From: a bacterium
GTDB taxonomy: Bacteria; Joyebacterota; Joyebacteria; Joyebacterales; Joyebacteraceae
Direction: 5' to 3'
Assembly (NCBI GenBank): GCA_029990205.1
Contig: JAPEKQ010000002.1
Coordinates: 96,845 to 160,844, forward strand
Length of the DNA: 64,000 nt
Shown here: piece by piece, positions 1 to 64,000 of the stretch
Layout: every line of letters begins with the position of its first letter
Numbering within the stretch: the stretch's first letter is position 1
Program-made: the position numbers and the translations under genes
The notes under the pieces: model-generated
The model's input: the letters and a program-made list of their open reading frames with translations, nothing else
Database searches by the model: none
Told to the model about the DNA's origin: nothing

Positions 1-810
1 CTTGGCCTCGACGATGAGTCCGAGATGTTCGATGGCGAGGCGGAGTCGCTCGGCGAGCGTGGGTTCGGGCGGCACCTTCCCCGTGGCGATGAGGGCGGCT
101 GCGCGCGAGAAGAGCCACGGGTTCCCGACCGCGCCGCGTCCGATCATCACACCGTCGACTCCGGTCTCCTCGAGCATGCGGAGCGCGTCCTCGGGCGTCT
201 TCACGTCACCGCTCCCGATGACGGGGACCGAGCACGACCGCTTGACCTCCGGCAGGAGGCTCCAGTCGGACACGCCCTTGAACCCCTGCGAGCGCGTCCT
301 CGGATGGACCGTGATCGCGGCAACGCCAAGCTCGCCGAGCATTCCCGCGGCCTCGGGCGCGTTGATCGAGCACTCGTCCCACCCGCTCCGGATCTTGACG
401 GTGACCGGGAGCGTCGTCGACTCGATGACGGCCTGGACGACGTCGCGAAGAAGCTCGAGATCCTTCATGAGCGCGGCGCCCGACGTCGACTTAACGACCT
501 TCTTGACCGGACAGCCCGCGTTGACGTCGATGGCGTCGGGTTTCAGCGCCGCGGCGCGGCGCGTCGCCTCGGCCATCGACTCCGGGCGGCTCCCGAAGAG
601 CTGGAACGCGATCGGCCGCTCCTCCTCGTGGAACGCGAGAAGCTCGAACGTCTTCCAGCTGTTCCGGATGGCGCCCTCGGCGCTGACCATCTCGGTCCAG
701 ACCATGGACGCGCCGTTGCGCCGGCAGAGCCTGCGCATGGCGCTGTCGGTCAACCCGGCCAGGGGCGCGAGGACGAGCGGAGGATCGACGGAGATGTCTC
801 GAATCAGCAT
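1..810 (-). CDS. dus: tRNA-dihydrouridine synthase (partial; 3' end runs off the window start)
   Basis: Not in the supplied ORF track. My manual minus-strand translation from ATG 808-810 gives MLIRDISVDPPLVLAPLAGLTDSAMRRLCRRNGASMVWTEMVSAEG...DVNAGCPVKKVVKSTSGAALMKD...VHPRTRSQGFKG...GRGAVGNPWLF. This is the Dus FMN TIM-barrel signature, and the frame stays open to position 1. Confidence 0.85.
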   Translation of the reverse strand, partial: MLIRDISVDPPLVLAPLAGLTDSAMRRLCRRNGASMVWTEMVSAEGAIRNSWKTFELLAFHEEERPIAFQLFGSRPESMAEATRRAAALKPDAIDVNAGCPVKKVVKSTSGAALMKDLELLRDVVQAVIESTTLPVTVKIRSGWDECSINAPEAAGMLGELGVAAITVHPRTRSQGFKGVSDWSLLPEVKRSCSVPVIGSGDVKTPEDALRMLEETGVDGVMIGRGAVGNPWLFSRAAALIATGKVPPEPTLAERLRLAIEHLGLIVEAK

Positions 811-956
811 AAGTGGAGTATGGCGGGTCGTTTCGCGGCAGTCAAGAGAGCGGGGCGGAAGCCTCCGGCCTCCGCCCCGAATATCGTTCATTCCGCCACT
901 TCTGCGCCCTGGTGCTGACCGGGCGGTGGTTCGTCGATCTACTGCTCGCCGAGCGG

Positions 957-2567
957 CTACTCGTCGACCTGCTCGCCCTCGGCCGCAACGTAGTCCTCGG
1001 CCAGCGTGAAGAGATCGTCCAGGTCGGTCGCCTGCATGGTCAGGGCGACGGTCCGGCTGAGCTGCGTGTCACCGGCGATGGCGACCTCGTAGGCGCGCTC
1101 GCGACCCCAGAGCTTCCGCGCCAGGTCCCGTCGCATCGAGAGCTCGATCTCGTCGCGAACCCCCGAGAGCTCGTCGCGCGTGAATTCGAACTCATCCTCC
1201 TCGAGAAACGTGAGGAACTCATCCCACATCTCATCGGTGACCTCGATGTCCGGCCCGGCGATCTCGTGGTCGCTCAGGTACTGGATGGCGAACTCGAAGA
1301 ACTCCTCCCGACGTTCGAGGTCGACCGTGACATCGGACCGGCGACCGCCCTCGATGGTGACATCGGGGTTCACGCCGCCGCCGCCATAGACGATCCGGCC
1401 GCCGGCCGTGCGGAACTCCGGCTTGGCCTCTTCGACCTCCACGTCCTCACCGTCGGTCCCCTCGGCATCAGCGAGCTCTTCGGTCTCCCAGCGTTCGGGC
1501 TTCTCGATCAGACGGCCGCTCGACGTATACCACTTCGCGGTCGTCAGCTTGACCGCGCACTCCTTCGTGAGCGGTCTCAGCCGCATCAGCGTCTGCACCG
1601 AGCCCTTGCCGAAACTCGTCGTCCCGGCAACGATGCCGCGGTCCCAGTCCTGGATGGCTCCCGCGAGGATCTCGGACGCGCTGGCGCTGCCGCCGTTGAC
1701 AAGCACCACGATCGGGAAGTCGCGCGAGTATCTGGCCGGCGTGCTCGCGTAGAACCCCTTGTTCTGCTCCTTGACCCGGCCGCGCGTGCTCACCACGAGC
1801 TCACCGGTGTCGAGGAACACGTTGCTGACATCGACCGCCTCGGACAGAAGACCGCCGGGATTGCTCCTCAGGTCGACGACGAGACCGCGCATGCCCTGCG
1901 CGTCGAGCTCATCGAGCTGGTCCTCGAGCTCCGTGGCCGTCGTCCGCGAGAACCGGGAGATCCTGACGTAGCCGATATCGTCGTCCATGAGGAATGCGTA
2001 CGGGACGCTGTCGATGCGGATGATGTCGCGGGTGACCGTGTACTCGAGGTTCTCATCAAGACCCTCGCGGTAGATGGTGATGTTGACCTTCGTGCCGGGC
2101 TCGCCCCGCAGCTTCAGGATGGCCTGGTCGGTCGTGATGCCGCGCGTCGTCTCGCCCTCAATGGCGATGATGCGGTCACCGGACTGGATGCCGAGATCGT
2201 ACGCCGGCGTTCCCTCGATGGGACTGACAACCGTCAGGACACCGTCGCGCGCCGTGATCTGGATCCCCAGCCCGCCGAACTCACCCTCGGTCTGCACCTG
2301 GAAATCGGTGAACGACTCCTCGTCGAGGAACACCGAGTAGGGGTCGAGACTGCTGAGCATGCCCCGGATGGCCCCGTACATCAGTTCCTTCGCGTCCGGC
2401 TCCTCGACGTAGACGTGCTCGACCTTCGCGAGCGCGTCATTGAAGAGATCGAGATAGGTGTAGAGGTCGTTCCGCGCGCTGACGCGTTCAACGACGAATC
2501 CGCCGAGCAGCGCGCCGACGACCAGCGCCGTGACAATGGGTGTGAGCCTTCTGAATCGTCTGGTCAT
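957..2567 (-). CDS. ctpA: S41 family C-terminal processing (tail-specific) protease with PDZ domain
   Basis: 536-aa ORF with an N-terminal membrane anchor and a PDZ-like GIQSGDRIIAIEG. S41 core: LVVDLRSNPGGLL and VVLVNGGSASASEILAGA...FGKGSVQ. SD GAGGAAGG lies 5 nt before the ATG. Confidence 0.9.
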   Translation of the reverse strand: MTRRFRRLTPIVTALVVGALLGGFVVERVSARNDLYTYLDLFNDALAKVEHVYVEEPDAKELMYGAIRGMLSSLDPYSVFLDEESFTDFQVQTEGEFGGLGIQITARDGVLTVVSPIEGTPAYDLGIQSGDRIIAIEGETTRGITTDQAILKLRGEPGTKVNITIYREGLDENLEYTVTRDIIRIDSVPYAFLMDDDIGYVRISRFSRTTATELEDQLDELDAQGMRGLVVDLRSNPGGLLSEAVDVSNVFLDTGELVVSTRGRVKEQNKGFYASTPARYSRDFPIVVLVNGGSASASEILAGAIQDWDRGIVAGTTSFGKGSVQTLMRLRPLTKECAVKLTTAKWYTSSGRLIEKPERWETEELADAEGTDGEDVEVEEAKPEFRTAGGRIVYGGGGVNPDVTIEGGRRSDVTVDLERREEFFEFAIQYLSDHEIAGPDIEVTDEMWDEFLTFLEEDEFEFTRDELSGVRDEIELSMRRDLARKLWGRERAYEVAIAGDTQLSRTVALTMQATDLDDLFTLAEDYVAAEGEQVDE

Positions 2568-2578
2568 GGGTGCCTTCC

Positions 2579-3232
2579 TCAGTTGTCGTCGCCGGAGGAC
2601 GTCAGTCGCTCCTCGAGGATCACCGGGATCTTCCTGGCGATCGTCTCGACGTCCTCGCCGGCGTCGATGACCACGAACCGCTCGGGCTCGCGCTCCGCTT
2701 CGGCGAGGTATGCTTCGCGGACCCTCTGATGGAACTCGATGGTCTCGCGTTCTATGCGGTCGCGCGTCCCTCCGCTTGCTCTTCCGTCGAGACGCGTGAG
2801 ACCCTCCTCGGGATCCAGGTCCATCAGGAAGGTCACATCTGGTTTGACGCTCCTGGTGGCCACTTGGTTCAACGAGCGGACGAGATCGGCCCCAAGGCGC
2901 CTGCCGCCACCCTGATATGCCACGCTCGCGTCGGCATAGCGGTCCGATATCACAACCGAGCCGCGCTCAATCGCCGGCACGATGACCTCGGCCGTGTGTT
3001 CGGCTCGCGACGCGAGATAGAGGAAGAGCTCGGTCTCGGCGACCATCGAACCGCCGACATCGAGCAGCGCGTCGCGGAGACGCTCCCCGAGCAGTGTCCC
3101 GCCCGGCTCACGGGTCAGAACGACCTCGTACCCTCGCTCTCGAAGCCACGTCACGAGGCGTTCAGCCTGCGTCGACTTCCCGCAGCCTTCAACACCCTCG
3201 AACGTGATGAAGAGTCCCCGGTTCGAGCTCAC
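2579..3232 (-). CDS. tmk: thymidylate (dTMP) kinase
   Basis: P-loop GLFITFEGVEGCGKSTQ plus VISDRYADASVAYQG. I prefer the GTG start at 3232 (GGAGG-aacga-GTG) over the track start at 3271, because a terminator-like hairpin occupies 3260-3279. Confidence 0.88.
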   Translation of the reverse strand: MSSNRGLFITFEGVEGCGKSTQAERLVTWLRERGYEVVLTREPGGTLLGERLRDALLDVGGSMVAETELFLYLASRAEHTAEVIVPAIERGSVVISDRYADASVAYQGGGRRLGADLVRSLNQVATRSVKPDVTFLMDLDPEEGLTRLDGRASGGTRDRIERETIEFHQRVREAYLAEAEREPERFVVIDAGEDVETIARKIPVILEERLTSSGDDN

Positions 3233-3248
3233 TCGTTCCTCCTCGGGT

Positions 3249-3279
3249 GAAGCAACGCAGGCCGGGGTCACCCCCGGCC
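3249..3279 (-). terminator. hairpin after ino1 (GGCCGGGG-gtga-CCCCGGCC followed by UGCGUUGCUU)
   Basis: 8-bp GC stem with a 4-nt loop at 3260-3279. The downstream tract is only moderately U-rich. Confidence 0.45.
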
Positions 3280-3340
3280 CGCGGTCGGTTCATGGTCTCT
3301 GCGCCGAGATGCGCGCCTGCAACAGCTCAGTCCGGCGCGC

Positions 3341-4444
3341 CTACTTCTTCGGCTTCGCGGGCTTCTGCGCGTGCTTCCGGATGTACGTCTCGGTCTTCTC
3401 CCGCGCCTCGTAATCCGTGTACTGGTTGGGCGGCGACTTGAAGAAGTACGAGGACGGCGCGTCGACCGCTCCGGAGAGCCCGTGGTCGAGCGCGAGCTTG
3501 CAGCAGCGCACGGCGTCGATCATCACGCCGGCCGAGTTCGGCGAGTCCCAGACCTCGAGCTTGAGCTCGGCGTTCAGCGGCACGTCGCCGAACGTACGAC
3601 CTTCCATCCGGACGTACGCCCACTTGCGGTCCGTCAGCCATGCGACGTAGTCCGACGGTCCGATGTGGACGTTGTCGGCGCCGATGTCGTAGTCGAGCTG
3701 CGAGGTGACGGCGTTGGTCTTCGAGATCTTCTTCGACTCGAGCCTCGAACGCTCGAGCATGTTGAGGAAGTCCGTGTTGCCTCCGACGTTGAGCTGGCTG
3801 GTCCGCTCGAGCCTGACACCGCGCTCGCGGAAGAGCGTCGTGAGAACGCGGTGAACGATGGTCGCGCCGACCTGCGACTTGATGTCGTCACCCATCACCG
3901 GCAGCCCCTTCTTCTCAAACCGCTGCTGCCAGTAGCGCTCACGCGCGATGAAGACGGGGATGCCGTTGACGAACCCGCAGCCCGCCTCGAGGATCTGCTC
4001 GACGTACCACTTGGTCGCCTCTTCGCTGCCCACCGGCAGGAAGCTCAGAACGACGTCGGTCTTCGTCTCCTTGAGGAGCCCGACGATGTCGTCCGTCGGC
4101 CCGGGCGCCTTCTCAATGACCTCGCTGAGGTACTTGCCCAGCCCGTCGTGCGTCATGCCGCGCGCCACCTTGACCCCGAGCTTCGGAACATCGGAGAACT
4201 TGTAGGTGTTGTTCGGCTTCGTGAAGATGGCCTCGGAGATGTCCTTCCCCACCTTGTTCTTGTCGATGTCGATCGCGGCGGAGATCTCCACGTCGCTGAT
4301 GTGGTAGCCACCGAGATTGACGTGCATCAGACCCGGCACGAACTCGTCGTCCGACGCGTTCTTGTAGAACTCGAGGCCCTGCACGAGCGACGAGCAGCAG
4401 TTGCCGATGCCGATGATAGCTACTCTGACCTTCTTCTTCCCCAT
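3341..4444 (-). CDS. ino1: myo-inositol-1-phosphate (inositol-3-phosphate) synthase
   Basis: 367-aa ORF. Rossmann N-terminus [19 protein letters not shown]. Overall length and sequence resemble the short bacterial/archaeal MIPS family. Confidence 0.88.
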
Positions 4445-4450
4445 CGAAGG

Positions 4451-5074
4451 TTACCCCCGGAAGTTGTCCCGCGGAGGATTGCCGTGCGACAGTGTGCGCA
4501 CGACGTGATGAATCCTCTGCGCGGCTGTGATGTGAGACAGTATCGCCAGAATCCAGAGCACGATCCTGAACACCGCCGGGCCAAGAAGCGTTCCGATGAT
4601 GATCAGGATGAGCCGTTCGGGGCGCTCGGCGATGCCGACCTGGCATTCGACTCCGATGGCCTCCGCGCGGGCTCGCGTGTAGCTCACGAGGAGCGAGCCG
4701 CCAAGAGCGATGAAGATGACCGCCGCGGTCACCGGCTCCGGCACGACACCGGGACCGGCAAGGTAATACACGAGCGCTCCGAGAAGCACGGCGAGTTCCG
4801 AGTACCGGTCGAGCGTCGAGTCGAGGAACGCGCCGGTGCGCGTCCCGCCCTCGCCCGCCCGGGCCACGGCCCCGTCGGTCATGTCGCAGAGCCCGCCAAG
4901 GAGCACCAGAACCCCCGCCGCGAAGAAGTGTCCTCGCGCCAGCGCGACGCCGGCGATCATCGAGATGCCAAGACCGACGACCGTGATGGCCGTCGGCGAT
5001 ATCCCGAGGTCCGCCGCGAACCGCGCGACAGGATCCAGAAGCTCCCGAGCCTTCGTCTTCAGACCAACCGTCAT
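4451..5074 (-). CDS. CDP-alcohol phosphatidyltransferase (candidate phosphatidylinositol-phosphate synthase)
   Basis: DGAVARAGEGGTRTGAFLDSTLD matches D-G-x2-A-R-x8-G-x3-D-x3-D exactly. The protein is polytopic and hydrophobic. Its stop lies 6 nt upstream of the ino1 ATG. Start placed at ATG 5074 (MTVGLKTKAREL). Confidence 0.85.
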   Translation of the reverse strand: MTVGLKTKARELLDPVARFAADLGISPTAITVVGLGISMIAGVALARGHFFAAGVLVLLGGLCDMTDGAVARAGEGGTRTGAFLDSTLDRYSELAVLLGALVYYLAGPGVVPEPVTAAVIFIALGGSLLVSYTRARAEAIGVECQVGIAERPERLILIIIGTLLGPAVFRIVLWILAILSHITAAQRIHHVVRTLSHGNPPRDNFRG

Positions 5075-5221
5075 GGTTCCTTCACCGTTCCCGCGGTCAC
5101 GATGCTGCATCCTCCCCGCGAAACAGGGCAGTTTAGCACCGGGCGCTCGGTGGTGTCAATGGCTCGGAGCGCGGTCGTCCGGGTGTCGGCCGGGGATTCC
5201 CGGTCCCGGCGGCGGAGGGTC

Positions 5222-7063
5222 TCATCGCCCCCGAACTCTCCTGCGGTTGGCAAGAAGCACGGTGTCGCGCAGCGCCTGTTCGCTCGTCGCCGCCATCCAG
5301 CGCTCGCTGAAGTCGGCGCCGCTGACGACCTGCGCGATTGCCGAGAGCGCCCACAGGTGAAGACTCCGCTCGTCCCCCGAACCGACCAGGACGAACGCGA
5401 TGTGAACGGGAGACGACTCCTCGGACAACGTGATGCCTTCACGGGATCGAGCCAGAAGGATGCCGAAGGCCCTCTCGCCGTCGATGACCACGTGCGGAAT
5501 GGCCAGTCCCGGAGCCAGCACCGTGGTGCTCTCCCGCTCCCTCGCGCGGAGCGCGTCCGCCAGAGCCGACGCGCTCACTCCCACCTGCGGCGCCAGCGCG
5601 CTGGAAACGGTGTCGAAGAACTCCTCTGATGACATCGTGCCCTCGATATCGAGGACGAGGCAGTCCTCGATGAGCCGGTCGAAACGATCCCGGACGATCC
5701 CGTCCCGCTCACGGATAATGTCCTTGAGTTCCGCATCGAGCGATCCGGTCACGAGTTCTTTGGCCGCGATCCTGTGGATCACGTGGAGCAGGGCGGACTC
5801 CTTGCCCGGTACTGACCTTCCGTAGAACCAGTACACGCAGAACCCGGCGAAGACCAGCGCGGCGACCGTGGCGAACGACCCCTCGCCCATCTCCAGCATG
5901 ACGAACAGGATACCCACCAGTCCGATCACCTGCACCCACGGGTAGCCGGGGGCGCGGAACTTCGGGCGGTAGTTATGGAGACCGCTCTCCCTCAGAACGA
6001 TGACGGCCGCGTTCGCGAGAACATACGTCATCAGGAACACGACCGAGGCGGCCTGAACCAGGGCGTCCAGCCTCACGAGGAGCGCTGCGGCCACGAGTCC
6101 TCCGGTGACCAGAAGCGAAACGTGCGGGGTCTGGAATCTCGCACCGACCCGTCCGAGCGGCTGCGGCACCAGCCCGTCGCGCCCGAGGGCGAGCAGGTAC
6201 CTGGAGGCCGCCATGATCCCCCCGTTCGCCGTGGTCAGGAAGGCGAGGAGCGCGGCGATACTGAGCGCCATCCTCCCCCCGGCCCCCATGAACGCCGCCG
6301 CCCCGTCGGAGATCGGCGTGAGTGATCCGTCGAGCAGCTCAGAACTCAACACCCCGCTGGTGATGAGCACGATGAGAACGTAGGCGACGCCTGTCACCGC
6401 GAGCGACGCGATCATGGCGCGCGGGATGACGCGCCCCGGGTCCTCAACCTCCTCCGCGATGCTCGCGACCTTGAGAAGCCCTCCGTACGATACGAACACG
6501 AAGCCGGACGTCGCGAGGACGGCCCGGAGCCCTCCCGGCGCGAACGGCCGCAGATTCGCCATCTCGATCGCCGGAAGCCCTCGGAAGACATAGGCCGCCA
6601 TCAGCGCGAGCAGCGCACAGACGAGGACGACCTGGAGCCTCGCGGCCTCTCTGGCGCCGAGCAGGTTCATCCCGACGAAGAACACACAGAACGCCCCACC
6701 GACGAGGCGCGGATCGATCGGAACGACGAGTTGGGCGAATGCGGCCAGGCCGACGAGCGCGAACGCGCTCTTGAGGGAGAGAGAGAACCAGGTCAGCAGT
6801 CCGGCGATGGTCCCGGCGGCCGCCCCCATGCTTCGCGACACGAAGAAGTAGTCGGCTCCGGCCTTCGGCATGGCGGTCGTGAGCTCGGCCATGCTGAGAA
6901 GACCGGTCGCGGCAAGGAGCCCGGCGAGAAGGTAGGATACGATGACGGCGGGACCCGCTCGTGCGTGCGCCAGGCCGGGCAGCACGAACACACCCGAGCT
7001 GATCATGGCTCCCGTCGCTATGCTGAAGACGTGGACGAAGCGGAGGTTCTTCTTGAGTCTCAT
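5222..7063 (-). CDS. APC-family amino-acid permease fused to a C-terminal PTS EIIA(Ntr/Fru)-type domain
   Basis: N-terminus FSIATGAMISSGVFVLPG, with about 12 hydrophobic segments. The C-terminal roughly 150 aa carry GLAIPHVVIDG, the EIIA type-2 phospho-His motif. Start at ATG 7063 with GGGAGGAG upstream. Confidence 0.8.
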   Translation of the reverse strand: MRLKKNLRFVHVFSIATGAMISSGVFVLPGLAHARAGPAVIVSYLLAGLLAATGLLSMAELTTAMPKAGADYFFVSRSMGAAAGTIAGLLTWFSLSLKSAFALVGLAAFAQLVVPIDPRLVGGAFCVFFVGMNLLGAREAARLQVVLVCALLALMAAYVFRGLPAIEMANLRPFAPGGLRAVLATSGFVFVSYGGLLKVASIAEEVEDPGRVIPRAMIASLAVTGVAYVLIVLITSGVLSSELLDGSLTPISDGAAAFMGAGGRMALSIAALLAFLTTANGGIMAASRYLLALGRDGLVPQPLGRVGARFQTPHVSLLVTGGLVAAALLVRLDALVQAASVVFLMTYVLANAAVIVLRESGLHNYRPKFRAPGYPWVQVIGLVGILFVMLEMGEGSFATVAALVFAGFCVYWFYGRSVPGKESALLHVIHRIAAKELVTGSLDAELKDIIRERDGIVRDRFDRLIEDCLVLDIEGTMSSEEFFDTVSSALAPQVGVSASALADALRARERESTTVLAPGLAIPHVVIDGERAFGILLARSREGITLSEESSPVHIAFVLVGSGDERSLHLWALSAIAQVVSGADFSERWMAATSEQALRDTVLLANRRRVRGR

Positions 7064-7103
7064 GGCTCCTCCCGCGTTCCTCCAGACATCAGGCCGCTCT
7101 CGC

Positions 7104-7799
7104 TCAGGACGCGCCCGCGACCAGAACGACGATCTCACCCTTCGGCTTGCTCTCGGCGTACCGGGCGGCCAGTTCGGACAGCGACCCGCGGACGAACTCC
7201 TCGTGGACCTTGGTCAGCTCCCTCGCCACGACGGCCTGCCGGTCTCCGAGGACGTCGGCCATGGCGGCCAGCGTCTTCGCGAGCCTGTGGGGCGACTCGT
7301 AGAAGACAAGCGTGCACTCGAGGGTCGAGAGCTCCGTGAGACGCGTTCGCCTCGCTCCGTCCTTCCGGGACAGGAAACCGGCGAAGTGGAACGGCTGAGG
7401 CGGCAGCCCGGCGGCGGAGAGCGCCGCCGTCACGGCGGACGGTCCCGGGACGGGCACGACGCGGATGCCCTCGCGCACGGCGAGCTCGACAAGCCGATAC
7501 CCCGGGTCGGAGACCAGCGGCGTCCCGGCGTCGGAGACCAGCGCGATCGTGTCCCCGGCGAGGAGACGTTCGACGAGCCGCGAGGCCGCACGCTCCTCGT
7601 TGTGCTCGTGGTACGCGATGAGTGGTCGCCTGATGTCGTAGCGCTTCACGAGGGTGCGCGTGCGCCGCGTGTCCTCCGACGCGATGGCGTCAACGGCCTT
7701 CAGCGTCTCGATCGCGCGGAACGTCACGTCATCGAGATTCCCGAGCGGCGTCGCGATGACGTAGAGCGTCCCCGGCTCATGTCCGCCGGTCTCGCTCAT
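7104..7799 (-). CDS. rsmI: 16S rRNA (cytidine1402-2'-O)-methyltransferase
   Basis: LYVIATPLGNLDDVTFRAIETLKAVDAIASEDTRRT (tetrapyrrole-methylase fold, RsmI N-terminus). ATG 7797-7799 lies 1 nt after the recJ stop. Confidence 0.88.
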   Translation of the reverse strand: MSETGGHEPGTLYVIATPLGNLDDVTFRAIETLKAVDAIASEDTRRTRTLVKRYDIRRPLIAYHEHNEERAASRLVERLLAGDTIALVSDAGTPLVSDPGYRLVELAVREGIRVVPVPGPSAVTAALSAAGLPPQPFHFAGFLSRKDGARRTRLTELSTLECTLVFYESPHRLAKTLAAMADVLGDRQAVVARELTKVHEEFVRGSLSELAARYAESKPKGEIVVLVAGAS

Positions 7800-7800
7800 C

Positions 7801-9495
7801 TCATGCCTCCCCCGGAGCGGCGTCTGCAGCATGTCCGGCGCCGGTCGGCGCACGGTCGACCTCGCTCGCGAAGAGGACGTCGTCCGCGACGCTCAGGCGG
7901 TAGAACAGGTCCACTGGACCATCGGCGACACGCATCGGTGTCCGGAACCTCAGGCCGTTCTGCTCGGCCGCGGCCACGGTCTCGCGGGTCACGCCCCTCG
8001 AGAGCAGCACGGGACGACCCCACCCCTGACCGAACGGCGCGAACGCGGCCAGCTCGGCGGCCGTCTTCACGTTCGCGTCGGTCAACGCGAGCTCGGCATC
8101 GACGCCGCGGGGAACCGGGACCGGCGGGTGCTCGGTCGCGTGCGCCACCATACGGGCGCGGAACTCGTCCAGACGGTCGCTCTCGATCGAGAACCCGGCC
8201 GCGCGGGGATGCCCTCCGTAGCCGAGGAACAGCTCCCCCATCGACTGGAACGCCACGACGAAGTTGTACCCGGCGGGGCCGCGAGCCTCCGCGTGCGCCT
8301 CGCCGTTCTTCTTCATGATGAGAAGACACGGCTTGCCGGTCTTCTCCGCGAGTCTCGAGGTCGCGCTCCCCATCACCTCGATGGGAACTCCGGCCTCGAC
8401 GATCAGCACGGGGCTGTCGGCGGGAAGCTCGCTCGCCGCCCGCTCGACGATCTTCCACGCGCGGTTCGCCGTGCTCCGCCACTCCTGCCGCGCTCCGGCC
8501 AGCTCGCGCGCGATCGAGGCGGCCTCCTCGGGATCCTCCGCCGCGAGCATCTCGTAGGCGCGGTTGGTTCCCATCCCGTCGGAGACCCGTCCGAAGATCG
8601 AGCCCATGTTCTCCTGGACGTCGTCGTAGCTGACCGCGCGCCCGGCGAGATTCGACGCCTCGAGCAGCGCCCTCAGCCCCGGACGCACCGTGTCAGGGAG
8701 TACGCGGAGCCCTTCGACAATGAGAATCCGGTTGACGCCGGTCACCGGCACCCGGTCCGCGATGGAACCGATGGCCGCGAGCGCAAGCGCCTCGTCCGCC
8801 CAGCGCTCTCCGCCCCACGGCGGAGCGGCAGCGGCCCGGAGATCGGCCAGTTCCTCGAGCAGGTGTCCCGCCAGAAGCCACGCGAGACCGGCGCCGGCCA
8901 GATACCGGTACGGGTACTTCGAGTCCGGAAGCTTCGCGTTGATGATGGCGACCGCCGCCGGGAGTCGGGGCGGTATCTCATGATGGTCGGTGACGATGAC
9001 GTCCATGCCGAGCGACGCCGCGTGCGCGATGTTGTCGACCTCGCTCACGCAGGAATCGACCGTGATGAGGAGCGTCGTCCCCGACGCCGCCAGCCCGTCG
9101 AGCTCCACGGTGTTCAGACCGTGTCCCTCGGTCCGCCGGTCGGGTATGTAGACGCCGACCTCTCCACCAAGCTCCCTGAGCGCATCGACCATCGCGATCG
9201 CGGCCGTCACACCGTCGGCGTCGTCGTGCCCGTGGACGGTCATGCGTTCGCCGCCCTCGAGCGCCCGCCTGACCCGAGCGACCATCCTGTCCACGTCCGG
9301 GAGCAACCGGACGTCCGGCAGGTCGCGGAGGTCCGGGTCGAGAAGCTCCCGCGCCTCGTCGGCCGAGCCGACACCCCGGCGCGCGAGGGCCTCCGCGGTG
9401 GCCTCAGTGAGGTCGGCCGACCTCTGGATCCCATTGACGAGATCAGGGTCGGCCGGCTCAATGCTCCATCGGTAGCGAGCACCATCAATGAGCAT
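7801..9495 (-). CDS. recJ: single-stranded-DNA-specific exonuclease RecJ
   Basis: DHH motifs VHGHDDADGVTAAIAM and VIVTDHHEIP, plus DHHA1-like GYGGHPRAAGFS. Its ATG overlaps the stomatin stop (TGATG). Confidence 0.9.
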   Translation of the reverse strand: MLIDGARYRWSIEPADPDLVNGIQRSADLTEATAEALARRGVGSADEARELLDPDLRDLPDVRLLPDVDRMVARVRRALEGGERMTVHGHDDADGVTAAIAMVDALRELGGEVGVYIPDRRTEGHGLNTVELDGLAASGTTLLITVDSCVSEVDNIAHAASLGMDVIVTDHHEIPPRLPAAVAIINAKLPDSKYPYRYLAGAGLAWLLAGHLLEELADLRAAAAPPWGGERWADEALALAAIGSIADRVPVTGVNRILIVEGLRVLPDTVRPGLRALLEASNLAGRAVSYDDVQENMGSIFGRVSDGMGTNRAYEMLAAEDPEEAASIARELAGARQEWRSTANRAWKIVERAASELPADSPVLIVEAGVPIEVMGSATSRLAEKTGKPCLLIMKKNGEAHAEARGPAGYNFVVAFQSMGELFLGYGGHPRAAGFSIESDRLDEFRARMVAHATEHPPVPVPRGVDAELALTDANVKTAAELAAFAPFGQGWGRPVLLSRGVTRETVAAAEQNGLRFRTPMRVADGPVDLFYRLSVADDVLFASEVDRAPTGAGHAADAAPGEA

Positions 9496-10247
9496 CAAGA
9501 GCCCTTTCCGAACATGTCAATGAGCCCCTTCATGAGATCGATCGGGACCGGGAAGATGATCGTCGAGTTCTTCTCGACCGAGATCTCCGTCAGTGTCTGG
9601 AGATACCTCAGCTGGAGCGATGCGGGCTCGCTGGCGAGCACCCTGGCCGCTCCGGAGAGCTTCTCCGAGGCCTGCATCTCGCCCTCGGCGTGGATGATCT
9701 TGGCGCGACGCTCACGCTCGGCCTCGGCCTGACGCGCGATCGCACGCTGCATCGTGTCCGGAAGGTCGACGTGCTTGACCTCGACCGCCGAGACCTTGAT
9801 GCCCCAGCTGTCGGTCTGCTTGTCGAGGATGGACTGGAGCTCCTGGTTGATCTTCTCACGCGCAGAGAGCAGCTCATCGAGCTCCGCGCCACCGATGACG
9901 CTCCGCAGTGTCGTCTGCGCGAGCTGTGACGTGGCGTAGTGGTAGTCCTGAACCTCGACGATGGCCTTGTTGGGGTCGAACACGCGGTAGTAGACGACCG
10001 CGTTGACCTTCACCGAGACGTTGTCCTTCGTCACGACGTCCTGCGATGGTACGTCCATCGCGATGATCCGCAGGCTCACGCGCATCAGCCGGTCGATGAA
10101 CGGGATGATGAGGATGAGACCCGGACCGCGTGAGTCGACCAGACGGCCGAGGCGGAAGACCACACCGCGCTCGTATTCCTTGAGGATGTAGACCGCTTTC
10201 GCGACGAGCACGAGAGCGACCAGGATGATCACTATGACTCCGCTCAT
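9495..10247 (-). CDS. SPFH/band-7 stomatin-like protein
   Basis: N-terminal TM segment, then [11 protein letters not shown]...IPFIDRL...TKDNV...VYYRV and [21 protein letters not shown]. Confidence 0.9.
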
Positions 10248-10262
10248 GGTGAAGCCTCCCTG

Positions 10263-10598
10263 CTAGAGGGGTTCTACCGTAAGGACCATGCCCTCGACCG
10301 AGACAACGCGAACCCGGCTTCCCGCCGCTACGTCCACGGCTGCCTCGGCGTTCCAGTACTCGCTGTGCACGTAGACCTTGCCCGTCGGCGCGACGTCGGT
10401 GATCGCCAGCCCCTTCTCACCGACGATGCCGGCCTGACCGGTCACCACCCGCCGCGACTGCGCCATGATCCCCACGGGCACGGCCACGATGAAGAACACG
10501 ATGAGAAGCGCGATGGCCGGGAAGATGGCGCTCTCCCCAAGACCGAAGAGCCGGAGCAGCGCCACGAGCAGGTCGATCAGACTCGTGTACTCGCCCAT
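10263..10598 (-). CDS. NfeD-family membrane protein (short form)
   Basis: Two TM segments followed by an OB-like tail: GKVYVHSEYWNAEA...GSRVRVVSVEGMVLTVEPL. This is the classic NfeD-stomatin pairing. Start at ATG 10598 with AGGGAGG upstream. Confidence 0.8.
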   Translation of the reverse strand: MGEYTSLIDLLVALLRLFGLGESAIFPAIALLIVFFIVAVPVGIMAQSRRVVTGQAGIVGEKGLAITDVAPTGKVYVHSEYWNAEAAVDVAAGSRVRVVSVEGMVLTVEPL

Positions 10599-10702
10599 GT
10601 CTGCCTCCCTTGACACCCCCATCCTGCGACAGGCGCGGCATACTGTCAATGGGTTTGCCGTGCCGCTTCACCGGGAGGAGTCTCCTGGTCACGCGCAGCC
10701 AC

Positions 10703-10741
10703 GGCACCGCAGCGCAAGCAAACGGGGGACCCGATGCGTCG
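10703..10741 (-). terminator. rho-independent-type terminator after hup
   Basis: ACGGGGGAUCCGA-cgca-UCGGGUCCCCCGU (13 bp including one G.U pair), followed by UUGCUUGCG. Confidence 0.6.
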
Positions 10742-10775
10742 GATCCCCCGTCGAATGCTGCTTGATCGTCCTGAA

Positions 10776-11060
10776 CTACTTCACGAAGTCCTTGAGCGAC
10801 TTGCCAGCCTTGAACTTCGGGTAGTAGTGAGCGCCGACGTGCTTGGTCTTGTCGGTGCCCGGGATCCGCCAGTCGCGGGCCGGACGATGATCGGCGCTGA
10901 AGGTACCGAAACCGGTGATCTGGATCTTGCCGTGAGCCTTGAGCTCGTCGGACAGCACACCACCACCGATGCCGAACAGAGCGTCGATGACGTCCTTCGC
11001 GGCGCGGTTGGAAAGACCGGTCTTGTCAGCCAGCTTCTCGATCAGCTCAGCCTTGTTCAT
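10776..11060 (-). CDS. hup: HU family DNA-binding protein
   Basis: MNKAELIEKLADKTGLSNRAAKDVIDALF...GFGTFSADHRPARDWRIPGT...PKFKAGK. Confidence 0.92.
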   Translation of the reverse strand: MNKAELIEKLADKTGLSNRAAKDVIDALFGIGGGVLSDELKAHGKIQITGFGTFSADHRPARDWRIPGTDKTKHVGAHYYPKFKAGKSLKDFVK

Positions 11061-11159
11061 CTGCCACTCCCCCTTCGGCTACGGACCGGATACTCCGATC
11101 CGACCTTCGGCCCAGTGCTCCCACAAACCTCGATATCACAACACATCGAATGTGCGGAC

Positions 11160-11189
11160 AAGCTACACCACGCCCCCAAATCTTGTCAA
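11160..11189 (-). promoter_or_regulatory. candidate sigma70-type promoter for hup
   Basis: Read on the minus strand: TTGACA, 18 nt, TAGCTT. It would give a leader of roughly 100 nt. Confidence 0.4.
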
Positions 11190-11193
11190 TAGC

Positions 11194-11217
11194 AAAGCCC
11201 CTAGAAAGTGGGGCTTT
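11194..11217 (-). terminator. terminator-like hairpin downstream of lptD
   Basis: AAAGCCCC-acuuucua-GGGGCUUU followed by GCUAUU. Confidence 0.5.
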
Positions 11218-11319
11218 CAGAGGGAGGGTTCACGCAGGGCGGGCATGTTCTCTATGGCGTTGTAGTGCCGGTATAAGTGCGGTCCGGAAGAAGGGATTCA
11301 GGACCCCCCGGAACAGGCC

Positions 11320-14300
11320 CTAGCGGACCGAGCGGCTGATGCTCTTCACGCCCGACTCCGCCTGTATGTCGGGCAGGGCCTTGACGTTAATACGGAAGTA
11401 GTACTGCCACTCCTCGTCGTAGTAGCGGCCCACGAACCGGGCCTCCCAGCAGTGCATGTCACGGTAGACGGCGTATTCCTGACTCGCGATCTCGGTTTCC
11501 GAGAGATCGTAGTGGAGGCTGTAGTTCACGCGCCAGTTCTCGGTCAGCGAGAGCGCAAGCTGCCCGTCGACCCAGTAGTTGGCCTCTCCCGGGTCCTCCC
11601 CACGCGAGTACCGGAAGGTCCCCGAGGCGCTCCACGGGCGTGATGTCGTGAGGTCCGCGGTCGAGCGCTCGGCCAGCTCGGCGCGAAGCTGGTCGGCCGG
11701 CGAGTGGCTCCCCTCGATGACCCGGTCCTCCCAGCTCAGATCGGACACGAGCGGCGGCCTCCCCGTCATGTTCATGCTCACGGTGATGTCCTGCCGCTCA
11801 AGATCCCAGTCGTAGGGATCGTGGGTGGTGTTGACGCGGACCGACGAGTTGTCGAACGGCTTGAGGTCGAGCCGCGAGACCAGGTTCGACCACGGTTCGT
11901 CATCTTCAGTGAAGTCGTGCGACGAGGTCATCGTGACGCTGAGGAAATCGTCCTTCTTGGTGACGGTCTCCCCGTCGCCCAACTTGAGCTGGAACTTGTT
12001 GATGAGCGAGAGCGACACGGACTGCCGCTCGCTCGGCGTGCTGCCGAACCCCGAGAAGCTGTAGAAGCGGTCAGTGTCGTCCTCATCGAAGTAGTCCGAG
12101 AACTCCGGGGTCCAGTTGTACGAGACCGATGGCTGGACGATGTGACGGACGCCCTCGAGCCCCGCGACACCGGGATAGAACGTGCCGTAGACCGTCGTAC
12201 CGGTCGAGACGCTCGCGTTGTAGGTGAATCTGGACGGGTACTCGTTGCCGTCCTTGTCGAGGTCGTACCAGTTCTGCTCGAGATTCACGCGGGGTGAGAG
12301 ATTCAGCCAGCCGAAGAGCTTCTCCGAGTAACGGACGGTCCCCTTGGCGCCGATGCCCTGGTGGATCTCGGTCCCGTCGTCCGATCGCTCGCGGTCGTTG
12401 ACACCTCGGGCGCTCCAGCTGTACGAGACCTTGGAGAGCCAGGACGCCAGTCCCGTCGCATCGTCGTCGGCGGTCACCAGCGGCTTCTGCGACGCGGACA
12501 CCTCGATCTTCGGCAGCAGCTCATCGATCGAACCCTCGTCGAGCTGCTCCTGCCGGTCGAGCGTGATGCCGGTCGAAAGACCGCTCCAGCTCCCGCGCAG
12601 CCAGAGCTGTGAGTGGAGGCTTCGGTTAACGCTCTCCTGGATCGACTGGTTCGCGTCGGTGGCGTAGGCCTGGTCGCTCCGGAAGTCCCCGGAGATACCG
12701 GCCGTCCACGTCCGTCCGAACTCCTGTCTGTGGTCGATCTGGAGGTCCCAGCGGCGCTTGTCGTAGAGAAGCTCCTGCATGAAGGAGGTCTGGACCGAAC
12801 CCGAGAGCTGATAGCGCACCTTGTACCGGGCCTCGAGGTTCGCGATCCACTGGGTCTGCTCGTAGTAGTCGAACCAGCCGGCGAGGTCCCAGTAGTCGCT
12901 CGGCGCCCAGTAGTAGCCGAAGTTCTTGACGAACCGACCGCTGCTGCCGGAGAACCCGACCTCGATCTGCGGGATGAGGAACCCCGAATGGCGGTCCTTC
13001 TTGATCGGGAAGACGTAGAACGGGAGCGCGAACACGGGAATCTCGCCGACATAGAGGACCACCGGCTTGGCGACGACCTTGTCGTCGAGATAGACCTTCA
13101 TGCGGCCCGCCTCAACACGATAGTGCGGCGTCGGCGCCCAGCAGGTCGTGTAGATGCCGCCCCACGCCCGGAGCGTGCCGTCCTCCTCACGAACGATCCG
13201 GTCACCGTAGTAGATTCCGTCCTCGAACCGCGTCACACCATCGATGACCGACCCGGCCCGTGCGTCCATGTCGTAGCCGAGCGCCTCACCGACGAGCCGT
13301 TCGTCCCTCTCCCGGAGATCGGGATTGCCCTCCGCTGTGAGAAGGTCCCTGTCCGGATCGAACTCCACGCGGTCGGCCGTGAGAACGGTCTCCTTGTACT
13401 CTGCGCTCGCTGAGCCGCTCAGGAGCATCCGGTTACGCGCGACGTAGTAGTCGAGCTGGTCGGCCGAGTACCCGACGCGCTCGAGCCGTACCGTGTCCGC
13501 GGCCGACGCGCTCACGTCGGCCTGGGCGACGGAGGACGGGTCCGCCGCCGCGAGGGTGTCGACGACCGCGAAGATGCTGTCGCCCAGCGACGCCTCGAAC
13601 TCGGGTGATTCGAGCACCGCGGCGTCATCGTCTGCGCCGCGCTCGTCGTCGTCGGGGCCGGCCGCCTGCTCCTCCGCGACCATCCAGTACTCGCCGGATG
13701 CGCCCTGCCGGAAGGTCGCGCGGCTGATGCGGCCATCGGTGAACCGGACGTCCACCTCGGGCGCCGAGACGGTGTTCCTCTCACCCTCGGTCCCGATAGC
13801 GTGCCCGCTCTCCGCGCTTCCCCGCACGGTCAGCAGATCCGGCTGCTCATCGGCGAAGAACAGGGTGAGCGTGTCTCCCAGAACATACCCGGACTCGGGC
13901 GGCTTGCCCTCCGAAGCTTCGAGTTCGTACGCGAGTCTGGCGTCCCCGGCCGAGACGAGTCGCGAGATCTGCTCGTCCTGCGCGTAGATGGTGATCTCGC
14001 GGCCGGAGAGCCGCTCGGTGGCGCGGTCCACGACCGGGTCTCCGGTCAGAAGGATGCTCTCCTCCGTCCCATCGATGAGGATAATGCGGCCGCTGCCGCG
14101 CACCTCGCCCCGTATGACGACGGCGTCACCGAGCGCGGTCACCGTGTCCTCCCTGGGTCGCAGTTCGATGACGCTTGCGGTGAGCACGGCGACGTCCGGG
14201 TCGGGCGTCGAGACCGTGTCCGGCGCGGCTGTCTCCCCCGCATCGATCGGGTCGACCGCATCGGGCGTATCGGACGGTTCCTCGACGAACCGTGTCTTGA

Positions 14301-15066
14301 GCACGGGGGCCTGTGACGCACGGGCCTCCCGCCTGCCGAAATCGTAGACGATCAAGCCCGCCGTGAGGTCCGAGCCGCTCTCCTCGTCGACCGCACGCGC
14401 GTTCCCGCGCGCCACGGCGATGTCATCTCTCCGGTGGATCTCGATCCGGGAGGCGGTGAGCACGCTGGCCGAATCCGCGAACGAGGCGTTCCCGGTGAGG
14501 ATCGCGAGGTCCTGCGCGCGGAAGTACTCGAGGACGTCGCACGCGATCTGCGATCCCCGGTCCTCGCCGTGCACGTTCCCACGGATGATCGCGATCTGGT
14601 CCTCTTCCCAGTAGATACCGTTGTCGCCGACGAGCGTGGCGCCGTCCTTCGTGATGGTCACGTTCCGGTCGAATCGCAGCCACCGGCGCCCATCGTCCTC
14701 GCCCGATTCCACCTGCTCGGCCGTGATGAGGAACCCGTCTCCCGACGCGGCCGCCGACTGCATCACGGGGTCCGTGATCTCCGGAACGGAGACCGGACCG
14801 GTGTCCCGACGCGGGTCGTACGAAACAGGCGCGCCGGTTCCGCTGACGCCCCCTGCGGCTCGGTCGGTGTCGGTGTCGGCCGATGCCGCGGTCGTGTCGC
14901 TCGTCGCGGCGGCCTCATCCGACTCATCCGGAGGCACATCGGGGATGTACCCCGTCCTGACCTCCTCGGCGGGACGCTGAGGCATGTCCGGGATCTGTCC
15001 GAAGGCAACCGACGCCGGGACGGCGGCGATGAGAAGCACAAGGAATGTCAGGCGTATGCTCTGCAT
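11320..15066 (-). CDS. lptD: LPS-assembly outer-membrane protein LptD with an expanded N-terminal OstA/LptA-like repeat region
   Basis: 1248 aa. Signal peptide MQSIRLTFLVLLIAAVPASVAFG. Several OstA-like segments, e.g. ITKDGATLVGDNGIYWEEDQIAIIRGNVHG and LTGNASFADSASVLTASRIEIHRRDDIAVARGNA. C-terminal beta-barrel region: FGYYWAPSDYWDLAGWFDYY... Confidence 0.72.
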   Translation of the reverse strand: MQSIRLTFLVLLIAAVPASVAFGQIPDMPQRPAEEVRTGYIPDVPPDESDEAAATSDTTAASADTDTDRAAGGVSGTGAPVSYDPRRDTGPVSVPEITDPVMQSAAASGDGFLITAEQVESGEDDGRRWLRFDRNVTITKDGATLVGDNGIYWEEDQIAIIRGNVHGEDRGSQIACDVLEYFRAQDLAILTGNASFADSASVLTASRIEIHRRDDIAVARGNARAVDEESGSDLTAGLIVYDFGRREARASQAPVLKTRFVEEPSDTPDAVDPIDAGETAAPDTVSTPDPDVAVLTASVIELRPREDTVTALGDAVVIRGEVRGSGRIILIDGTEESILLTGDPVVDRATERLSGREITIYAQDEQISRLVSAGDARLAYELEASEGKPPESGYVLGDTLTLFFADEQPDLLTVRGSAESGHAIGTEGERNTVSAPEVDVRFTDGRISRATFRQGASGEYWMVAEEQAAGPDDDERGADDDAAVLESPEFEASLGDSIFAVVDTLAAADPSSVAQADVSASAADTVRLERVGYSADQLDYYVARNRMLLSGSASAEYKETVLTADRVEFDPDRDLLTAEGNPDLRERDERLVGEALGYDMDARAGSVIDGVTRFEDGIYYGDRIVREEDGTLRAWGGIYTTCWAPTPHYRVEAGRMKVYLDDKVVAKPVVLYVGEIPVFALPFYVFPIKKDRHSGFLIPQIEVGFSGSSGRFVKNFGYYWAPSDYWDLAGWFDYYEQTQWIANLEARYKVRYQLSGSVQTSFMQELLYDKRRWDLQIDHRQEFGRTWTAGISGDFRSDQAYATDANQSIQESVNRSLHSQLWLRGSWSGLSTGITLDRQEQLDEGSIDELLPKIEVSASQKPLVTADDDATGLASWLSKVSYSWSARGVNDRERSDDGTEIHQGIGAKGTVRYSEKLFGWLNLSPRVNLEQNWYDLDKDGNEYPSRFTYNASVSTGTTVYGTFYPGVAGLEGVRHIVQPSVSYNWTPEFSDYFDEDDTDRFYSFSGFGSTPSERQSVSLSLINKFQLKLGDGETVTKKDDFLSVTMTSSHDFTEDDEPWSNLVSRLDLKPFDNSSVRVNTTHDPYDWDLERQDITVSMNMTGRPPLVSDLSWEDRVIEGSHSPADQLRAELAERSTADLTTSRPWSASGTFRYSRGEDPGEANYWVDGQLALSLTENWRVNYSLHYDLSETEIASQEYAVYRDMHCWEARFVGRYYDEEWQYYFRINVKALPDIQAESGVKSISRSVR

Positions 15067-15132
15067 GTGGACCGTGGGTCCTCGTGAGGTTGCGGGAGCG
15101 AGTGCGCGCGAGGCGCGCGCTGGCGGACCGGG

Positions 15133-16074
15133 CTACGGACGCGCGGATGCGGCCAGGAGCGCTGCGCCGACGACGCCGGCCTTGCGACCGAGTTCGGCCA
15201 TCACGATGCGGGTGGCCATGCCCTGGTAGATGGAGGTCCGCGCCGCGAACTCCCCGCGCGCGGTGTCCATCAGACTCGACCCGGCTGCGGCGACGCCGCC
15301 GCCGATGACGATGACATCCGGATCGAGGTAGGCGACGATGTTGGACAGGAGCACGCCGAGGGTGCGGCCGACATCGGCGGTGACGCTCCGGGCCAGCTGG
15401 TCGCCCGCGGCCGCGGCCTCACCGACGGCGCGTGCTGTGAGCGGCCCCGCGAGTTCCGCGAGCGCCGACTCCGCGCCTTCGTCCATCCGCTGCTTCGTCT
15501 GCACGACGAGCGACGCCGCGTTGACGAGCGGTTCGACACATCCGGTCGAGCCGCATCCGCATTGCACCCCGCCTGTCAGATCGATGACCGAGTGCCCGAT
15601 CTCGGCGGCGAATCCGTGGCTGCCGCGGTAGATGGAACCGCCCAGGACGATCCCGCCGCCGATGCCGGTGCCGATCGTGACCATGACGGCATTCGTAGCG
15701 CCCCGCGCCGCGCCTGCGGCGTACTCGCCGTAGGCGGCCGCGTTCGCGTCGTTCTCGAGAAGGACGGGAACGCCGAGCCGTCCGGCGAGCTCTTCGGCAA
15801 GTCTGACGTCGTGCCACTGTGGAAGATTCGGAGAGCGATGGACAACGCCGGCCTCGTGATCGACGAGGCCCGCACATCCACACCCGCAGATATCGAAGGA
15901 AAGCCCTGAGGAACTCCCGACCTCGGCGGCGAGACGCTCGACGGTCTCGAGGGCGTCGATCACGGCGCCGCCAGACCACGCGCTTGTCTCGAATGCGGCG
16001 ACGCGGCCGTCCTCGTGGACGACCGCCGCCTTGATGTTCGTTCCGCCGATGTCGATACCGAGACTGGTTGACAC
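15133..16074 (-). CDS. ROK-family glucokinase
   Basis: LGIDIGGTNIKAAVV, LENDANAAAYGE, and the zinc motif CGCGSTGCVE. GTG start. Confidence 0.85.
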   Translation of the reverse strand: MSTSLGIDIGGTNIKAAVVHEDGRVAAFETSAWSGGAVIDALETVERLAAEVGSSSGLSFDICGCGCAGLVDHEAGVVHRSPNLPQWHDVRLAEELAGRLGVPVLLENDANAAAYGEYAAGAARGATNAVMVTIGTGIGGGIVLGGSIYRGSHGFAAEIGHSVIDLTGGVQCGCGSTGCVEPLVNAASLVVQTKQRMDEGAESALAELAGPLTARAVGEAAAAGDQLARSVTADVGRTLGVLLSNIVAYLDPDVIVIGGGVAAAGSSLMDTARGEFAARTSIYQGMATRIVMAELGRKAGVVGAALLAASARP

Positions 16075-16077
16075 GCG

Positions 16078-17196
<1,119 letters not shown>

Positions 17197-17215
17197 CTAC
17201 GCCTCCCGGGCTCGC

Positions 17216-18562
17216 TCAGCCTTCGGAAGCCTCTCCGAAGCCGAGGCTCTTCATGATATCGCCTACAGTGTAGTGGGAACCGGTGATCAAGACAAGGTCT
17301 CCTTCGGCGGCGTCCGACACCGCCCGGGCGATCGCGGCGCCCGGCGAGGGGACGGCCACGGCCTCGACGTTGTGCTCCCGGGCCACCAGCGCAAGATCCT
17401 CCGCGCGGGCCGCCCTGGGGGTTCCCGGCTCCGTCAGAACGAACTGATCCGTCACATCGGCCAGAGCCCCTATGAACCCGGTTACGTCCTTGTCGGCCAT
17501 GAGCCCGAGAACGACGATCAGCCGGTCGTACTCGAATACCTCATCCAGAGCCGCCGCGAGCGAGTGGGCGGCCTCGGTGTTGTGAGCCACATCGACCAGC
17601 ACGGTCGGACGCCGGTCGAGGATCTGGAGCCTCCCGGTCGACATCGCCTCGGAGAGCCCGCTGCGGAGCCCCGGCTCGGTCAGCGTGAACAGCCCCTCCC
17701 GCGAGAGTTCGTGAACGGCGACGACGGCGTTGACCGCGTTGCTGACCTGGTGCCTCCCGAGCATCGACGTGCTCAGGTTGCGGTAGGCGTACTCGCCGTA
17801 CTCGAAGTTGAAGATGCTGCCGGTCGAGACGATCGAGACGCGTGTGAGTTCGGACTCCTCGCGAGTCGCGATGAACCGCGCCTCGAGCGCCGACGCCACG
17901 CCGCGGATGATCTCGAGCGCGTCACCCGTCGCGCCGCAGACGACCACGCCCTCGGGGCGGATGATCCCCGCCTTCTCCGACGCGATACGCCTCACGTCGT
18001 TGCCGAGCACCTCGACGTGGTCGAGCGCGATCCCCGTGATGACGGAGAGCATCGAATCGAGCGCGTTGGTGGCGTCGAGGCGGCCGCCGAGCCCGACCTC
18101 CGCGACGGCCACGTCCACCTTCTCATCTGAGAAGTAGAGCGCGGCGATCGCCGTGGCGATCTCGAAGAAGGTCGCGCCGATGTCGTCGGACGCGGGCTTC
18201 AGACGCTCGACGTAGTCGAGCACCCGGTCCCGCGCGATGCGCGCACCGTCGATGACGTACCGTTCCGTGAAATCCATGACGTGAGGCGACGTGAAGAGTC
18301 CCGTCCGGAGCCCGTGCTCCGAAAGGATGGACGCGATCAGATTGGACGTGGAGCCCTTGCCGTTGGTCCCGGCGACGTGGACGACGCGGAAGTCGTGATG
18401 GGGGTTCCCGACCGAGCCGAGCAGGTACTCCACCCGCTCGAGGCCGGGCTTCATAACGAAGCGGTGGCGTGCGAAGAGCCACTCCAGGCAGTCGCGGTAG
18501 TCCCTAAAGGCCCTGCCGTCGCGCCTGTCCAAGCGTGTCCTCCGCCTTGTCGCGCCCGTCAT
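17216..18562 (-). CDS. folC: bifunctional folylpolyglutamate synthase / dihydrofolate synthase
   Basis: VHVAGTNGKGST Mur-ligase P-loop. accD-folC adjacency as in many bacteria. Confidence 0.88.
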   Translation of the reverse strand: MTGATRRRTRLDRRDGRAFRDYRDCLEWLFARHRFVMKPGLERVEYLLGSVGNPHHDFRVVHVAGTNGKGSTSNLIASILSEHGLRTGLFTSPHVMDFTERYVIDGARIARDRVLDYVERLKPASDDIGATFFEIATAIAALYFSDEKVDVAVAEVGLGGRLDATNALDSMLSVITGIALDHVEVLGNDVRRIASEKAGIIRPEGVVVCGATGDALEIIRGVASALEARFIATREESELTRVSIVSTGSIFNFEYGEYAYRNLSTSMLGRHQVSNAVNAVVAVHELSREGLFTLTEPGLRSGLSEAMSTGRLQILDRRPTVLVDVAHNTEAAHSLAAALDEVFEYDRLIVVLGLMADKDVTGFIGALADVTDQFVLTEPGTPRAARAEDLALVAREHNVEAVAVPSPGAAIARAVSDAAEGDLVLITGSHYTVGDIMKSLGFGEASEG

Positions 18563-19406
18563 CGGTGAAGAAATCCAGGAGCTTCGCGAGCGCGCTCTTC
18601 AGCTCCTTGCGGTGCACGACGTGGTCGACCATGCCGTGCTCGAGGAGAAACTCCGAGGTCTGGAACCCCTCCGGGAGATCCTGCTTGATGGTCTGCTGGA
18701 TGACTCGCGGTCCCGCGAACCCGATCAGCGCCCCGGGCTCGGCCAGAATGACGTCGCCCAGCGAAGCGAAGCTGGCCGTCACGCCGCCGGTCGTCGGATG
18801 CGCCTGGATGGCGATGTGCGGAAGACCCTCGTCACGGAGCTTCGCGAGCATGGCGCTCGTCTTCGCCATCTGCATCAGCGAGAGGATGCCCTCCTGCATG
18901 CGGGCTCCGCCCGAGCTGGCGAGCGTCACGAGCGGCACGCGCTCCTCGATGGCCATACGGGTCAGGCGCGCGATCTTCTCCCCCATCACCGAGCCCATGC
19001 TCCCGCCCATGAAGGAGAAGTCGAGGACGGCGACCATGGCGAGATGCCCTTCGAGGCGCCCGCTCCCGGTGATCACGGCCGAGCTGTGCCCCGTCTTCTT
19101 CCTGGCGGCCGTGATTCGCTCCGAGTAGCGCTTCGAGTCCACGAACCCGAGCGGATCGGTCGATTCGAGACCCGTCAGAAGTTCGACGAACGACCCCTCG
19201 TCGATGAGGATCTCGACGTACTGGTCGCCCGAGATGCGGAAGTGATGACCGCACGACGGGCAGGTCCAGAGGTGCTTCTCGAGTTCCTTGTGATAGATGA
19301 TCTCGCCGCAGCCATCACACTTCTTCCAGAGTCCGTCCGGTACATCGCGCTTGGACGACTCCTTGATGCCCTGCCTGCGGCGCTTCAGCCACGAAGTCTC
19401 ATTCAT
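18504..19406 (-). CDS. accD: acetyl-CoA carboxylase carboxyltransferase beta subunit
   Basis: Zn ribbon CDGCGEIIYHKELEKHLWTCPSCGHHF, plus FSFMGGSMGSVMGEK. Start at ATG 19406 (MNETSW) with GGGAGA upstream. The longer track ORF N-terminus is Arg/Ser-rich filler. Confidence 0.9.
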   Translation of the reverse strand: MNETSWLKRRRQGIKESSKRDVPDGLWKKCDGCGEIIYHKELEKHLWTCPSCGHHFRISGDQYVEILIDEGSFVELLTGLESTDPLGFVDSKRYSERITAARKKTGHSSAVITGSGRLEGHLAMVAVLDFSFMGGSMGSVMGEKIARLTRMAIEERVPLVTLASSGGARMQEGILSLMQMAKTSAMLAKLRDEGLPHIAIQAHPTTGGVTASFASLGDVILAEPGALIGFAGPRVIQQTIKQDLPEGFQTSEFLLEHGMVDHVVHRKELKSALAKLLDFFTDDGRDKAEDTLGQARRQGL

Positions 19407-19476
19407 GCCGGTCTCCCGGTGTGAGATGGTGTCGTGCGGGCGATCGGGTGTCGCACGTGCGCTCATCATGGCACGA

Positions 19477-20307
19477 TTAGAGGCGCTCGGCAACCCCTGA
19501 GACCAGGCTCAGAAGGGCCTGTCCGCCGAGCCGCCCCGCGTCGAGGACCTCGCGGTGCGTGGTAGGCCCCGGCCCGCCGGGGATGTTGGTGATCAGGGCG
19601 ACACCGAGCGAGTCGAGCCCGAGAGCGGTCGCCGTCTGGATCTCGATGACCGTCGACATGCCGATGGCCGATGCGCCGATGCGGCGGAGCATCCGGATCT
19701 CGGCGGGGGTCTCGTAGGTCGGTCCGAGCGCGCCGGCGTAGACGCCGCGGCGGAGCTGGATGCGGCGCTCGCGCGCGACCTCTGTGGCAAGCTCCCGCAG
19801 GCGAGGCGTGTAGGCGTCCGCCATCCGGAACGGAAGCGCCGGGAGACGACGGGGACCCGTGACGAGCGCGAGCTGGTCGGTGATCAGCATCAGCTCGCCC
19901 GCGTTGAAATCCGGGTCGAGTCCACCCGAGGCGTTGGTCACAACGAACGTATCGACTCCGAGGGCGGCCATCAACCTGACGGTGAACGTGACCTCGAACG
20001 GCTCATATCCCTCGTAGAGATGGACGCGTCCCGCGAAGACGAGCGCGCGGTGCCCGCCGATGTCCGCCACGAGAAGCGTTCCGCTGTGCCCGGAGACGGT
20101 GGAACGCGGGAACCCGGGGATCTTGTCGTACGACCACGAGTCGAGAACGTCGATGCCGCCGGTGAACGACGTGAGTCCGGAACCGAGCACGATGCCCAGC
20201 TTCGGATCACCCGCGCCGTTCTTCCGAAGCCACGCCGCTGCCCGGCTGAGCCTCTTCTCCTCGGCCGGCGTCGTTCTGAGTTCACCCCGTTCGCGCTCTG
20301 CCGTCAT
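19477..20307 (-). CDS. punA: purine nucleoside phosphorylase (trimeric PunA/PNP family)
   Basis: GIVLGSGL...IPGFPRSTVSGHSGTLLV...GRVHLYEGY...VTNASGGL...GMSTV. ATG 20305-20307 forms an ATGA overlap with the rimI stop. The 413-aa track ORF is an upstream artefact. Confidence 0.88.
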   Translation of the reverse strand: MTAERERGELRTTPAEEKRLSRAAAWLRKNGAGDPKLGIVLGSGLTSFTGGIDVLDSWSYDKIPGFPRSTVSGHSGTLLVADIGGHRALVFAGRVHLYEGYEPFEVTFTVRLMAALGVDTFVVTNASGGLDPDFNAGELMLITDQLALVTGPRRLPALPFRMADAYTPRLRELATEVARERRIQLRRGVYAGALGPTYETPAEIRMLRRIGASAIGMSTVIEIQTATALGLDSLGVALITNIPGGPGPTTHREVLDAGRLGGQALLSLVSGVAERL

Positions 20308-20774
20308 GCGCCATCGTCTCCTCTGAGGTCGGCGAGCATCACAACCGCATCCTCGCCGTTGTCGGCGTAGTATCCCTTGCGCACCGCGACGGGCCGGAAC
20401 CCGTGCCGCTCGTAGAGCGCTATCGCCCGCGCGTTCGACGCCCGAACCTCGAGCGTCGCGATGGCCGCTCCGCCGTCGACGGCCTCCTCGAGAGCGGTCC
20501 GGAGCAGCTCGGTGCCGACCCCCCGGTCCCAGCACCCGGCCGCGACGGCGAGATTGCCGATGTGGAGTTCGTCGGCGACGGGCCAGGAGATGAGAAACCC
20601 GAGGATCTCGCCGCGCTCCTCCGCCACCAGGCAGAGCGAGCGGTGACCCTTGTCGATGTCGCTCGCGAACGACTCGCGCGGCCACGGAGCGGGAAAAGTC
20701 TCCTCCTCGATTCCGCACACGCCGTCAAGGTCGCCGTGTGTCATGTTCCGTATGCGGACGTTTCTCCGCCCCAC
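20304..20774 (-). CDS. rimI: ribosomal-protein-alanine N-acetyltransferase
   Basis: GNAT fold: LHIGNLAVAAGCWDRGVGTELL...ARAIALYERHGF. GTG start with AGGAGG overlapping the tsaB stop. Confidence 0.82.
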   Translation of the reverse strand: MGRRNVRIRNMTHGDLDGVCGIEEETFPAPWPRESFASDIDKGHRSLCLVAEERGEILGFLISWPVADELHIGNLAVAAGCWDRGVGTELLRTALEEAVDGGAAIATLEVRASNARAIALYERHGFRPVAVRKGYYADNGEDAVVMLADLRGDDGA

Positions 20775-20782
20775 GCTGCCTC

Positions 20783-21517
20783 CTACCCCACCGCCCCGCG
20801 AATGTATATGGGCTCGAGCGCGCCCGCGTCGGCCGCGCCGGCGACCCCCGACCGCTCCGCAAGCTCCGCAAGCACGAGCGTCGTGCGTGCTTCCGGACCA
20901 TGCGCTGCGAACGACGCGGACGGCCCGACCGCGCCGACGATGTCATCACGATAGGCCGCGGCACCCGTGCCGCCGAAGAGAACGCGCTCGCCGCCCGCCT
21001 GCTCCACGGCCCACCGGGCCGCCTCGCCCGGCGGGAGCGCGGTGTCGTCGGTCGCCCGCCGCAGCGATCCGTCTCCGGCGCGCTCGAAGAGCGCCCCGTA
21101 GACCTCGCCGCGCCGCGCGTCGGTGGCCGCGAAGATCCACCGGACTTCGCCGGCGGTATCGGTCGCGTCGTCCGCGACGCCCGCGTCTCCCTCGTCCGTT
21201 CCCGACGCGAGTGCGTTGGCGAGCGCCTCCAGCGCGGAGATGCCCCAGACCGGACGTCCACCGGTCGCCGCGAGCCCCTTCGCGGTCGCGAGACCCACGC
21301 GGAGCCCGCTGAACCGCCCCGGACCGATGGAGACCGCGATGCCGTCCAGATCCGTGAGTTCGGTCCCAGAATCCGCCAACACCTCATCGACGGCCGCGAG
21401 CACCGTCTTCGACTGGCCTCGTCCCGCCGGGGTGGCGGTCGATGCCAGCACGTGTCCGGCGTCCACGACGCCGACGAACTCGGTCTGGCCCGATGTGTCG
21501 ATGGTCAGGATGCGCAC
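20783..21517 (-). CDS. tsaB: tRNA t6A37 biosynthesis protein TsaB (YeaZ)
   Basis: MRILTIDTSGQ...GPGRFSGLRVGLATAKGLA. Confidence 0.85.
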   Translation of the reverse strand: MRILTIDTSGQTEFVGVVDAGHVLASTATPAGRGQSKTVLAAVDEVLADSGTELTDLDGIAVSIGPGRFSGLRVGLATAKGLAATGGRPVWGISALEALANALASGTDEGDAGVADDATDTAGEVRWIFAATDARRGEVYGALFERAGDGSLRRATDDTALPPGEAARWAVEQAGGERVLFGGTGAAAYRDDIVGAVGPSASFAAHGPEARTTLVLAELAERSGVAGAADAGALEPIYIRGAVG

Positions 21518-21546
21518 GTCCCGACTCCTTCAGATACTCGTCTGCA

Positions 21547-22041
21547 TCAGATGCTCGTCGCCTCAGACGTCGTCTGCGACGCCTCGAGGCCCCGGACGAT
21601 CACCTCACTCCGTGGGCCGCTCGCGGTGATCGTGAAGATCCGTCGCTCGCGCCCCGCCGAGTCGATGTGGACGTCGACCCGGTCGTCCGGGAGAAAACTC
21701 GAACCTCGTCCGGCCCACTCGACGAGCGCCACTCCGTCGCCGAAGAAGAGCTCGCGGTAGCCGAGGTCGTCGATCTCGGCCTCGTCGGATATCCGGTAGA
21801 GGTCCACGTGATGGATGTCCACGAGACCGCGGTACTCATTGACGATGACGAACGTGGGGCTGGAGACATATCCGTCGAACCCGAGCGCGACGGCGATCCC
21901 CTGAGCGAGCACGGTCTTGCCCGCGCCCAGTTCGCCCCGGAGCGCCACGACGTCGCCGGCCCCGAGCAGCGCGCCAAGCGCTCCGCCCAGCTCACGGGTC
22001 TCGTCTGCCGACGCCGTCCCGATCACGATCGATGCGCTCAT
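21547..22041 (-). CDS. tsaE: tRNA t6A37 biosynthesis ATPase TsaE (YjeE)
   Basis: GELGAGKTVLAQGIAVALG...SPTFVIVNEY...HVDLYR. Confidence 0.85.
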   Translation of the reverse strand: MSASIVIGTASADETRELGGALGALLGAGDVVALRGELGAGKTVLAQGIAVALGFDGYVSSPTFVIVNEYRGLVDIHHVDLYRISDEAEIDDLGYRELFFGDGVALVEWAGRGSSFLPDDRVDVHIDSAGRERRIFTITASGPRSEVIVRGLEASQTTSEATSI

Positions 22042-23610
22042 CTACGTCCTCGGCGTCAGCACGGCGCACGGGAGGATCATCTCCTCGGTCGATATGCCGC
22101 CGTGCTGGAAGCTGCCGCGATACTGCCGCTCGTAGCGATGGAACTCCGTCGGGTAGACGAAGTAGTAGTCCTCCTTCGCGATGGCGTACTGCTTGCTCGC
22201 GCCGTCGCTCGGAAGCTTGAAGCGGGCAGGATCGCCGATGAGGAAGGTCTCCTTCTCGTTGTAACCCAGGTTGCTGCCGAACTTGTACCGGAGATTGGTC
22301 GACGTCTCCTTGTTCCCGCGCACGAGCGCCGCCCGCTTTCCGAGCACGGCGCCGTGGTCGGTCGTGAGAACGACCGTCGCCTTCTGCCGCGCCATCTCTG
22401 CGATGATGTGATAGAGCGCGGAGTGATTGAACCACGACCGCACGAGCGAACGGAACGCCGGCTCGTCGGGCGCGATCTCCTGGAGGATCTCCGACTCGGA
22501 CCGCGAGTGCGAAAGGATGTCGACGAAGTTGTAGACGAGCGACACGAACGGATAGTCGTGGTACGAGGTCATCTGCCGCTGCACGTTGTCGGCCTCGTCC
22601 TTCTCGTAGATCTTGATGTACTTGTGCTCGGGCGACAGACGGATGCCCATCCGCTGAAGCTGGAGGTCCATCAGCTGACGCTCGTACCGGTTCTTGCTGT
22701 ACTCGTCACGCGAGTGTGTGTCCCACAGTCCCGGGTAGTGATCGGTCAGCTTGACGGGCCACTCCCCGCTAAAGAGCGAGTTGCGCGAGAACGGCGTCGC
22801 CGTGGGCAGGATCGAGTAGTAGTAGTGGTTCTCGATGGAGAACATCGGTTCGAGACTCGGGATAAGACTCATCCAATGGTCGAGTCGCATGCAATCGAGC
22901 ACGACGAAGTAGACCTTCTTCTTGGCCTTGAGCAGCGGGCCGGCGAACGTATTGAACACGTCCGGCGACAGCAGCGGCCGGTCGGTCTCGTCGTTGACCC
23001 ACCCCTCGTACTCGCGCTCGACGTAGCGACTGAACTCGGCGTTCGCCATGTGCTGGAGGTCGGCGTGCGCCTGTCTGAGCCCGGGGTCACGGACACGGTC
23101 GAGGTCGAGGTCCCACTGGACGAGGCGCGTGTAGGTCTGGATCCAGTCGCGCCAGTCCATCGGACCCATGATGCGCTGGCGGAGCTGGTTGCTCTCCGCC
23201 GCGTAGGTCTGCGCCATCTGGTCCTGCGCCATCTTGCGGCCGTCGAGCAGACGCTTGATCGCCAGAAGCACCTGCGTCGGTTTGACGGGCTTGATGAGGA
23301 AGTCATCGATGCGCCTTCCGAGCGCATCGTTCATCAGCTCCTCTTCCTCGCTCTTCGTCACCATGACGACGGGGACCGACGGGTCGATCTCCTTGAGCTC
23401 CTCGAGCGTCGAGAGACCGTCGAGACCCACCATCATCTCATCGAGCAGGATGAGATCGTAGCTTCCGCCGCCCTTCACATCCTCGAGCGCCGCCTCGCCG
23501 CTCGTCGCCGTGTTCACCGCATAGCCGCGCTGCTCGAGGAAGATGATGTGCGGCTTGAGCATGTCTATCTCATCGTCGACCCAGAGGATCTTGCGTTCCG
23601 TTGCGTTCAT
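22042..23610 (-). CDS. response regulator with C-terminal PglZ/alkaline-phosphatase-like domain (PorX-like)
   Basis: CheY receiver KILWVDDEIDML...DLILLDEMMVGLDG...FLIKP, followed by about 390 aa with YFVVLDCMRLDHW and HGGISTEEMILP (PglZ hallmarks). Its stop abuts the tsaE ATG. Confidence 0.8.
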   Translation of the reverse strand: MNATERKILWVDDEIDMLKPHIIFLEQRGYAVNTATSGEAALEDVKGGGSYDLILLDEMMVGLDGLSTLEELKEIDPSVPVVMVTKSEEEELMNDALGRRIDDFLIKPVKPTQVLLAIKRLLDGRKMAQDQMAQTYAAESNQLRQRIMGPMDWRDWIQTYTRLVQWDLDLDRVRDPGLRQAHADLQHMANAEFSRYVEREYEGWVNDETDRPLLSPDVFNTFAGPLLKAKKKVYFVVLDCMRLDHWMSLIPSLEPMFSIENHYYYSILPTATPFSRNSLFSGEWPVKLTDHYPGLWDTHSRDEYSKNRYERQLMDLQLQRMGIRLSPEHKYIKIYEKDEADNVQRQMTSYHDYPFVSLVYNFVDILSHSRSESEILQEIAPDEPAFRSLVRSWFNHSALYHIIAEMARQKATVVLTTDHGAVLGKRAALVRGNKETSTNLRYKFGSNLGYNEKETFLIGDPARFKLPSDGASKQYAIAKEDYYFVYPTEFHRYERQYRGSFQHGGISTEEMILPCAVLTPRT

Positions 23611-23629
23611 GTGTTGTCAGACCTTCTCT

Positions 23630-24910
23630 CTACGTCGTCGGCAGGCAGATGACGAACGTCGTCCCCTTCCCTACCTCGGACCACCCCACGTACAGACGTC
23701 CCTTGTGGTACTCCTCGACGATCCTTCGCGCGAGCGCGAGACCGAGTCCCCACCCCTTTCGCTTGGTGGAGAAGCCCGGAAGGAACACGCGCCGGCGATC
23801 GGCCTGGGTCATCCCCTTGCCGTCGTCGGTGACGAGCACGCGCACGAATCCGTCCTTGGGCGAGTGCTCGGTCGTGATCTCGATTCGTCCGCCCTCCGGC
23901 GGGAGCGCTTCCAGTGAGTTCTTCACGAGATTCTCGATGACCCACTCGACAAGCTCGCGATTGACGTCGACCAGCGGCACATCATCGTACTGCTCGACGA
24001 TCTCGACGTGCTGCGTCAGCGACGGCAGCCGCCGCCTCAGATAGTCGACCGAGTCCCGGAGAACCACGACGAGATCCTGCCGCTGCGTCTTCGGGATCGA
24101 CCCGATCTGGTTGAACCTGAGCGAGATCTTCTCGAGCCGGGCGAGATCGGTCTGCATCTCGGCGGCGTAACGGTCCGCCTCGACGCACGAGCCGCATCCC
24201 TCACACGCGTTCTCCCGCAGGAGCTCCGTCCACCCCATCAGCGACGAGATCGGCGTCCCGAGCTGGTGAGCCGTCTCCTTGGCAAGCCCGACCCAGATGG
24301 AGCGGAGCTCGGCGATCTTCGCGTTTCGGAACCCGAGGAGCCCAAGCACCAGAAGCACGCCGAACGCCGCGATCTCGATGGCGGGGACGAACCGCATCTC
24401 GCGGATCATGTTCGACTCGCCGTAGTGGATGTACCCCAGCACGGTGTCGTCGCCGAGGTGCGTCATCTGCATCGCGGAGCGTCTCCGGTCGAGCTCCGCC
24501 CCGAACCGCATGACGTCCCCGAGGGGCGTGTCTGGCGGATCCAGCGGGTCGGCCGTGATGTAGTCCTCGTGCGTCGCGTCCTCCGGGTCGGCTTCGAACG
24601 GGAGGTTTCGCCACGTGATCGGAACGCCCCGGACATCAGAGATGATGATCGGGAAGTTGATCGACTCGATCAGCTCGCCGAAGACGACGGAGAGCTCCTC
24701 GTCCTCACGGGCGGCGTACGTGGCCGTCGCGCAGAGTCCGGCGATCGAGCGCGAGAGCGTCGCCGACTGGTCCTCGAGCCTGCGGATGATGCTGTTGGTG
24801 TAGAGGAAGATGAAGACGGCGAGCACCGAGACGGCCACGAAGACCCATCCCCGGGTCCTCATTCCCGCGATGTGCTCGGCATCCACTCTGGAGCGGCGTA
24901 TCGGACCCAC
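23630..24910 (-). CDS. sensor histidine kinase (PorY-like partner), two TM segments
   Basis: H-box ETAHQLGTPISSLMGW. ATPase motifs NLVKNSLEA, DDGKGM, GWGLGL. Start is uncertain: GTG 24910 or ATG 24862. Confidence 0.85.
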   Translation of the reverse strand: MGPIRRSRVDAEHIAGMRTRGWVFVAVSVLAVFIFLYTNSIIRRLEDQSATLSRSIAGLCATATYAAREDEELSVVFGELIESINFPIIISDVRGVPITWRNLPFEADPEDATHEDYITADPLDPPDTPLGDVMRFGAELDRRRSAMQMTHLGDDTVLGYIHYGESNMIREMRFVPAIEIAAFGVLLVLGLLGFRNAKIAELRSIWVGLAKETAHQLGTPISSLMGWTELLRENACEGCGSCVEADRYAAEMQTDLARLEKISLRFNQIGSIPKTQRQDLVVVLRDSVDYLRRRLPSLTQHVEIVEQYDDVPLVDVNRELVEWVIENLVKNSLEALPPEGGRIEITTEHSPKDGFVRVLVTDDGKGMTQADRRRVFLPGFSTKRKGWGLGLALARRIVEEYHKGRLYVGWSEVGKGTTFVICLPTT

Positions 24911-24952
24911 GGCGAAGCCCCCGTAAGTTGAGGCGTGTTCGTCTACTTCGAC

Positions 24953-24981
24953 AGTCTAGACCCGCCCCCTGGACGAGTCAA
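24953..24981 (-). promoter_or_regulatory. candidate sigma70-type promoter for the kinase/regulator operon
   Basis: Minus strand reads TTGACT, 17 nt, TAGACT. It lies about 40 nt upstream of the kinase start. Confidence 0.5.
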
Positions 24982-25002
24982 GCGAGCCGGAAGGTACCAC
25001 AC

Positions 25003-25035
25003 GTGCAAGAGAGAGGCCGGGACGAGCCCGGCCTC
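25003..25035 (-). terminator. terminator after serS
   Basis: GAGGCCGGG-cucgu-CCCGGCCUC followed by UCUCUCUUGC. Confidence 0.6.
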
Positions 25036-25095
25036 GGTGTCTCCGACCTGTTCGTCCGGTCATCCGGCCGCGCGCAGCGCCGCCGTCCGTGCGGT

Positions 25096-26373
25096 CTACC
25101 CGGCGCCGATCTCCTCGCGACCGTCCATGTAGGGCCGCAGGGCCTCCGGGATGACCACGGTTCCGCGTTCGGTCTGGTAGTTCTCGAGGATGGCGACCAT
25201 CGTGCGCGGCAGCGCGACCCCCGAACCGTTGAGCGTGTGAACGAACGTGGACTTGCCACCACCCGCGGGCTTGTACCGGATGCCGGAACGCCGCGCCTGG
25301 AAGTCGCCGAAGTTGCTGCACGACGACGCCTCGAGCCACTTGCCGATACCGGCGGCCCAGACGTCGATGTCGTAGCACTTGGCCGCGGCGAACGAGAGGT
25401 CGCCGGTGCAGAGCTCCTTCACCTGGTACGGGATGCCGAGTCGCTGGAGGATGTCCTCGGCGTTCGCGGTGAGCGTCTCGAGTTCATCGTACGATGTCTC
25501 CGGTACGACGAACTTCACCATCTCGACCTTGTCGAACTGGTGGATTCGCATCAGCCCGCGCGTGTCCTTGCCGTACGAGCCGGCCTCGCGACGGAAGCAC
25601 GGCGTGTACGCGGTCCGCATCACCGGGAGGTCCGACTCCGGCAGCGTGTCGTCGCGGTAGAGGTTCGTCACGGGAACCTCGCCCGTCGGGATCAGGAAGA
25701 GGTCGTCGCCCTCGCACCGGTACATGTCGTCCTCGAGCTTCGGCAGCTGGCCGGTCCCGAGCATCGAATCGCGGTTCGCCACGAACGGCGGCGACACCTC
25801 GGTGTAGCCGTGCTCCTTCGTGTGGACGTCGAGCATGAACGCGATCATCGCGCGTGCGAGCCTCGCGCCGTCACCGATGAACACCGGGAAGTTCGACCCG
25901 GCGATCTTCGTGCCGCGCGCGAAATCCAGCAACCCCAGCTCCTCACCGATCTCCCAATGCGGCACCGGGCTCTCGATGAGCGACCCGGGCTCCCCCCACG
26001 TCCGGACGACGACATTCTCGTCTTCGGTCCGTCCGACGGGGACCGACTCGTGCGGGATGTTCGGGAGCGTGATGAGCTGCGCGTGGATGTTCGCGCGGAG
26101 TTCGGAGATCTCCTCGTCGAAGCTCCCGATCTCGGCGGAGACGGCGCGCATCTTCTCGATGATCTCGCTGGCGTCCTCGCCCGCCTTCTTGAGCTTCGCG
26201 ACGCGCTCGCTCTCGGTGTTCCTGATCGCCTTGAGCTCCTCGGCTTTGCCGAGCAGGGCACGGAGCTCCTCGTCGAGCCGGAGAAGCGTATCGAGCTCCG
26301 CCTTCTCGCCCTTGTTCGCGATCGCCGTCTTCACAACGTCGGGGTTCGATCTCACATATCTCAGGTCCAGCAT
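25096..26373 (-). CDS. serS: seryl-tRNA synthetase
   Basis: MLDLRYVRSNPDVV, an N-terminal coiled coil, and the class II core FRREAGSYGKDTRGLMRIHQFDKVE. Confidence 0.95.
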   Translation of the reverse strand: MLDLRYVRSNPDVVKTAIANKGEKAELDTLLRLDEELRALLGKAEELKAIRNTESERVAKLKKAGEDASEIIEKMRAVSAEIGSFDEEISELRANIHAQLITLPNIPHESVPVGRTEDENVVVRTWGEPGSLIESPVPHWEIGEELGLLDFARGTKIAGSNFPVFIGDGARLARAMIAFMLDVHTKEHGYTEVSPPFVANRDSMLGTGQLPKLEDDMYRCEGDDLFLIPTGEVPVTNLYRDDTLPESDLPVMRTAYTPCFRREAGSYGKDTRGLMRIHQFDKVEMVKFVVPETSYDELETLTANAEDILQRLGIPYQVKELCTGDLSFAAAKCYDIDVWAAGIGKWLEASSCSNFGDFQARRSGIRYKPAGGGKSTFVHTLNGSGVALPRTMVAILENYQTERGTVVIPEALRPYMDGREEIGAG

Positions 26374-26412
26374 AGGCTTACCCCTCGGGGCGCACGCTCA
26401 CGCGCGGCGCTC

Positions 26413-27567
26413 CTAGCGTACTTCGATGGTCTCACGGGAATGACGTTCCGCCGCTTCGTCGTCGGTCTCCGCGGCTCCGCCCGACTCGACGGCCGCCGCT
26501 GCCAGGAGCTCGATCTCCTCCTCGGTCGGACGCACGACGCGGGAGCCCGCGGGCTCCGTCGTCGGCACGCGGAACAGCCGGTGTCCGAGAAGCAGAAGAC
26601 CGCCGGTCACGGCCAGCGTTGCGAGCGCCAGGATCTCGAGCCGTTCACGCTGGAAGAGCGACAGATAGACGGCGACGCCGGTGAGCGACGCCGAGATCAG
26701 GTAGATACTGGCGGCAGTCTGCCGCGCTGAGAGACCGAGCCGCGCCATACGGTGCGAGCTGTGGTCCTTGCCTCCCATGGCAACGTCACGGCCCTCGGCG
26801 AGACGCGAGACGGTCACGAGCGTCGCGTCGAAGACCGGATATCCGAGCATCAGCACGGGGATGAGAAGCGCCGTCGGTTCGGCGCCGGCATAGGAGACGG
26901 CTCTCAGAGACAATCCGCCCACGACATAGCCGAGGAACAGGCTCCCCGCGTCCCCGAGGAAGATCGAGGCCGGATTGAAGTTGTACCGGAGGAACCCGAG
27001 CGCGCCGCCGGCGACCGAGATGGCCGCGATGGCGGTCAGCATCTGTCCGTGCCCGAGCGCGAGCGTGAAGATACCGAAGGTCGCAATCGCCGCGAGCCCC
27101 GACGTGATGCCGTCCATGTTGTCGAGGAAGTTGAACGCGTTCATTAGACCGACCATCCAGACGAGGGCCAGACAGAACCCGAGCACCGGATGGAGCGGCA
27201 GTCCCTGGACGCCGCCGGAGAGCAGCATCACCGATGCCGCGGCCGCCTGCCCCATGAGCTTGACCGAAGGCCGCATGCCGTTGGCATCGTCGGCAAGCCC
27301 GAGGATGACAACGATGAGACCGCCCGACATGAACCCCACGATCCGCGCGCTGTACGGATACTCGATGAGCGCGAGCGCGGCGGCGGCCGAGGCCATGCTG
27401 GCAAGCGCAACAGCGATACCGCCCATCAGCGGCGTCGGGTTCGTGTGGACCTTGATCCGATTGGGATGGTCAAGAAAACGGAGGCGGGTGGCCAGACTCC
27501 GAAGGGCCGGAGTCAGGGCCAGTACCGACAGCATCGAGAGTGCGAATGCGCCCAGGAAGATCATCAT
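26413..27567 (-). CDS. glycosyltransferase family 4 polyprenyl-phosphate sugar-1-phosphate transferase (WecA/MraY-like)
   Basis: Polytopic protein with NAFNFLDNMDGI and IFLGDAGSLFLG motifs. Confidence 0.85.
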   Translation of the reverse strand: MMIFLGAFALSMLSVLALTPALRSLATRLRFLDHPNRIKVHTNPTPLMGGIAVALASMASAAAALALIEYPYSARIVGFMSGGLIVVILGLADDANGMRPSVKLMGQAAAASVMLLSGGVQGLPLHPVLGFCLALVWMVGLMNAFNFLDNMDGITSGLAAIATFGIFTLALGHGQMLTAIAAISVAGGALGFLRYNFNPASIFLGDAGSLFLGYVVGGLSLRAVSYAGAEPTALLIPVLMLGYPVFDATLVTVSRLAEGRDVAMGGKDHSSHRMARLGLSARQTAASIYLISASLTGVAVYLSLFQRERLEILALATLAVTGGLLLLGHRLFRVPTTEPAGSRVVRPTEEEIELLAAAAVESGGAAETDDEAAERHSRETIEVR

Positions 27568-27770
27568 GGTCTCGTGTGGTACCCGTCTTCGTATCGCCCG
27601 GCATTGAACCGAGCTGGCCGACTGCTGTCAAGCCGATTCTCCCGCAACCGCGCGGGTACTGCTATCGGATGCTCCACCACATAGCTAGCAGTCTTCGGAC
27701 GCGTACCTCCTCCTGCGTGATCTCCGTGCAGTTCTGCGCGGCGCTCTGCGCCTCTTCCCGAATCGACCGG

Positions 27771-28730
27771 CTACTTCCTGAAGTGTTCGACGACGCGCTC
27801 GAGCAGTTCCTGCAGAGTCACCTGCGGCTCGTAGCCCACGAACTCCTTGATCTTCTCAAGGTCCGGGACGCGCTCGCGCATGTCCTCGAAGCCCTCTTCA
27901 TACGCCTTGTCGTACGGTATGTATTCTATCTGAGAATGACTTCCTGTCAACTCTTTGATTCGGGTCGCCAGTTCCTCGATAGAGATCGGTACGTTGCTGC
28001 CTACATTGAACACCTCACCGACGGCCTTCGGCTCGTCCATGAGAGCCAGCACGGCGCGGACGACGTCGGAGACCTCGCAGAAGCATCGGGTCTGCTTGCC
28101 GTCCCCGTAGACCGTGATCGGGTGGTCGAGGAGCGCCTGCTTCACGAAACGAGGGATGACCATCCCGTACTGCCCGGTCTGCCTTGGACCGCAGGTGTTG
28201 AAACACCTGACGATGACGACCGGGAGCTGCTTCTCCCGGTGGTAGGCCAGCGAGAGGAACTCGTCGATGGCCTTCGCCGACGAGTATCCCCAGCGGGCGA
28301 TCGTCGTCGTTCCCAGGATCCGATCGTCCGTCTCCTTGCACGGCTGGTGGTTGGCCTTGCCGTAGATCTCCGAGGTCGAGAAGATCATGACCTTCTTCTT
28401 TCCCTCGTTCGCTGCCTGTAGGACGTACTCCGTGCCCTTGATATTCGTCTCGAGCGACTGGAGCGGGTTCTCGATGATGTACGCCACGCCGACGGCGGCC
28501 GCCAGATGGAAGACGGCGTCGACCTTCGCGACGTGCTCGTTGAGCACACGCACGTCGAGGATCGTATCGATTGTGTAGTGGAACTTCGGGTTGTCCTCAA
28601 GGTGGGCGATGTTCTCAAACCTGCCGGTCGAGAGGTCGTCCATCACCCAGACCTCATCTCCCCTGTCGAGCAGAGCCTCAACCAGATGTGAACCGATGAA
28701 ACCGGCGCCGCCGGTGACGAGGATCTTCAT
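27771..28730 (-). CDS. NAD-dependent nucleotide-sugar epimerase/dehydratase (extended SDR)
   Basis: MKILVTGGAGFIGSHL with the YSSAK catalytic motif. Start at ATG 28730. The 82-codon upstream part of the track ORF has no SDR similarity. Confidence 0.85.
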   Translation of the reverse strand: MKILVTGGAGFIGSHLVEALLDRGDEVWVMDDLSTGRFENIAHLEDNPKFHYTIDTILDVRVLNEHVAKVDAVFHLAAAVGVAYIIENPLQSLETNIKGTEYVLQAANEGKKKVMIFSTSEIYGKANHQPCKETDDRILGTTTIARWGYSSAKAIDEFLSLAYHREKQLPVVIVRCFNTCGPRQTGQYGMVIPRFVKQALLDHPITVYGDGKQTRCFCEVSDVVRAVLALMDEPKAVGEVFNVGSNVPISIEELATRIKELTGSHSQIEYIPYDKAYEEGFEDMRERVPDLEKIKEFVGYEPQVTLQELLERVVEHFRK

Positions 28731-28965
28731 GAACAGGAACCTTTCCGAAGCCCGTGGGCCTGTATGCAGTCGGTGCCCCGCAGGGCACGGTGATGGTCGC
28801 AACTTACCGTAACATTGGAGTATACAGCCACCAGCCCACCCGGGCAAGCCGTTTGGCGCCGCTCCGGGCGCTTCACCTCTCCCCATCTCCTCCTGCAAAC
28901 CCCATGCCCCGGGCTTGAACACGGTACGTGACAGGCAGTTACGCCGCGCGCCTTGAGCTTGCCGA

Positions 28966-28994
28966 TTGACCTTCACCGGCGGCTGCGGTACGGT
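28966..28994 (+). promoter_or_regulatory. candidate promoter giving a leaderless or near-leaderless mRNA for the 29003 glycosyltransferase
   Basis: TTGACC, 17 nt, TACGGT. Only 8 nt (ttcccgct, no SD) separate the -10 from ATG 29003. Confidence 0.45.
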
Positions 28995-29002
28995 TTCCCG
29001 CT

Positions 29003-30196
29003 ATGAAGGTCCTCTACATCACACAGGGCTTCCCGGCCAACAGCATGGTCGGCGGTCAGATATCAAGCTACTATCGTATCGTCCAGCTTGTCCGGGCCGG
29101 GCACGACGTCACGGCGCTCTGCCTCGTCCCGAAGGGGAACGCGCTGACCAACTCGTTGGAGCTCGAGGAGCTCTGCCGCGTCGTTCCCGTGCGTGACGTC
29201 CCGAGGACGACGGCTCTCCGGCTGGCGCTCGGACTCTTCGACCGGCTCCCGTGGCCGATCCGGCGATACAGCTCGCGGGCGGCCGCGCGGACGGCGGCCG
29301 AACTCGCCGGCTCGTTCTCCCCCGATCTCGTCGTCTTCAACAGCCTCCACAGCGCGCCCCTGCTCCCGGCCGTCAGAGCGGCATCCCGCGCCCCGTGCCT
29401 GCTCTTCTCACCGAACGTCCAGTCGACCATCATGCGGCTCTTCGCCGCTCATCAGAGCGGACCGCTGGCGCGACTCTACGCCTGGGACCAGGCGCAGAAG
29501 ACGCGCGAGTATGAGAGCGCGCACGCTGGTCGATTCGATGCGGTCTGCGTCTACTCGCGCACGGACGCAGACGGACTCTCCGAGCTCGCTCCGGACGCGG
29601 CGATCGAGATCGTGCCGATGGCGCTCGACATCGACGCCATGGGCAAACCGGCCGCGCCGGACTTCGATCTGCTCCTGACAGGCAGCTTCGAGTGGCGCCC
29701 GAACGTTGACTCGCTCACCTGGTTCATTCGCGAGATCCATCCGCGCATCCTCGAGCGGCGTCCGGGAACGACCGTGCGGGTCGTCGGGCCCGGGTCGGAC
29801 AAGCTCCGCGACCAACTGGCGTCACCGGGCGTGATGTTCGAGGGACGCGTGGACGACATTGCCCCGTACTTCAGGAGCACCCGGCTTCTTCTCGTTCCGC
29901 TGAGGATCGGGAGCGGGATCCGTGTGAAGATCGTCCAGGCCTTCGGAGCGCGGGTGCCCGTGGTGAGCACGGCGAAGGGATGCGAGGGGCTCGAGGTCGA
30001 TACGGGGAAGCACCTGATGGTCGCCGACGAGCCGACGGAGTTCGCGGCGATGGTCGCCGAGCTGCTCGACGACACCGACATGAGAAACAGGCTCGCGCGC
30101 GAGGGACGCGCGCTCGCCGAGCGGATGCACGATGCGCTCGCGACCGACCGACCCTTCGTCCGCGTGTGTGAGAAGCTCGGAGGATCCCCGGACTGA
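29003..30196 (+). CDS. glycosyltransferase, GT-B fold (family 1/4 type)
   Basis: MKVLYITQGFP... The C-terminal half has the RIGSGIRVKIVQAFGARVPVVST..G.EG pattern. Confidence 0.78.
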   Translation: MKVLYITQGFPANSMVGGQISSYYRIVQLVRAGHDVTALCLVPKGNALTNSLELEELCRVVPVRDVPRTTALRLALGLFDRLPWPIRRYSSRAAARTAAELAGSFSPDLVVFNSLHSAPLLPAVRAASRAPCLLFSPNVQSTIMRLFAAHQSGPLARLYAWDQAQKTREYESAHAGRFDAVCVYSRTDADGLSELAPDAAIEIVPMALDIDAMGKPAAPDFDLLLTGSFEWRPNVDSLTWFIREIHPRILERRPGTTVRVVGPGSDKLRDQLASPGVMFEGRVDDIAPYFRSTRLLLVPLRIGSGIRVKIVQAFGARVPVVSTAKGCEGLEVDTGKHLMVADEPTEFAAMVAELLDDTDMRNRLAREGRALAERMHDALATDRPFVRVCEKLGGSPD

Positions 30197-30224
30197 AGGC
30201 GTATGGGAACGTAGAAGGGAGCGC

Positions 30225-31454
30225 CTACCCGCGCTCGGCGAGTTCCTCGAGCCTTGCGGGAAGCGCGTCCCAGGAGTAGCGGGACCTCACGAAGCTCCGT
30301 CCGGCCAGCCCGATCCTCTCGCGAAGCCCCGCGTCGTTGAGAAGCCGCACGATCTCCGCGGCGACCATCTCCGGCGCGTCCCGAACGATGATCTCGGATC
30401 CATCGTCCGCCTCGATACCGCGATTGACGATCTCCGTTACGACCGACGGTATCCCTGCCGCCATTGCCTCGAGCACCTTGTTCTGGACGCCCGCCGCGTA
30501 GCGCAGAGGCGCGGCGAAGACCTCGCCCGTGCGATAGACCTCCGTGAGCGATTCGACATACCCGGCGACATCGACCCACCCGAGATCCCCCAGCGAGGCG
30601 ACCGCGGGTGTGAGGGAGTGACCGACGACGCGCAGGCGGGCCTGCGGCTGCCGCGTGATCACGAGGGGCATGATGTCCCGGGCGAGATGGGTCACGGCAT
30701 CGATGTTGTGTGGGATGCTCAGATTGCCGACGAACAGCACGGTCCTGGCAGCCGCTGAGTCGATTCCCGCCCGGCTCTGCTTGAGGTCGGCGTGCGGCGC
30801 GAGATCGAACAACGCACTCTCGACACCGTTCGTCACGACACGCACCGGAGCGCCCGGCGCCAGGCCCAGAATCGCATCCCTGTCAGACGCCGAGACCACC
30901 CAGCTTTCGTCGAACGCCCGGGTGATCCTCGCTTCGTACGCCGCGATCTTCCTGGCCTCCCACGCGTAGGCCGGACGAATCGGCGCGGGACGATGCGGCA
31001 ATGACGCCAGGAGTTCTGCTGAGATGGCGTCGGTGAGATCCATCACGTGAACCTGACCGGGATGCTGCTTCATCACGCTCCCGTCAGGTCCCAGGACGAA
31101 CTGCGCCATCCGGAAGAGATGTACGAAGACGACATCGTACTCCCGCTCGCGCAGCGCGCGCTGTACGGCCGCCCGCATTGCAGACGACTGATAGTAGCTT
31201 GCCTGAAACGGCGCCGGGCTCAGCAGGCGCGCAGCCATGTTGATGTACGACGCTCGCCGCGACAGAGGCACGGTCGTCACGTCGGCGCGCTCCCGCAGCG
31301 CGGCCACGTTCGTGTCGTGATCCCCGTCATCGGTGAACGTGATCAGGTCGACTTCGTGACGTTCCGAGACGCTCCGGAGCGTGTTCCACGTGCGCAGACG
31401 GTCGCCCCTCAGCGGTGGGTAGGGCAGTCGAGACGTCAGCATCAGGACACGCAC
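30225..31454 (-). CDS. glycosyltransferase, GT-B fold (resembles EpsH1/PEP-CTERM-associated sugar transferases)
   Basis: RVLMLTSRLPYPPLRGDRLRTWNTLRSVSERHEVDLITF, and at the C-terminus GVQNKVLEAMAAGIPSVVT. Confidence 0.78.
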   Translation of the reverse strand: MRVLMLTSRLPYPPLRGDRLRTWNTLRSVSERHEVDLITFTDDGDHDTNVAALRERADVTTVPLSRRASYINMAARLLSPAPFQASYYQSSAMRAAVQRALREREYDVVFVHLFRMAQFVLGPDGSVMKQHPGQVHVMDLTDAISAELLASLPHRPAPIRPAYAWEARKIAAYEARITRAFDESWVVSASDRDAILGLAPGAPVRVVTNGVESALFDLAPHADLKQSRAGIDSAAARTVLFVGNLSIPHNIDAVTHLARDIMPLVITRQPQARLRVVGHSLTPAVASLGDLGWVDVAGYVESLTEVYRTGEVFAAPLRYAAGVQNKVLEAMAAGIPSVVTEIVNRGIEADDGSEIIVRDAPEMVAAEIVRLLNDAGLRERIGLAGRSFVRSRYSWDALPARLEELAERG

Positions 31455-32923
31455 GAGCCCTCCCCCACGGAGTTCTCACACGCGGAGTCCTGACGCGTGG
31501 AGGCGACTGCCTGCGCGACGCCGAGCACGAGGACGATCACAAGACCGGCGTTCTTCGAGTAGAACTGCGGCGACGTGACGGAGAGCGCGAGGAAGGCGAT
31601 GAGCACACCGAAGCCGGCGAACAACGCCGCTCGCATCCACACCGAGTCCGCCGAGCGAGCGCTTCGGAAGACCTGCGCCACACCCCGGAGATAGAGCACG
31701 AGGTACGATACGAGCCCGACGATGCCAAGCTTGAAAACCAGGAAGAGATAGGCGTTGTGACCGTAGTTGGTCTCACGGAAGAAGCTGCGGATCGGCGACA
31801 TGTAGCTGAACGTCGCGCCAAGACCGTGTCCGATGATCGGGTTCCGTGCGATGAGTTCGATCTGCGCACGCGCTTCCTCGAGGCGCTCGTAGACCGTGAT
31901 CGACGCGAGTGGTGAGGAGAGCGTGGAGAACCGACTGGCGAGGCTCCCAAGCACGCCGAAGATCCGCCAACCGAAGACGGCGTAGGCGCCGGCCAGGGCG
32001 GCGCCGGCAAGGATGAGCGCGAAGCCGGCCACGCGAGCGGGCCGCGCCCGACACGCGAGCGCGGAGACGGCGACCGCGATGACTCCGCCCAGCCAGAATC
32101 CCCGGGAAAGCGAGACGGCCAGCGCGAGCGTGCTCACGAGCCCGAGCACGATCGCGGCGGCGAACTCGCTCCGCCGACGCGCGAGGAAGAACAGCGTGGC
32201 CGCGCCGACGAGTGCGACCATCGGGAGGACCTCGTTGACCGGCGCTCGCTGCCACTGCATCTCCGACGCGAAGGCAGCGACGCTCAGCATCTGGTTGTAG
32301 GTCAGCAAGGCATTGACGGCGAAGAAGACGACGACGGCAAGAAACGCGATGCCGAGTGCGGCCGCGCTCTTCCGGGACCGGGCGACCGTCGCGATCGGGA
32401 AGAACAGGACCAGCGGCGAGAACCGGACGAGGTCACGGAACCACCAGAGAACGCTCCCCCCGTAAAGAAGCGCCGGGAGAAGCGAGGCCGCGGCGATGAT
32501 GAAGAACACGCTGATGGCCCGACCGACCGGCGACGCGACAGCGCGAGCGCCCTCGGGCGACCGGGCATGGCGCACAAGCCACCCGAGAAGCGTCAGGCCG
32601 AACAGCGCGGCGTACGCGAGTTCGACCACGTCGATCTCGACGTTGCTCTGGAGTGTCCGCATCTGGAGGAGGACAATGAGCAGAAGGCCGGCGAAGGTGT
32701 TCGAGTAGGCCAGGACCGCCACGGCCGCGAAGAGCGCCGCGCCCACGAGAAGCAGCGGCTCCCGCATGCCGACCCAGGCGAGCAGCGCCTGCGGGACCGC
32801 CAGAATGAGCAGGAGCGTGATGAGCCTGCCATCGATCCGGTACGAGTGATCGGTCAGGACGTCTCCGGCTGCCTCATGCGGCGTCACGGTCGCCACCCCG
32901 CCCGCTGAGACGCGCCACATCAC
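31442..32923 (-). CDS. O-antigen polymerase/ligase-like (Wzy-type) polytopic membrane protein
   Basis: About 11 hydrophobic segments, with a Wzy_C-like loop FRETNYGHNAYLFLVFKLG. Start uncertain. Confidence 0.68.
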   Translation of the reverse strand: MMWRVSAGGVATVTPHEAAGDVLTDHSYRIDGRLITLLLILAVPQALLAWVGMREPLLLVGAALFAAVAVLAYSNTFAGLLLIVLLQMRTLQSNVEIDVVELAYAALFGLTLLGWLVRHARSPEGARAVASPVGRAISVFFIIAAASLLPALLYGGSVLWWFRDLVRFSPLVLFFPIATVARSRKSAAALGIAFLAVVVFFAVNALLTYNQMLSVAAFASEMQWQRAPVNEVLPMVALVGAATLFFLARRRSEFAAAIVLGLVSTLALAVSLSRGFWLGGVIAVAVSALACRARPARVAGFALILAGAALAGAYAVFGWRIFGVLGSLASRFSTLSSPLASITVYERLEEARAQIELIARNPIIGHGLGATFSYMSPIRSFFRETNYGHNAYLFLVFKLGIVGLVSYLVLYLRGVAQVFRSARSADSVWMRAALFAGFGVLIAFLALSVTSPQFYSKNAGLVIVLVLGVAQAVASTRQDSACENSVGEGSCVS

Positions 32924-34082
32924 TCCGCAGCATGCCTGCGATCGCGTCGAGGTTGCGTCTGGTCGGGCTGCTGGCGTCGGTCGTGCGCAGGAACTCGAGC
33001 CACAACGCCATCAGAATCCCGGTCACGAGACCGATGAGCGCGCCGATGATGACCATCACGGTCCGTCGGGGCCTCGTCCGGATCTCGGGGGCGCGCGGGA
33101 TGTCGAGGAGCTGGAGCGTCGGGGTGTCCCGCTGCTCCTGTATCCGCGCCGCCTCGTACTCCTGCACGAGGTAGAAGTAGACCTGATTGAGCACCTCGGT
33201 CTCGCGCATGAGCCCGCCCAGCTCGATAGCGAGCTCGGGCATCTCCGCGAGCGGGATCGTGGAGCCTCCCGATGTTCCGCCCGTGCGCAGCTCGGCCAGC
33301 TGGCGCCGGTACTCGCGAAGCTCGGACTCGAGCCTCACGACCTCGGGGTGGTCCTCGCTGGCGTAGCCGCGCAGGAGTCCCATCTGGATCTCGGTCATCG
33401 CGACCTGAGCCTCAAGGCTCGCGAGAGCCGTGATCGTCGCCCGCGCCTGTTCCGTCATCTCGATGCTCGCGTGTTCGCGCTGGAAGTCGACGAGCTCCTG
33501 CTCGGCCGCGCTCAGGCGCTCGCGCGTGTCCTCGAGGCGCCCCTTCACGAACTCGCGGACCCGGCGTCCTGAGGTCGACCGGACCTCGGAGTTGTACGTC
33601 TCGAGTTCCGAAAGGAAGGTCCCGGCGACGTCGCGCGCGCGAACCGGGTCTCGCGCTTCAACGGAGACGCGGACCACGCCGTTCTCGTCAAGCACGACGT
33701 CGGTCCGGTCGCGAAGCGTCAGCATTGCCTCGTCGATCGTGTCCGAGCGGTAGACGTCCATGAGCCCGTTCTGACGGACGACGGCCTCGCGAACGCGACG
33801 GCTCTCCATGACCGCAAGCAGCACCTGCCCCGGTGATGCGGTCCCCGGCATATCGAAGATGGGCAGCGAGGCCTCGACGTAGCTCAGCAGTCCCGGCTCG
33901 CGCCCGGACTGCTCCGTCGGAATGACGCTCCCGTTCGACGTGTACCACTTCGGGATGACGAGTGAGATCACCGCCGTCACGGCTGCAACGACGAGGATGT
34001 TGAGCACGATGACCTTGCGCCACTTCAGTAGAACGACCAGATAGTCGGTCAGCGATCCGCTGCCGCGGGCCTGCTCGGCCAT
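32874..34082 (-). CDS. polysaccharide co-polymerase / chain-length determinant (Wzz/GumC-like, no kinase domain)
   Basis: LTDYLVVLLKWRKVIVLNILVV...PKWYTS, a long coiled-coil middle region, and a C-terminal TM. ATG 34082 with GGAGGGG upstream. Confidence 0.75.
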   Translation of the reverse strand: MAEQARGSGSLTDYLVVLLKWRKVIVLNILVVAAVTAVISLVIPKWYTSNGSVIPTEQSGREPGLLSYVEASLPIFDMPGTASPGQVLLAVMESRRVREAVVRQNGLMDVYRSDTIDEAMLTLRDRTDVVLDENGVVRVSVEARDPVRARDVAGTFLSELETYNSEVRSTSGRRVREFVKGRLEDTRERLSAAEQELVDFQREHASIEMTEQARATITALASLEAQVAMTEIQMGLLRGYASEDHPEVVRLESELREYRRQLAELRTGGTSGGSTIPLAEMPELAIELGGLMRETEVLNQVYFYLVQEYEAARIQEQRDTPTLQLLDIPRAPEIRTRPRRTVMVIIGALIGLVTGILMALWLEFLRTTDASSPTRRNLDAIAGMLRSDVARLSGRGGDRDAA

Positions 34083-34099
34083 GTCCCCTCCAGGGATCA

Positions 34100-35689
34100 C
34101 TACTGCGAGATATTGTCTATGACGATGTAGATCGTGGCGACCTGACCGGCGATCGATAGCACGTCCTTGGTCACCTGGAGCCAGTCGGTCGCCTCGCGCC
34201 GCGGGACGAAGACGGTGTCACCGGACCGCACCGGGGTTCGCGTCGTAGCCCGCACGCGCTGTCCCGTGATAGAGCGCACGACGCTCACGCGCCGACGGCT
34301 CGCCAGCGGCGCATACCCGCCGGCCGCGTCGACGTAGTCGCGGATCGAGCCTCCGTCCACGAAATCGACATACCCGGGGGTCGCCACCGCGCCGCTGACC
34401 CGTACGGCGTCCATGCGTCTCGGGACATCAATGACATCGCCGCCCCGAAGGAGCGGGTCATCTCCCTCTCCATGCTCGAAGAGAGCTCGGAAGTCGACGG
34501 AAACGAGCACCGAGGGCTCGACCGTGGTGGCGTGGAGGAACGACGCCTCCTCTGTCGTGAGCGACCCGCGGTCGCTCTCCATGAGAAACGCCAGCTCGCG
34601 CTCGCCCGCGGTCTCGCCCGCCGACGGTGAACGCCGCGTGAGCGATGCCCGGTCGAGGTCCGCCCAATCGGTGAAGCCTCCGGCTCGCTCGATGACATCG
34701 GTCAGCCGGTCCTCACCCTCGATGATCGCGAAGTGTCCGGCGTTCGTGGCCTCGCCGCTCACCTCGACCCGGTATGCAACATGCCAGAGATCGTCGCGCC
34801 GCACGTAGATGCGGTCTCCATCCGTCAGAACCCGGTTGAGGTCGCTCTGCTCCCACGCGGCCTCGGAGAGGTCCAGCATCTCGCTCTCGTACGCCCGCGG
34901 ATCATCCGGGGAGAATCGGACGAATTCCACGGATGCCATCATGGCATCGCGGCGCGCGCCGCCGGCGACGCTGATGGCATCGGACAGACGGTCACCCGGA
35001 AGCAACCCGTACATTCCAGGCACGTTCACGGCTCCGACGATCTCGAATACCCGGCTGCGGAACGGGACGTGAACGATGTTCCCCCGGGCCGCCATCGGGT
35101 TGCCTTCGAGATCTCCGGCATTGGCGTAGCTCGCGAGGTCGGCACGCACAACCCCTCCGTCGTCGCCCCGAAGCTCCACCCCCCTGAGCGACGCTCTCGG
35201 CAGGGGACCGCCGGCCATCTCGATGACGCGTGAGATCCTCGTCGTCGCGAGCACCTCGTAGCTCCCCGGTCGCTCGACGGCTCCCGTTACGTGCAGCGTG
35301 GTGCTCCTCGGTGAAACGAGTGTCAGGAGCAGTTCGACGTGGTGGTAGTAGTCCTCGAGCGCGTCCCGGACGGCGACCTCCACCTCCGCGATGGTCATAT
35401 CACGCACATCGACGACGCCCCCCTCAGGGAGAACGATCGATCCCGCCGGCCCCACGCGCAGTTGGACGGCGAGATTCTGCTCGCCGAGAATGCTCAGAAG
35501 GAACCCGTCGCCGGGCCCGACGACGTACTCGTCCGCCGCAACCGGACCGTCCGGCGCCATCGCCCGCGTGTCCTTGACCTCCCAGGCCGGCGTCGCCTCG
35601 ACGACGGCGGTCGGCGAACCCGCCTGAGGTGGGACCTCCGGCACCTGCGCCGTCAGCAACGACGCTACCATGAGAGTATGAAGAAGCAT
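34100..35689 (-). CDS. polysaccharide export protein (Wza/OPX-like with repeated SLBB domains)
   Basis: Signal peptide, then YVVGPGDGFLLSILGEQNL...GSIVLPEGGVVDVRDMT and repeated GGxxxxA..R.V.L.R segments. Confidence 0.75.
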   Translation of the reverse strand: MLLHTLMVASLLTAQVPEVPPQAGSPTAVVEATPAWEVKDTRAMAPDGPVAADEYVVGPGDGFLLSILGEQNLAVQLRVGPAGSIVLPEGGVVDVRDMTIAEVEVAVRDALEDYYHHVELLLTLVSPRSTTLHVTGAVERPGSYEVLATTRISRVIEMAGGPLPRASLRGVELRGDDGGVVRADLASYANAGDLEGNPMAARGNIVHVPFRSRVFEIVGAVNVPGMYGLLPGDRLSDAISVAGGARRDAMMASVEFVRFSPDDPRAYESEMLDLSEAAWEQSDLNRVLTDGDRIYVRRDDLWHVAYRVEVSGEATNAGHFAIIEGEDRLTDVIERAGGFTDWADLDRASLTRRSPSAGETAGERELAFLMESDRGSLTTEEASFLHATTVEPSVLVSVDFRALFEHGEGDDPLLRGGDVIDVPRRMDAVRVSGAVATPGYVDFVDGGSIRDYVDAAGGYAPLASRRRVSVVRSITGQRVRATTRTPVRSGDTVFVPRREATDWLQVTKDVLSIAGQVATIYIVIDNISQ

Positions 35690-35799
35690 GCCCCTGCGCC
35701 TCCTGGGCTCGGGTCAGCGTGTGCAACATGGTCAATAATGTGATGGTATGGGAATGATGAGACGTGTGTCAATACGGCTGTGTTCGATGCGCCGGCCGC

Positions 35800-37398
35800 C
35801 TAGAGATAGCCGAGGTCTTCGAGGCGCTTCCTGATGGCCTCGTCGTCGGGACCGTCCTCGAGGTCGGGCGCCGCGCCCTGTCCCTCCGCGACCGAGCGGA
35901 CAGCGTGACTCAGCAGAAAGTCGGGGTCGAGTATCTCGGTCAGCACGCGCCCCTCCATGCTCTCGGGGAGGCCTTCATCAAGGAGATGGAGGATCGTCGG
36001 GGCAACATCGACGACGGACGGCCCGCCACCGCGGCCGCGACCGCTCGTTCCGATCCGCGCGCCGGCGGCGAGCAGCACTCCGTTCATGCGGTGCGAGCCG
36101 CTGTGTCTTGGCGAGAACGTCCGTTCCTCCCATAGCGGCGCATCGAGTTCGTCCTTGAGCATCACGCACGACCAGTCGTTCGCCGACACGAGCAGGTCAG
36201 GGAGCACAACGCCATCAGGGCTCGGTCCTTTCTCCCCCGGCAGGACAGCCTCGAACGCGATCCCCCGCTCCGCACCCCATCCCAGGAGTCGCTCCCGGAT
36301 GTCGCGCGCCAGATCGAGCCTCGCGCCGGGATCCGGACGAAGCATCCGGTTGACGTAGATGCCGCCGAAAGGAATGGTGTGACCGGGATCGAACGCGGCG
36401 CTGCGCTCGAAGTCCACCGTCCCGCGTACACCCAGGACCGACTCGCCGCGCCGGCGGCGGCCGCGATCGTAGAGCCGGGGCGCGACCTTGTGGACCCCGA
36501 TGACCCGTGCCGCTCCCCGCACCGCGCTCCACGCGGCCCGTCGTGCCCGATCGGCGACGGCATCGCTCTGCCCGCCGGGAACGAGGAGCCCCTGCTCCAT
36601 GAGCCACGCGTTCAACCGGAAGACGGCCGTGTTCGCCCCGAATCCATGGTCCGAGACGATGAGGACGCTCGTGTCGTCATCCGCAGCGTCGAGGAGACGC
36701 GCGACCGCGTCGTCGACACGCGACCAGAAGGCCGGATCCGCCGCCGCGCCGCCGTCGGTCCCGCTCCACAGGCGGTGCTGGTACCAGTCGGTCGCAGCCA
36801 GCACGACCCAGGCGAGGTCCCACTCCTGTTCGCGCAGCACGGCCGAGGCGACACGGGCCTGGACGTCCAGAACGGACTCCGTCTCCCGTTTGAACCTCAC
36901 GGCGTCGTCGTACTCGGCGTCGTGGTACGGGACCACGAGATCGTAGCGCCCGCCGGCCAGTTCGTTGAGTCTGGCTCGCATCTCCGGCGGGTACGTGTAG
37001 TCATCATCCGGCGTCGCACCGACGCCGGCCGTCATGGCTCCGTTCAGCGGATACGGAGGGAGCAGCATCGGGAAGTTGAGGACCACGGACCGCCTGTCTC
37101 GGGCGGTGAGCACGTCCCAGACGGCGCGTCCCGCGTAGTCACGCGAACCGATCGGCCTGAGGCGCATGTCCTCGCCGGTCGGCGTGACGAAGTCGAACAC
37201 GCCCGTTGTCTCCGGGCGAAGCCCTGTGGCCATTGTCAGCCAGGACGGCCCGGTCGCGGGAGGCACTGTGCTCTCGAGCGTCGCGGAGGTCCCCCGACGT
37301 TCAAGAGCGGACAGGGTCGGCATGGTGCCGTCGTCCATACGCGCGCCCATCACGTCGAACGTGGCGCCGTCCAGACCGATAACCAGAACTCGTGTCAT
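35800..37398 (-). CDS. alkaline-phosphatase-superfamily protein (type I phosphodiesterase/nucleotide pyrophosphatase family)
   Basis: MTRVLVIGLDGATFDVM...PATGPSWLTMATG...VLIVSDHGF. ATG 37396-37398 forms an ATGA overlap with the wzx stop. The upstream 137 codons of the track ORF are Arg-rich filler. Confidence 0.7.
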   Translation of the reverse strand: MTRVLVIGLDGATFDVMGARMDDGTMPTLSALERRGTSATLESTVPPATGPSWLTMATGLRPETTGVFDFVTPTGEDMRLRPIGSRDYAGRAVWDVLTARDRRSVVLNFPMLLPPYPLNGAMTAGVGATPDDDYTYPPEMRARLNELAGGRYDLVVPYHDAEYDDAVRFKRETESVLDVQARVASAVLREQEWDLAWVVLAATDWYQHRLWSGTDGGAAADPAFWSRVDDAVARLLDAADDDTSVLIVSDHGFGANTAVFRLNAWLMEQGLLVPGGQSDAVADRARRAAWSAVRGAARVIGVHKVAPRLYDRGRRRRGESVLGVRGTVDFERSAAFDPGHTIPFGGIYVNRMLRPDPGARLDLARDIRERLLGWGAERGIAFEAVLPGEKGPSPDGVVLPDLLVSANDWSCVMLKDELDAPLWEERTFSPRHSGSHRMNGVLLAAGARIGTSGRGRGGGPSVVDVAPTILHLLDEGLPESMEGRVLTEILDPDFLLSHAVRSVAEGQGAAPDLEDGPDDEAIRKRLEDLGYL

Positions 37399-38906
37399 TC
37401 GCCCACCCTCCTCAGGTCGAGCCTGCGAAGGAATCGCCGGGCGACCTCGCGATCGATGTCGTCGAAGGAGCGCGAGAGCGCGAAGCCCACGATACACAGC
37501 GCCGCAAGGACCGCTCCGAAGAGGATGACCAGCCAGCCGCCGGGTCGTCCGAACGCGACGTGGATACCGCGGACAGCGAACCCCACGACCACGAGTACAG
37601 CGACGGGGCGCGCGTGCTCGACCGAGAACGGCCACATCCCGTGAAGGACGCGAATCTCGAGAACACCCGCCAGGCCGCCCGCCGCGAGACCGCACGCCCC
37701 GGCGATAGCAGCGCCGACGACACCGTGCGACGGGATCAGGACTATGTCGAGAACCACGTTCACAACGACCATGACGAGCGCGTTGACGAATGAGAGTCGC
37801 GTGTGCCCCCACGCTTCGAGCGTCATGCCCTCGGGCCCGAGGATCGTCTTGAAGAACCGTCCCGCCGCGAGGATCACGAGCGCCAGGCCTCCGGCCGCAT
37901 AGCGTTGCGTGAACAGGAGCTGCACGACCTCATCGCCGAACAGCACGAGCGCGAGAAAGAGGATGCCATTGACCATGAAGACCCACTTGACGATCCGGTG
38001 GTAGAGCGAACCGATCTCCCCGGGATCATCCATGGCGATCCGCTCGCTGATGACAGGCTTGTACACGCGGGCGAACGACGCGAGAACGAGCGTGAGCGGC
38101 ATCACAAGACTCACGATGACCCGGTAGAGACCCGCGTCCGCCGCGGGCCGCATCCAGCCGAGAAAGAGGATGTCGAGCTGGCCGCGGAAGGTCACGACGA
38201 TGGTCGCCAGTGAAAGCGGCCACGAGTACGCGATGATCTGCCGCATGGACACGCGCGCCTGCGGACCCGAGAAGAAGAGCGGCCGCAGCCGGAATGCGAG
38301 GAACCACGTCGCCGCGAGTGCGGTTCCCAGCACGGCGAGCGCGTATCCGGACGCCCATCCGAGGAGCCCTGCGCCGGTGCCGAACAGGGCGACCGCCGCC
38401 GCGATCTTGAGGATCGGGAGCGTCAGGTACTGTATGTAGACCTCGTAGCGGACCTCCTGGCAGCCCACGAACGCGCTTGAGACCAGACGGATGAGAGCCA
38501 TGAACGGGATGCTCAACGCGACCAGCCGGAGCACGGGGGCGAGTTCGGCCTTGCCGAAGAGGCCCTCCGCGATCGGTACGGAGAAGACGGCCAGGACGAC
38601 CAGAACGACGGCTGAGGCCGTGAGCGAGAAGGTGAGGGAGCGCATGAGCAGGACGCCTGCCCTGCCGCGCTCGCCACGGGCCAGGTACTCCGGGATGAAA
38701 CGATCGAGTGCGTTCGGAAGGCCGAGAAGGACGACGAGCAGCGCGACGTTCGCGATGGCCTGAGCGAGCACGAATGTGCCGAACCGGTCCGGCCCGAGCC
38801 AACGCGTGAGAATGGCGAGCAGAACGTAGTTGAGCACGAGCGCCGCCACCGAACCGGTCAGCCCGATGCCAGCCTCCTTGAAGACCTTGAAGACCCTGCC
38901 CCTCAC
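37395..38906 (-). CDS. polysaccharide flippase (Wzx, MOP superfamily)
   Basis: 503 aa with about 14 hydrophobic segments, matching the usual polysaccharide-biosynthesis-protein layout. Confidence 0.78.
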   Translation of the reverse strand: MRGRVFKVFKEAGIGLTGSVAALVLNYVLLAILTRWLGPDRFGTFVLAQAIANVALLVVLLGLPNALDRFIPEYLARGERGRAGVLLMRSLTFSLTASAVVLVVLAVFSVPIAEGLFGKAELAPVLRLVALSIPFMALIRLVSSAFVGCQEVRYEVYIQYLTLPILKIAAAVALFGTGAGLLGWASGYALAVLGTALAATWFLAFRLRPLFFSGPQARVSMRQIIAYSWPLSLATIVVTFRGQLDILFLGWMRPAADAGLYRVIVSLVMPLTLVLASFARVYKPVISERIAMDDPGEIGSLYHRIVKWVFMVNGILFLALVLFGDEVVQLLFTQRYAAGGLALVILAAGRFFKTILGPEGMTLEAWGHTRLSFVNALVMVVVNVVLDIVLIPSHGVVGAAIAGACGLAAGGLAGVLEIRVLHGMWPFSVEHARPVAVLVVVGFAVRGIHVAFGRPGGWLVILFGAVLAALCIVGFALSRSFDDIDREVARRFLRRLDLRRVGE

Positions 38907-38960
38907 ATGTCCCCCTGCTCCTGACGCGCATCCGTCTCGCGCAACGTGCGCCCGGTGATG

Positions 38961-38989
38961 TTGAACCGCTATCCTACAGAGTGTAAGAT
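38961..38989 (+). promoter_or_regulatory. candidate sigma70-type promoter for the GT2 gene
   Basis: TTGAAC, 17 nt, TAAGAT. Confidence 0.55.
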
Positions 38990-39059
38990 ACTGCGTCCGC
39001 GATTGCGAGACGCGTGCAACGCGACGAGTCCAGGCAGACCACCCCGATCGGAGGCATCA

Positions 39060-40004
39060 GTGAGCGGAGTCAGCGGCATTGTGGTGCAGTACGGTCCGCC
39101 CGACCTGCTTCTCTCGCTCATCGACTCTCTCACGCATCACGAGAATGTAGCACTCATCTCGGAGCTCGTCATTGTCGACAACGGCGGCGGTCTGGGCGAC
39201 ACCGGCCGGCGCCGCGTCGAGGCGGCAGCGGAATCGCTGAACGTCCGGTTCGTCGAGACGCAGGGAACGAGCTACTCCGGCGGTGTGAATGCCGGCGTGA
39301 GGGCCTGCTCCGGCGACCTCGTCCTCGTCATGAACAACGATCTCATGTGGGCGCCGGACCTCAGCGTGCGTCCCCTCGAGGACGCGATGCTCGACGAGAC
39401 GGTGGGCATCGCCGGCCCGCAGCTCCTCAACGAAGACGGCTCGTGGCAGAGGAGCTTCGGACGATTCCCTTCGGTATCCTCGGCTCTCGAGTCGCTGTTC
39501 TTCATCGACACACTTCGAAACGCGCGCGCCGCCGGTCGAATGGCGGAAGCGCGCACCGGCAGACCGAAGGCGGTGCACTACGTCGACGGAGCGATGATGT
39601 GTGTCCGAAGGCGCTGCTTCGATGAGATTGGTGGATTGGACGAGTCGCTCCCGTTCTACGGTGAGGACACGGACTTCTGCCGTCGGGCGGCAATACGCGG
39701 ATGGACGGTGGCGTTCGTCCCGGCGGCCGGCGTCGTGCACGTCCGCGGCGCGACATCGACGCGGGAAGATCCCGCGGGCTACGAACGGAAGCTCTACTCC
39801 TCGAAGATCCGGTTCGTGAGGCGAACGGGAGGCGCAGCACGGGCGAGCTGGTACGCGCGGATCCTCAAGGCCGCGCTGGCTGTTCGAGCGGGGCTCTATC
39901 CGATCGCAGCCGCCGCGGCCGGGACCGAGTCGGCCCGCGCCAGAGCGGCGGCTGCTCAGAAACGATACGCGGCGGTCCGGGATCTCCCCGCCACCGGCGT
40001 CTAG
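39060..40004 (+). CDS. glycosyltransferase family 2
   Basis: SGIVVQYGPPDLL...VIVDNGG...YSGGVNAG...VMNNDL...GAMMCVRR. GTG 39060 is preceded by GGAGG (5-nt spacer). The track start at 38946 would overlap the promoter. Confidence 0.8.
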   Translation: MSGVSGIVVQYGPPDLLLSLIDSLTHHENVALISELVIVDNGGGLGDTGRRRVEAAAESLNVRFVETQGTSYSGGVNAGVRACSGDLVLVMNNDLMWAPDLSVRPLEDAMLDETVGIAGPQLLNEDGSWQRSFGRFPSVSSALESLFFIDTLRNARAAGRMAEARTGRPKAVHYVDGAMMCVRRRCFDEIGGLDESLPFYGEDTDFCRRAAIRGWTVAFVPAAGVVHVRGATSTREDPAGYERKLYSSKIRFVRRTGGAARASWYARILKAALAVRAGLYPIAAAAAGTESARARAAAAQKRYAAVRDLPATGV

Positions 40005-40017
40005 CTACCCTCTCTAC

Positions 40018-40515
40018 CTACCCGTCCTGTCGTCCCCAATCGTACGGCACGGTGCCGTCGTGCGGGTCGACGCGGAACTCATCCGGCTCGTCGTAGCGGT
40101 AGACCTCGGTCGGGCAGTTCACGAGCAGCCCCGGCTTGTCGCCGATGGCCTTCATGCCGTGGAGCACGCCCGGCGGGATGACGATGAGAATGCGGTTCTG
40201 CTCACCCATGAAGAACTCGTTGATCTCGCCATGGGTCGGCGAGTCCTCTCGACCGTCGTAGAGGACGACCTTCATCATCCCGCTGACGATCGTGAAGTAA
40301 TCCGTCTGCACCTTATGGTAGTGCCATCCCTTCACAACACCGGGGTAGGCGGCGGAGAGGTAGACCTGCCCGAACTTCTGGAAGATCCCGTCGTCCGCGC
40401 GGAGCATCTCCATAAGATAGCCACGCTCGTCGGGAATGAGCCGAAGCTGCTTGATCTCGACCCCGTCGATGAGGCGCTTCGCCTTCACGCCCGGCGGGAC
40501 TGCCTTCGTAGACAT
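40018..40515 (-). CDS. RmlC-like cupin (dTDP-4-dehydrorhamnose 3,5-epimerase-related)
   Basis: IPDERGYLMEMLR...VKGWHYHKVQTDYFTIVSG...IPPGVLHG. ATG 40515 with GAGGGGGA upstream. Confidence 0.75.
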   Translation of the reverse strand: MSTKAVPPGVKAKRLIDGVEIKQLRLIPDERGYLMEMLRADDGIFQKFGQVYLSAAYPGVVKGWHYHKVQTDYFTIVSGMMKVVLYDGREDSPTHGEINEFFMGEQNRILIVIPPGVLHGMKAIGDKPGLLVNCPTEVYRYDEPDEFRVDPHDGTVPYDWGRQDG

Positions 40516-40576
40516 CCTGTCCCCCTCGTGTTCGTCAATCGGAGCACGCAGGCCCCGTGGTGAGAGACCTGACCCT

Positions 40577-41896
40577 CTACTGCCGGGCCCGGCCGCGTCC
40601 AACACCGTCGTATGTGAACCCGTGCTTCTCGAAGTCAGCGGGCTGGTATATGTTGCGGCAGTCGACGACCGCGCGCCCCGGCATCACCTTCATGAGACGC
40701 TCGATATCGAGCTGTCTGAACTCGTTCCACTCGGTGACGAGGACGAGAACGTCCGCTCCTTCCGCCGCCGAGTATGCGTCCTCGGTGAACGTCACGAACG
40801 GCATGAGGGTGCGCGCATTGTCCATCGCGACCGGGTCGAACCCGCGGACGCTGGCGCCGAGTTCGTTCAGCCCCTCGGCGAGGATGATCGACGCCGCGTA
40901 CCTCATATCGTCGGTGTTCGGCTTGAACGCCAGCCCGAGAAGCGCGACCGTCTTCCCGGAGACATCGCCACCGGCCGCCGCGACGACCTTGTCGACCATG
41001 CGCAGCTTCTGCTCGATGTTGACCCGGACCGACGAGCTGACGATGCTGCACTCCACGCCGGCCGCCTCGGCGATCTTGGTGAGCGCCTTGGTGTCCTTCG
41101 GGAAGCAGGAACCGCCGTATCCGGCGCCCGCGTGCAGGAACTTCGGGCCGATCCGCTTGTCGAGACCCATGGCGTACGCGACGGTCTGAACATCGGCGCC
41201 GACGCACTCGCAGAGATTCGCGACCTCGTTGATGAAACTGATCTTCGTGGCGAGGAACGAGTTCGACGCGTACTTGATCAGCTCTGCGCTCTCCGGCGTC
41301 GTCTCGACGATCGGCGTCCTGATGAGATAGAGCGGCGAGTAGATGCTCCGCAGCGCCTGGAACGCCTTCTCACTGTCCGCGCCCACGACCACGCGGTCGG
41401 GCCGCATGAAGTCTCCGACGGCGGAACCCTCACGGAGGAACTCGGGGTTCGACACAACATCGAACTCGTGCGGCTCGGACTGCTCATCCCGGATGATCCT
41501 GCTGATGCGGCGCGCAGTCCCGACCGGGACCGTGCTCTTCTGAACGATGATGCGATAGCCGTCCATGTGCCTGCCGATGTCTCGAGCGACCGCGTCGACC
41601 TGAGACAGATCGACCGCTCCGTCCTCCCCCTCCGGCGTACCGACGGCGCAGAAGATGACGTCGCACTCCTTCACCGCGCGGCCGAAGTCGGTCGTGAACT
41701 CGAGACGTCCCTCCTGCACGTTCCGCAGCACCACCTCCGAAAGCCCGGGCTCGTAGAACGGGATCTCCCCCGCCTTCAGCTTCTTGATCTTCTCCTCGAG
41801 CAGGTCCACGCAGATGACGGTGTTGCCGAAGTCGGCGAGACCGGCCCCTCCTACGAGTCCGACGTAACCCGTTCCGATGACCGCGATCTTGTGCAT
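40577..41896 (-). CDS. ugd: UDP-glucose 6-dehydrogenase
   Basis: MHKIAVIGTGYVGLV...GGSCFPKD...AFKPNTDD. Confidence 0.9.
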   Translation of the reverse strand: MHKIAVIGTGYVGLVGGAGLADFGNTVICVDLLEEKIKKLKAGEIPFYEPGLSEVVLRNVQEGRLEFTTDFGRAVKECDVIFCAVGTPEGEDGAVDLSQVDAVARDIGRHMDGYRIIVQKSTVPVGTARRISRIIRDEQSEPHEFDVVSNPEFLREGSAVGDFMRPDRVVVGADSEKAFQALRSIYSPLYLIRTPIVETTPESAELIKYASNSFLATKISFINEVANLCECVGADVQTVAYAMGLDKRIGPKFLHAGAGYGGSCFPKDTKALTKIAEAAGVECSIVSSSVRVNIEQKLRMVDKVVAAAGGDVSGKTVALLGLAFKPNTDDMRYAASIILAEGLNELGASVRGFDPVAMDNARTLMPFVTFTEDAYSAAEGADVLVLVTEWNEFRQLDIERLMKVMPGRAVVDCRNIYQPADFEKHGFTYDGVGRGRARQ

Positions 41897-42687
41897 TTCC
41901 TGTCGCTCCTCCCTGTGATCTCAATCGGCCCCAGCGGCTCCTTCTGGCTCGCCAGGAGGACCGCGACGTCCGGCCGGCCGGCCGCTTCGAGCGCGGCGGC
42001 GGCGGCCTCGTAGGCCAGACGCGGCTTGTTGTTCTCTTCCGATAGGTGCGCGAGGACCACCGTTGAGACCGGGTGGTCCGCCGCGCGCGCGAGCTCCCGG
42101 GCAGCCGTCTCGTTGGACAGATGTCCGACGTTGCTCATGATCCGCTGCTTCAACGGCCACGGGTACGGGCCGTCGACGAGCATTCGTTCGTCATGGTTGA
42201 ACTCGAGCACGACGCAGTCCGCGCGCGCCATCTGGTCGCGAACCGCCGACCCCACGACACCGAGGTCGGTCGCGAGGACGAGCCGCGCCGCATCCGCCTC
42301 GAATGCGTACCCGACCGGGTCCGCGCAGTCGTGGCTGGTCGAGAACGGCGAGACGGTGATATCGCCGACCGAGAGCGGCTCTCCGGGCGCGATGGGAACC
42401 CTCGTGAAACCGTCACCGGCCCGCCGGTTGATCGCGCGGAGCGTACCGCGTGTCGCGTGGACGGGCAGATTGAAGCGGCGGGCGACGGGACCGACCCCAC
42501 TGATGTGATCGGAGTGCTCGTGCGTCACGAACACGGCGGCGAGGTCGGACGCATCCTCGCCGGCATCGGTGATGGCGCATGCGACCCGCTTCGCCGAAAT
42601 GCCGGCGTCCACAAGGATGCTCGTCGTGCTGGTAGAGACAAGGAAGGCATTCCCGGAGCTTCCGCTCGCGAGGACCGTGAGCCTCAT
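41851..42687 (-). CDS. MBL-fold metallo-hydrolase (YycJ/PhnP-like)
   Basis: MRLTVLASGSSGNAFLV...THEHSDHISG. The 3' end overlaps the ugd start by 46 nt. Confidence 0.8.
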   Translation of the reverse strand: MRLTVLASGSSGNAFLVSTSTTSILVDAGISAKRVACAITDAGEDASDLAAVFVTHEHSDHISGVGPVARRFNLPVHATRGTLRAINRRAGDGFTRVPIAPGEPLSVGDITVSPFSTSHDCADPVGYAFEADAARLVLATDLGVVGSAVRDQMARADCVVLEFNHDERMLVDGPYPWPLKQRIMSNVGHLSNETAARELARAADHPVSTVVLAHLSEENNKPRLAYEAAAAALEAAGRPDVAVLLASQKEPLGPIEITGRSDRKCTRSRSSERVTSDS

Positions 42688-42762
42688 CTGGACCTCTCTG
42701 GGCAGTGTGGCCTCGGTCGCGGGAAGCGGCGTGATCCTGACGCGTCTCGTGACCGCGGTCGC

Positions 42763-43044
42763 CTATCCGGCGTCTTTGGCGGAGGCCCGGGCCGACACGT
42801 ATTGCGAGATCAGCCGCTCGAACCTGCTCTGGTAGATGAGATCGAACTGGTCCATCATGTCCGGAATGATCTGTGCAGCCTGTCGGCGCACGCGCTGAGC
42901 CATCACTGTTGCTTCGGAGACGTCGAGCCGGCCTCCCATGATCTCCTCACACGCGCCGTCAACGAGTTCTCGGAGCTGGGCAAGCTTCTCGTTCTCCTCG
43001 GCCAGCAGTTGTGCCATCTCGCTGTCATCGAACTGATCGGTCAT
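42763..43044 (-). CDS. hypothetical small acidic helical protein
   Basis: 93 aa beginning at ATG 43044 (GGGGAG, 7-nt spacer). Third-position GC is high. I recognise no family. Confidence 0.45.
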   Translation of the reverse strand: MTDQFDDSEMAQLLAEENEKLAQLRELVDGACEEIMGGRLDVSEATVMAQRVRRQAAQIIPDMMDQFDLIYQSRFERLISQYVSARASAKDAG

Positions 43045-43262
43045 CGCTGTACTCCCCTGGCCGGGGTCTGCGAACAGGCCCGCTCCCCGGTGCATATGGT
43101 GTCTCGGCAATCGCCCATAGTCTTTCGGATTCTATCGGTCGGAGCGCCCCCTGGTCAAGCTGTTTGGGCCATTCGGGGTGGCTGCTTGACACCCTAGAGC
43201 GCGCAAGCGTAAGCTCTTAGAGACGAATACCTAACCGGTTCACACGAGGAGGCCTCCAACTG

Positions 43263-45725
43263 ATGAAGCGCGGACCTAGAGAACGTCTCACGGGACTCAT
43301 CGACACCGTCGAGAACATGCCGATCACGCTCGGTCGCTGGCTGCTGATCCTCGCCGCGATCATCGTGGTCCGACACTTTCTCGAGCAGGTCTCGGGACAG
43401 CTGAAGACCATCTACTTCCTCTCCTATTTCATCCACTACCCGCTGGCCTACATCGCGCCGATGCTCGGACTCTCGGTCGTCCTCTCGCTCATGTCCAGGG
43501 AGCGGATCGAGCGGGTCACCAAGCTGATGCTGTTCGCGTGGCTGCTGACGCTCCTGCCGCCGCTCCTCGACCTCCTGCTCGCAAGCGGCGGCGAGAACCC
43601 TGAGCTGATCGGGTATCTCATCCCCGATCACACGGGTCTCGGGACAGCCTTCGTAAACCTCCTCAACCCGTTCTACCACGGCTTCCAGGGCACGACGGCC
43701 GGCATCCGGCTCGAGGCCGCAGTCGGCTGCGTCCTGGCCGCCGTCTACGCGCACATCAAGACGAAGAGTCTCGGGCGTGCGATCCTGACATTCATCGTGG
43801 TCTACCCCACGATGTTCCTCTTCTTCGCGCTCCCGCCGCTCACGGTCGCCATCACGAGGCTCTTCGGCGCCCAGATCGACAACGTCTATCAGCTCTTCTT
43901 CGCGCGGGCGAACGTCTACCGGGCGTTCGTGAACGTGACACCGTTCGCGCTCTCGGACCTTTCGAACTCGCTCGTCGACCTCATCGTCCTCGTGCCGATC
44001 CTGAAGATCTGGTACTGGCTCTACGACCGTGAGGGTTTCTGGCGGTTCGCCCGACGGATCGACGTACCGACGGCCGGTCTGCACCTGGTCGCGACCATCG
44101 CCGGCATCGTGCTCGGCGCGCGGCTCCTGCTCGGTTCGACCGGAGTCGTCTCGGTCGCTCATCCGTTCGACGTCATCTCTCTCATCGGGCTCGTGATCGC
44201 GTCGTTCTTCACGGCTCAGACGGCGACGTACATGCGGCTCTGGTTCGCGCCTGACGAGGAGACCGCCTCGACCGAGGACAGGGCGCGGATCATACAGCTC
44301 GGTCTCATCATGATGGGGTTCGCCGTCCTCTTCTCGCTCTCTGTCAGCTACGTGGCGCTGACGTACGTCCTCGCCGCGCTCGCTGTCTACACGCTCTACT
44401 ACGCTCCCCCGTTCCGGCTCGGGCGCTATACGCCGCTCGCCGGTCTGATGATCGGCGGGATCGCGCTCTTCGCCCTGGGTCTCGGGTACTGCGCGTATGC
44501 GGGCGAGCAGGCAGCACTCTGGCTCCCGAAGAGCATCGTGGCCATGACGGTCATCTCCTCGACGCTCGCCTTCCTCGCCCGGGACGTGTGGGATCCGACC
44601 GCGGGCGACGCGCCGTTCTCGCTCTCGGTCTCCAGACTCTCGGGAGAAGCAACAGCGCGTACCGTCGCGGGTGTGGGCATCCTTCTGGCGGCGCTCGTCC
44701 CGGCGGCCGTGCTGCGGGAACCGCTCTACGCGGTCCCCGGTCTCATCCTCGGCGTCATCGGCCTCATCGGGGTTCTCCGAGCGCGCCCCGCGGTCGTCCC
44801 GGGCGTGGTCGGTGGTGTCGGCGCCGCGCTGCTCATTGTTCTGGCGGTGATGGGAATCACTTCGGCACCGCAGCTCGCGACCGACCTCTCGGGCACGAGC
44901 TTCGCCACCACGACGCGGCGCGCGGGCTCGTTCGAGTTCATGGAGAAGGCGGATGCGACCGAACAGCAGACCCTCGTCAACGAGGGCATCGTCATGATGA
45001 GAAACGGAGATGTGGCCGGCGCCGTATCGAGCTTCCGGAGGGCCATCGAGATCGACCCGCAGTACGTGCAGGCGTACGTCAGCCTGGGCTCGGCCCAGCT
45101 GAGGATGGAGGATCTCGAAGGCGCCGAGCGTTCGTTCCGCCGGGCCATCGAGATGGAGGGTGAGAACGTCCTTGCGCTGGTCGGTCTCGGACAGACGTAC
45201 AAGCTCTTCGACCAGACCGAAGAGGCCATCGCCTATCTGGAGCGCGCCCTCGAAATCGATCCTGAGAGCGTGGACGCCACCTACACGCTGGCGCTGATCC
45301 ACATGGCCGACAGTGAGATCGAGAAGGAGGTCGAGGCGCTCATCCGCACGATCGAGATCGATGACCGCCATACTCCTGCACTGTCGCGCCTCGCCGACAT
45401 CTACCTCGCGAACGGGCGCTACGAGCAGGCCATCTCGGCGCTCAACGCGGCCCAGGCGGGACGCACGCCGGTCGATCACATCCACACGCGTCTCGCGGAC
45501 GCCCACTATCAGATGGGTAATCTGTCGGCCGCGGAGGAGGAGCTTCGTCGTGAGATCATGTTGAGACCGAGAACCGCGGCGCCACGGGCCAACCTCGCGC
45601 GGCTTCTCTCGGAACAGGGACGAATGGATGAGGCGAAGGCGGAACTCAGGCAGGCCATCGAAGTCGCGCAGGACGAGCAGCTCAAGTCACTCCTGGAGCA
45701 GGAACTCGCGCGCATCGGAGGCTAG
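43263..45725 (+). CDS. polytopic membrane protein (about 560 aa) fused to a C-terminal TPR domain
   Basis: GAGGAGG SD. Many hydrophobic segments, then about 7 TPR-like repeats (AIEIDPQYVQAYVSLG..., ALEIDPESVDATYTLA...). The antisense 770-aa ORF is rejected. Confidence 0.7.
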   Translation: MKRGPRERLTGLIDTVENMPITLGRWLLILAAIIVVRHFLEQVSGQLKTIYFLSYFIHYPLAYIAPMLGLSVVLSLMSRERIERVTKLMLFAWLLTLLPPLLDLLLASGGENPELIGYLIPDHTGLGTAFVNLLNPFYHGFQGTTAGIRLEAAVGCVLAAVYAHIKTKSLGRAILTFIVVYPTMFLFFALPPLTVAITRLFGAQIDNVYQLFFARANVYRAFVNVTPFALSDLSNSLVDLIVLVPILKIWYWLYDREGFWRFARRIDVPTAGLHLVATIAGIVLGARLLLGSTGVVSVAHPFDVISLIGLVIASFFTAQTATYMRLWFAPDEETASTEDRARIIQLGLIMMGFAVLFSLSVSYVALTYVLAALAVYTLYYAPPFRLGRYTPLAGLMIGGIALFALGLGYCAYAGEQAALWLPKSIVAMTVISSTLAFLARDVWDPTAGDAPFSLSVSRLSGEATARTVAGVGILLAALVPAAVLREPLYAVPGLILGVIGLIGVLRARPAVVPGVVGGVGAALLIVLAVMGITSAPQLATDLSGTSFATTTRRAGSFEFMEKADATEQQTLVNEGIVMMRNGDVAGAVSSFRRAIEIDPQYVQAYVSLGSAQLRMEDLEGAERSFRRAIEMEGENVLALVGLGQTYKLFDQTEEAIAYLERALEIDPESVDATYTLALIHMADSEIEKEVEALIRTIEIDDRHTPALSRLADIYLANGRYEQAISALNAAQAGRTPVDHIHTRLADAHYQMGNLSAAEEELRREIMLRPRTAAPRANLARLLSEQGRMDEAKAELRQAIEVAQDEQLKSLLEQELARIGG

Positions 45726-45779
45726 CGCGCGAAGCGAAGGCAGGACGAAGAAAGTGAAGCGGTGATTCCTGACGCCCGG

Positions 45780-45805
45780 CACTCGTGCCGGGCGTCGTGC
45801 ATGTG
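45780..45805. terminator. perfect 12-bp GC-rich palindromic hairpin between convergent genes
   Basis: GACGCCCGGCAC-tc-GTGCCGGGCGTC. There is no clear U-tract on either strand. Confidence 0.5.
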
Positions 45806-45822
45806 TGCGGCAGGCGTTGGGC

Positions 45823-46332
45823 TCACGCACCCCTGTTACCGCCCTCGCCACCTCCCGCGTCACGCTCACCGGCGCGATACACGTTCACGTCGCAGCTCGC
45901 ATCCCGCGCAAGCCGTTTCACGTCAGAGCCGATGACGAGCCGGGAGAGCGCCGGCCGGTCCTGTCGCGCCACGAATATCTCAGACGGCGCGATACGCTCG
46001 GCGGCAGCGAGCGACAGGCGGAGGAACTCGCCCTCGACCAGTTCGACGGCAAGCGATACCCCGCGTTCCTCCGCCAGCCCGGCGATGCGCCCGAGTTCCG
46101 CCTCCCCCCTCCTCCTGTGCTCCTCCCTCACCGCATCGAGGAAGCGCGCGCTCGGCACGTCGCCGACGAACCCGAAGTCCTGGATGCGCTCCTGGACGTC
46201 GTCGGCGAGCGTCGCGTCGAGGATGTAGACGACGACCAGTTCGCCGTCGGCACGCTTGGCAGATGCCAGCGCCCGTTCGACACAGGTTGAGGAGACCCGC
46301 GACGGAGACATTATGAGAAGCGTCCGCTTCAA
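45823..46332 (-). CDS. universal stress protein (UspA) family
   Basis: RTLLIMSPSR...LVVVYILD...RLVIGSDVKRLARDASCDVNVY. TTG start preceded by GGAGG (7-nt spacer). Confidence 0.7.
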   Translation of the reverse strand: MKRTLLIMSPSRVSSTCVERALASAKRADGELVVVYILDATLADDVQERIQDFGFVGDVPSARFLDAVREEHRRRGEAELGRIAGLAEERGVSLAVELVEGEFLRLSLAAAERIAPSEIFVARQDRPALSRLVIGSDVKRLARDASCDVNVYRAGERDAGGGEGGNRGA

Positions 46333-46368
46333 GAGGTCACCTCCAGAAACAGCCGGCTGCCGGGCGGG

Positions 46369-47754
46369 TCAGACGACCAGACCGAGAGCGGGCCAGTAGA
46401 ACAACGCTGCCGCCGCGAAGAGTGCGAGCGCCACGATCTTCAGAAGCGCCCCCACACTCACGGAGTGCTTGAGTCGGAAGTACCCGGCCGAGTACGCGAT
46501 GGCGTTCGGCGGCGATCCCATCGGAAGCGCGAACGCGAGACCCGCCGGCACCGCCACGGCGTAGACGACGAGGACGGGGGGTATGCCGGCTCCCTCCGCG
46601 ATGCCGAAGCAGATCGGCAGGAGGAGCGCTACCGCGGCCACGTTGCTGATGGCTTCCGTCAGGAAGGTCGCCACGAGCGCGAACGTCATCAGCATCCAGA
46701 ACGGTGGCATCGCTCCGATGCGCGCCATCCCGGCCTCCGCGATCCACCGCGCCGCGCCGGTCTCGTGCAGAGCGGCCGCGATCGCGATCGCGCCGCCGTA
46801 CATCAGAATGACACCCCAGTTCACGTACTCCTCGACACTCTTCCAATCGATGAGATTGAACGCGAACATAGAGACCGCCGCCAGGAGCGATATCGAGGCG
46901 AGATCGAACCCGCGCCCCGCGACGATCCAGCAGACGATCGTGACGATCACGATGGCCGCGATCCCCTTCTCTCGACGCCCCATCGGACCCAGCGCGTTCG
47001 CCTTCTCACGAAGCACAAGGCTGGCCCCGGAGACGTCCGTGACGTTCGATGGGAACGACCTCGAGAGCAACAGGAAGATGGCGCCCATGAGAACGATGGA
47101 CAGCGGGGCCACGGCCACCATCCAATCAAGGAATCCGATCGACAGGTTGTAGTGCTCCTTGAGGATCCCCAGGGCCAGAGGGTTCCTGGCGCCTCCGAGG
47201 AACGTTGCGACGCCCCCGACGACGGTTCCCCATGCGAGCGCGAGGAAGAGGGCGCGCCCGTACCGGCTCCGGCCGGGCTCGAGTTCAAGTGCGCGAGCGA
47301 TCTCGAGCACGATGGGGAACATCAGCGCGGCGACCGCGTGCTCAGGCATCCAGAACGCGAGGAACCCGCCGGCGAGGATCACGCCCGCGAGGAGCGTCCG
47401 GGGCCCGGAGTCGAAACGCCGGAGGAACACCAGCGCGAGACGCGTCGACAGCCCCGACTTCATCATCGCCGCGGCCATGATGAACGCACCGAGAATGAAG
47501 AAGACCGCCGAACTGCCGAAGAGCGAGAACGATCTGGACGCCGGGATGACGCGCAGTGTGGGAAGCATGACGATGGCGAGGATGCTGGTCACGGCAAGGG
47601 GCAGCGCGCCCGTGACCCAGAGCACGAAGCAGAGCGAGAAGATAGCCAGCGCGCTCTGCGCCTCACGCGCGAGTCCATCGGGTGTCGGCGCGATGAGAAT
47701 CGCCAGACACAAGATGACCCCGCCGATGAGACCCAGCAGCCTGAAGCGCTTCAC
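46369..47754 (-). CDS. SLC13/DASS-family anion:sodium symporter (ArsB/NhaD superfamily)
   Basis: Polytopic protein with GARNPLALGIL and GSPPNAIAY hairpin-loop motifs. GTG 47754 follows GGGAGG. Confidence 0.78.
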   Translation of the reverse strand: MKRFRLLGLIGGVILCLAILIAPTPDGLAREAQSALAIFSLCFVLWVTGALPLAVTSILAIVMLPTLRVIPASRSFSLFGSSAVFFILGAFIMAAAMMKSGLSTRLALVFLRRFDSGPRTLLAGVILAGGFLAFWMPEHAVAALMFPIVLEIARALELEPGRSRYGRALFLALAWGTVVGGVATFLGGARNPLALGILKEHYNLSIGFLDWMVAVAPLSIVLMGAIFLLLSRSFPSNVTDVSGASLVLREKANALGPMGRREKGIAAIVIVTIVCWIVAGRGFDLASISLLAAVSMFAFNLIDWKSVEEYVNWGVILMYGGAIAIAAALHETGAARWIAEAGMARIGAMPPFWMLMTFALVATFLTEAISNVAAVALLLPICFGIAEGAGIPPVLVVYAVAVPAGLAFALPMGSPPNAIAYSAGYFRLKHSVSVGALLKIVALALFAAAALFYWPALGLVV

Positions 47755-47904
47755 GCATCCTCCCGTTCGCCTCGACAAGGGGTCAGGATCGGCCTGACTC
47801 CCGCTCGGTCGTGATTCTTGCACCGTGGCTCGAAGAGTGTCAAGCGCGTTCGGGTGGTCGGGGAACTCCGACGGGCCGTGAACGGGTCCGGCCGTGTCCC
47901 CTCA

Positions 47905-47940
47905 GACAACGAAAGCGGGGCGGCCATCAGGCCGCCCCGC
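47905..47940 (-). terminator. rho-independent terminator closing the redox/peptidase operon
   Basis: GCGGGGCGGCC-ugau-GGCCGCCCCGC (11 bp) followed by UUUCGUUGUCU. Confidence 0.7.
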
Positions 47941-47964
47941 TCCGGTCATGGTCGTACGCTGCAC

Positions 47965-50289
47965 CTACTTCAGAAGCACCATCTTCGCCGATGCCTCGCG
48001 GCCCCCGGCGATGATCCGCGAGAAGTACACGCCCGCGGCGACACCGCGCCCGGCATCATCTCTGCCGTCCCAGACAACCTGGTGGCTGCCGGCGTCGCGC
48101 TCATCGCCCGCGAGCAGCGTCCGCACGAGCCTGCCGGCCGCGTCATAGACGCGGACGTCGGCGGTCCCACTCGAAGGCATCTGGAAGCTCACGCTCGTGT
48201 GCGGGTTGAACGGGTTCGGGAAGTTGGAGATGGCCAGCTCCCGCGGCACGAAGTCGTCCACGCCCGTCTCGGGCCCCTCGATCGAGATGAGTACGTCATC
48301 GACGTACCAGCCGTCGCGCTCGATGTACCCGTCGGAGTCGAGCAGGAACCGGATCTTGAACTGCGACGTGCCGACGTAGCTCGTCAGGTCGATCGTCTCC
48401 TCGGTCCAGGTCGACTGGCTCCCGTCGTACGTCGCGACGTCGGTCCAGGACGAGCCGTTGTTCGTGCTCACCTCGACGTAGCAGTAGTCGTAGCCGGACT
48501 CGGTGTCGTAGCGGTGCCAGAACGAGAGCTCGGCGCCATCGGCAGAACTGAGATCGATGGCGTTCGCGAGCGTCATCGTCTCGTAGTCGTTGCTCCCGTA
48601 GTTGCCACCCGGACTGTCGGTCATGCAGGTGCTCGGGCTGTACGACGTGGTCGTCGTCGTGCCCCAGCTCCCGGTCCACTCGGCGAGACCCGACTCGATA
48701 TCATCGAAGAAGTCGGGCGCCGCGAGGACGAAATCGACCGAAGCGATCGTGCCGTCGCCGACGCTGACATCGAGTTCCTCTCCCGACGAGTATCCGCTGC
48801 GCGACGCGCGGACATCATAGGTTCCGACAGGGATGTACTCGATCTCGTAGTAGCCGGTCGCATCGCTCTCGTCGGAGTAGCCGGTGGCGTCGGTCAGTTC
48901 GACCAGCGCTCCCTCGAGCGGCAACATCGACTCGTCACGAACGTAGCCTGCGATCGAACCGCGCGGCGGCGGCTCGAGCGCGAAGTTCACGACAACGAAC
49001 GTGTCGAGACTCGCGGAAACGTTGTAGACGGTCTGCGTCGGGTAGTCATCGGCCGAACAGACCACCGTGTAGGTGCCGGTCTCGACCATCCGGTGGTAGT
49101 CACCCACGTCCGGATCGGTGTAGATGTCCTTGCCGATCTCGGGGATGCTGATCGTCGCGTCGATGGGGTCGCCCGTCTCGGCGTCGGTCACCATCCCGCG
49201 AATCCCGCGGCCGGACATTCTGGCCTGATACAGCATCGCCGGGATGTTGTCGTCGACGATCCCGTCGATCGAAGACTCCGGCGGATCCTTCGTGACCGAC
49301 ACCTCGATCGTCGTGTCGATCTCGCCCCTCGTCTCGTAGCACCAGTCCTGGCAGGTGCCATCCGCGACGTACCAGTCGGCGCCGTTGGTCACCGGAAGAC
49401 CGCTCAGCGCGCCGTACTCGTCCGAGATCGTGATGATCATCGGTTCGTCGGGGGTCGGGTTGTACGTGTAGTCCCAGAGGTAGTTGACGTAGACCGCGCC
49501 CGAATGGAACGTGAGCGACGTCACCGGCCGCTTGTCCAGGTCGAAGTCACGGAGCGCCTGCGTCTCGGGCTCGGAGAACGCGGAACCGGCGTTGCTTCCG
49601 TCCGGACAGAGGTAGTTCCGGTTGAGATCGGTCCCGTTCCCGTTGTAGCGGGAGCCGTTCTCGTAGCCGTCCGGATTGAACATCGGGATGATCGTGATCT
49701 CGCGCTCGTTGACGAGCCACGTCACCTGGGGATCGGTCCCGTAGTTCTCGAGGAGGTACTCGATCATGTAGTAGCAGACGGCCATACTGATGGTCTCGTC
49801 GCCGTGGTGCGCGCCGATCCACTGGATCTCGGCCTCGAACTCCTCGACCGTCGGGTTGTCCGTGATCTTCAGCGCCCACATCTCCCGGCCGTACACGCTC
49901 TGACCGATCGAGACGAGTTCCGTGATGTTCGAATAGGTCGACGCCCACGCCTGCATGTCAGCCGTGAGCTCCGCGTAGCTGACGTACACGCCGCGGTCGG
50001 GCACCTTGAGCGACGCCACGGCGTCGATCATGTTCTCGACCGTGATGGCGGGGCGGAACCCGTTCGCCCACAGCGTCTCGATCTCCTCGGGGATGGCGGC
50101 GATCTGCGCCTTCCCGTCGGTCACGGACATGATGTCCATGTGGAGCTCGTTGAGACGATGGATATCGGCCCGCGAGAAGATGTCCACTTCAACAACGGCC
50201 GCGTCATCGCGCGGATAGGCAAGGACGGTCCCGGGGAGCGTCAGCAGGATGAGGAGGACGCCTGCCAGCGCGAGCTGAGCGACCCTCAT
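47965..50289 (-). CDS. secreted M14 zinc carboxypeptidase with two CarboxypepD_reg-like domains, a jelly-roll domain and a Por/T9SS-type (FlgD-Ig-like) C-terminal tail
   Basis: ATG 50289 with AAGGAG (7-nt spacer). Signal peptide MRVAQLALAGVLLILLTLPGTVLA. HxxE zinc motif WIGAHHGDE. Tail: NFPNPFNPHTSVSF...VRVYDAAGRLVRTL...VVWDGRDDAGRGVAAGVYFSRI...KMVLLK. Confidence 0.85.
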   Translation of the reverse strand: MRVAQLALAGVLLILLTLPGTVLAYPRDDAAVVEVDIFSRADIHRLNELHMDIMSVTDGKAQIAAIPEEIETLWANGFRPAITVENMIDAVASLKVPDRGVYVSYAELTADMQAWASTYSNITELVSIGQSVYGREMWALKITDNPTVEEFEAEIQWIGAHHGDETISMAVCYYMIEYLLENYGTDPQVTWLVNEREITIIPMFNPDGYENGSRYNGNGTDLNRNYLCPDGSNAGSAFSEPETQALRDFDLDKRPVTSLTFHSGAVYVNYLWDYTYNPTPDEPMIITISDEYGALSGLPVTNGADWYVADGTCQDWCYETRGEIDTTIEVSVTKDPPESSIDGIVDDNIPAMLYQARMSGRGIRGMVTDAETGDPIDATISIPEIGKDIYTDPDVGDYHRMVETGTYTVVCSADDYPTQTVYNVSASLDTFVVVNFALEPPPRGSIAGYVRDESMLPLEGALVELTDATGYSDESDATGYYEIEYIPVGTYDVRASRSGYSSGEELDVSVGDGTIASVDFVLAAPDFFDDIESGLAEWTGSWGTTTTTSYSPSTCMTDSPGGNYGSNDYETMTLANAIDLSSADGAELSFWHRYDTESGYDYCYVEVSTNNGSSWTDVATYDGSQSTWTEETIDLTSYVGTSQFKIRFLLDSDGYIERDGWYVDDVLISIEGPETGVDDFVPRELAISNFPNPFNPHTSVSFQMPSSGTADVRVYDAAGRLVRTLLAGDERDAGSHQVVWDGRDDAGRGVAAGVYFSRIIAGGREASAKMVLLK

Positions 50290-50326
50290 GGAACATCTCC
50301 TTTCACAGGGTTCTGACACGAGGACA

Positions 50327-50348
50327 GGTGGCCGGCACGCCGGCCACC
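50327..50348 (-). other. intercistronic GC hairpin between the Sec-protein gene and the M14 gene
   Basis: GGUGGCCGGC..GCCGGCCACC with no U-tract. It may stabilise the mRNA or act as a partial terminator. Confidence 0.4.
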
Positions 50349-50414
50349 CGCCCCCACGGATGAACTGTGCGCCTATCTCCGGGCTGCGGAGTCAGGCTCT
50401 TGATCTGCGCTCCC

Positions 50415-52460
50415 CTACTTCAGAAGCGCCATCTTGATGACATCGGTCTCCTCCGCGGTCACGAGCCTCGCGAAGTAGACACCGGTGGCCACGCTTCTGC
50501 CGCCCTCGTCACGACCGTTCCACACCACCGAGTGCGGTCCAGCCTCGATCTCGGAGTCCACGAGCGTCCGGACGAGCTGTCCGTTGACATTGTAGACACT
50601 GAGTTCCACCGCGCCCGCGTTGGCCGGGACGCTGAACTGGATGTTCGTGACGGGGTTGAACGGATTCGGCGTGTTCTGACGGAGAGCGAGCTTCGTGAAG
50701 TCCGTCTCGGGCTCCTCGACCCCGGTCTCGTCGAAGTCGAACCAGTCCATGATCTTCCCGGCAACCGTCATCTGGTTGTTCGGATCCGGATCATCGGTCT
50801 TGATGTCCTCGAACGGGAAGGCGAAGAAGACGATCTTGTGCCCGTTCTCGGAGATCTTGAGCGCCTTGTTTCCGCTGCCCGTCGTGAAGATCACGTCGGA
50901 CGTCGTCTCGAACGAGTCGCTCTCGGAGTACGGGATCGGTCCACCGAGCAGACCGAGCGACATGCCGTCGGAGATGAAGTCGGAAGCAACGCCGGTCATG
51001 ATGAACCCGGATGTGTCGTTCGTCCACGACGTGACGTGGAGGTAGTCCTCGATGAACGTGTTGGTCGACCGGCTCGAGAGGTAGTTCATGCTCAGCAGCG
51101 CGAGGTTGCCGCCCGCATCAAGATACCCCATCATCGCGTCCTCAGCAGCGGCCGTGATCGTCAGCGCATCGCGGCTCGCCGTCGTCCAGAAGACCGCGTA
51201 GTAGTCGGTGAGCTGCGGCAGACCCGGCGTGCCGTCGGTGTACGGACTCAGCGTGTACGGGTAGTACCCGTTGTCGGTGAGCGCGTCCTGGATGTAGGTC
51301 TCGTACATCATCGGACCGTCGTCGTCGACGATGAGGATCGCCGGTGTCTCGCAGAAGGCCACGAATTCGGAAACCTGCTCCATCGCGTTCGCCGCACTGG
51401 TCATGCTGAGCGACGTCACACCCTTGTCCACGAGCGTTCCGTTGTAGTCGATGATGTGCACGGTGAGCGTCTCGGTATCGCCGGCCGCGACGAAAATGTC
51501 GGTCGCGCCCATGTAGCAGATGCCGTCGGTCGTGCAGTAGTTGGAGACCCAGTTGTACGGATCGCCGGGGAAGTCGGTCGTGAAGTCAAACGTGTACGTG
51601 TCGTCGGCGGTACCCGTGTTCGTGCAGTAGACGGTGTACACGGCCTCGCCGAAGAAGTCGATCTCCTCGGCGTGGTGCGTCGCGACCATCTCGAACGAAT
51701 ACGGATCGGGCATGATCGCCGCGTTGATGACCTGCTGCGGCGACTGATCCTCGATGAAGACAACGACGTGCATGTTGAGCGGGTTGTCCGTCGAGTTCGT
51801 CACACCCGTGAACGTCTTGTTGAACGTGACGTGCTCGCCGACCTCGAGATCGGCTTCGAGGATGGTCTCGGCCATGAGCATGTCGCGGACCGTGTACGGG
51901 TACGAAGCGTTCACGTCCTCGTAGATGACGAACTGCGCGACCAGGTCGCCCGCGCCGATGACATCCGTCGCTGTGAACGTGACATCGATCGTCCCGCCGA
52001 CGGTCCCGCGAGTCCCCTCGGCCACGATCGTGCCGGACACATCGATCTCGACCGGTGACGCGACAGCGAGACGAGACTCGACGATCGGGCCGAAGGTGTT
52101 CCCCACCGTCGTGCCCGCGCCAACGACATTCTGCGCACCATCGAACACCGTGTGCGGAATGCCGCCGACACTGTAGTAGCTCGCGCGCTGATAGGTGTCA
52201 CCAGTCGCGTAGATGTCGCTCACGTGGTAATAGAGCACCACGAGATCATCACCGTACGGGCCATACTGCACGCCGGTACTCGTGTGCACATAGCCGTTGT
52301 CCTGAAGGTCTACCAACGCCGCACGGGCGTTTGGGCAGTAGCCTCAGCCAGTTGATCCAAAGAGCTCCGCCAGGACCGCCCTGTCCGACGCGAGGGCGGA
52401 GACGGCGGACATCAGCAGGACTGCCGTCACGAGGGCAAAGATCGCCGTACGCTTCACCAT
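50415..52460 (-). CDS. candidate selenoprotein: secreted thioredoxin-like UxxC protein with Por/T9SS-type C-terminal tail (TGA 52344-52346 read as Sec)
   Basis: ATG 52458-52460 with AAGGAG (6-nt spacer). Signal peptide MVKRTAIFALVTAVLLMSAVSALA. An in-frame TGA occurs at codon 39, and the same frame then runs without a stop into the 633-codon track ORF. The TGA aligns with the first Cys of CVNCPN in the paralog at 52618..53706. Tail: NTPNPFNPVTNIQF...LSVYNVNGQLVRTL...VVWNGRDEGGRSVATGVYFARL...KMALLK. Confidence 0.7.
52307..52343 (-). promoter_or_regulatory. candidate bacterial SECIS hairpin immediately 3' of the TGA
   Basis: The RNA GGCUACUGCCCAAACGCC[CGUGC]GGCGUUGGUAGACC can form about 13 bp. 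The upper stem is AACGCC/GGCGUU, there is a bulged A, and the apical loop CGUGC starts 19 nt after the UGA. Confidence 0.5.
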
Positions 52461-52617
52461 GCTGCTCTCCTTTCGCGGCGATGCCGCGCTGCTCTCAGGA
52501 TCCTTTCGCCCAGCCCAATGTGGCGACAGTGTTCCTGCTCTCGTGCTGTCGTTTCATGCTTCCTGTCGTCATCCGCTGCTGTTATGTCCTTCTCCCTGCA
52601 CCTGTGGTTCATCTATC

Positions 52618-53706
52618 TCAAGGACGCTGCGAGGTCGAGAGCCTCGCCGACTGAATGATCTCCAGCGTGTCATCGTTCTGAATGAACGCGATCGCGTCCA
52701 GATTCGCTGCGTTCCAACCGGGGTCGAGCGTCACGTCGTAGATGACCTCGGTGGACTCTCCGACTGCGGCCAGTGTGAACTGCTCGTCGTCGAGGATGTC
52801 GCGCGCGACGAACGGGAACAGATGCTGCGCGAAGGCAACATCCTCCTCCATCACGACGGTTCTCAGTACGTAGTCGCCCGCCGGCAACGCGTCTTCGACC
52901 CACACCTTCGCCGTCAACGAAGCGCGCGCCGAGAGGTCGCCGGTCAGCTCCATCGTGAGCGGTGACCCCACCGCCCGTCTGAGCTCGATCTCGAACTCGT
53001 ACTCGTCCTCGGCCTCCGCTACCGACGCGGCGCCGACGATCAGGCGCCCACCGTCGAAGATGGCCATCGGATGACCGCTACCGCCCGGGAACTCGGGATG
53101 GTTCAGATACCAGGTCTCCCGGGCCGCGGTCTCCGCCGTCCCGACCGGCTGGAGTGTGTGCCAGGCGACGACACAGAGCCTGTCCCTGCCGTACGCGTCC
53201 ATGAGGTTCTCGAGCGCCGCCTCGCCGTTGGGGCAGTTGACGCACGCGAAGTCGGTCATGAACTCGACGAGCACGTTCCGGTCGACCAGCCCCCCGGCCG
53301 GCCCGGCCGAGAACGAACAGGTCGCCGCTGTTCCCTCATCACCGGCGTCATCGACGGCCGCGACGGTGAAGACGTGATCGCCCTCCTCTACACTCTCAAT
53401 GAGAAGCGTGTCCGCCGTCGTCGATCCCGTGACGGTGTCGTCGTACGTCCACTCGTAGCTCGCCACATCACCATCGATGTCCGTGCCGACCCACCGGATG
53501 ATCGTGTCCTCGCCGGCGAGAAGCGTGCCCGCCTGGGGACAATCGGTGATCGTCACGCTCGGCAGGAAGTTCGCCGCGATCGGATCTGTGAACCAGTCAC
53601 ATCCTCCCTGTGCCGCGATCCAGACGACCAGGAGGATGAGCGCGAACAGCGGCCTGGCGGCGCGCGGCCGACCAACGCTGCTCGTATGATGCGTTCCGTT
53701 CGTCAC
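52618..53706 (-). CDS. lipoprotein with Ig-like N-domain and thioredoxin-like CxxC module (Cys paralog of the Sec protein)
   Basis: GTG start after AGGAGG. Lipobox LLVVWIAAQGGC. Redox motif FACVNCPNGEAALENL. It is collinear with the neighbouring gene through ...AIAFIQNDDTLEIIQSARL, compared with VVVFIEDQSPQQVINAAIM. Confidence 0.75.
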   Translation of the reverse strand: MTNGTHHTSSVGRPRAARPLFALILLVVWIAAQGGCDWFTDPIAANFLPSVTITDCPQAGTLLAGEDTIIRWVGTDIDGDVASYEWTYDDTVTGSTTADTLLIESVEEGDHVFTVAAVDDAGDEGTAATCSFSAGPAGGLVDRNVLVEFMTDFACVNCPNGEAALENLMDAYGRDRLCVVAWHTLQPVGTAETAARETWYLNHPEFPGGSGHPMAIFDGGRLIVGAASVAEAEDEYEFEIELRRAVGSPLTMELTGDLSARASLTAKVWVEDALPAGDYVLRTVVMEEDVAFAQHLFPFVARDILDDEQFTLAAVGESTEVIYDVTLDPGWNAANLDAIAFIQNDDTLEIIQSARLSTSQRP

Positions 53707-53718
53707 GAAACCATCCTC

Positions 53719-55197
53719 CTAGAAGTAGGTCGTCAGTCTGACGCGCGCACCCGAGAACTCCGGCTCGACGCGGCAGACGCCGCCCGAGCACTTGAGACCG
53801 CCGCGCTCGCTTCCGATCGACACGCCAAGCTCGAGGTCATCTCTGAGAATGCTCTTCACCTCGAACATCGCCCAGACACTCCGGTCCTCGGACTCGTCAT
53901 CCGTTCCCTCGACAACCGACGCGAAGGTGATGCCGGACGACGTGTAGACGGTCATCGCGACGAGGTAGTCGAGCGATACCGTCTCGGCGATGTCGGTCGT
54001 CTCACCGGCCTGCACCTGGAGCTCCATCGGCTGACCCGACGGCAGCGGCAGGATCACTTCCGCTCCGGCCGTCTTGTGCTCGATGAACTTGCCGAGTTCG
54101 TACTCGCGGGACCAGGCGGCTCCGGCAGAGAGTGACGTGTCACCGATCCACGCGTCGGCCTGCCCGAACATCTCCCAGTGCGCCAGGTCGGCGTCGTGGT
54201 TCCTCGCCTCCGACGCCCCGCCGAGGACGGTGACGCTCTCTCCGAGCGGCACGGTCGCCTCGACAAGATACCCGCGCTCGTCGTTGAGCTTCGGCTCGTA
54301 GGTCGCGCGGTTCATCAGCGTCCAGAGATGCTCGCGTACGGCCGTCGGCGGATTGACCAGGAAGTGCTGGAACCGGTCGTAATCCTTGTACTCACCGAAC
54401 AGCGTTGCCCACGGCAGCTCGACCGTCGCCGTGACATAGGTGGCATGACCCTCCATGTCATCGATCTCGAGTTCTCCGTCGTCGCCCTGACGCCCGACAT
54501 ACTCGCCCGCCAGCGACACCGGACCGAGCCACGCATTCACCTCACCGCCCAGAAGCAGGTCCTCGGAGCGCCCGAGTGACTCGGTAACGATCGGATCGTC
54601 GTCTTCCTTGTTCGACGCCCGCTCAACGACGCTTCCCGCGATGTCGAGCCAGCTCGCGACCGAGCGGGTCGCGCGAACAGCGCGAACGTTGTGCCTGCGA
54701 TACCTCGTCTCGGACAGCGGCTCGTCCACGGAACCCGCCAGCACGGTCACATCGGCGGCCGAGAACGAATACTCACCGAGCAGGCCGTCGAGCACGGTGT
54801 CGTGCTCAAGATCAACATCCTCGAAGCTCCTCAGAGCCAGCCCGCGACCGAACGTCGAGTAGAAGTGTCCCACCCGCAGGTGGAGATTCTCACGGTCGAG
54901 CGCGGCGTACCGGTGCTTGATCTCGGACTCCGGGATGTTCACGCCAGCCGGGTTGTATGTCGGCAGCGAGAGCTGGTAAGCGCGGTAGACGGCGCCCACG
55001 GTCAGCGGACCTATGCCGGCATCGACTTCGAGTCTGGCGTCGAAGGCGGACGCCTCCTCCCCCGTATCGAAGAGATACTCGCCGGTCACCGCGCCGCTCG
55101 ACCAGGCTCCGTCATCGGCCGAGGCTATCGCCGGCGCGACGGACATGAGTCCCGCAACGGCGATGCAAAGGAGGACTCGTCTAGTCAACGGCTCCAT
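53719..55197 (-). CDS. outer-membrane beta-barrel protein (family not recognised)
   Basis: ATG 55197. Signal peptide MEPLTRRVLLCIAVAGLMSVAPAIASA. Alternating-polarity strand pattern throughout, with C-terminal ...RVRLTTYF (aromatic terminus typical of BAM substrates). Confidence 0.62.
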   Translation of the reverse strand: MEPLTRRVLLCIAVAGLMSVAPAIASADDGAWSSGAVTGEYLFDTGEEASAFDARLEVDAGIGPLTVGAVYRAYQLSLPTYNPAGVNIPESEIKHRYAALDRENLHLRVGHFYSTFGRGLALRSFEDVDLEHDTVLDGLLGEYSFSAADVTVLAGSVDEPLSETRYRRHNVRAVRATRSVASWLDIAGSVVERASNKEDDDPIVTESLGRSEDLLLGGEVNAWLGPVSLAGEYVGRQGDDGELEIDDMEGHATYVTATVELPWATLFGEYKDYDRFQHFLVNPPTAVREHLWTLMNRATYEPKLNDERGYLVEATVPLGESVTVLGGASEARNHDADLAHWEMFGQADAWIGDTSLSAGAAWSREYELGKFIEHKTAGAEVILPLPSGQPMELQVQAGETTDIAETVSLDYLVAMTVYTSSGITFASVVEGTDDESEDRSVWAMFEVKSILRDDLELGVSIGSERGGLKCSGGVCRVEPEFSGARVRLTTYF

Positions 55198-55762
55198 CCT
55201 CGTTGACGGCCGCTTCCTCGGTCTCAGCCTCGTCGCCCTCGTCCGGACAGTCCTCGGGGATGAGCGCCGCGACGGCGGCGTCCAGTTCCGCGTGGTTCGT
55301 CGGCCGGTACCCGGTGACCGCCCACGCGACCGTCCCATCCTGCCTCACGAGAACCGTGCGCGGGACCGACGTCACGTGGTACTTCTTCGCGACGGCCATA
55401 CTCGGGTCGAGCAGCACCTCAAAGGTGTTGCCCTTCGAGGCGATGAACGGCTTCACCTTCGAGGTCGAACGAGGTCCGTCGATCGAGATCGCAACGACCG
55501 TCAGACCGCAGTCTTCGTATTTGTCAAAGAGCTCCTGCAGATCCGGAAAGGCCTTGATGCACGGCTTGCACCACGTGGCCCAGAAATCAAGGACAACCGG
55601 TCCATCCTTCAGCAACTCAGAGAGCGTCACATCTTCGCCGTCGATGTTCTTCAGCGTGAACTCGGGCGCCTTCGCATTGGCGCCGTATGACATAGTCGTC
55701 CCCATCAACACGAGGACGGCCGCGCACAGAAGTGCGAGTCCGGTTCGTCTCCTGCCGGTCAT
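55181..55762 (-). CDS. TlpA/ResA-type periplasmic thiol:disulfide oxidoreductase
   Basis: Signal peptide. PEFTLKNIDGEDVTLSELLKDGPVVLDFWATWCKPCIKAFP. Confidence 0.85.
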   Translation of the reverse strand: MTGRRRTGLALLCAAVLVLMGTTMSYGANAKAPEFTLKNIDGEDVTLSELLKDGPVVLDFWATWCKPCIKAFPDLQELFDKYEDCGLTVVAISIDGPRSTSKVKPFIASKGNTFEVLLDPSMAVAKKYHVTSVPRTVLVRQDGTVAWAVTGYRPTNHAELDAAVAALIPEDCPDEGDEAETEEAAVNEDGAVD

Positions 55763-55788
55763 GAGTCCCCCAATAGTTGGCCTAACTT

Positions 55789-55817
55789 ATTATACCACCA
55801 TCATTACCAATGGTCAA
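55789..55817 (-). promoter_or_regulatory. near-consensus sigma70 promoter of the redox/peptidase operon
   Basis: Minus strand reads TTGACC, 17 nt, TATAAT. The 26 nt between the -10 and ATG 55762 contain GGGGGA. Confidence 0.7.
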
Positions 55818-56046
55818 GGCATCATCAGAGCGGCCCTGTTCGACCGATCTGGCGCCTGTCCCCCTCACCATGAGCGGAAGTCCGCGTACAGGGCCTTCCA
55901 CGGCTCCGACGTACGCGCCCCCGACCATCGTCTGCTTCGATGCAGACGTCAGCCGGGGGGATTCGACGCTCTTGTGCCGGTCATCATTCGTTGCCGGCGC
56001 AACTGCTTTGCACACAGTAATATAGCGGGTCATCGCGGTATCCGGT

Positions 56047-56721
56047 CTATCCCGCGAGCGCTCCCGCTTCAACTCCCAGTGTATGAACGGGCTCGGTGTC
56101 CGGCCCCAGGTGCCCGAGGATGCATCCAAGCGCCTCATGGATGGCGTCCTCGTCGGTGACCAAGTTCATCGAGTCGGTCTCGAGCGTCAGGACCGTCGTC
56201 TCTGCCCTGGCCCGGTCGCTCCAATCCTCGTACGCGTCGTTGAGCGCCTCGAGATAGGCCGGGTCGATGTCACGTTCGCAGTCGCGCCCGCGACATCCGA
56301 TACGGTCGAGCAGCGTGCCGACTCGCGCCCGCAGATAGACGATGAGATCCGGCGTCCTCAGGAAGCTCGTCATCGCATCGAAGAGCGCGGTGTAATTCTC
56401 GTAGTCGCGCTCGGGCATGTTGCCCTGACGGTAGAGGGTCGTCGCGAAGATCTCCTTGTCCTCGTAGATGGTCCTGTCCTGAATGCACGACTCGTCCGAG
56501 CCGACCATCTCGCGGTGGATCTCAAAACGCTTCGAAAGGAAGTAGACCTGAAGGTGGAACGACCACCGGTCCATGTCGGAGTAGAAGTCGTTGAGGTAGG
56601 GGTTGTTGATGACCGGTTCGTAGTACGCGCGCCATCCAAGCTGGTTCGCGAGCAGCGTCGTGAGGTGCGTCTTGCCGACACCGATGTTTCCCGCGACCGC
56701 GACAAACTGTCCGGGCTTCAT
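56047..56721 (-). CDS. deoxynucleoside kinase
   Basis: MKPGQFVAVAGNIGVGKTHLTTLLANQLGW...YEPV..NPYLNDFY...FHLQVYFLSKRF. ATG 56721 follows GGAG (6-nt spacer). The track start at 56829 is the alternative. Confidence 0.85.
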   Translation of the reverse strand: MKPGQFVAVAGNIGVGKTHLTTLLANQLGWRAYYEPVINNPYLNDFYSDMDRWSFHLQVYFLSKRFEIHREMVGSDESCIQDRTIYEDKEIFATTLYRQGNMPERDYENYTALFDAMTSFLRTPDLIVYLRARVGTLLDRIGCRGRDCERDIDPAYLEALNDAYEDWSDRARAETTVLTLETDSMNLVTDEDAIHEALGCILGHLGPDTEPVHTLGVEAGALAG

Positions 56722-56900
56722 GAGCGACTCCAGGGCTGTTTCGGCTGACCGCCGGCGGAGGAACGCCGGCTCGAGGCGGTCGCAGTATAGGATGTTCGGC
56801 TCGCGAGTGTCAACGGCAATCGGGGCCATCCAGAGGATGACCCCGACAGAATCTCAGATGGCCACAACGCTGCGTTCCTGCGCCGGCCCGCGGCGTCCGC

Positions 56901-57293
56901 TCAGGCCACGATGACGACTTCGGTCCCGACCTCGACGGCCGCAGCGAGACGCGTGAGTTCCTCGTTCCGCATCCGTATGCAGCCGCGGCTCGACTTCGTC
57001 CCGATCGAATCGGGCTCGTCCGTCCCGTGGATGCCTATCCCCTCCCACGGCGGGCAGTCCAGCCGCAGGAAGAGTGGGCCGTACGAAAGCCTGCCCGCAT
57101 GCTCCCAGTCGCCTGAGTCCTCGATGGACACGATTCGGAACGTCCCCTCGGGAGTCCGACAGTCCCCGACCGCCAGCTTGTCCCCCGCATCGGGGTTCGA
57201 GCCGATGCCGATCGTGAATCGCTCGGTCCCCGCGTCGGTGACAAGCTCGAGCGCGAACTCGGACTTCCTCACGATGATGCGCGAGGCGCTCAT
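56901..57293 (-). CDS. L,D-transpeptidase (YkuD) catalytic domain protein without a signal peptide
   Basis: TPEGTFRI...GIGIHGTDEPDSIGTKSSRGCIRM (His/Cys catalytic motif). The domain starts at residue 5 and there is no hydrophobic N-terminus. Confidence 0.85.
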   Translation of the reverse strand: MSASRIIVRKSEFALELVTDAGTERFTIGIGSNPDAGDKLAVGDCRTPEGTFRIVSIEDSGDWEHAGRLSYGPLFLRLDCPPWEGIGIHGTDEPDSIGTKSSRGCIRMRNEELTRLAAAVEVGTEVVIVA

Positions 57294-57421
57294 CGATCAG
57301 TCTCCGGGCTCTGCTCGCTGCGGCTCTGCTGCGTCGTCTCGTGCGTGCTCTTCTGCGTCGCCTCCTCTGCTCCCTGTTCTGTGGTGTTCACCCGCTCCGC
57401 GGGTTCGCATGAACCGCGGAG

Positions 57422-57517
57422 TCAGGTCGACACCCCCAGACGGGGCAGGATCACAAGCTGCAGCAGAAGCCAGACCGCCACGAACGCGATCGGCAGCGCC
57501 AGTTCGCCCATCCTCAT
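57422..57517 (-). CDS. 31-codon single-TM micro-ORF ending at UGA (possible recoding site)
   Basis: AAGGAG lies 10 nt before ATG 57517. Peptide MRMGELALPIAFVAVWLLLQLVILPRLGVST. About 87 percent of third positions are G/C. The UGA at 57422-57424 is followed at +1 by an 11-bp hairpin. Confidence 0.4.
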   Translation of the reverse strand: MRMGELALPIAFVAVWLLLQLVILPRLGVST

Positions 57518-57591
57518 CGTCCACCCGCTCCTTGATCGAACCGTGTGTCGCCCGGACACTCTCCGGGCTACCTGGATGCTCTCCGGTCTAT

Positions 57592-58176
57592 CTAGATGTT
57601 CTCCGCGCCGCCCAGGAGCATCTCGATCTCGGACCGCATCTCGGGACGCATCTCGTTGGAGAAACCGATGTGCTTGGCTGCGATGCGACCGTCGCGCCCG
57701 ATGATGAACGTCGTCGGAATACCGCTGACCTTGTACGCCTCACCGACGGTACGGTTGCCAACGAGAATCGTGTAGTCGATGCCGTTGCTGTCGACGAACG
57801 GAGCGAGATCCGTCGCGCCACCCTGGTCGAGGCCGACGATCTCGAGCCCCTGCTCTTCGAACTCATCGTAGAGCTCTATGAGGAACGGGATCTCCTCGCG
57901 GCACGGCGGACACCACGTCGCCCAGAGGTCGAGCACGACGACCTTGCCATCGAAATCGCTCAGCGAGACTTCCTCGCCGTCGAGATTCGGAAGCACGAAC
58001 GCCGGCGGGAACTCACCCACGTTGACGCCGGTCTCCTCGGAGGTTTCGGGGCTGTCCATCGCGACGGTCTCGTCCGCCGTCGTCGCGGCCTCGTCCGTCG
58101 AGCCGCTGCACCCGCCGAGGATGCCGACGGCGAACAGGGCGATCAGCGCGAAGGCCACTGCGTTTCTCATCTTCAT
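57592..58176 (-). CDS. TlpA-family thiol:disulfide oxidoreductase lipoprotein
   Basis: Lipobox GILGGCSG. VVLDLWATWCPPCREEIPFL. Confidence 0.85.
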   Translation of the reverse strand: MKMRNAVAFALIALFAVGILGGCSGSTDEAATTADETVAMDSPETSEETGVNVGEFPPAFVLPNLDGEEVSLSDFDGKVVVLDLWATWCPPCREEIPFLIELYDEFEEQGLEIVGLDQGGATDLAPFVDSNGIDYTILVGNRTVGEAYKVSGIPTTFIIGRDGRIAAKHIGFSNEMRPEMRSEIEMLLGGAENI

Positions 58177-58240
58177 AGTCTCACTCCCTGAGCTGTGTCC
58201 GCGCCGGGCGCCGTGCGCCGCGCGGAAGCTGTGTCCGTGC

Positions 58241-58573
58241 CTATGCGAGATGCTGGTCGATGCGCTCCTGGATGCTCTGCTTCGAGGCGGCGCCGACGAT
58301 CATGTCGACCTGCTGTCCGGCCTTGAAGAACAGAAGCGCGGGGATGCCGCGGATGCCGTACTGCTGCGCGAGCGTCGGGTTCTCATCGACGTTCACCTTC
58401 GCGACCTTCATCTTGCCTGCGTTGTCGACGGCGATCTCGTCCACGACGGGACCGACGAGCCTGCACGGGGCACACCAGGGCGCCCAAAAGTCCACGAGGA
58501 CCAGTCCGCTGTCACCAGCTACTTCCGTCGCGAAGTTGTCGACCGTTGCTGTGATCACGCCTTCTCCAGCCAT
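58241..58573 (-). CDS. trxA: thioredoxin
   Basis: VLVDFWAPWCAPCRLVGP...GIRGIPALLFFK. Confidence 0.92.
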   Translation of the reverse strand: MAGEGVITATVDNFATEVAGDSGLVLVDFWAPWCAPCRLVGPVVDEIAVDNAGKMKVAKVNVDENPTLAQQYGIRGIPALLFFKAGQQVDMIVGAASKQSIQERIDQHLA

Positions 58574-58643
58574 TGTACTCCCCCTGTTGCCCCGCCGTCA
58601 TGCGGCGGGTGTTTCGGGTCCGCTGCCACTGTTGTCGATCGTT

Positions 58644-58967
58644 CTAGTTCCGCTTCCCGCTCGCGCGCCCGTGTGCCGGGGGCACAAGCACCTTCAACAC
58701 CGCCGCCGCAGACTCATCCCGCAGCCGGTAGCAGACGAGGTGCCCCTTTCTCTCCGACTCGATGAGCCCCGCGTACCGAAGCCGCTGCAGATGCTGGGAA
58801 ACCGACGGCTGCGGCACCCCCAGAAGCTCCTCAAGCCTGCTGACACACAGCTCCCCCTCCCGAAGCAGATGCACGATTCTGAGCCTGGTCGGGTGAGACA
58901 TCGCTTTGAGGACCTCGGCAGCGCGGCCGAAGGTCTCTTCGATGTTCCCGCTGCCTGGTGAGGTCAT
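58644..58967 (-). CDS. ArsR/SmtB-family transcriptional regulator
   Basis: HPTRLRIVHLLREGELCVSRLEELLGVPQPSVSQHLQRLR. ATG 58967 follows AAGGAG (7-nt spacer). The track start at 58985 contains that SD. Confidence 0.85.
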   Translation of the reverse strand: MTSPGSGNIEETFGRAAEVLKAMSHPTRLRIVHLLREGELCVSRLEELLGVPQPSVSQHLQRLRYAGLIESERKGHLVCYRLRDESAAAVLKVLVPPAHGRASGKRN

Positions 58968-58984
58968 GGTCACGCTCCTTGTCA

Positions 58985-59039
58985 CATGGAATATGCAAAT
59001 GTCATGATACTATATAATCACGATATCAGGCGGTGTCAA
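58985..59039 (-). promoter_or_regulatory. promoter (TTGACA-17-TATATA) plus 22-bp imperfect palindrome, a candidate ArsR operator
   Basis: The -35 is at 59034-59039 and the -10 at 59011-59016. The palindrome CATGgaATaTGCAaATgtCATG at 58985-59006 is symmetric at 16 of 22 positions and lies between the -10 and the SD. This is the most AT-rich stretch I noticed in the window. Confidence 0.6.
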
Positions 59040-59041
59040 GC

Positions 59042-59076
59042 GCAAAAGAACGCCCCCGACCTCGGAGGTCGGGGGC
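59042..59076 (-). terminator. rho-independent terminator after the DUF2914-like lipoprotein gene
   Basis: GCCCCCGACC-uccga-GGUCGGGGGC followed by GUUCUUUUGCG. Confidence 0.75.
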
Positions 59077-59175
59077 GCATGTCTCTATATAGATAGTGTG
59101 AGGCCCGCCTGGTGAGCGTGGCCGCCGGTGACACCGCCACCGCCGCCGGCCGCCCCGGCGACAGCTACTCTGCAG

Positions 59176-59886
59176 CTACTCTATGGAGAACTCAAGCCGG
59201 TAGAGCAGGAACTCCGACGCATCGACGATATCGACGTGCCACTCACCCTTCCACTCGTCCAGCACCTGCTTCCGGCTCCAGGTCCTCCAGCGAGCGCTCT
59301 TCACCTCAAGCCCCACCCGTCCCATCTCGCGATCCCCCCAATACCAGACGTGCCAGATGCTGTCGGGGCTGGCCGACCCGGTGATCTCACTGAAGCAGCA
59401 GAGTCGGTTGAGACCATCCTCCTTCGGGAGGAAACTCCTGCCCGCGTCAGTCGGCTCGCTCTCCTCGATGCCTCGGCAGATGTAAGCCCGTGTGACGCTC
59501 AGGCCTGCCGGCGAGGTCCGCTGGAGGTAGGTCTCGTCGAGCGATGGGTCTTCGTAGGACGCCTCGGCGCTCTGCTGGAGCGGGGTAGCGAAGGTCAGGG
59601 CATCCGTATCGCTCGTCGCGCCCGCCATCGTCTGCTCCGGAGCCTCCGTCTCTTCCACGGCGCCACCCGATGCTGCCCCGGCGTCGGTGTCCGCCGGGAT
59701 GTCACCCTCGGTCCCCGACACGACGGGAACCGCTTCCTCGTCACCGCTCTCCACCTCAGCGGCCGCGGTCGTGACAGCGTGCGAGGAGGACTCCTCCTGG
59801 ACTGTCTCGTTCGACCCGCACCCGCCAACGACGAGCACGCATACAGTGAAGAGGACCCCTGTGAGGACCCGTGACGTCCTGGGCAT
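59176..59886 (-). CDS. lipoprotein with acidic linker and C-terminal DUF2914-like domain
   Basis: ATG 59886. Lipobox VLVVGGCGS. C-terminus: YICRGIEESEPTDAG..F....RLCCFSEI.....IWHVWYWGD...RWRTWS...GEWHVDIV. The upstream 190 codons of the track ORF are rejected. Confidence 0.62.
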   Translation of the reverse strand: MPRTSRVLTGVLFTVCVLVVGGCGSNETVQEESSSHAVTTAAAEVESGDEEAVPVVSGTEGDIPADTDAGAASGGAVEETEAPEQTMAGATSDTDALTFATPLQQSAEASYEDPSLDETYLQRTSPAGLSVTRAYICRGIEESEPTDAGRSFLPKEDGLNRLCCFSEITGSASPDSIWHVWYWGDREMGRVGLEVKSARWRTWSRKQVLDEWKGEWHVDIVDASEFLLYRLEFSIE

Positions 59887-60034
59887 GTCACTCCCTCCGT
59901 TCGATGGGACGCCCGCCCGAGCTCTCGTCGGCCGTTTGCCTCCGGTGAGTCTGCGATAGATGAGTTGACCCGAGGTCGCAGGCCCCGTCTGGAGAGGACC
60001 GACTGTGGCGGCGCGGTGCTGCAGCAGCATCAGC

Positions 60035-60763
60035 CTATCCCTCGTCCCCTGGTCTGTCAAGCTCCCGTAGAGGCTCCCGCCGGCCTCCCTGCGGGGCCTC
60101 CCGCCGGGGCTCCGGCCCCGCCCCATCCCCGTTTCCGCCCGCGCCATCGGCGTTTTCCAACCTTGCGAGTCTCTCTTCAAGAGCCCCGAGCTGTCTGAGC
60201 ACGGGATCCGGAATCGCGCCGTGAGCCAAAGGCGCATCGATGACACGTCGTCCGGACTCGCGAACGACCCGCCCCGGGACGCCGACGACTGTGCAGTCGT
60301 CCGGTACGGACTGAACCACCACCGAACCGGCTCCGATCCGCACATCGCTGCCGATGGTGATATTCCCGAGCACGCGTGCTCCGCACCCCACGACAACATC
60401 GTTGCCGAGCGTCGGATGCCGCTTCCCGGTCTCCTTCCCTGCGCCGCCGAGCGTGACACCCTGGTAGAGGGTCACGTTGTCACCGATGACGGTCGTCTCG
60501 CCGATCACGACTCCCATGCCGTGATCGATGAAGAACCTGCGGCCGATGACGGCGCCGGGATGGATCTCCACTCCCGTGAAGAACCTCGAGGTCTGAGACA
60601 TCAGACGCGGAAGCAGCGGGACGCCCAGCCGCCAGAGGGCATGGGCGACCCTGTGCGTCGCGACCGCGTGCACGCCCGGGTACGTCAGAAGTACCTCGAA
60701 CGCGCCACCCCAGCCACGCGCCGCAGGATCACGCGCGAGCGCCGCTCTGATGAGGTCGAACAT
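60035..60763 (-). CDS. cysE: serine O-acetyltransferase
   Basis: [15 protein letters not shown]...[44 protein letters not shown] (hexapeptide repeats). ATG 60763. Confidence 0.9.
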
Positions 60764-60851
60764 CGCTCCTCCCACCGCCCGGGTCTCCCGGGCACACTGA
60801 ACCGGTACGTAGACCCGCAAGTCCCGTGCCAGAGGTCCCAGGGCAGCCATC

Positions 60852-60880
60852 TTGACATGCCTCTCGAGGAGGGCTATAGT
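60852..60880 (+). promoter_or_regulatory. near-consensus sigma70 promoter for gltX
   Basis: TTGACA, 17 nt, TATAGT. It lies about 90 nt upstream of ATG 60974. Confidence 0.68.
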
Positions 60881-60973
60881 ACCCACGTTCCCCAAGCGGC
60901 CTTGCCAAGGGCCGCTTTCTCAGGTCGCCGGGCCGCGCGTCGGACCGGACATCTCCTTGACGAGAGAACTAAC

Positions 60974-62452
60974 ATGAGCGCTACAAGAGTGCGATTCGCG
61001 CCAAGCCCGACCGGCTACCTCCATCTGGGGGGAGCACGGACGGCCCTGTTCAACTGGCTTCTCGCTCGTGGAGCCGGTGGGAAGTATGTCCTGCGCATCG
61101 AGGACACCGACCGGGAACGGTCGACCGATGAGTTCCTCCAGGCGATCCTCGAGGACCACCGCTGGCTCGGACTCGTCTGGGACGAGGGACCCGAGGTCGG
61201 CGGAGACGCGGGCCCGTACTTCCAGTCGGAGCGAACCGGGACCTACGGGCCGCTGCTCGAGAAGATGCTCGAGGAGGGCAAGGCGTACCGGTGCTACTGC
61301 TCGCCGGAGGAGCTGGAGGAGAGACGCAGCGCCGCGGCCGAGGGCGGTCGCGAATGGCGCTACGACCGGCGCTGCCTGTCACTGGGCGACGACGAGCGAG
61401 CCGCCCTCGAGGCGGAAGGTCGCCCGTCGGTCATCCGCTTCCGCGTACCCGATGGGAAGACGCGGTTCGATGACATGGTGCTCGGACCCGTCGAGGTCGA
61501 CCACGCGGAGCTTGATGACCTCGTACTGGCGCGGTCGGACGGTTCGCCTACATACAACTTCGTGGTCGTCGTTGACGACCTCTCGATGGGTGTCACGCAC
61601 GTCGTCCGCGGGAGCGATCACACGTCGAACACACCCAAGCAGATCCTCATCGCGAAGGCGCTCGGGGGGACGCCACCGACGTTCGGACATCTCCCGCTCG
61701 TCCTCGGACCGGACAAGCAGGTGCTCTCGAAGCGCCGCGGAGCCCTCGCCGTCGGCGAATACCGAAGGCAGGGCTATCTTCCGGAGGCGGTCGTCAACTA
61801 CATAGCGCTTCTCGGCTGGTCGTACGATGGCGAGTCGGAGTTCTTCGCGCTCGATGAGCTCATCGAGCGGTTTGACCTCTCGCGCGTCAGCGGGAAGGCC
61901 GCGGCGTTCGACCCGGAGAAGCTCCTCTGGATGAACGCCCAGTGGCTCAAACGTCTCCCGGTGCCCGAGCGGACCGACCGGATGCTCCCGTTCCTCAGGA
62001 GAGCCGGCCTGGTCGGCGAGCAGCTCAGCGACGAGGAGCGGGCGCGGCTGGAGGCCATTGTGGAACTCGTCGACGACCGTGCGAAGACGCTCGCCGACAT
62101 TGTGGAGCAGGCCGGGTACTTCCTGTCCGACGATATCGAGTACGAGGAGAAGGCAGTCAACAAGGTGTTGACGAAGCCGGGTGTCATTACTATAATAGAT
62201 GGTCTGTATACACGGCTGACCGAGGTTCAGGGCTTCGAACCCGGTGCGATTGAGGGCCTGATTCGCAGCTTCGCTGAGGAGCAGGAACTCGGTGTCGGCA
62301 AGGTCGTGCAGCCCATCCGCGTCGCGGTGACAGGCGGAACCGCCAGCCCGGGGATGTTCGAGACTCTGTCTCTCCTCGGTCGCGAGACGGTTCTTGAGCG
62401 ACTGACCAGGGCGCGGAAGATCGCGACCGAGCGGCAGGGCGCTGACAGCTGA
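60974..62452 (+). CDS. gltX: glutamyl-tRNA synthetase
   Basis: RVRFAPSPTGYLHLGGARTALFNWL (HIGH region) and VLSKRRG (KMSKS region). The 251 upstream codons of the track ORF are rejected because they overlap cysE and the promoter. Confidence 0.95.
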   Translation: MSATRVRFAPSPTGYLHLGGARTALFNWLLARGAGGKYVLRIEDTDRERSTDEFLQAILEDHRWLGLVWDEGPEVGGDAGPYFQSERTGTYGPLLEKMLEEGKAYRCYCSPEELEERRSAAAEGGREWRYDRRCLSLGDDERAALEAEGRPSVIRFRVPDGKTRFDDMVLGPVEVDHAELDDLVLARSDGSPTYNFVVVVDDLSMGVTHVVRGSDHTSNTPKQILIAKALGGTPPTFGHLPLVLGPDKQVLSKRRGALAVGEYRRQGYLPEAVVNYIALLGWSYDGESEFFALDELIERFDLSRVSGKAAAFDPEKLLWMNAQWLKRLPVPERTDRMLPFLRRAGLVGEQLSDEERARLEAIVELVDDRAKTLADIVEQAGYFLSDDIEYEEKAVNKVLTKPGVITIIDGLYTRLTEVQGFEPGAIEGLIRSFAEEQELGVGKVVQPIRVAVTGGTASPGMFETLSLLGRETVLERLTRARKIATERQGADS

Positions 62453-62458
62453 ACATGC

Positions 62459-62532
62459 AGGGGAGTCGTCTAGTGGCAGGACAGCGGACTCTGGATCCGC
62501 CGGCGGAGGTTCGACCCCTCCCTCCCCTACCA
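62459..62532 (+). tRNA. tRNA-Gln (anticodon CUG), CCA encoded
   Basis: Manual cloverleaf. Acceptor stem AGGGGAG/CUCCCCU, D arm GUCU-AGUGGCA-GGAC, anticodon arm GCGGA-CUCUGGA-UCCGC, T arm GGAGG-UUCGACC-CCUCC. It starts 6 nt after the gltX stop. Confidence 0.9.
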
Positions 62533-62540
62533 CGACATAA

Positions 62541-62615
62541 GGCGCCATCGTCTAGCGGTTAGGACGCCGGCCTCTCAAGCCGGTAACACGGGTTCGATCC
62601 CCGTTGGCGCTACCA
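62541..62615 (+). tRNA. tRNA-Glu (anticodon CUC), CCA encoded
   Basis: Manual cloverleaf. Acceptor stem GGCGCCA/UGGCGCU (G1.U72), anticodon arm CCGGC-CUCUCAA-GCCGG, T arm ACGGG-UUCGAUC-CCCGU. Confidence 0.9.
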
Positions 62616-62622
62616 CCAGGAG

Positions 62623-62658
62623 AAAGCGGAACGTTCGAAAGAACGCTCCGCTTTTTCT
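62623..62658 (+). terminator. rho-independent terminator after gltX-tRNA-tRNA
   Basis: AAAGCGGAACGUUC-gaaa-GAACGCUCCGCUUU (14 positions, one A.C mismatch) followed by UUCU. Confidence 0.8.
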
Positions 62659-62716
62659 ATGCACCCGGGACGTGGTGCGAACCGTCGACGACGATCTCGG
62701 TCATGTTGATCCCGGG

Positions 62717-62753
62717 TACAAAGAACGTGGCGGGCGCAGTGCGCCCGCCACGT
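62717..62753 (-). terminator. rho-independent terminator after the Lys-rich gene
   Basis: ACGUGGCGGGCGC-acu-GCGCCCGCCACGU (perfect 13 bp) followed by UCUUUGU. Confidence 0.75.
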
Positions 62754-62777
62754 CATGTGCATCTATGAACGTCGTCG

Positions 62778-63401
62778 CTACTTCTTCTTCCTTCTGACGA
62801 CCTTCTTCTTCGCCGGCTTGCGCTTGGCGACCTTTCTCTTCACGACCTTCTTCTTCACAACCTTCTTCTTCGCAGGCTTGCGCTTCGCGGTCGTCTTCTT
62901 CTTCACGACCTTCTTCTTGCGCACGACCTTCTTCTTCGCAGGCTTGCGCTTCGCGGTCGTCTTCTTCTTCACGACCTTCTTCTTGCGCACAACCTTCTTC
63001 TTCGCGGGCTTGCGCTTGGTCGTCTTCTTCTTCACGACCTTCTTCTTGCGCACAACCTTCTTCTTCGCCGGCTTGCGCTTGGTCGTCTTCTTCTTCACGA
63101 CCTTCTTCTTGGTCGTCTTCTTCTTGACGACCTTCTTCTTCGCGACCTTCTTCTTCGCGACCTTCTTCTTGGTCGTCTTCTTCTTGACGACCTTCTTCTT
63201 CGCGACCTTCTTCTTCGCCGGCTTGCGCTTCGCAGTCGTCTTCTTCTTGACGACCTTCTTCTTCGCAACCTTCTTCTTCGCCGGCTTCTTCTTGGCGACG
63301 GTCTTCTTCTTGACGACCTTCTTCTTCACAACCTTCTTCTTCTTCGGCGCAGCCTTCTTCTTGGCGGGCGCCTTCTTCTTCTTCTTCTTCGTCTCCGCCA
63401 C
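62778..63401 (-). CDS. lysine-rich tandem-repeat protein (histone H1 / Hc1 / AlgP-like nucleoid-associated candidate)
   Basis: AAGGAGG lies 8 nt before GTG 63401. The product begins MAETKKKKKKAPAKKKAAPKKKKVVKKK and continues as repeats of KKKTTAKRKPAKKKVVRKKKVV to the stop. It has its own terminator. Confidence 0.7.
   Translation of the reverse strand: MAETKKKKKKAPAKKKAAPKKKKVVKKKVVKKKTVAKKKPAKKKVAKKKVVKKKTTAKRKPAKKKVAKKKVVKKKTTKKKVAKKKVAKKKVVKKKTTKKKVVKKKTTKRKPAKKKVVRKKKVVKKKTTKRKPAKKKVVRKKKVVKKKTTAKRKPAKKKVVRKKKVVKKKTTAKRKPAKKKVVKKKVVKRKVAKRKPAKKKVVRRKKK
62815..63290 (-). repeat. in-frame tandem DNA repeats (60-66 bp period) inside the Lys-rich gene
   Basis: The GGCTTGCGCTT core recurs at 62815, 62875, 62941, 63007, 63070 and 63220. 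The units at 62875, 62941 and 63007 are near-identical 66-mers. Confidence 0.85.
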
Positions 63402-63763
63402 AGCCTTCACCTCCTTATGTCCCGATCGCGCCCATTCGCGACAGGACTCTGGCCGACCTGGCTTCCCCTCTCGGCGCTCACGGCTCCACCCCGGAGCGGG
63501 CGCCACCAACATCATTGGTCCGCGGCTCGTGCGCGTTCTCGAAGTCGCTCGGTCGCGAACTTCGCACGGGCATCACACGAACACTGTGTTGTGAAAGACC
63601 CCGACGCGCATCGTTCAGCGCGTTCGCGTCACATTTAGAATCCTGCGCGGTGAAGTGTCAAGCGAAAAGTGCACGCGTCGTCGTCGAAACGAACGCGACG
63701 ACTCGTTCCCACTCGCGTTGAGAACACGCAGACACGATCCGCGTTCGCGCGCGACAGGACGGA

Positions 63764-64000
63764 TCACAGCTCGATCGTTTCGCCGTCGAGCGGAACACTC
63801 ACACGCGGGAACCCGTTCTTCGTCAGCAGTCGACCGAACGCGAGTGACGCGTCTTCGTTGCCGTGGACGACGATCGTTCGCTGCGGCGGGCGACGGATGT
63901 TCTTCGCAAACGCGAGCAGCTCATCGCGGTCGGCGTGCGCGCTGAATTCGTTGAAGACCGCGACCCGAGCACGAAGCGGGTACGGCTGACCGAAGATCCG
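63764..64000 (-). CDS. beta-CASP / MBL-fold RNA-metabolising hydrolase, C-terminal fragment (5' part beyond window end)
   Basis: Not in the track. Manual translation gives RIFGQPYPLRARVAVFNEFSAHADRDELLAFAKNIRRPPQRTIVVHGNEDASLAFGRLL...ETIEL*. The SAHAD..EL and VHGE-type motifs are characteristic of beta-CASP C-termini. Confidence 0.7.
   Translation of the reverse strand, partial: RIFGQPYPLRARVAVFNEFSAHADRDELLAFAKNIRRPPQRTIVVHGNEDASLAFGRLLTKNGFPRVSVPLDGETIEL

Follow-up and report, generated by a model that had tools for sequence, protein, structure and literature searches.

The five-gene operon described here, carried by an uncultured bacterium of the Eisenbacteria type, is probably one copy of a conserved envelope thiol/selenol-disulfide oxidoreductase module that is found in several phyla. 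In this module, the gene of an exported TlpA-type reductase is paired with the gene of an outer-membrane beta-barrel of the DUF6029 family that carries a nearly invariant cysteine pair, and these two are usually accompanied by genes for thioredoxin-like proteins of the Omp28 type, one of which is very likely, judged from its sequence and that of its relatives, a selenoprotein. No description of this gene module was found in the literature. The features of the operon within the window (the whole 64-kb stretch of DNA that was analyzed) are listed below in the direction of transcription.

47965-55762, minus strand: the five genes G1 to G5, forming one promoter-to-terminator unit
55789-55817, minus strand: promoter of the sigma-70 type, TTGACC-17-TGgTATAAT (pattern scan and cross-species conservation)
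55181-55762, minus strand: G1, exported TlpA/ResA-type thiol:disulfide reductase with a WCKPC site and an acidic C-terminal tail (Pfam and motif)
53719-55197, minus strand: G2, DUF6029 outer-membrane beta-barrel with C470-S-G-G-V-C475 and a C-terminal Phe (PF19494 and motif)
52618-53706, minus strand: G3, lipoprotein with a PKD-like domain and then an Omp28-type thioredoxin-like domain, CVNC; GTG start (profile matches)
52458-52542, minus strand: structured, conserved leader RNA directly 5' of the ribosome-binding site of G4, with two hairpins and a CAGGAUCCUG palindrome
50415-52460, minus strand: G4, predicted secreted selenoprotein with U39-G-Y-C42 (UGA/Cys alternation and domain matches)
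52344-52346, minus strand: in-frame UGA (codon 39 of G4) in the context FGSTG-U-GYC-PNARAAL, replacing the first Cys of a CxxC
52302-52347, minus strand: SECIS-like hairpin with apical stem AACGCC/GGCGUU and loop CGUGC, starting 12 nt 3' of the UGA
50316-50358, minus strand: intercistronic hairpin between G4 and G5, 19-bp stem without a U tract (z -3.2)
47965-50289, minus strand: G5, M14 zinc carboxypeptidase with two CarboxypepD_reg domains, a MAM-like domain and a T9SS C-terminal domain (profile matches)
47905-47942, minus strand: intrinsic terminator at the end of the operon, 13-bp GC-rich stem (47913-47942) followed by UUUCGUUGU

Operon architecture and control elements

An earlier note on this DNA had described a near-consensus promoter ahead of five same-strand genes and a strong terminator behind them, and both elements were confirmed. 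The promoter matches at 11 of 12 positions and carries a TG extension. The pattern scan by itself is not significant (3 sites found versus 1.4 expected); the element CTTGAC-N17-TGnTATAAT is kept 5' of the TlpA gene in all 12 species compared, and the DNA beyond it is fully diverged. The terminator, which is absent from the output of an automatic terminator scan, was identified by folding against shuffled sequences (z = -4.2, with none of 200 shuffles folding equally well). The spacing reported earlier also held throughout, with an overlap of 17 nt between G1 and G2, 12 nt from the G2 stop to the GTG of G3, and spacers of 157 nt (G3-G4) and 125 nt (G4-G5). The hairpin noticed in the second of these spacers is real, and relatives keep a hairpin of different sequence at the same site.

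The leader RNA in front of G4 comprises 16 base pairs, 3 of which show compensatory changes (RNAalifold). Its covariance model, R1, scores 62 to 94 bits in 18 species, including 2 outside the training set, and found no comparable match elsewhere in 591 kb. A search of the region against Rfam gave no known RNA: the leader was unmatched and no SECIS model matched. Inspection of the G3-G4 spacer by eye spoke against a promoter of the sigma-54 or ECF type, for which the spacing and motifs are unsuitable.

The five proteins and the predicted selenocysteine codon

The gene assignments made in the earlier note proved correct for all five products. Its statement that each of them carries a signal peptide or lipobox holds as read by eye, with the qualification that the lipobox of G3 (AAQGGC) is atypical; its homologues have canonical forms, LAGGC and LAAGC among them. 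G1 has the redoxin/AhpC-TSA fold, the WCxxC site and the N-terminal export signal (by eye) of a TlpA/ResA-type protein, with Pfam scores of 96.2 bits for AhpC-TSA and 84.9 bits for Redoxin. It stays under the equivalog cut-offs for TlpA (53 versus 230) and ResA (101 versus 170), and does not reach that of the DsbE model. The earlier proposal that TlpA brings electrons into the periplasm needs correction, as this step requires a CcdA or DsbD membrane protein, and no CcdA/DsbD gene was found within the 64-kb window.

G2, which is preceded by a ribosome-binding site, scores 97.5 bits against PF19494 (gathering threshold 27) and also matches SlpA_C weakly. Of 130 DUF6029 homologues, 129 have the Cx4C motif, the family form of which is C[SA]GGxC, and this CxGGxC pair, predicted to lie in the last loop, is the most conserved feature of the family; the C-terminal aromatic residue found in G2 is likewise family-wide. 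We infer both the topology of the barrel cysteine pair and the membrane side that G3 would occupy from sequence patterns. Comparison with PDB chains gave no relevant match for the DUF6029 profile or for the G3 and G4 sequences.

G3 and G4 contain paralogous thioredoxin-like modules, one with CxxC and one with UxxC, as had been noticed earlier. The two proteins are 26% identical over 238 aa (E 3e-17), with the CVNC of G3 aligned to the UGYC of G4, and the site in G3 is Cys in every orthologue seen. The domain family of G3 comprises 670 cluster representatives, and 71 of 74 sampled members match Omp28 models weakly. In G4, a signal peptide and the Omp28-type thioredoxin domain are followed by two beta-sandwiches, a GATase1/ThuA-like domain and the T9SS C-terminal domain. 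The GATase1-like domain has no invariant Cys or His, and a catalytic role as a glutaminase was rejected for that reason. A structure was modelled for P0003, a Cys orthologue 78% identical to G4. When the complete model was compared with the PDB by Foldseek, the matches were generic tandem beta-sandwiches only (such as RbmA and transglutaminases) and uninformative.

Several observations support the earlier reading of G4 as a putative selenoprotein and make it very likely that its in-frame UGA specifies selenocysteine. First, the UGA falls exactly on the catalytic Cys position, where P0003, P0008-P0018 and others have the first Cys of CGYC. The codon at this position in Eisenbacteria is TGA at 12 species loci, against TGT or TGC at 8 more; the Sec/Cys alternation also occurs in other lineages, with Sec in L009 and L042, and 11 of 25 module-linked Omp28-type genes from metagenomes carry TGA. 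Second, the Sec forms conserve the SECIS-like hairpin downstream at synonymous sites, whereas it has disappeared from most Cys forms, in which the peptide diverges there. Its stability equals that of shuffled sequences (z -0.41), and RNAalifold found no covariation in the region because the hairpin hardly varies. Third, G3 ends at an ordinary TGA stop, which means that the code has not been reassigned. No tRNA-Sec, SelA, SelB, SelD or other Sec-decoding gene was found in the 64-kb window; a tRNA-SeC adjoins the module on two related contigs (L057 and L061), evidence of the trait that is limited to related systems. A distant Sec homologue adjoins DsbD-like genes. A crude scan of the window for other in-frame TGA genes gave antisense artefacts only, and says little because it missed G4 itself.

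Public gene calls (P0001 and others) begin the protein 3' of the TGA, and fossil 5' fragments are known in L022 and L027, as would be expected if the TGA were a true stop, with G4 a pseudogene or begun at TTG 52316 and the 5' signal-peptide ORF a remnant. Such an explanation is highly improbable. A protein started at this TTG would lack the signal peptide, the first thioredoxin strand and the active site, and the 38 codons 5' of the TGA are conserved with the Cys-form orthologues. The recurrence of the TGA at the catalytic position in many species and lineages, together with the tRNA-SeC genes that adjoin the module on two contigs, also argues against it.

The zinc and catalytic motifs of M14 enzymes (HHGDE, NRN, FHSG, TIEVS) can be read by eye in the translation of G5, which scores 175.5 bits for Peptidase_M14. 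Its C-terminal tail is homologous to that of G4, as had been proposed (45% identical, E 6e-31), and both tails are T9SS type A sorting domains, scoring 31.7 bits (G4) and 27.2 bits (G5) against the TIGR04183 cut-off of 23, and 50.6 and 43.8 bits, respectively, for FlgD_ig. No T9SS machinery genes (SprA/Sov, PorV, PorU, GldKLMN) were found within the 64-kb window, and no publication on T9SS in Eisenbacteria came to light. The earlier inclusion of the protease in a dedicated system was not upheld. The module versions of TA06, L042 and L030-L036 lack the G5 gene, which is restricted to the closer Eisenbacteria clade; it is a passenger that joined the operon in that lineage and stands outside the conserved core.

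Conservation of the module and its proposed function

TlpA, DUF6029 and Omp28-type genes travel together in Eisenbacteria, TA06 and other lineages, in shuffled order and with unrelated genes around them. All 31 species loci of sufficient length have G1-G2-G3-G4 side by side. The whole neighborhood is syntenic within Eisenbacteria, and therefore synteny within that phylum alone is weak evidence. A scan of genome contigs with a DUF6029 alignment reached Eisenbacteria only; a wider reach took a broader alignment and a metagenome scan. In the candidate division TA06, the same four genes occur in a changed order among unrelated neighbors, and in L042 they occur with dockerin tails replacing the T9SS tails. 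In all 27 metagenome loci with usable flanks, at GC contents of 38-72%, the TlpA gene lies directly next to the DUF6029 gene, in many cases overlapping it, and a DUF6029 gene adjoins a G1-type gene at every related locus. Omp28-type thioredoxin genes are usually near this pair. Some high-GC loci have TlpA and DUF6029 with no Omp28-type gene within the flanks, so that the pair may serve some function independent of the thioredoxin proteins. In L035 and L048, G4 is split into two T9SS proteins that flank the core, a Rosetta-stone relationship. One distant DUF6029 locus (L043), whose CxxC neighbor Pfam did not confirm as thioredoxin-like, was left out of the counts.

The earlier note had interpreted the operon as a dedicated envelope redox relay. 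As a functional linkage of genes, this relay is well supported by comparative genomics across several phyla, because of the unfailing TlpA-DUF6029 pairing, the usual presence of Omp28-type genes and the invariant CxGGxC; the electron route across the outer membrane is conjecture. In the mechanism proposed here, reducing equivalents would enter the periplasm via CcdA or DsbD encoded elsewhere and would pass to TlpA and then to the outer-membrane-associated thioredoxin modules. The barrel may hold or expose the lipoprotein in a plug-and-barrel or porin-cytochrome style, an arrangement that would let a surface-anchored Sec enzyme be recycled. This enzyme, with its DsbC-like U/CGYC site, would reduce or isomerize extracellular disulfide or oxidized substrates; with selenocysteine, it would have a stronger nucleophile, one that withstands over-oxidation in the extracellular environment. 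The GATase1-like domain has no catalytic triad and would be a conserved partner, and the M14 carboxypeptidase, as a clade-specific co-transcribed passenger, may act on substrates unfolded by reduction. More specifically, it is possible, though doubtful, that the Omp28-type lipoprotein constitutes, together with TlpA and the DUF6029 barrel, the first thiol/selenol conduit across a bacterial outer membrane, in which the thioredoxin domain of the lipoprotein and/or the CxGGxC loop would feed the T9SS-exported selenoenzyme.

TlpA could instead serve only as a biogenesis aid, keeping the Cys and Sec residues of the barrel and of the thioredoxin-type cargo reduced during transit through the periplasm, before assembly or T9SS export, with G4 using environmental reductants such as sulfide outside the cell or acting once. 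TlpA, ResA and CcmG are known as substrate-specific maturation reductases, and the invariant Cys pair makes the barrel a plausible TlpA client; the pairs without nearby Omp28-type genes and the conjectural crossing of the outer membrane in the relay favor the same explanation. It is nevertheless unlikely, as it does not account for the retention of a paralogous redox outer-membrane lipoprotein and secreted protein with the pair across phyla, nor for a catalytic residue that is so often Sec, which suggests repeated turnover.

The reported similarity of Wzi-barrel homologues to DUF6029 by HHpred (PMC9603273) and an OPX/Wzx/Wzy polysaccharide cluster at a distance of 12-20 kb, both in the window and in relatives, would fit a Wzi-like porin for solutes or polysaccharides, with the redox genes as neighbors serving another process. 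This explanation is improbable given that the TlpA gene abuts the DUF6029 gene at so many diverse loci, that polysaccharide genes are missing around the TA06 and L042 loci and that the conserved Cx4C suits redox chemistry.

Reductive thiol pathways of Gram-negative bacteria are thought to end in the periplasm. The oxidoreductase module is a concrete, testable candidate for supplying the cell surface with reducing power without haem: its periplasmic reductase invariably has a dedicated Cys-pair barrel as a partner, usually with a lipoprotein and secreted thioredoxin-like proteins in addition. The conduit, if true, would provide diderms of several FCB-type phyla with an enzymatic extracellular disulfide reductase/isomerase. 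The module also adds a family of predicted selenoproteins exported by T9SS or, in one lineage, dockerin-tailed. Natural Sec/Cys pairs are numerous in this family, and the replacement of Sec by Cys has left traces in it, both of which should help to understand why selenium is chosen. The module further offers a first functional handle on DUF6029 and the Omp28 superfamily.

Comparison with known systems

Compared to the Omp28 family (PF11551, NF033782) and the NCBI model NF045500 ("Omp28-related selenoprotein"), G3 and G4 share the architecture of a thioredoxin-like CxxC/UxxC unit followed by a beta-sandwich, but score far lower, at 40-45 bits versus 150-200 and 16.8-26.9 versus 34.9. Against NF045500 (cut-off 200), G4 scores 40.5 bits and G3 42.5 bits, and other module-linked Sec forms are also below the cut-off; against PF11551 (gathering threshold 34.9), G4 scores 26.6-26.9 bits and G3 16.8 bits. 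The L042 homologues pass PF11551 with 49.2 and 39.7 bits. By their sequences, the redox domains of G3 and G4 are remote, sub-threshold members of the Omp28 superfamily and not the orphans that they had seemed to be; NF045500 already recognizes Sec at the first Cys for one Omp28 branch. No paper on Omp28 selenoproteins was found.

Compared to the pathways that lead from DsbD/CcdA to TlpA, ResA, CcmG or DsbC, G1 is alike in being an exported protein of the AhpC-TSA/Redoxin fold with WCxxC, and the dipeptide of the U/CGYC site in G4 is one that we take to match the DsbC-type CGYC site. TlpA, ResA and CcmG are substrate-specific periplasmic reductases that act in maturation steps, and these pathways have their end points (cytochrome c, Cu centers or misfolded proteins) in the periplasm. 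In contrast, the partners here are an outer-membrane barrel, an outer-membrane lipoprotein and a protein predicted to be exported by T9SS.

HBP35 of Porphyromonas gingivalis is a surface-anchored T9SS cargo with a thioredoxin motif and a C-terminal domain, and has thioredoxin activity in vitro (PMC2907840). It is a precedent for a surface thioredoxin exported by T9SS, as proposed for G4, but has neither Sec nor a GATase1-like domain, nor a reported operon with TlpA and an outer-membrane barrel. A comparison of G4 with solved chains gave no detectable sequence similarity.

In the porin-cytochrome conduit MtrCAB and in plug-and-barrel pairs such as LptDE, RcsF-OmpA and the Slam-dependent surface lipoproteins, the gene of a barrel is tightly coupled to that of a lipoprotein, with a donor in the periplasm and an acceptor at the surface. 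DUF6029 shows no sequence relationship to MtrB, LptD or Slam. The resemblance of G1-G4 to these systems is an analogy of logic only, in which the carriers would be thiol/selenol pairs and not haems.

Layout and control signals of the operon

An earlier note described five minus-strand genes here (G1 to G5), and their coordinates, overlap, gap and spacers were all reproduced. A GGAG-type ribosome-binding site lies 5' of every start.

Features of the operon, in order of transcription
55181-55762, minus strand: G1, TlpA-type redoxin; gene position confirmed
53719-55197, minus strand: G2, DUF6029 protein, a predicted outer-membrane beta-barrel; 17-nt overlap with G1
52618-53706, minus strand: G3, CxxC lipoprotein; GTG start 12 nt past the G2 stop
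52458-52542, minus strand: structured leader RNA of 85 nt, directly 5' of the G4 ribosome-binding site
50415-52460, minus strand: G4, UGA-interrupted protein with a type IX secretion (T9SS) tail; 157-nt spacer before it
50316-50358, minus strand: hairpin in the G4-G5 spacer; 19-bp stem, z -3.2, without U tract
47965-50289, minus strand: G5, M14 carboxypeptidase; 125-nt spacer before it
47913-47942, minus strand: terminator; 13-bp GC stem, then UUUCGUUGU, z -4.2

The promoter-like site at 55817-55789 shows 11 of 12 consensus matches and a TG extension. Alone, this match is weak, since the pattern scan returned three sites against 1.4 expected. In 12 of 12 species the motif CTTGAC-N17-TGnTATAAT is kept at equal distance 5' of the TlpA gene, although protein identity to the window is only 44-90% in these species and the DNA beyond the motif cannot be aligned. 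This supports the promoter that had been claimed. The strong terminator and the hairpin in the second long spacer were likewise recovered. All species examined (loci L001-L029) have a strong, GC-rich hairpin in the G4-G5 spacer, with no U tract and with a sequence that varies by clade; it may stabilise the 3' end of an mRNA or, as a partial terminator, set the G4:G5 ratio.

About 2 kb upstream (57592-58985, minus strand) are genes for an ArsR-family regulator, a cytoplasmic thioredoxin (WCAPC) and a second TlpA-like protein, a lipoprotein with an LGGC lipobox and a WCPPC site; these, with YkuD and deoxynucleoside kinase genes, adjoin the operon throughout Eisenbacteria. A DASS-family Na/sulfate-type symporter gene with its own promoter-like site follows the operon (46369-47823). 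Ordinary housekeeping context (11320-15066 and 30225-41896, minus strand) includes an LptD gene, which confirms that the envelope is diderm, and polysaccharide genes (a Wzx/Wzy/OPX cluster with UDP-glucose dehydrogenase).

Domains of the five proteins

The fold of G1 is Redoxin/AhpC-TSA and its site is WCKPC; its nearest models are ResA, TlpA and DsbE, with scores under their equivalog cut-offs. The TlpA proteins of the module (window 55181-55260, minus strand; loci L007, L035 and L042) all have a C-terminal tail of 15-25 residues, acidic and of low complexity, the coding sequence of which overlaps or abuts the barrel gene. G2 belongs to Pfam DUF6029 (97.5 bits). In the literature searched, the family is named by one paper, which reports that Wzi-barrel homologues resemble DUF6029 by HHpred (PMC9603273). 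A polysaccharide porin fits the locus poorly. The most conserved part of the DUF6029 family is C[SA]GGxC, which 129 of 130 homologues have in the segment preceding the last strand, roughly 20 residues short of the C-terminus. In G2 it spans residues 470-475 (window 53770-53790, minus strand) and holds the sole two cysteines of the mature protein. Judging from the alternation pattern of the last strands, it would form the last loop that is extracellular or faces the lumen.

G3 is 26% identical to the N-terminal part of G4 over 238 aa (E 3e-17), with CVNC opposite U-GYC, which bears out the suggestion that they are paralogous modules, one CxxC and one putative UxxC. Both match Omp28 models (PF11551, NF033782, NF045500) far under threshold, and 71 of 74 sampled relatives of the G3 domain match them weakly as well. 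The 670 relatives, obtained from 1.84 billion cluster representatives, include lipoproteins, T9SS cargo and tandem-domain proteins with LFTATWCxxCPxA. The AlphaFold model of a Cys-form orthologue 78% identical to G4 (P0003; pLDDT 85) comprises a thioredoxin-like beta-alpha-beta-alpha-beta-beta-alpha unit, two beta-sandwiches, an alpha/beta domain and a C-terminal domain (CTD). In G5, a complete M14 carboxypeptidase is accompanied by CarboxypepD_reg and MAM-like domains. As had been noted, G4 and G5 share a C-terminal tail: the two are 45% identical, and both score above the cut-off of the T9SS type A sorting-domain model. In another Eisenbacteria genome, the sandwich, GATase1-like and CTD half of G4 is fused to an M6 metalloprotease (P0045; 44% identity over 55% of the query).

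The UGA codon and the leader RNA of G4

Codon 39 of G4 is TGA (52344-52346), at the first-Cys position of CGYC in Cys-form orthologues. G3 stops at TGA, and the genetic code is therefore standard. Public gene calls of the G4 type come in two lengths, about 670 aa with CGYC and about 620 aa starting just past the motif; in the loci of the short class an in-frame TGA comes after a signal peptide and first strand that are conserved. Among species representatives, G4 has TGA in 12 and TGT or TGC in 8, while G3 has Cys in all. The idea of a pseudogene fits the locus poorly. The putative UxxC also recurs elsewhere, as W-U-VYC in a homologue 24% identical, as U-GGC in the L042 lineage, and as TGA at the catalytic position in 11 of 25 Omp28-type genes beside TlpA-DUF6029 pairs in metagenomes, organisms of 38-42% GC included. 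Two low-GC contigs, both also with a TlpA-DUF6029 pair, carry tRNA-SeC genes (L057, 290-383; L061, 2136-2229) 300-400 nt from Sec-type Omp28-like T9SS genes. The TGA in other lineages and the adjoining tRNA-SeC genes give independent support to the selenocysteine reading.

Sec forms keep AACGCC-CGUG(C/A)-GGCG(U/C)U 3' of the UGA, synonymous positions included (a CGU Arg codon among them); the stretch encodes PNAR(A/E)AL, and most Cys forms differ here in both DNA and peptide. Because this hairpin is of ordinary stability and shows no covariation, we rate the support for a SECIS element as suggestive only. Additional copies were seen: locus L029 (12653-18084) has two full G4-like genes, both Sec-type (U-SFC, U-GSC), and a third matching only the G4 middle domain, all three preceding the M14 gene; L020 has a further copy of the GATase1-like half; and in a deep-branching Eisenbacteria genome (L030, about 5711) another Omp28-like ORF reading ...YFTNCG-TGA-GYC... 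lies upstream of the module.

In the leader RNA a 10-nt palindrome (CAGGAUCCUG) accompanies two hairpins, one long and imperfect and the other GCGGC/GCCGC; some of the changes in it are compensatory. A search by covariance model detected it in 18 species, always 5' of G4 and nowhere else in 591 kb, and no Rfam match was found. It may serve in regulation, as an operator or as a site of processing. In two of these species (L022, 12654-12900; L027, 12606-12870) the leader stands before the dead 5' fragment of a Sec-type gene, with a signal peptide, ...FGATS-TGA-G... and then out-of-frame junk; next comes a Cys-type G4 gene that is intact and has a start of its own. This looks like the footprint of a Sec gene replaced by a Cys copy.

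Conservation of the gene set and the proposed pathway

Synteny within Eisenbacteria proves little by itself, as the whole region is syntenic there; the telling cases are found elsewhere. Candidate division TA06 has G4-like, G3-like, TlpA and DUF6029 genes in another order, between Fe-S and NAD genes. L042 (48% GC) encodes an Omp28 lipoprotein, a GATase1-like protein, TlpA, DUF6029 and a Sec-type G4-like protein, its secreted proteins bearing dockerin tails instead of T9SS tails. In a deeper clade (L035, L048, L060) G4 is split, with the Omp28-thioredoxin and CTD part 5' of TlpA and the sandwich, GATase1-like and CTD part after G3. When metagenomes were scanned with a broad DUF6029 alignment, the TlpA gene directly abuts the barrel gene in 27 of 27 loci with usable flank (GC 38-72%), and Omp28-type genes lie within the flanks of about 17 of these. 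Only the closer Eisenbacteria clade has the M14 gene after G4, which places this gene outside the core.

The reading with the best support is a reductive pathway dedicated to thiols and selenols, which would lead from a periplasmic TlpA to redox proteins on the cell surface and at the outer membrane. The exchange of Sec and Cys at the attacking position marks the Omp28-type domain as catalytic, and the CGYC dipeptide is that of DsbC. For thioredoxin activity in an exported protein, HBP35 offers a precedent (PMC2907840). The main rival holds that TlpA merely shields the Cys/Sec of barrel and cargo during periplasmic transit. For the reductive pathway, CcdA/DsbD is a candidate electron source, and none is encoded within the 64-kb window. 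A categorically new, thiol-based conduit across the outer membrane is less likely than not.

In the literature searched, we found no link between Omp28 and selenoproteins and none between Eisenbacteria and selenocysteine or T9SS; the sole co-mention of selenoprotein and type IX secretion was an unrelated rabbit-nutrition study using each term once. The model NF045500 shows that an Omp28-related selenoprotein branch is already known to NCBI curators, and its cut-off is reached neither by G4 nor by the other module-linked Sec forms. On these grounds, the locus is classed among the extracytoplasmic thiol-disulfide pathways.

Follow-up and report, generated by a model that had tools for sequence, protein, structure and literature searches.

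Exported selenoproteins exist in bacteria, for example FdnG of E. coli. Among the proteins with a thioredoxin-like (Trx-like) fold, DsbA-like and TlpA-like forms containing selenocysteine (Sec) are listed as bacterial selenoproteins (PMC2398784). The closest described family is NF045500, 'Omp28-related selenoprotein', which corresponds to the hypothetical protein GOS_C of Zhang and Gladyshev (2008; PMC2398784). GOS_C displays a UxxC motif with one Sec in a Trx-like fold, has many Cys homologs and carries its SECIS element straight after the UGA; its function is unknown and a thiol-based redox role has been presumed (PMC2398784).

Here, a gene on the minus strand of a 64-kb window, i.e., the whole stretch of DNA that was analyzed, is described. 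The DNA originates from an uncultured Eisenbacteria-group bacterium and represents MAG-type data. With a probability of roughly 0.88, this gene (Table 1) encodes a single 681-residue precursor in which UGA codon 39 is read as Sec, which would be exported and is predicted to have a redox function.

NF045500 is the best NCBIfam match of both this protein, in the following called the Sec protein, and its CxxC neighbor, and the Sec protein likewise displays a UxxC motif (U-G-Y-C, residues 39–42) in a predicted Trx-like fold. The connection to Omp28 that the sequence-only reading had pointed to is therefore right. The same reading had regarded such an exported selenoprotein as unusual, which was overstated, since the Omp28-related Trx-fold UxxC family GOS_C dates from 2008 and has a curated NCBIfam entry. 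The Sec protein scores 40.5 bits and three other members of the present family 20.5, 45.6, and 41.5 bits, far under the curated cutoff of 200 bits, and the present family is thus a distant relative and separate from NF045500 rather than a member of it. The NF045500 profile comprises 377 positions, beyond which the present protein carries a second beta-sandwich as well as a GATase1/ThuA-like domain and a T9SS tail. Furthermore, GOS_C stems from marine surface-water reads, whereas the present family is found in MAGs of Eisenbacteria, Krumholzibacteriia, and Fibrobacteraceae. The Sec positions of both families are taken to be equivalent because the UxxC motif is shared.

The Omp28 outer-membrane lipoproteins (PF11551, NF033782) also resemble the Sec protein, since a Trx-like CxxC segment is followed by an all-beta, beta-sandwich-type domain. 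The matches of the Sec protein and its upstream paralog to these families are weak and all lie below the curated cutoffs. For NF033782 scores of 16–45 bits were obtained against a cutoff of 150, and for PF11551 (gathering threshold 34.9 bits) the Sec protein reached 26.6 bits over residues 93–248 (E = 6e-6) and the paralog 16.8 bits. What sets the Sec protein apart from the Omp28 lipoproteins is a signal peptide predicted to be cleaved (ALA, then S) in place of a lipobox, a much larger size and a T9SS domain at its end.

With the envelope Trx-fold selenoproteins, which are DsbA-like, TlpA/ResA-like (UGC or WAxxUGC) or thiol-disulfide isomerase-like, the Sec protein has in common the predicted export, Sec in place of the N-terminal Cys of the motif and the dominance of Cys forms in other lineages. 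In contrast, those proteins are single-domain and periplasmic or membrane-anchored, and none has been reported with a T9SS domain. NF041054, which belongs to this comparison of envelope Trx-fold Sec types, was among the profile matches. A literature search revealed no work linking selenoproteins to T9SS cargo or Omp28, or Eisenbacteria to selenocysteine.

Table 1. Positions of the predicted selenoprotein gene, its parts and its neighbors in the window
Feature	Position	Strand	Basis or remark
Predicted selenoprotein, full CDS	50415..52460	-	681 codons, Sec = codon 39, then TAG
Shine-Dalgarno-like AAGGAG	52467..52472	-	direct sequence reading; 6-nt spacer to ATG 52460-52458
Signal peptide MVKRTAIFALVTAVLLMSAVSALA, residues 1-24	52389..52460	-	judged by eye, without a predictor
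Predicted Sec codon TGA, codon 39	52344..52346	-	aligns with TGA or TGC/TGT in all homologs
UxxC redox motif U-G-Y-C, residues 39-42	52335..52346	-	translation
Candidate bacterial SECIS, nt 1-45 from U of UGA	52302..52346	-	RNAfold and comparison
Candidate SECIS, upper stem	52315-52331	-	RNAfold
Candidate SECIS, loop CGUGC	52321-52325	-	RNAfold
Predicted thioredoxin-like domain, ~residues 27-131	52068..52382	-	AF2 topology and weak HMM matches
Omp28-like beta-sandwich, ~residues 137-249	51714..52052	-	PF11551 and AF2
Second beta-sandwich (Ig-like), ~residues 256-370	51351..51695	-	AF2 strands 244-358 of P0003
GATase1/ThuA-like alpha/beta domain, invariant VDDDG, ~residues 375-576	50733..51338	-	domain model
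FlgD-Ig-like / T9SS type A C-terminal sorting domain, residues 598-681	50418..50669	-	HMMs
Upstream paralog, 362 aa	52618..53706	-	Ig-like, Trx-like CVNC and Omp28-like sandwich
DUF6029 predicted outer-membrane beta-barrel, ending ...RLTTYF	53719..55146	-	PF19494, E = 1.5e-27
Exported ResA/TlpA-like thiol-disulfide oxidoreductase	55181..55762	-	NF002854 ResA, E = 6e-29
M14 zinc carboxypeptidase, start codon uncertain	47965..50319	-	downstream of Sec gene; syntenic

Reading frame and TGA/Cys column

The sequence-only reading had derived a 681-aa exported UxxC selenoprotein, instead of a 633-aa ORF, from an AAGGAG, the ATG at 52460, the TGA at 52344–52346, an open frame to the TAG at 50415 and a hairpin, and each of these elements was confirmed on the sequence. 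The ORF starts with MVKRTAIFALVTAVLLMSAVSALA followed by SD. By eye, this stretch reads as a signal peptide, with KR in its n-region, a hydrophobic core and an A-x-A site, and it is kept in frame across all TGA-bearing orthologs. Past the TGA, the frame stays open until the TAG at 50417–50415, which results in 681 codons and a stop. The mechanical ORF list lets the downstream portion of 633 aa begin at TTG 52316, and public gene calls split the gene into a 38-aa ORF and a 624-aa ORF. For the TGA-bearing form, all public gene calls examined consist of a 37–38-aa ORF plus a truncated protein without signal peptide. As had been proposed, the downstream ORF lacks both a Shine-Dalgarno sequence and a signal peptide of its own, despite its secretion tail. 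Orthologs starting downstream with their own signal peptide, which had been named as counter-evidence, were not seen.

The TGA had further been placed opposite the first Cys of the motif in the neighbor at 52618–53706. This was reproduced in a local tblastn with this neighbor, where DRNVLVEFMTDFACVNCPNGEAALE is aligned with SDRAVLAELFGSTG*GYCPNARAALV (the asterisk being the TGA). The Cys of the neighbor is encoded by TGC (53242–53244) and is a Cys in every locus seen.

A tblastn survey of this column in relatives had been suggested as a check and was carried out with residues 1–253 as query, unique 75-nt sequences being counted as contexts. At query column 39, TGA was present in 33 contexts with a protein identity of 25–100% and TGC or TGT in 38 others, and neither TAA nor TAG occurred among them. 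The TGA contexts belong to Candidatus Eisenbacteria, Krumholzibacteriia, Fibrobacteraceae and unclassified MAGs. An unbiased scan of a metagenome collection with the pattern TTYGG-N10-TGH-GGN-TAY-TGY-CCN-AAY-GC revealed TGA at 19 of 19 sites, all of which have an intact in-frame upstream part running from M through the signal peptide to VLAELFG. The 38 codons upstream of the TGA are preserved in frame at the protein level. Reading through the TGA at eight sites in seven loci, which belong to Eisenbacteria, Krumholzibacteriia, Fibrobacteraceae and unclassified MAGs, yields full-length ORFs of 660–710 aa, and full-length Cys orthologs of 670–673 aa cover 100% of the Sec protein. The ten-gene neighborhood of the window is present in the Sec-type locus L101 (46% identity) as well as in the Cys-type locus L102 (62%), which indicates that the Sec and Cys forms are true orthologs. 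A homolog search using the N-terminal domain alone resulted in a single match.

For the evaluation, the Cys/Sec-pair and bSECIS criteria as summarized in PMC13188914 were used. The in-frame TGA is aligned to a conserved Cys of the homologs, and TGA homologs with both flanks in frame are found in other organisms. It is very likely that the TGA genuinely specifies selenocysteine, within an exported redox protein of 681 residues that bears a secretion tail. The single 681-aa protein has passed every test run, supported by the Sec/Cys pair in many lineages, the exclusive use of TGA as stop codon at this position, the conserved upstream frame, a SECIS-like hairpin that is constrained only in TGA-bearing genes and the recovery from independent assemblies.

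The hairpin following the UGA

In the fdhF element of E. coli, G23 and U24 are contacted by SelB. The candidate SECIS is similar to the E. coli fdhF/fdnG-type elements in that the stem-loop starts at the UGA and a loop G-U lies ~20 nt downstream, and nucleotides 23 and 24 are likewise G and U. It differs from them in its unrelated sequence and in the absence of an Rfam match. At gathering thresholds, Rfam revealed two tRNAs only and no curated SECIS, and a permissive scan of 52200–52480 gave one chance match (neisseria_FSE, E = 5.9).

Counted from the U of the UGA, RNAfold predicts an upper stem in which AACGCC (nt 16–21) pairs with GGCGUU (nt 27–32), a lower stem of nt 9–13 with 33–37 and a basal stem of nt 1–5, which includes the UGA, with 40–44. 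The apical loop CGUGC comprises nt 22–26 and begins 19 nt past the UGA, exactly as claimed beforehand. The bSECIS model describes a loop of 3–9 nt, an upper stem of 4–16 bp, a G within the first two loop positions, a distance of 16–37 nt from the UGA and an MFE of -7.5 kcal/mol or lower (PMC13188914). When these criteria are applied directly to the fold, the hairpin agrees with all four constraints: it has a 5-nt loop CGUGC, the second and third positions of which are G and U, a 6-bp upper stem, a spacing of 18 nt from the UGA and an energy of -10.6 kcal/mol.

At a GC content of 65.5%, the energy of the hairpin is unremarkable compared to dinucleotide shuffles (z = -0.49). Since this z-value of the single-sequence fold is not significant, comparative tests were used instead, and the support for the importance of the hairpin is comparative and not thermodynamic. 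Codons +5 to +9 (AAC GCC CGT GCG GCG) are without synonymous variation in 22 Sec-type orthologs, the four-fold sites of which are freely variable at -4 to -2, +1, and +4; in Cys-type orthologs, codons +5 to +9 are variable. Three of the conserved codons are seldom used here, with CGT, TTG, and CTT accounting for 12, 3.8, and 9.8% of their amino acids, respectively. Distant Sec-type clades display different hairpins at the same place, with the loops GGC, GGU, or GUG at nt 21–25. The best hairpin energy is -11.1 kcal/mol for the Sec-type versus -7.0 kcal/mol for the Cys-type sequences (Mann-Whitney p = 3e-7; GC-matched p = 3e-5), both samples being phylogenetically non-independent. Furthermore, 80.6% of the cells are paired at the hairpin compared to 35–49% in slid controls. 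Only little covariation is observed because the upper stem is nearly invariant.

Other readings of the TGA

If the TGA were due to a nonsense mutation or to an error in assembly or sequencing, the gene would be a pseudogene or would in truth carry TGC/TGT. In favor of this are the single substitution that separates TGA from TGC or TGT, the existence of close Cys orthologs (P0003 with 76% identity, L007 and L008) and the MAG-type data of the window. This explanation is hardly credible, and the comparative data effectively refute it. The NCBI MAG assemblies GCA_029990285.1 and GCA_029990195.1 and Logan SRR24302418 share the identical TGA, and altogether the gene occurs on 10 contigs with the same TGA in three independent assemblies. 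Added to this are the 33 TGA contexts, some as low as 25% in identity, the 19 pattern sites and a frame that is intact and conserved on both sides of the TGA. A real relic of the gene, found in L011 and L012, looks very different and shows an internal deletion and a frame shift. Very unlikely as well, despite being the form of every public gene call examined, are two separate products, namely a 38-aa peptide ending at the TGA and a protein of 611–634 aa initiated at a downstream GTG, TTG, or ATG. In-frame downstream starts do exist (TTG 52316; P0001 uses GTG at codon 58). However, they vary between the orthologs, and neither a Shine-Dalgarno sequence nor a signal peptide accompanies them, in spite of the secretion tail of the protein. 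With such a split, the UxxC motif would be interrupted and the predicted thioredoxin-like domain would lose its strand 1, whereas the Cys orthologs run continuously through the TGA point, and the conservation of the 38 upstream codons as protein also argues for one product.

A readthrough of the UGA without Sec, by near-cognate Cys or Trp insertion or by a lineage-specific suppressor and with the hairpin as stimulator, would be in line with the search for the Sec machinery. Genes for selA, selB, selD, and tRNA-Sec were found neither in the 64-kb window nor in ~100 related loci of 1–22 kb, when the window and every locus were scanned with ARAGORN, 40 ORFs of the window with Pfam and the loci with tblastn; here, the negative tblastn results for SelA/SelB/SelD are weak because the E. 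coli queries were approximate. No other selenoprotein gene, as an independent sign of Sec usage, is present in the window, and a gene-anchored scan of the window yielded no TGA-interrupted gene besides 50415..52460; a GC3-based filter for such genes suffered from interference by antisense frames and failed to pick up the target gene itself. A stimulatory hairpin also fits several recoding mechanisms. Nevertheless, this readthrough is very unlikely. The recoded site is the attacking Cys of the redox motif, the classic position of a Sec/Cys exchange, the hairpin matches the SelB-type bSECIS model including the loop G-U and the spacing, and the related NF045500/GOS_C is an accepted UxxC selenoprotein family. 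TGA terminates 19 of the 52 window genes, among them the neighboring paralog, and a reassignment of TGA (genetic codes 4 or 25) was rejected for this reason.

Domain architecture, neighboring genes and possible function

For the Sec protein, a signal peptide, a thioredoxin-like UxxC domain, two beta-sandwiches, a GATase1/ThuA-like domain and a T9SS C-terminal domain are predicted. The AF2 model used is that of the Cys ortholog P0003, which is 76–77% identical (pLDDT 86) and in which the signal peptide region forms a low-confidence N-terminal helix. Residues 29–120 of this model display a beta-alpha-beta-alpha-beta-beta-alpha order with the CxxC at the N-terminus of helix 1 (42–56), following strand 29–35, and an all-beta segment is present at 126–237. 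DUF1223 weakly matches residues 31–80 of the Sec protein, and residues 21–247 are aligned with positions 33–263 of NF045500. The thioredoxin fold is predicted from the topology of the model and these weak HMM matches. Foldseek of the whole-protein model against the PDB was uninformative and returned generic tandem Ig-like matches only.

The alpha/beta domain is structurally similar to the class I glutamine amidotransferase-like/ThuA-like fold, and D379–D381, W425, Y473, E551, and W573 are conserved in it. A Cys-His-Glu triad was not found in this domain, which contains no invariant or nearly invariant Cys and H541 as the sole nearly invariant His. It is probably not an amidotransferase. The secretion tail noticed in the sequence-only reading holds, with scores above the curated cutoffs for TIGR04183 (31.7 bits, cutoff 23) and PF18962 (28.4 bits, cutoff 27); FlgD_ig PF13860 reached 50.6 bits. 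T9SS machinery (PorU, PorV, SprA, and others) was not found among the annotated window genes.

The Sec gene is part of a conserved cassette together with the ResA-like redoxin, the DUF6029 barrel, the CxxC paralog and the M14 peptidase. The paralog lies directly upstream of the Sec gene in L004–L006, L014–L016, L090–L093, L097, L099, L101, and L102, and the barrel gene is syntenic in L101 and L102. The ResA/TlpA-like protein, the gene of which is also syntenic in position, has a signal peptide and a WCKPC motif. The M14 carboxypeptidase contains CarboxypepD_reg and MAM-like domains and carries a FlgD_ig/T9SS tail as the Sec protein does.

From this locus, we infer the following for Sec insertion, export route, redox partners, and substrate. 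Translation would begin at ATG 52460, and UGA codon 39 would be decoded as selenocysteine by SelB and Sec-tRNA(Sec), recruited by the stem-loop that starts at the UGA and exposes the CGUGC loop 19 nt downstream. The signal peptide would mediate the passage through the Sec translocon, and the C-terminal type A sorting domain may then address a type IX-like secretion system for surface display or release. The mature N-terminus would be formed by the thioredoxin-fold domain with Sec as the attacking residue of U-G-Y-C, and the genomic context, as the sole basis here, suggests that this domain acts as an extracytoplasmic selenol/thiol-disulfide oxidoreductase. Probable partners are encoded just upstream, i.e., the ResA/TlpA-like redoxin, the DUF6029 barrel and the CxxC Omp28-like paralog. 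A role as scaffold or binding modules is likely for the beta-sandwiches and for the GATase1/ThuA-like domain, in which a catalytic triad is not conserved.

A wider reading is tentative, and we would give it somewhat less than even odds. Here, the Sec protein would be cargo of a type IX-like system, as the first selenoprotein described in this role, and would act as a Sec-dependent oxidoreductase at the cell surface or after release, within a dedicated envelope redox relay that would run from the ResA-like redoxin via the DUF6029 barrel and the CxxC Omp28-like protein to the Sec protein. This relay would be coupled to the co-secreted M14 carboxypeptidase in a family spread over Eisenbacteria, Krumholzibacteriia, and Fibrobacteraceae MAGs, and a possible role would be the reduction of disulfides in extracellular substrates ahead of their proteolysis. 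If true, the way in which these lineages gained and lost the use of selenium would be recorded in the repeated Sec-to-Cys switches, the tandem Sec copies and the deletion relics.

Owing to the split annotation, the selenoproteome of Eisenbacteria-group bacteria would have gone unrecognized, and dozens of MAGs would therefore misdescribe a conserved envelope protein. The idea of Omp28-related/GOS_C selenoproteins would come to include a large protein of several domains that bears a secretion tail and is encoded in a conserved cassette of redox genes, and this cassette would provide a concrete context for studying the long-uncharacterized Omp28-related/GOS_C family outside the cytoplasm. The understanding of Sec decoding itself is unchanged, since the mechanism would be the standard bacterial one. 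The Sec and Cys orthologs in identical synteny represent a natural experiment on SECIS constraint and Sec/Cys exchange, and the redoxin and thioredoxin neighbors carry Cys in all loci.

Reading frame and architecture of the candidate Sec gene

The sequence-only reading had proposed an AAGGAG motif, an ATG start and an in-frame TGA at codon 39 of a frame that stays open to a TAG, and had placed this TGA on the first cysteine of the CxxC motif in the neighboring paralogue. Both were borne out, the former by re-reading the sequence and the latter by alignment with the paralogue, in which the aligned cysteine is encoded by TGC (53244-53242; context DFACVNCPNG). The resulting 681-codon gene with its candidate selenocysteine (Sec) codon is referred to here as the Sec gene. 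In the mechanical ORF list, its downstream part begins at TTG 52316. All public gene calls examined for TGA-bearing copies split the gene (52344-52460 and 50415-52289 in the window; likewise in the related loci L001-L003 and L101) into a short ORF of 37-38 aa and a longer one of 611-634 aa that lacks the N-terminus, and the downstream starts chosen (ATG, GTG or TTG) differ between orthologues. For both the annotation and the biology of uncultured FCB-group bacteria (Fibrobacterota-Chlorobiota-Bacteroidota), the Sec gene is of relevance.

Features of the Sec gene, its upstream neighbors and the modeled Cys orthologue P0003
Feature	Position	Strand	Remarks
Shine-Dalgarno-like AAGGAG	52472-52467	minus	6 nt before ATG
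Start codon ATG	52460-52458	minus	encoded N-terminus MVKRTAIFALVTAVLLMSAVSALA, then SD...
In-frame TGA, codon 39	52346-52344	minus	no further stop before TAG
Stop codon TAG	50417-50415	minus	read from sequence
Exported ResA/TlpA-like redoxin			upstream of Sec gene; signal peptide and WCKPC motif
DUF6029 barrel			upstream of Sec gene; ends outer-membrane-protein-like ...TTYF
CxxC paralogue	52618-53706	minus	upstream of Sec gene
P0003, N-terminal signal helix			low confidence
P0003, beta-alpha-beta-alpha-beta-beta-alpha domain	residues 29-120		CxxC at N-terminus of first helix
P0003, beta-sandwich	residues 126-237		matches weak Pfam Omp28 hit
P0003, second beta-sandwich	residues 244-358
P0003, alpha/beta domain	residues 363-565
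P0003, C-terminal beta-sandwich	residues 583-670

The architecture was obtained from an AlphaFold2 model (mean pLDDT 86) of the Cys orthologue P0003, which is 76-77% identical to the Sec protein. The first predicted domain, with its CxxC, corresponds to the thioredoxin arrangement. TIGR04183 (31.7 vs. 23) and PF18962 (28.4 vs. 27), the profiles of the T9SS type A sorting domain, both match the C-terminal tail above their curated cutoffs.

Following helix 1, the thioredoxin-like domain carries about 11 extra residues, NGYVHTSTGVQYGPYGD (residues 54-71; window 52270-52320). This insertion is shared by the closest relatives P0002, P0005 and P0007 and absent in P0003, P0004 and more distant orthologues. 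Furthermore, the GATase1/ThuA-like "VDDDG" domain (50733-51338, minus strand) is without a Pfam model and is also found in fusions with an M6 metalloprotease (P0044) and with S8 peptidases (P0050, P0055) which match the C-terminal tail region of the Sec protein as well. Across these phyla, it seems to recur as a hitherto undescribed module of secreted proteins.

Probable Sec/Cys exchange at one column

The 624-aa downstream gene call is present on 10 contigs, including the NCBI MAG assemblies GCA_029990285.1 and GCA_029990195.1 and the Logan assembly of SRR24302418, and on each of them a separate 38-aa ORF terminates at the identical TGA. A protein search revealed two classes of homologues, one of ~670 aa with 100% query coverage, reading ...VLAELFGSTGCGYCPNA..., and one of 611-634 aa starting just past the motif which the first contains. 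Homologue DNA was then taken from species-representative genomes, with metagenome loci added later, and a tblastn search with residues 1-253 located a TGA in the truncated class exactly at the Cys column. The tabulation of Cys versus TGA that had been called for yielded 33 distinct TGA contexts (25-100% protein identity) and 38 TGC/TGT contexts, all at this one column, and no TAA or TAG among them. The TGA contexts stem from MAGs labeled Candidatus Eisenbacteria, Krumholzibacteriia and Fibrobacteraceae as well as from unclassified MAGs. A bias-free scan of a metagenome collection, using a DNA pattern in which TGA, TGC and TGT were all permitted (TGH) within F-G-x3-[U/C]-G-Y-C-P-N-A, returned TGA at 19 of 19 sites, each with start codon, signal peptide and VLAELFG segment intact upstream in frame.

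Readthrough ORFs constructed for the more distant loci (8 TGA sites in 7 loci) all measure 660-710 aa. Neither a pseudogene nor an assembly error can account for such a pattern. A reassigned genetic code is excluded as well, since TGA is an ordinary stop that ends 19 of the 52 called window genes; TAG ends 31 and TAA 2. Such a dominance of TAG is unusual in a bacterial genome of 65.5% GC, where TGA normally dominates.

The Sec-type locus L101 (46% identity) and the Cys-type locus L102 (62% identity) have their gene order in common with the window: ArsR-type HTH regulator, thioredoxin, redoxin, YkuD, deoxynucleoside kinase, ResA-like redoxin, DUF6029, an Omp28-like CxxC protein of 339-362 aa, the Sec/Cys gene and an M14 carboxypeptidase, which carries the same C-terminal tail as the Sec/Cys protein. 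The Sec-type and Cys-type forms are orthologues, and a neighborhood shared in this way is the classic hallmark of a single gene exchanging Sec and Cys.

In two Candidatus Eisenbacteria MAGs (JAUWCJ01 and JAUVLG01; loci L011 and L012, both ~5990-6180), an intact Cys-type copy is directly preceded by a Sec-type relic. An internal deletion and a frame shift connect the head of the relic (signal peptide ...ELFGATS-TGA) to its tail (...ARLTANEESAFRKMTLLK*); this looks like a Sec paralogue lost in a lineage keeping or converting to Cys. Some genomes harbor tandem Sec-type copies, each with its own signal peptide, TGA and hairpin (L016, TGA at 3967 and 6115; L093 and L097, two pattern matches each).

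The candidate SECIS hairpin

The hairpin described earlier directly downstream of the TGA was accurate, as RNAfold recovers the stem and the CGUGC apical loop at nt 22-26, counted from the U of UGA. Here, AACGCC pairs with GGCGUU in the upper stem, and two lower stems follow, the lowest including the UGA itself. The fold energy is not better than that of shuffled controls (z = -0.49) in this 65.5% GC sequence and therefore proves nothing alone. The published bacterial SECIS model calls for an apical loop of 3-9 nt closed by a stem of 4-16 bp, a G among the first two loop nucleotides (the next one is often G or U), a UGA-to-loop distance of 16-37 nt and an MFE of at most -7.5 kcal/mol (PMC13188914). 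The element in the window falls within these limits, with a loop of 5 nt (C-G-U-G-C), an upper stem of 6 bp, a spacing of 18 nt and -10.6 kcal/mol. No matching family was found in Rfam.

Codons +5 to +9 relative to the TGA (AAC GCC CGT GCG GCG) show zero synonymous variation across the 22 distinct contexts of Sec-type orthologues, while three or four different codons occur at each of the four-fold sites -4 to -2, +1 and +4. Rare codons are kept, with CGT (12% of Arg in the genome) conserved and TTG and CTT (3.8% and 9.8% of Leu) largely conserved. Seven Cys-type relatives that have the C-GYCP motif differ at +5 to +8 in codons and amino acids alike. More distant Sec-type clades display a different sequence with a hairpin at the same place (loops GGC, GGU or GUG at nt 21-25). 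The best single hairpin in nt 10-51 averages -11.1 kcal/mol in Sec-type versus -7.0 in Cys-type contexts (Mann-Whitney p = 3e-7; p = 3e-5 at ≥60% GC), the samples being phylogenetically non-independent. When 24 Sec-type sequences are aligned without gaps, 80.6% of cells are paired in the proposed structure, compared with 35-49% for slid partners, and 93.8% are paired in the upper helix. Double changes occur in five pairs, a number that none of 500 shuffles attained. Taken as a whole, this is a signal of conservation, not of rich covariation. On this comparative evidence, which is stronger than the agreement with the model, the hairpin appears to behave as a SECIS.

Known relatives and proposed function

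TGA conservation, Sec/Cys orthology and hairpin constraint support the selenoprotein interpretation, and the Sec gene is very probably a genuine selenoprotein gene (probability of about 0.88). The best NCBIfam match of the protein is NF045500, "Omp28-related selenoprotein"; with 40.5 bits against a cutoff of 200, and 20-46 bits for three other members of the Sec protein's own family, the Sec protein is a remote relative and not a member. NF045500 has been equated with "hypothetical protein GOS_C" in a 2026 review. GOS_C, described from ocean metagenomes in 2008 as a UxxC protein of Trx-like fold with 74 Sec and 312 Cys sequences, was given as of unknown function (PMC2398784). The Sec protein shares this redox module but has three extra domains, including the secretion tail. 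The case is one of standard bacterial Sec recoding, in a so far unannotated relative of the GOS_C/Omp28-related family with several domains, and will be no surprise to a selenoprotein specialist. An extracytoplasmic, secretion-tail-bearing selenoprotein had earlier been called unusual; extracytoplasmic selenoproteins as such are not without precedent, since DsbA-like and TlpA-like Sec forms are already catalogued among envelope Trx-fold selenoproteins (PMC2398784; 2026 review). A literature search returned no paper tying selenoproteins to T9SS cargo, to Omp28 or to Eisenbacteria.

Neither selA, selB, selD nor tRNA-Sec was found within the 64-kb window or in ~100 related loci, the latter being a weak negative obtained with approximate E. 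coli SelA, SelB and SelD queries. The window contains no other TGA-interrupted gene, and in every locus the redoxins and the thioredoxin nearby carry Cys. A seryl-tRNA synthetase gene is present at 25096-26373 (minus strand). This enzyme is needed for charging tRNA-Sec and is a housekeeping gene; its presence is no evidence for a Sec trait.

The data demonstrate the Sec/Cys pair, the constraint at the RNA level, the domain architecture and the synteny. Beyond these, we infer that translation starts at ATG 52460, with SelB, bound to the stem-loop next to the UGA, placing Sec at UGA-39. Through the Sec export pathway, the precursor would pass the inner membrane, and its C-terminal domain would hand it over to a type IX-like system. 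Once mature, the protein would display a thioredoxin-fold U-G-Y-C center outside the cytoplasm, acting on a presumed substrate as a selenol/thiol-disulfide oxidoreductase, which the co-encoded ResA-like redoxin probably keeps reduced as a putative partner.

The ten-gene neighborhood (47965-58573, minus strand) is kept at only 46-62% identity of the Sec/Cys protein (L101, L102). Two of its redoxins are exported and ResA-like, and its M14 peptidase has a T9SS tail, which suggests an envelope redox/proteolysis module.

Follow-up and report, generated by a model that had tools for sequence, protein, structure and literature searches.

The minus strand of the DNA analysed here (64,000 nt, hereafter the window) very probably carries, at 57517-57290, a single gene whose product is a one-pass membrane selenoprotein of 75 residues, in which an in-frame UGA is decoded as selenocysteine (Sec), a reading drawn from comparison of related sequences. 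The gene joins a micro-ORF (31 codons, MRMGELALPIAFVAVWLLLQLVILPRLGVST, from ATG 57517 to TGA 57424-57422) to its read-through frame, whose stop TGA (57292-57290) overlaps the ATG (57293-57291) of a gene for a YkuD-domain protein, in the form ATGA. These elements, together with a Shine-Dalgarno sequence and an 11-bp hairpin, had been described in a first-pass annotation of the window, and all were found again at their minus-strand coordinates (Table 1). Four explanations were listed there for the interrupted frame; the one that the evidence supports is Sec insertion at a UxxxxC motif.

Table 1. Coordinates of the candidate selenoprotein gene, its RNA elements and its neighbours in the window
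Feature	Coordinates	Strand	Basis
Candidate small selenoprotein gene, complete: 31 codons, UGA (Sec32), 43 codons, stop TGA; 75 aa	57290..57517	-	Start 8 codons ahead of an invariant Pro in 26/26 loci; in-frame TGA invariant; tail frame open to the YkuD start in 26/26
Shine-Dalgarno sequence AAGGAG of the small gene, 10 nt 5′ of its ATG (57517-57515)	57528..57533	-	Read from sequence
N-terminal 31 residues: short tail and one predicted transmembrane helix	57425..57517	-	Alignments A2, A3, A7
UGA, predicted selenocysteine codon (residue 32)	57422..57424	-	TGA in 26/26 genome loci and 80/80 metagenome loci; Cys codons there in homologues
Long 11-bp hairpin, CUCCGCGGUUC-AUGC-GAA(C)CCGCGGAG	57395..57421	-	Fold; 3′ arm common to the minihelix
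CUCCGCGG, segment of the long hairpin	57421-57414	-	
UGC, Cys37, conserved partner of predicted Sec32 in the U-x4-C motif	57407..57409	-	TG invariant, third base C/T, in 71/71 subfamily sequences
SECIS-like minihelix, ACCCGC-GGA-GCGGGU (+21 to +35)	57390..57404	-	Minimum-energy fold after removing the first 15 nt past the UGA
GGAG, 8 nt 5′ of the YkuD ATG, inside the small-gene tail	57302..57305	-	Read from sequence
Leaderless 130-aa YkuD-domain gene	56901..57293	-	Pfam PF03734, 69.4 bits; catalytic His89 and Cys105 motif invariant in 34 sequences
TlpA/ResA-like thioredoxin-fold gene, directly upstream; lipoprotein-type signal (...ILGGC), WCPPC motif	57592..58176	-	AhpC-TSA/Redoxin and ResA matches
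12-bp inverted repeat (I2), past the YkuD stop	56820..56846	-	Repeat search

Translation would begin at ATG 57517, and most orthologous loci have GGAG-like purine runs within 20 nt 5′ of the equivalent start. In the small protein a transmembrane helix is followed by ...LPRLGVST-U-LRGS-C and then by a hydrophilic tail; W16, Q20, L24, P25, G28 and T31 are invariant in alignments A2, A3 and A7. From charge counts (K+R 35 versus D+E 93 in the N-flanks; K+R 142 versus D+E 40 in the first 15 residues past Leu-Pro) we predict that the N-terminus lies outside and the C-terminus inside. The first 31 codons would then encode a short N-tail, acidic or neutral, ahead of one transmembrane helix with its C-terminal end in the cytoplasm, and the Sec32-x4-Cys37 pair would sit at the cytoplasmic face of the membrane, where it probably alternates between selenol/thiol and selenenylsulfide forms.

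The UGA does not vary: 26/26 Eisenbacteria genome loci that have the small gene and 80/80 metagenome loci show TGA directly after GVST, and none of these 106 shows TAG or TAA. Yet TGA terminates only ∼40% of ORFs in the window (among 59 high-GC3 ORFs, TAG 34, TGA 24 and TAA 1). Database proteins of the family mostly terminate exactly at the UGA position (206/252). Inspection of the residue in this column had been proposed in the first-pass annotation, and besides the TGA of the 106 loci it yields two other residues. Cys is found there in 18 homologues, with Cys again at +5 in 16/18 (T-C-x4-C), and the Cys codons were verified in DNA for two of them (TGT in L085, TGC in L167). Trp is found there in 16 database proteins; the one checked in DNA (L166) has TGA, which fits translation with genetic code 4. 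A reassigned UGA (code 4 or 25) was ruled out for the window, where UGA terminates many ordinary ORFs, that of YkuD included.

Coding continues past the UGA, as indicated by a conserved Cys codon with wobble variation and by tails that change in length by whole codons. In the 71 sequences of the subfamily only the wobble base of the +5 Cys codon varies, while the Cys itself is missing in some other family members (L083 and the AVPQKGPGRPNKKC subfamily). Directly after the UGA there is in nearly all cases an aliphatic residue, for the most part Leu or Met, which is specified by several different codons. Across the 26 genome loci nine distances occur between the UGA and the YkuD ATG, the shortest 68 nt and the longest 131 nt, every one of them 2 mod 3, and the tail stop overlaps the YkuD start in all 26, L012 being the exception. 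The tail otherwise shows little conservation, and its GC3 bias is weaker (10/43 codons end in A or T, as had been noted before, versus 4/31 ahead of the UGA). A scan of the window for in-frame TGA codons with coding-like GC3 flanks gave no second selenoprotein gene, at thresholds so strict that the small gene itself was missed too.

Two alternative hairpins with a common 3′ arm can be drawn past the UGA. The smaller one, the minihelix, has an apical loop GGA (57398-57396) that begins 23 nt past the UGA. Its conserved form covers +19 to +37 in the same register, with covariation, in an alignment of 71 sequences: the helix +19..26/+30..37 is 66.5% paired, versus 51.6 ± 1.4% in shuffled sequences (0/500 reach 66.5%); its covariation score is 0.371, versus 0.174 in shuffles and 0.08–0.19 in slid controls; and seven of its eight pairs change on both sides. 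Hairpins were counted as SECIS-like if the loop lies 16–37 nt from the UGA and has a G within its first two positions, which is the published bacterial SECIS consensus quoted in PMC13188914. Such hairpins follow the UGA in 67/94 family sequences, versus 113/811 ordinary TGA stops and 218/1880 shuffles; the commonest loops in the family are GGA, GUC, AGGU, AGUU and GGUC. In the window the minihelix has only 6 bp (−9.8 kcal/mol, z = −1.6), and roughly one sequence in three has the hairpin in a shifted register. The ungapped alignments of 71 and 26 sequences gave no consensus helix in RNAalifold, and the case for structure is built on counts of named structures, per-sequence folds and control sets. 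A covariance model (R1) gave E < 0.05 only at the small-gene UGA site among family loci, a result that holds largely by construction and is not independent evidence. Rfam gave no match in the small-gene region.

The long hairpin is much more stable than the minihelix, with which it competes. Folded together with its short flanks, it reaches −35.9 kcal/mol, versus −21.5 ± 3.1 for shuffles (z = −4.7; 0/200 as stable). Only the window and its closest relatives have it, and it lacks wider conservation: 49.2% of cells are paired versus 46.3% in shuffles, and slid controls score equally. No terminator-like site was called at this hairpin, in agreement with the earlier remark that no U-tract follows it. 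The first-pass annotation had raised two objections to Sec insertion, a loop too near the UGA and the lack of a G in the first two loop positions. Both apply to the 11-bp hairpin, but this is not the conserved element, and the minihelix loop agrees with the consensus on both counts. While a ribosome occupies the UGA, it should enclose the 5′ arm of the long hairpin, leaving the 3′ arm free to form the minihelix.

The UGA would be read as Sec, likely by a SelB-type factor acting on the minihelix at 57404-57390. The gene resembles fdhF of Escherichia coli and other bacterial selenoprotein genes of the SelB type in its in-frame UGA followed by a small stem-loop within the coding sequence, in a loop that begins with G then G or U at 16–37 nt from the UGA (criteria in PMC13188914), in its Cys homologues and in the nearby Cys, which gives a redox-type motif. 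It differs from them in the overlap of its SECIS-like helix with a competing, stronger hairpin, and here we infer the SelB dependence. Neither the 64-kb window nor 0.95 Mb of related loci yielded a selA, selB, selD or tRNA-Sec gene: ARAGORN called no tRNA-Sec, Pfam searches of 20 further window genes gave no sel genes, and when the window and 168 loci were searched by tblastn with E. coli SelA, SelB and SelD, the one match was to a generic GTPase. The search reached the window and related loci only, and Sec competence is an assumption for the source organism.

The family is widespread. Among 1.84 billion cluster representatives searched, 803 matched at E ≤ 0.001, yet the databases contain the family almost only as 29–32-residue fragments that end at the UGA. 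We found no paper that describes it or that connects selenoproteins with Eisenbacteria, in literature that excludes Haft and Tolstoy 2025 and the BSepDB supplements. It is absent from the 119 prokaryotic selenoprotein families of a 2026 compilation (PMC13188914). No Pfam or NCBIfam model matches the small protein, either with Sec substituted by Cys or in its natural Cys form.

SELENOK and SELENOS are small single-pass selenoproteins of the eukaryotic ER membrane, and the Sec of SELENOS pairs with a Cys. Like the small protein, they have an N-terminal transmembrane helix and a hydrophilic, probably disordered cytosolic tail that holds the Sec; unlike them, the small protein has its predicted Sec at the membrane boundary instead of near the C-terminus, and its SECIS-like element in the coding region instead of the 3′ UTR. 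No sequence similarity to either was detected, and the analogy is one of architecture only. Among bacterial membrane proteins, MerT has several transmembrane helices. The MerT-like ‘putative mercuric transport protein’ selenoproteins (PF02411, motif C/SxxU; PMC13188914) are comparable in being bacterial membrane proteins with a Sec/Cys motif, and ArsR/MerR-type regulators and metal or sulfur genes lie near some loci; the small protein, however, has no PF02411 match and its motif differs from C/SxxU. TsoA (NCBIfam NF045695, a selenoprotein named for its ‘LULAxC motif’; Haft and Tolstoy 2025, cited through PMC13188914) likewise has Sec followed by Leu and, a few residues on, by Cys (U-L-A-x-C in TsoA, U-L-R-x-x-C in the small protein), but the Cys is at +4 in TsoA and at +5 in the small protein. 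NF045695 matched neither the Sec-to-Cys substituted protein (E ≤ 1) nor natural Cys forms (E ≤ 5).

The downstream gene encodes an apparently intact YkuD-domain enzyme, scoring far above the Pfam cut-off of 23.4 bits. H89, G104, C105 and R107 are invariant in 34 YkuD sequences, and the closest solved relative is Bacillus subtilis YkuD (1y7m, E = 9e-9). The domain match runs from residue 5 onward and so leaves no room for an export signal, bearing out the observation that the protein starts directly with its domain. ElsL (NF040925), a cytoplasmic L,D-carboxypeptidase of the YkuD family, is also without an export signal; hence a leaderless YkuD protein need not come from a broken gene. The window protein is not an ElsL orthologue, as NF040925 gives 26.9 bits against a cut-off of 270, over ∼40 residues around the catalytic Cys. 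The two-gene layout is kept in 25/26 other Eisenbacteria-type genome loci recovered, and the two genes are in different frames, with the same −1 offset, in 26/26 loci at YkuD identities of 60–90%; judged from these loci, the arrangement is more than chance. The GGAG inside the small-gene tail may be the YkuD ribosome-binding site. A programmed −1 frameshift joining the tail to YkuD was considered and rejected, there being no slippery heptamer ahead of the overlap; ATGA and TGATG are ordinary coupling signals.

In the 26 Eisenbacteria-type loci the upstream 450 nt code for the C-terminal part of the same TlpA/ResA-like protein. On the other side, the inverted repeat past the YkuD stop is possibly the end of the transcription unit; a sigma-70-like TTGACA-18-TATACT at 56813-56784 comes after it, ahead of the dNK gene. 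Neighbours of the small gene in the window include genes for ArsR, a thioredoxin and the TlpA-like protein, and elsewhere the family is found near rhodanese, persulfide-dioxygenase-like, DUF302, TauE and ferredoxin genes and MarR/ArsR-type regulators. Such surroundings suggest a part in the redox handling of thiols, persulfides or metal(loid)s. In other lineages the family adjoins quite different genes, YkuD making up 10/40 downstream neighbours.

An alternative route to the same protein, with Trp or Cys at residue 32, would be SelB-independent read-through of the UGA by a near-cognate tRNA (Trp/Cys), stimulated by a stable 3′ hairpin. UGA followed by C counts in general as a leaky stop context, the window has a very stable hairpin from +1, and Sec machinery was not found in the window and related loci; we nevertheless consider this route improbable. 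The stable +1 hairpin is not conserved, conservation being seen instead in a small helix whose loop starts with G and lies at the SECIS distance, and many family members have UGA-A or UGA-G, not UGA-C. Were Cys or Trp the intended residue, one would expect a sense codon, and the Cys forms are a minority (18 versus 206 truncated). The U-x4-C motif beside a conserved Thr, moreover, resembles a redox site.

We give a slightly lower probability again to a 31-residue membrane micro-peptide or leader that truly ends at the UGA, with the conserved downstream RNA controlling the next gene by termination, attenuation or the binding of a protein. The 29–32-aa form in databases and a hairpin 3′ of the stop fit such a peptide. 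It is probably also made in the course of Sec decoding, which even in E. coli is incomplete (30–40% recoding in a 2015 study, PMC4513850). Against a true end at the UGA stand the lack of a U-tract or called terminator, downstream genes that vary by lineage while the element stays, and a stop that is TGA in 106/106 loci. The leader and attenuator suggested in the first-pass annotation are further at odds with Cys-form homologues whose ORF continues into the same x4-C motif and with tail lengths that vary by whole codons only.

The remaining option, a decayed or mis-assembled TM-linker-YkuD gene for an exported L,D-transpeptidase, broken by a nonsense mutation and a frameshift, has a negligible probability, and the comparative data already contradict it: the layout, the UGA and the −1 offset are kept in 26/26 loci, the small gene occurs without YkuD beside other genes in most other lineages, and an assembly error at the UGA or the overlap is unlikely in 26 independent assemblies. 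A search for TM-linker-YkuD fusions, proposed earlier as a check, had a divided outcome. In more distant YkuD relatives from other phyla (41–56% identity) the enzyme usually comes with an N-terminal signal or TM segment of its own, to which a Pro/Glu-rich linker is added in some, but the in-frame stop-x4-Cys signature is absent from these extensions. Among 431 YkuD homologues, the best 120 are nearly all 130 aa long and with the same start, so that the orthologues do not look like the YkuD part of a split anchor-linker-enzyme. One genome, L014, has an in-frame fusion of the small-gene start to YkuD; it is without the entire tail and the greater part of the TM helix, so this fusion is a deletion and not the ancestral state.

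Returning to the selenoprotein, its weakly constrained hydrophilic tail would end in the TGA that overlaps the ATG of the leaderless YkuD gene, and on account of this overlap YkuD translation is probably coupled in part to completion of the selenoprotein. A more speculative extension, which we regard as possible though doubtful, is that the family is an unrecognised and widespread one of ∼45–75-residue single-pass membrane selenoproteins, the bacterial architectural counterpart of SELENOK and SELENOS, and that in Eisenbacteria its selenium-dependent completion gates a cytoplasmic YkuD-type cysteine peptidase via the ATGA/TGATG overlap, or that the protein tethers or redox-protects the peptidase. 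If such gating or tethering is real, cell-wall peptide metabolism would be linked to selenium or redox status.

If the Sec reading is correct, a family that gene callers truncate at 29–32 residues or miss is to be added to the prokaryotic selenoproteome. Its UGA form misleads annotation, some pipelines having used genetic code 4, and apparently code 25, on these contigs; and what looked like a split gene in the window becomes two intact genes. A selenoprotein this small, crossing the membrane once and with Sec at the membrane boundary, would have an architecture that is not suggested by any of the 119 listed family names, in a list that gives names and motifs and not architectures (PMC13188914). 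It would also provide a testable link between a Sec/Cys redox motif, the neighbouring thioredoxin-fold genes and a leaderless YkuD enzyme.

Judged from its sequence and that of its relatives, the small gene upstream of YkuD very probably encodes a small membrane selenoprotein of a new family; translation of the leaderless YkuD gene is probably coupled to it at this locus. It begins at ATG 57517 on the minus strand with 31 mostly hydrophobic codons, the last residues being ...LPRLGVST, followed by TGA 57424-57422. Past this TGA, 43 further codons are open to TGA 57292-57290, which overlaps the ATG (57293-57291) of a 130-aa ORF. Third positions are A or T in 10 of the 43 tail codons versus 4 of the 31 codons upstream of the UGA. 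The first-pass annotation had described a micro-ORF with its Shine-Dalgarno sequence, a UGA with a hairpin, a read-through frame of weaker GC3 bias and an ATGA overlap; all are present at the positions it gave, when the minus strand is read.

Features of the small-gene cluster and its RNA elements in the window
Feature	Positions	Strand	Remark
ArsR-type regulator	58985-58644	minus	first gene of cluster
Thioredoxin	58573-58241	minus	
TlpA/ResA-like lipoprotein	58176-57592	minus	upstream of small gene
Shine-Dalgarno AAGGAG of small gene	57533-57528	minus	10-nt spacer to ATG 57517, read from sequence
First-pass hairpin CUCCGCGGUUC-AUGC-GAA(C)CCGCGGAG	57421-57395	minus	directly after UGA
Minihelix ACCCGC-GGA-GCGGGU	57404-57390	minus	minimum-energy fold after first 15 nt past UGA removed
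GGAG	57305-57302	minus	8 nt upstream of YkuD ATG
YkuD	57293-56901	minus	after small gene
Inverted repeat, 12 bp	56846-56820	minus	past YkuD
Sigma-70-like promoter TTGACA-18-TATACT	56813-56784	minus	ahead of deoxynucleoside kinase gene

Because the 12-bp repeat is followed by a sigma-70-like promoter, the deoxynucleoside kinase gene probably starts at ATG 56722, not 56829, with a promoter of its own. Beyond it come another TlpA-like gene and the gene for a DUF6029 protein. The beta-barrel-like ORF of the latter (53719-55762, minus) overlaps that TlpA-like gene by ∼158 nt, and translation probably starts at a later point within the ORF, close to the signal-like MEPLTRRVLLCIAVAGL. Between the TlpA-like stop and the small gene there is a 10-bp inverted repeat, GCCCGGA...TCCGGGC (57547-57571), with CCGGAGAG present twice nearby; the repeat is missing in the closest relative, L001. 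The only tRNAs found in the 64-kb window were tRNA-Gln and tRNA-Glu, and no other Rfam family was detected in it.

The YkuD protein lacks an export signal, as the first-pass annotation had noted, its Pfam match (69.4 bits) starting at the fifth residue. To that annotation, the pieces together resembled a TM anchor, linker and YkuD protein split by the UGA and a frame change. Among 431 YkuD homologues in a large protein collection, the best 120 are nearly all 130 aa long, with 60–90% identity and the identical start residue, which rules out a gene fragment and counts against the split. An alignment of 34 YkuD sequences shows no variation at the catalytic His89 or in the Gly-Cys105-x-Arg motif, and among solved structures B. 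subtilis YkuD is the nearest relative. Leaderless YkuD enzymes exist, ElsL being a cytoplasmic YkuD-type L,D-carboxypeptidase; the window protein matches ElsL weakly (26.9 bits versus a cut-off of 270). Among the more distant YkuD relatives (L029-L080; 41–56% identity; Synergistaceae, Bacteroidales and others), most carry an N-terminal signal or TM segment of their own, several with a Pro/Glu-rich linker; lack of a leader therefore characterizes the Eisenbacteria-type orthologues.

Scanning one genome per species gave 27 loci of close relatives, whose labels read Candidatus Eisenbacteria or unclassified MAG; all except L014 carry the small gene. In 25 of them, as in the window, the small ORF is 31 codons long and its start lies 8 codons ahead of an invariant Pro; TGA, [L/M]-[R/K]-x-x-Cys and a variable hydrophilic tail come next. 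In all 26 counted loci the stop of the tail overlaps the start of YkuD (ATGA, TGATG or TAATG), L012 being the exception. The distance from UGA to YkuD ATG takes nine values (68–131 nt), all 2 mod 3; therefore tail length always changes by whole codons. This gene structure and its conservation are observed directly: micro-ORF, UGA and downstream sequence are conserved as one coding unit, and the decaying pseudogene that had been proposed as one explanation finds no support.

Among the Eisenbacteria loci, only in L012 does the read-through frame run past the YkuD start: the tail there (L012:3850-4100) has a frame-shifted end, is ∼22 nt shorter than in relatives and enters YkuD in another frame. 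An intact small gene is absent from L014, one of the 27 loci, and the gene is also absent from the more distant L027. At L014:3950-4400 (JALGZD010000219.1), its first 11 codons are joined in frame to YkuD codon 6, the rest missing, giving the fusion protein P0021, which begins LRLGDIVLPLIIVRKS...; the cause is a natural deletion or a mis-assembly. In three loci (L001:3870-3935, L002:3870-3935 and L086:628-690; peptide ...PAEQVDAEPAERV...), the tail carries a 24-nt tandem duplication that creates a second minihelix copy, and 5' CUCCGCGG pairs with the second copy, leaving the first free.

Searching with the Eisenbacteria profile, Sec written as Cys, recovered 153 proteins, almost all of 29–32 aa and ending ...LP[RK][LM]GVST. 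When metagenomes were scanned solely for V[VI]LP[RK][LM]GVST, the next codon was TGA in 80 of 80 loci. UGA is clearly a normal stop in this genome stretch, and high-GC3 ORFs in the window (n=59) end in TAG (34), TGA (24) or TAA (1), so that an ordinary stop would not always be TGA. Tails after the TGA are mostly [aliphatic]-x-x-x-Cys; one subfamily has AVPQKGPGRPNKKC-stop, Cys being last, and a few have LSPRGC. The metagenomic U-AVPQKGPGRPNKKC-stop loci are L103, L105, L112-L114, L120-L124, L126, L128, L129, L135, L141, L145 and L160, a few of them with a small covarying GGNCC-CGGGCA-GGNCC helix.

With 803 matches at E <= 0.001 in an exhaustive HMMER search covering 1.84 billion cluster representatives, the family is large; databases store it mostly in truncated form. 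Of 252 members retrieved, 206 end at the motif, and the rarer continuations are G (2), R (3), S (2) and K (1), with four lacking the motif. As for the residue in the UGA column, which the first-pass annotation had singled out as a check, it is Cys in 18 members, 16 of them with Cys again at +5, and the two whose DNA was read, L085 and L167, have genuine TGT or TGC codons. Another 16 have Trp; the W and G forms are found among database proteins P0242-P0370, and in L166 (109-273), the one W form whose DNA was inspected, the codon is TGA, the gene caller having read Trp, consistent with genetic code 4. One member, P0243 (592 aa), is highly repetitive with a period of ∼66 aa and eight family-profile matches (VVLPKMGVRTKRSLRASERC). 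A UGA that never varies, Sec/Cys pairs and another conserved Cys close by together make up the usual comparative signature of a selenoprotein, and thus favour the Sec option (UxxxxC) among the explanations first listed.

Per-sequence folds place a hairpin directly after the Cys codon in most members. Across 71 distinct U-x4-C sequences, aligned by MAFFT without gaps, helix +19..26/+30..37 (loop +27..29) has 66.5% of cells paired versus 51.6 +/- 1.4% when shuffled (0/500 shuffles reach this), covariation of 0.371 versus 0.174 shuffled and 0.08–0.19 with the partner slid, and both-side changes in 7 of 8 pairs. The first-pass 11-bp hairpin, with short flanks, is stable (−35.9 kcal/mol, z = −4.7, 0/200 shuffles as stable) and is limited to the window and its nearest relatives: across the 71 sequences, 49.2% of cells pair versus 46.3% shuffled, covariation is 0.158 versus 0.138, and slid versions score equally well. 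Its origin is a chance complementarity between the Leu-Arg codons CUC-CGC and GCG-GAG of the conserved helix. The minihelix alone is weak in the window (−9.8 kcal/mol, z = −1.6); the 15 nt removed before folding are assumed to approximate the stretch covered by a ribosome at the UGA. Bacterial SECIS consensus criteria place the loop 16–37 nt from the UGA, with G in its first two positions (PMC13188914); with a perfect stem of 5 bp or more required as well, the pattern was present in 67 of the 94 family sequences, versus 113 of 811 ordinary TGA stops from these loci and 218 of 1880 shuffles; GGA, GUC, AGGU, AGUU and GGUC were the most frequent loops. RNAalifold found no consensus helix in ungapped alignments because, in about one-third of sequences, the hairpin is shifted a few bases upstream or a 3-nt insertion is present. 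A covariance model of the region reached E < 0.05 solely at family UGA sites within family loci, largely by construction. No terminator-like site was called at the first-pass hairpin, in agreement with the earlier reading; this, and the Cys forms with Cys at +5, leave a leader peptide with an attenuator unsupported.

The N-terminal flanks hold 35 K+R versus 93 D+E, and the first 15 residues past the helix-ending Leu-Pro hold 142 versus 40, so that the positive-inside rule predicts an outer N-terminus, an inner C-terminus and a Sec/Cys pair at the cytoplasmic face, where selenenylsulfide chemistry may take place. Invariant Trp16 and Gln20 within the helix suggest helix–helix contacts.

The proposed decoding mechanism is the standard one of bacterial selenoproteins; the protein family appears new. 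No Pfam or NCBIfam model covers the small protein, as Sec-substituted or natural Cys forms, and a 2026 review (PMC13188914), which tabulates 119 families, does not list it. The nearest motif, LULAxC of TsoA, differs from U-x4-C in spacing, and the TsoA model gives no match. A literature search, beyond whose reach Haft and Tolstoy 2025 lay, returned nothing on the family.

We infer that translation would begin at ATG 57517 and the helix be made; at the UGA, Sec-tRNA(Sec) would be brought by a minihelix-bound SelB-type factor, and the ribosome would go on to decode Cys37 and the tail as far as the TGA overlapping the YkuD ATG. Failed recoding would give a 31-residue peptide and lose the coupling to YkuD; for E. 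coli, PMC4513850 gives a Sec recoding efficiency of 30–40%.

Among the genes found upstream at 67 other loci are those for ribosomal protein L17 (15, probably the KKC-tail, U-AVPQKGPGRPNKKC-stop subfamily), thioredoxin-fold proteins (10–11), rhodanese (6) and MarR/ArsR-type regulators. Downstream, YkuD occurs in only 10 of 40 loci, beside redoxins and DUF302, and other settings occur elsewhere; the association with YkuD is thus a peculiarity of Eisenbacteria. At L083, the neighbours are a CsoR-like regulator, a beta-lactamase-fold + rhodanese protein, rhodanese, TauE, a pyridine-nucleotide disulfide oxidoreductase and DUF302; at L081, an RND efflux pair; and at L167, an ArsR-like regulator and ferredoxin. 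The general theme of these neighbourhoods is thiol, persulfide or metal(loid) redox. The family's UGA may moreover mislead automatic choice of genetic code (code 4, or code 25 for G).
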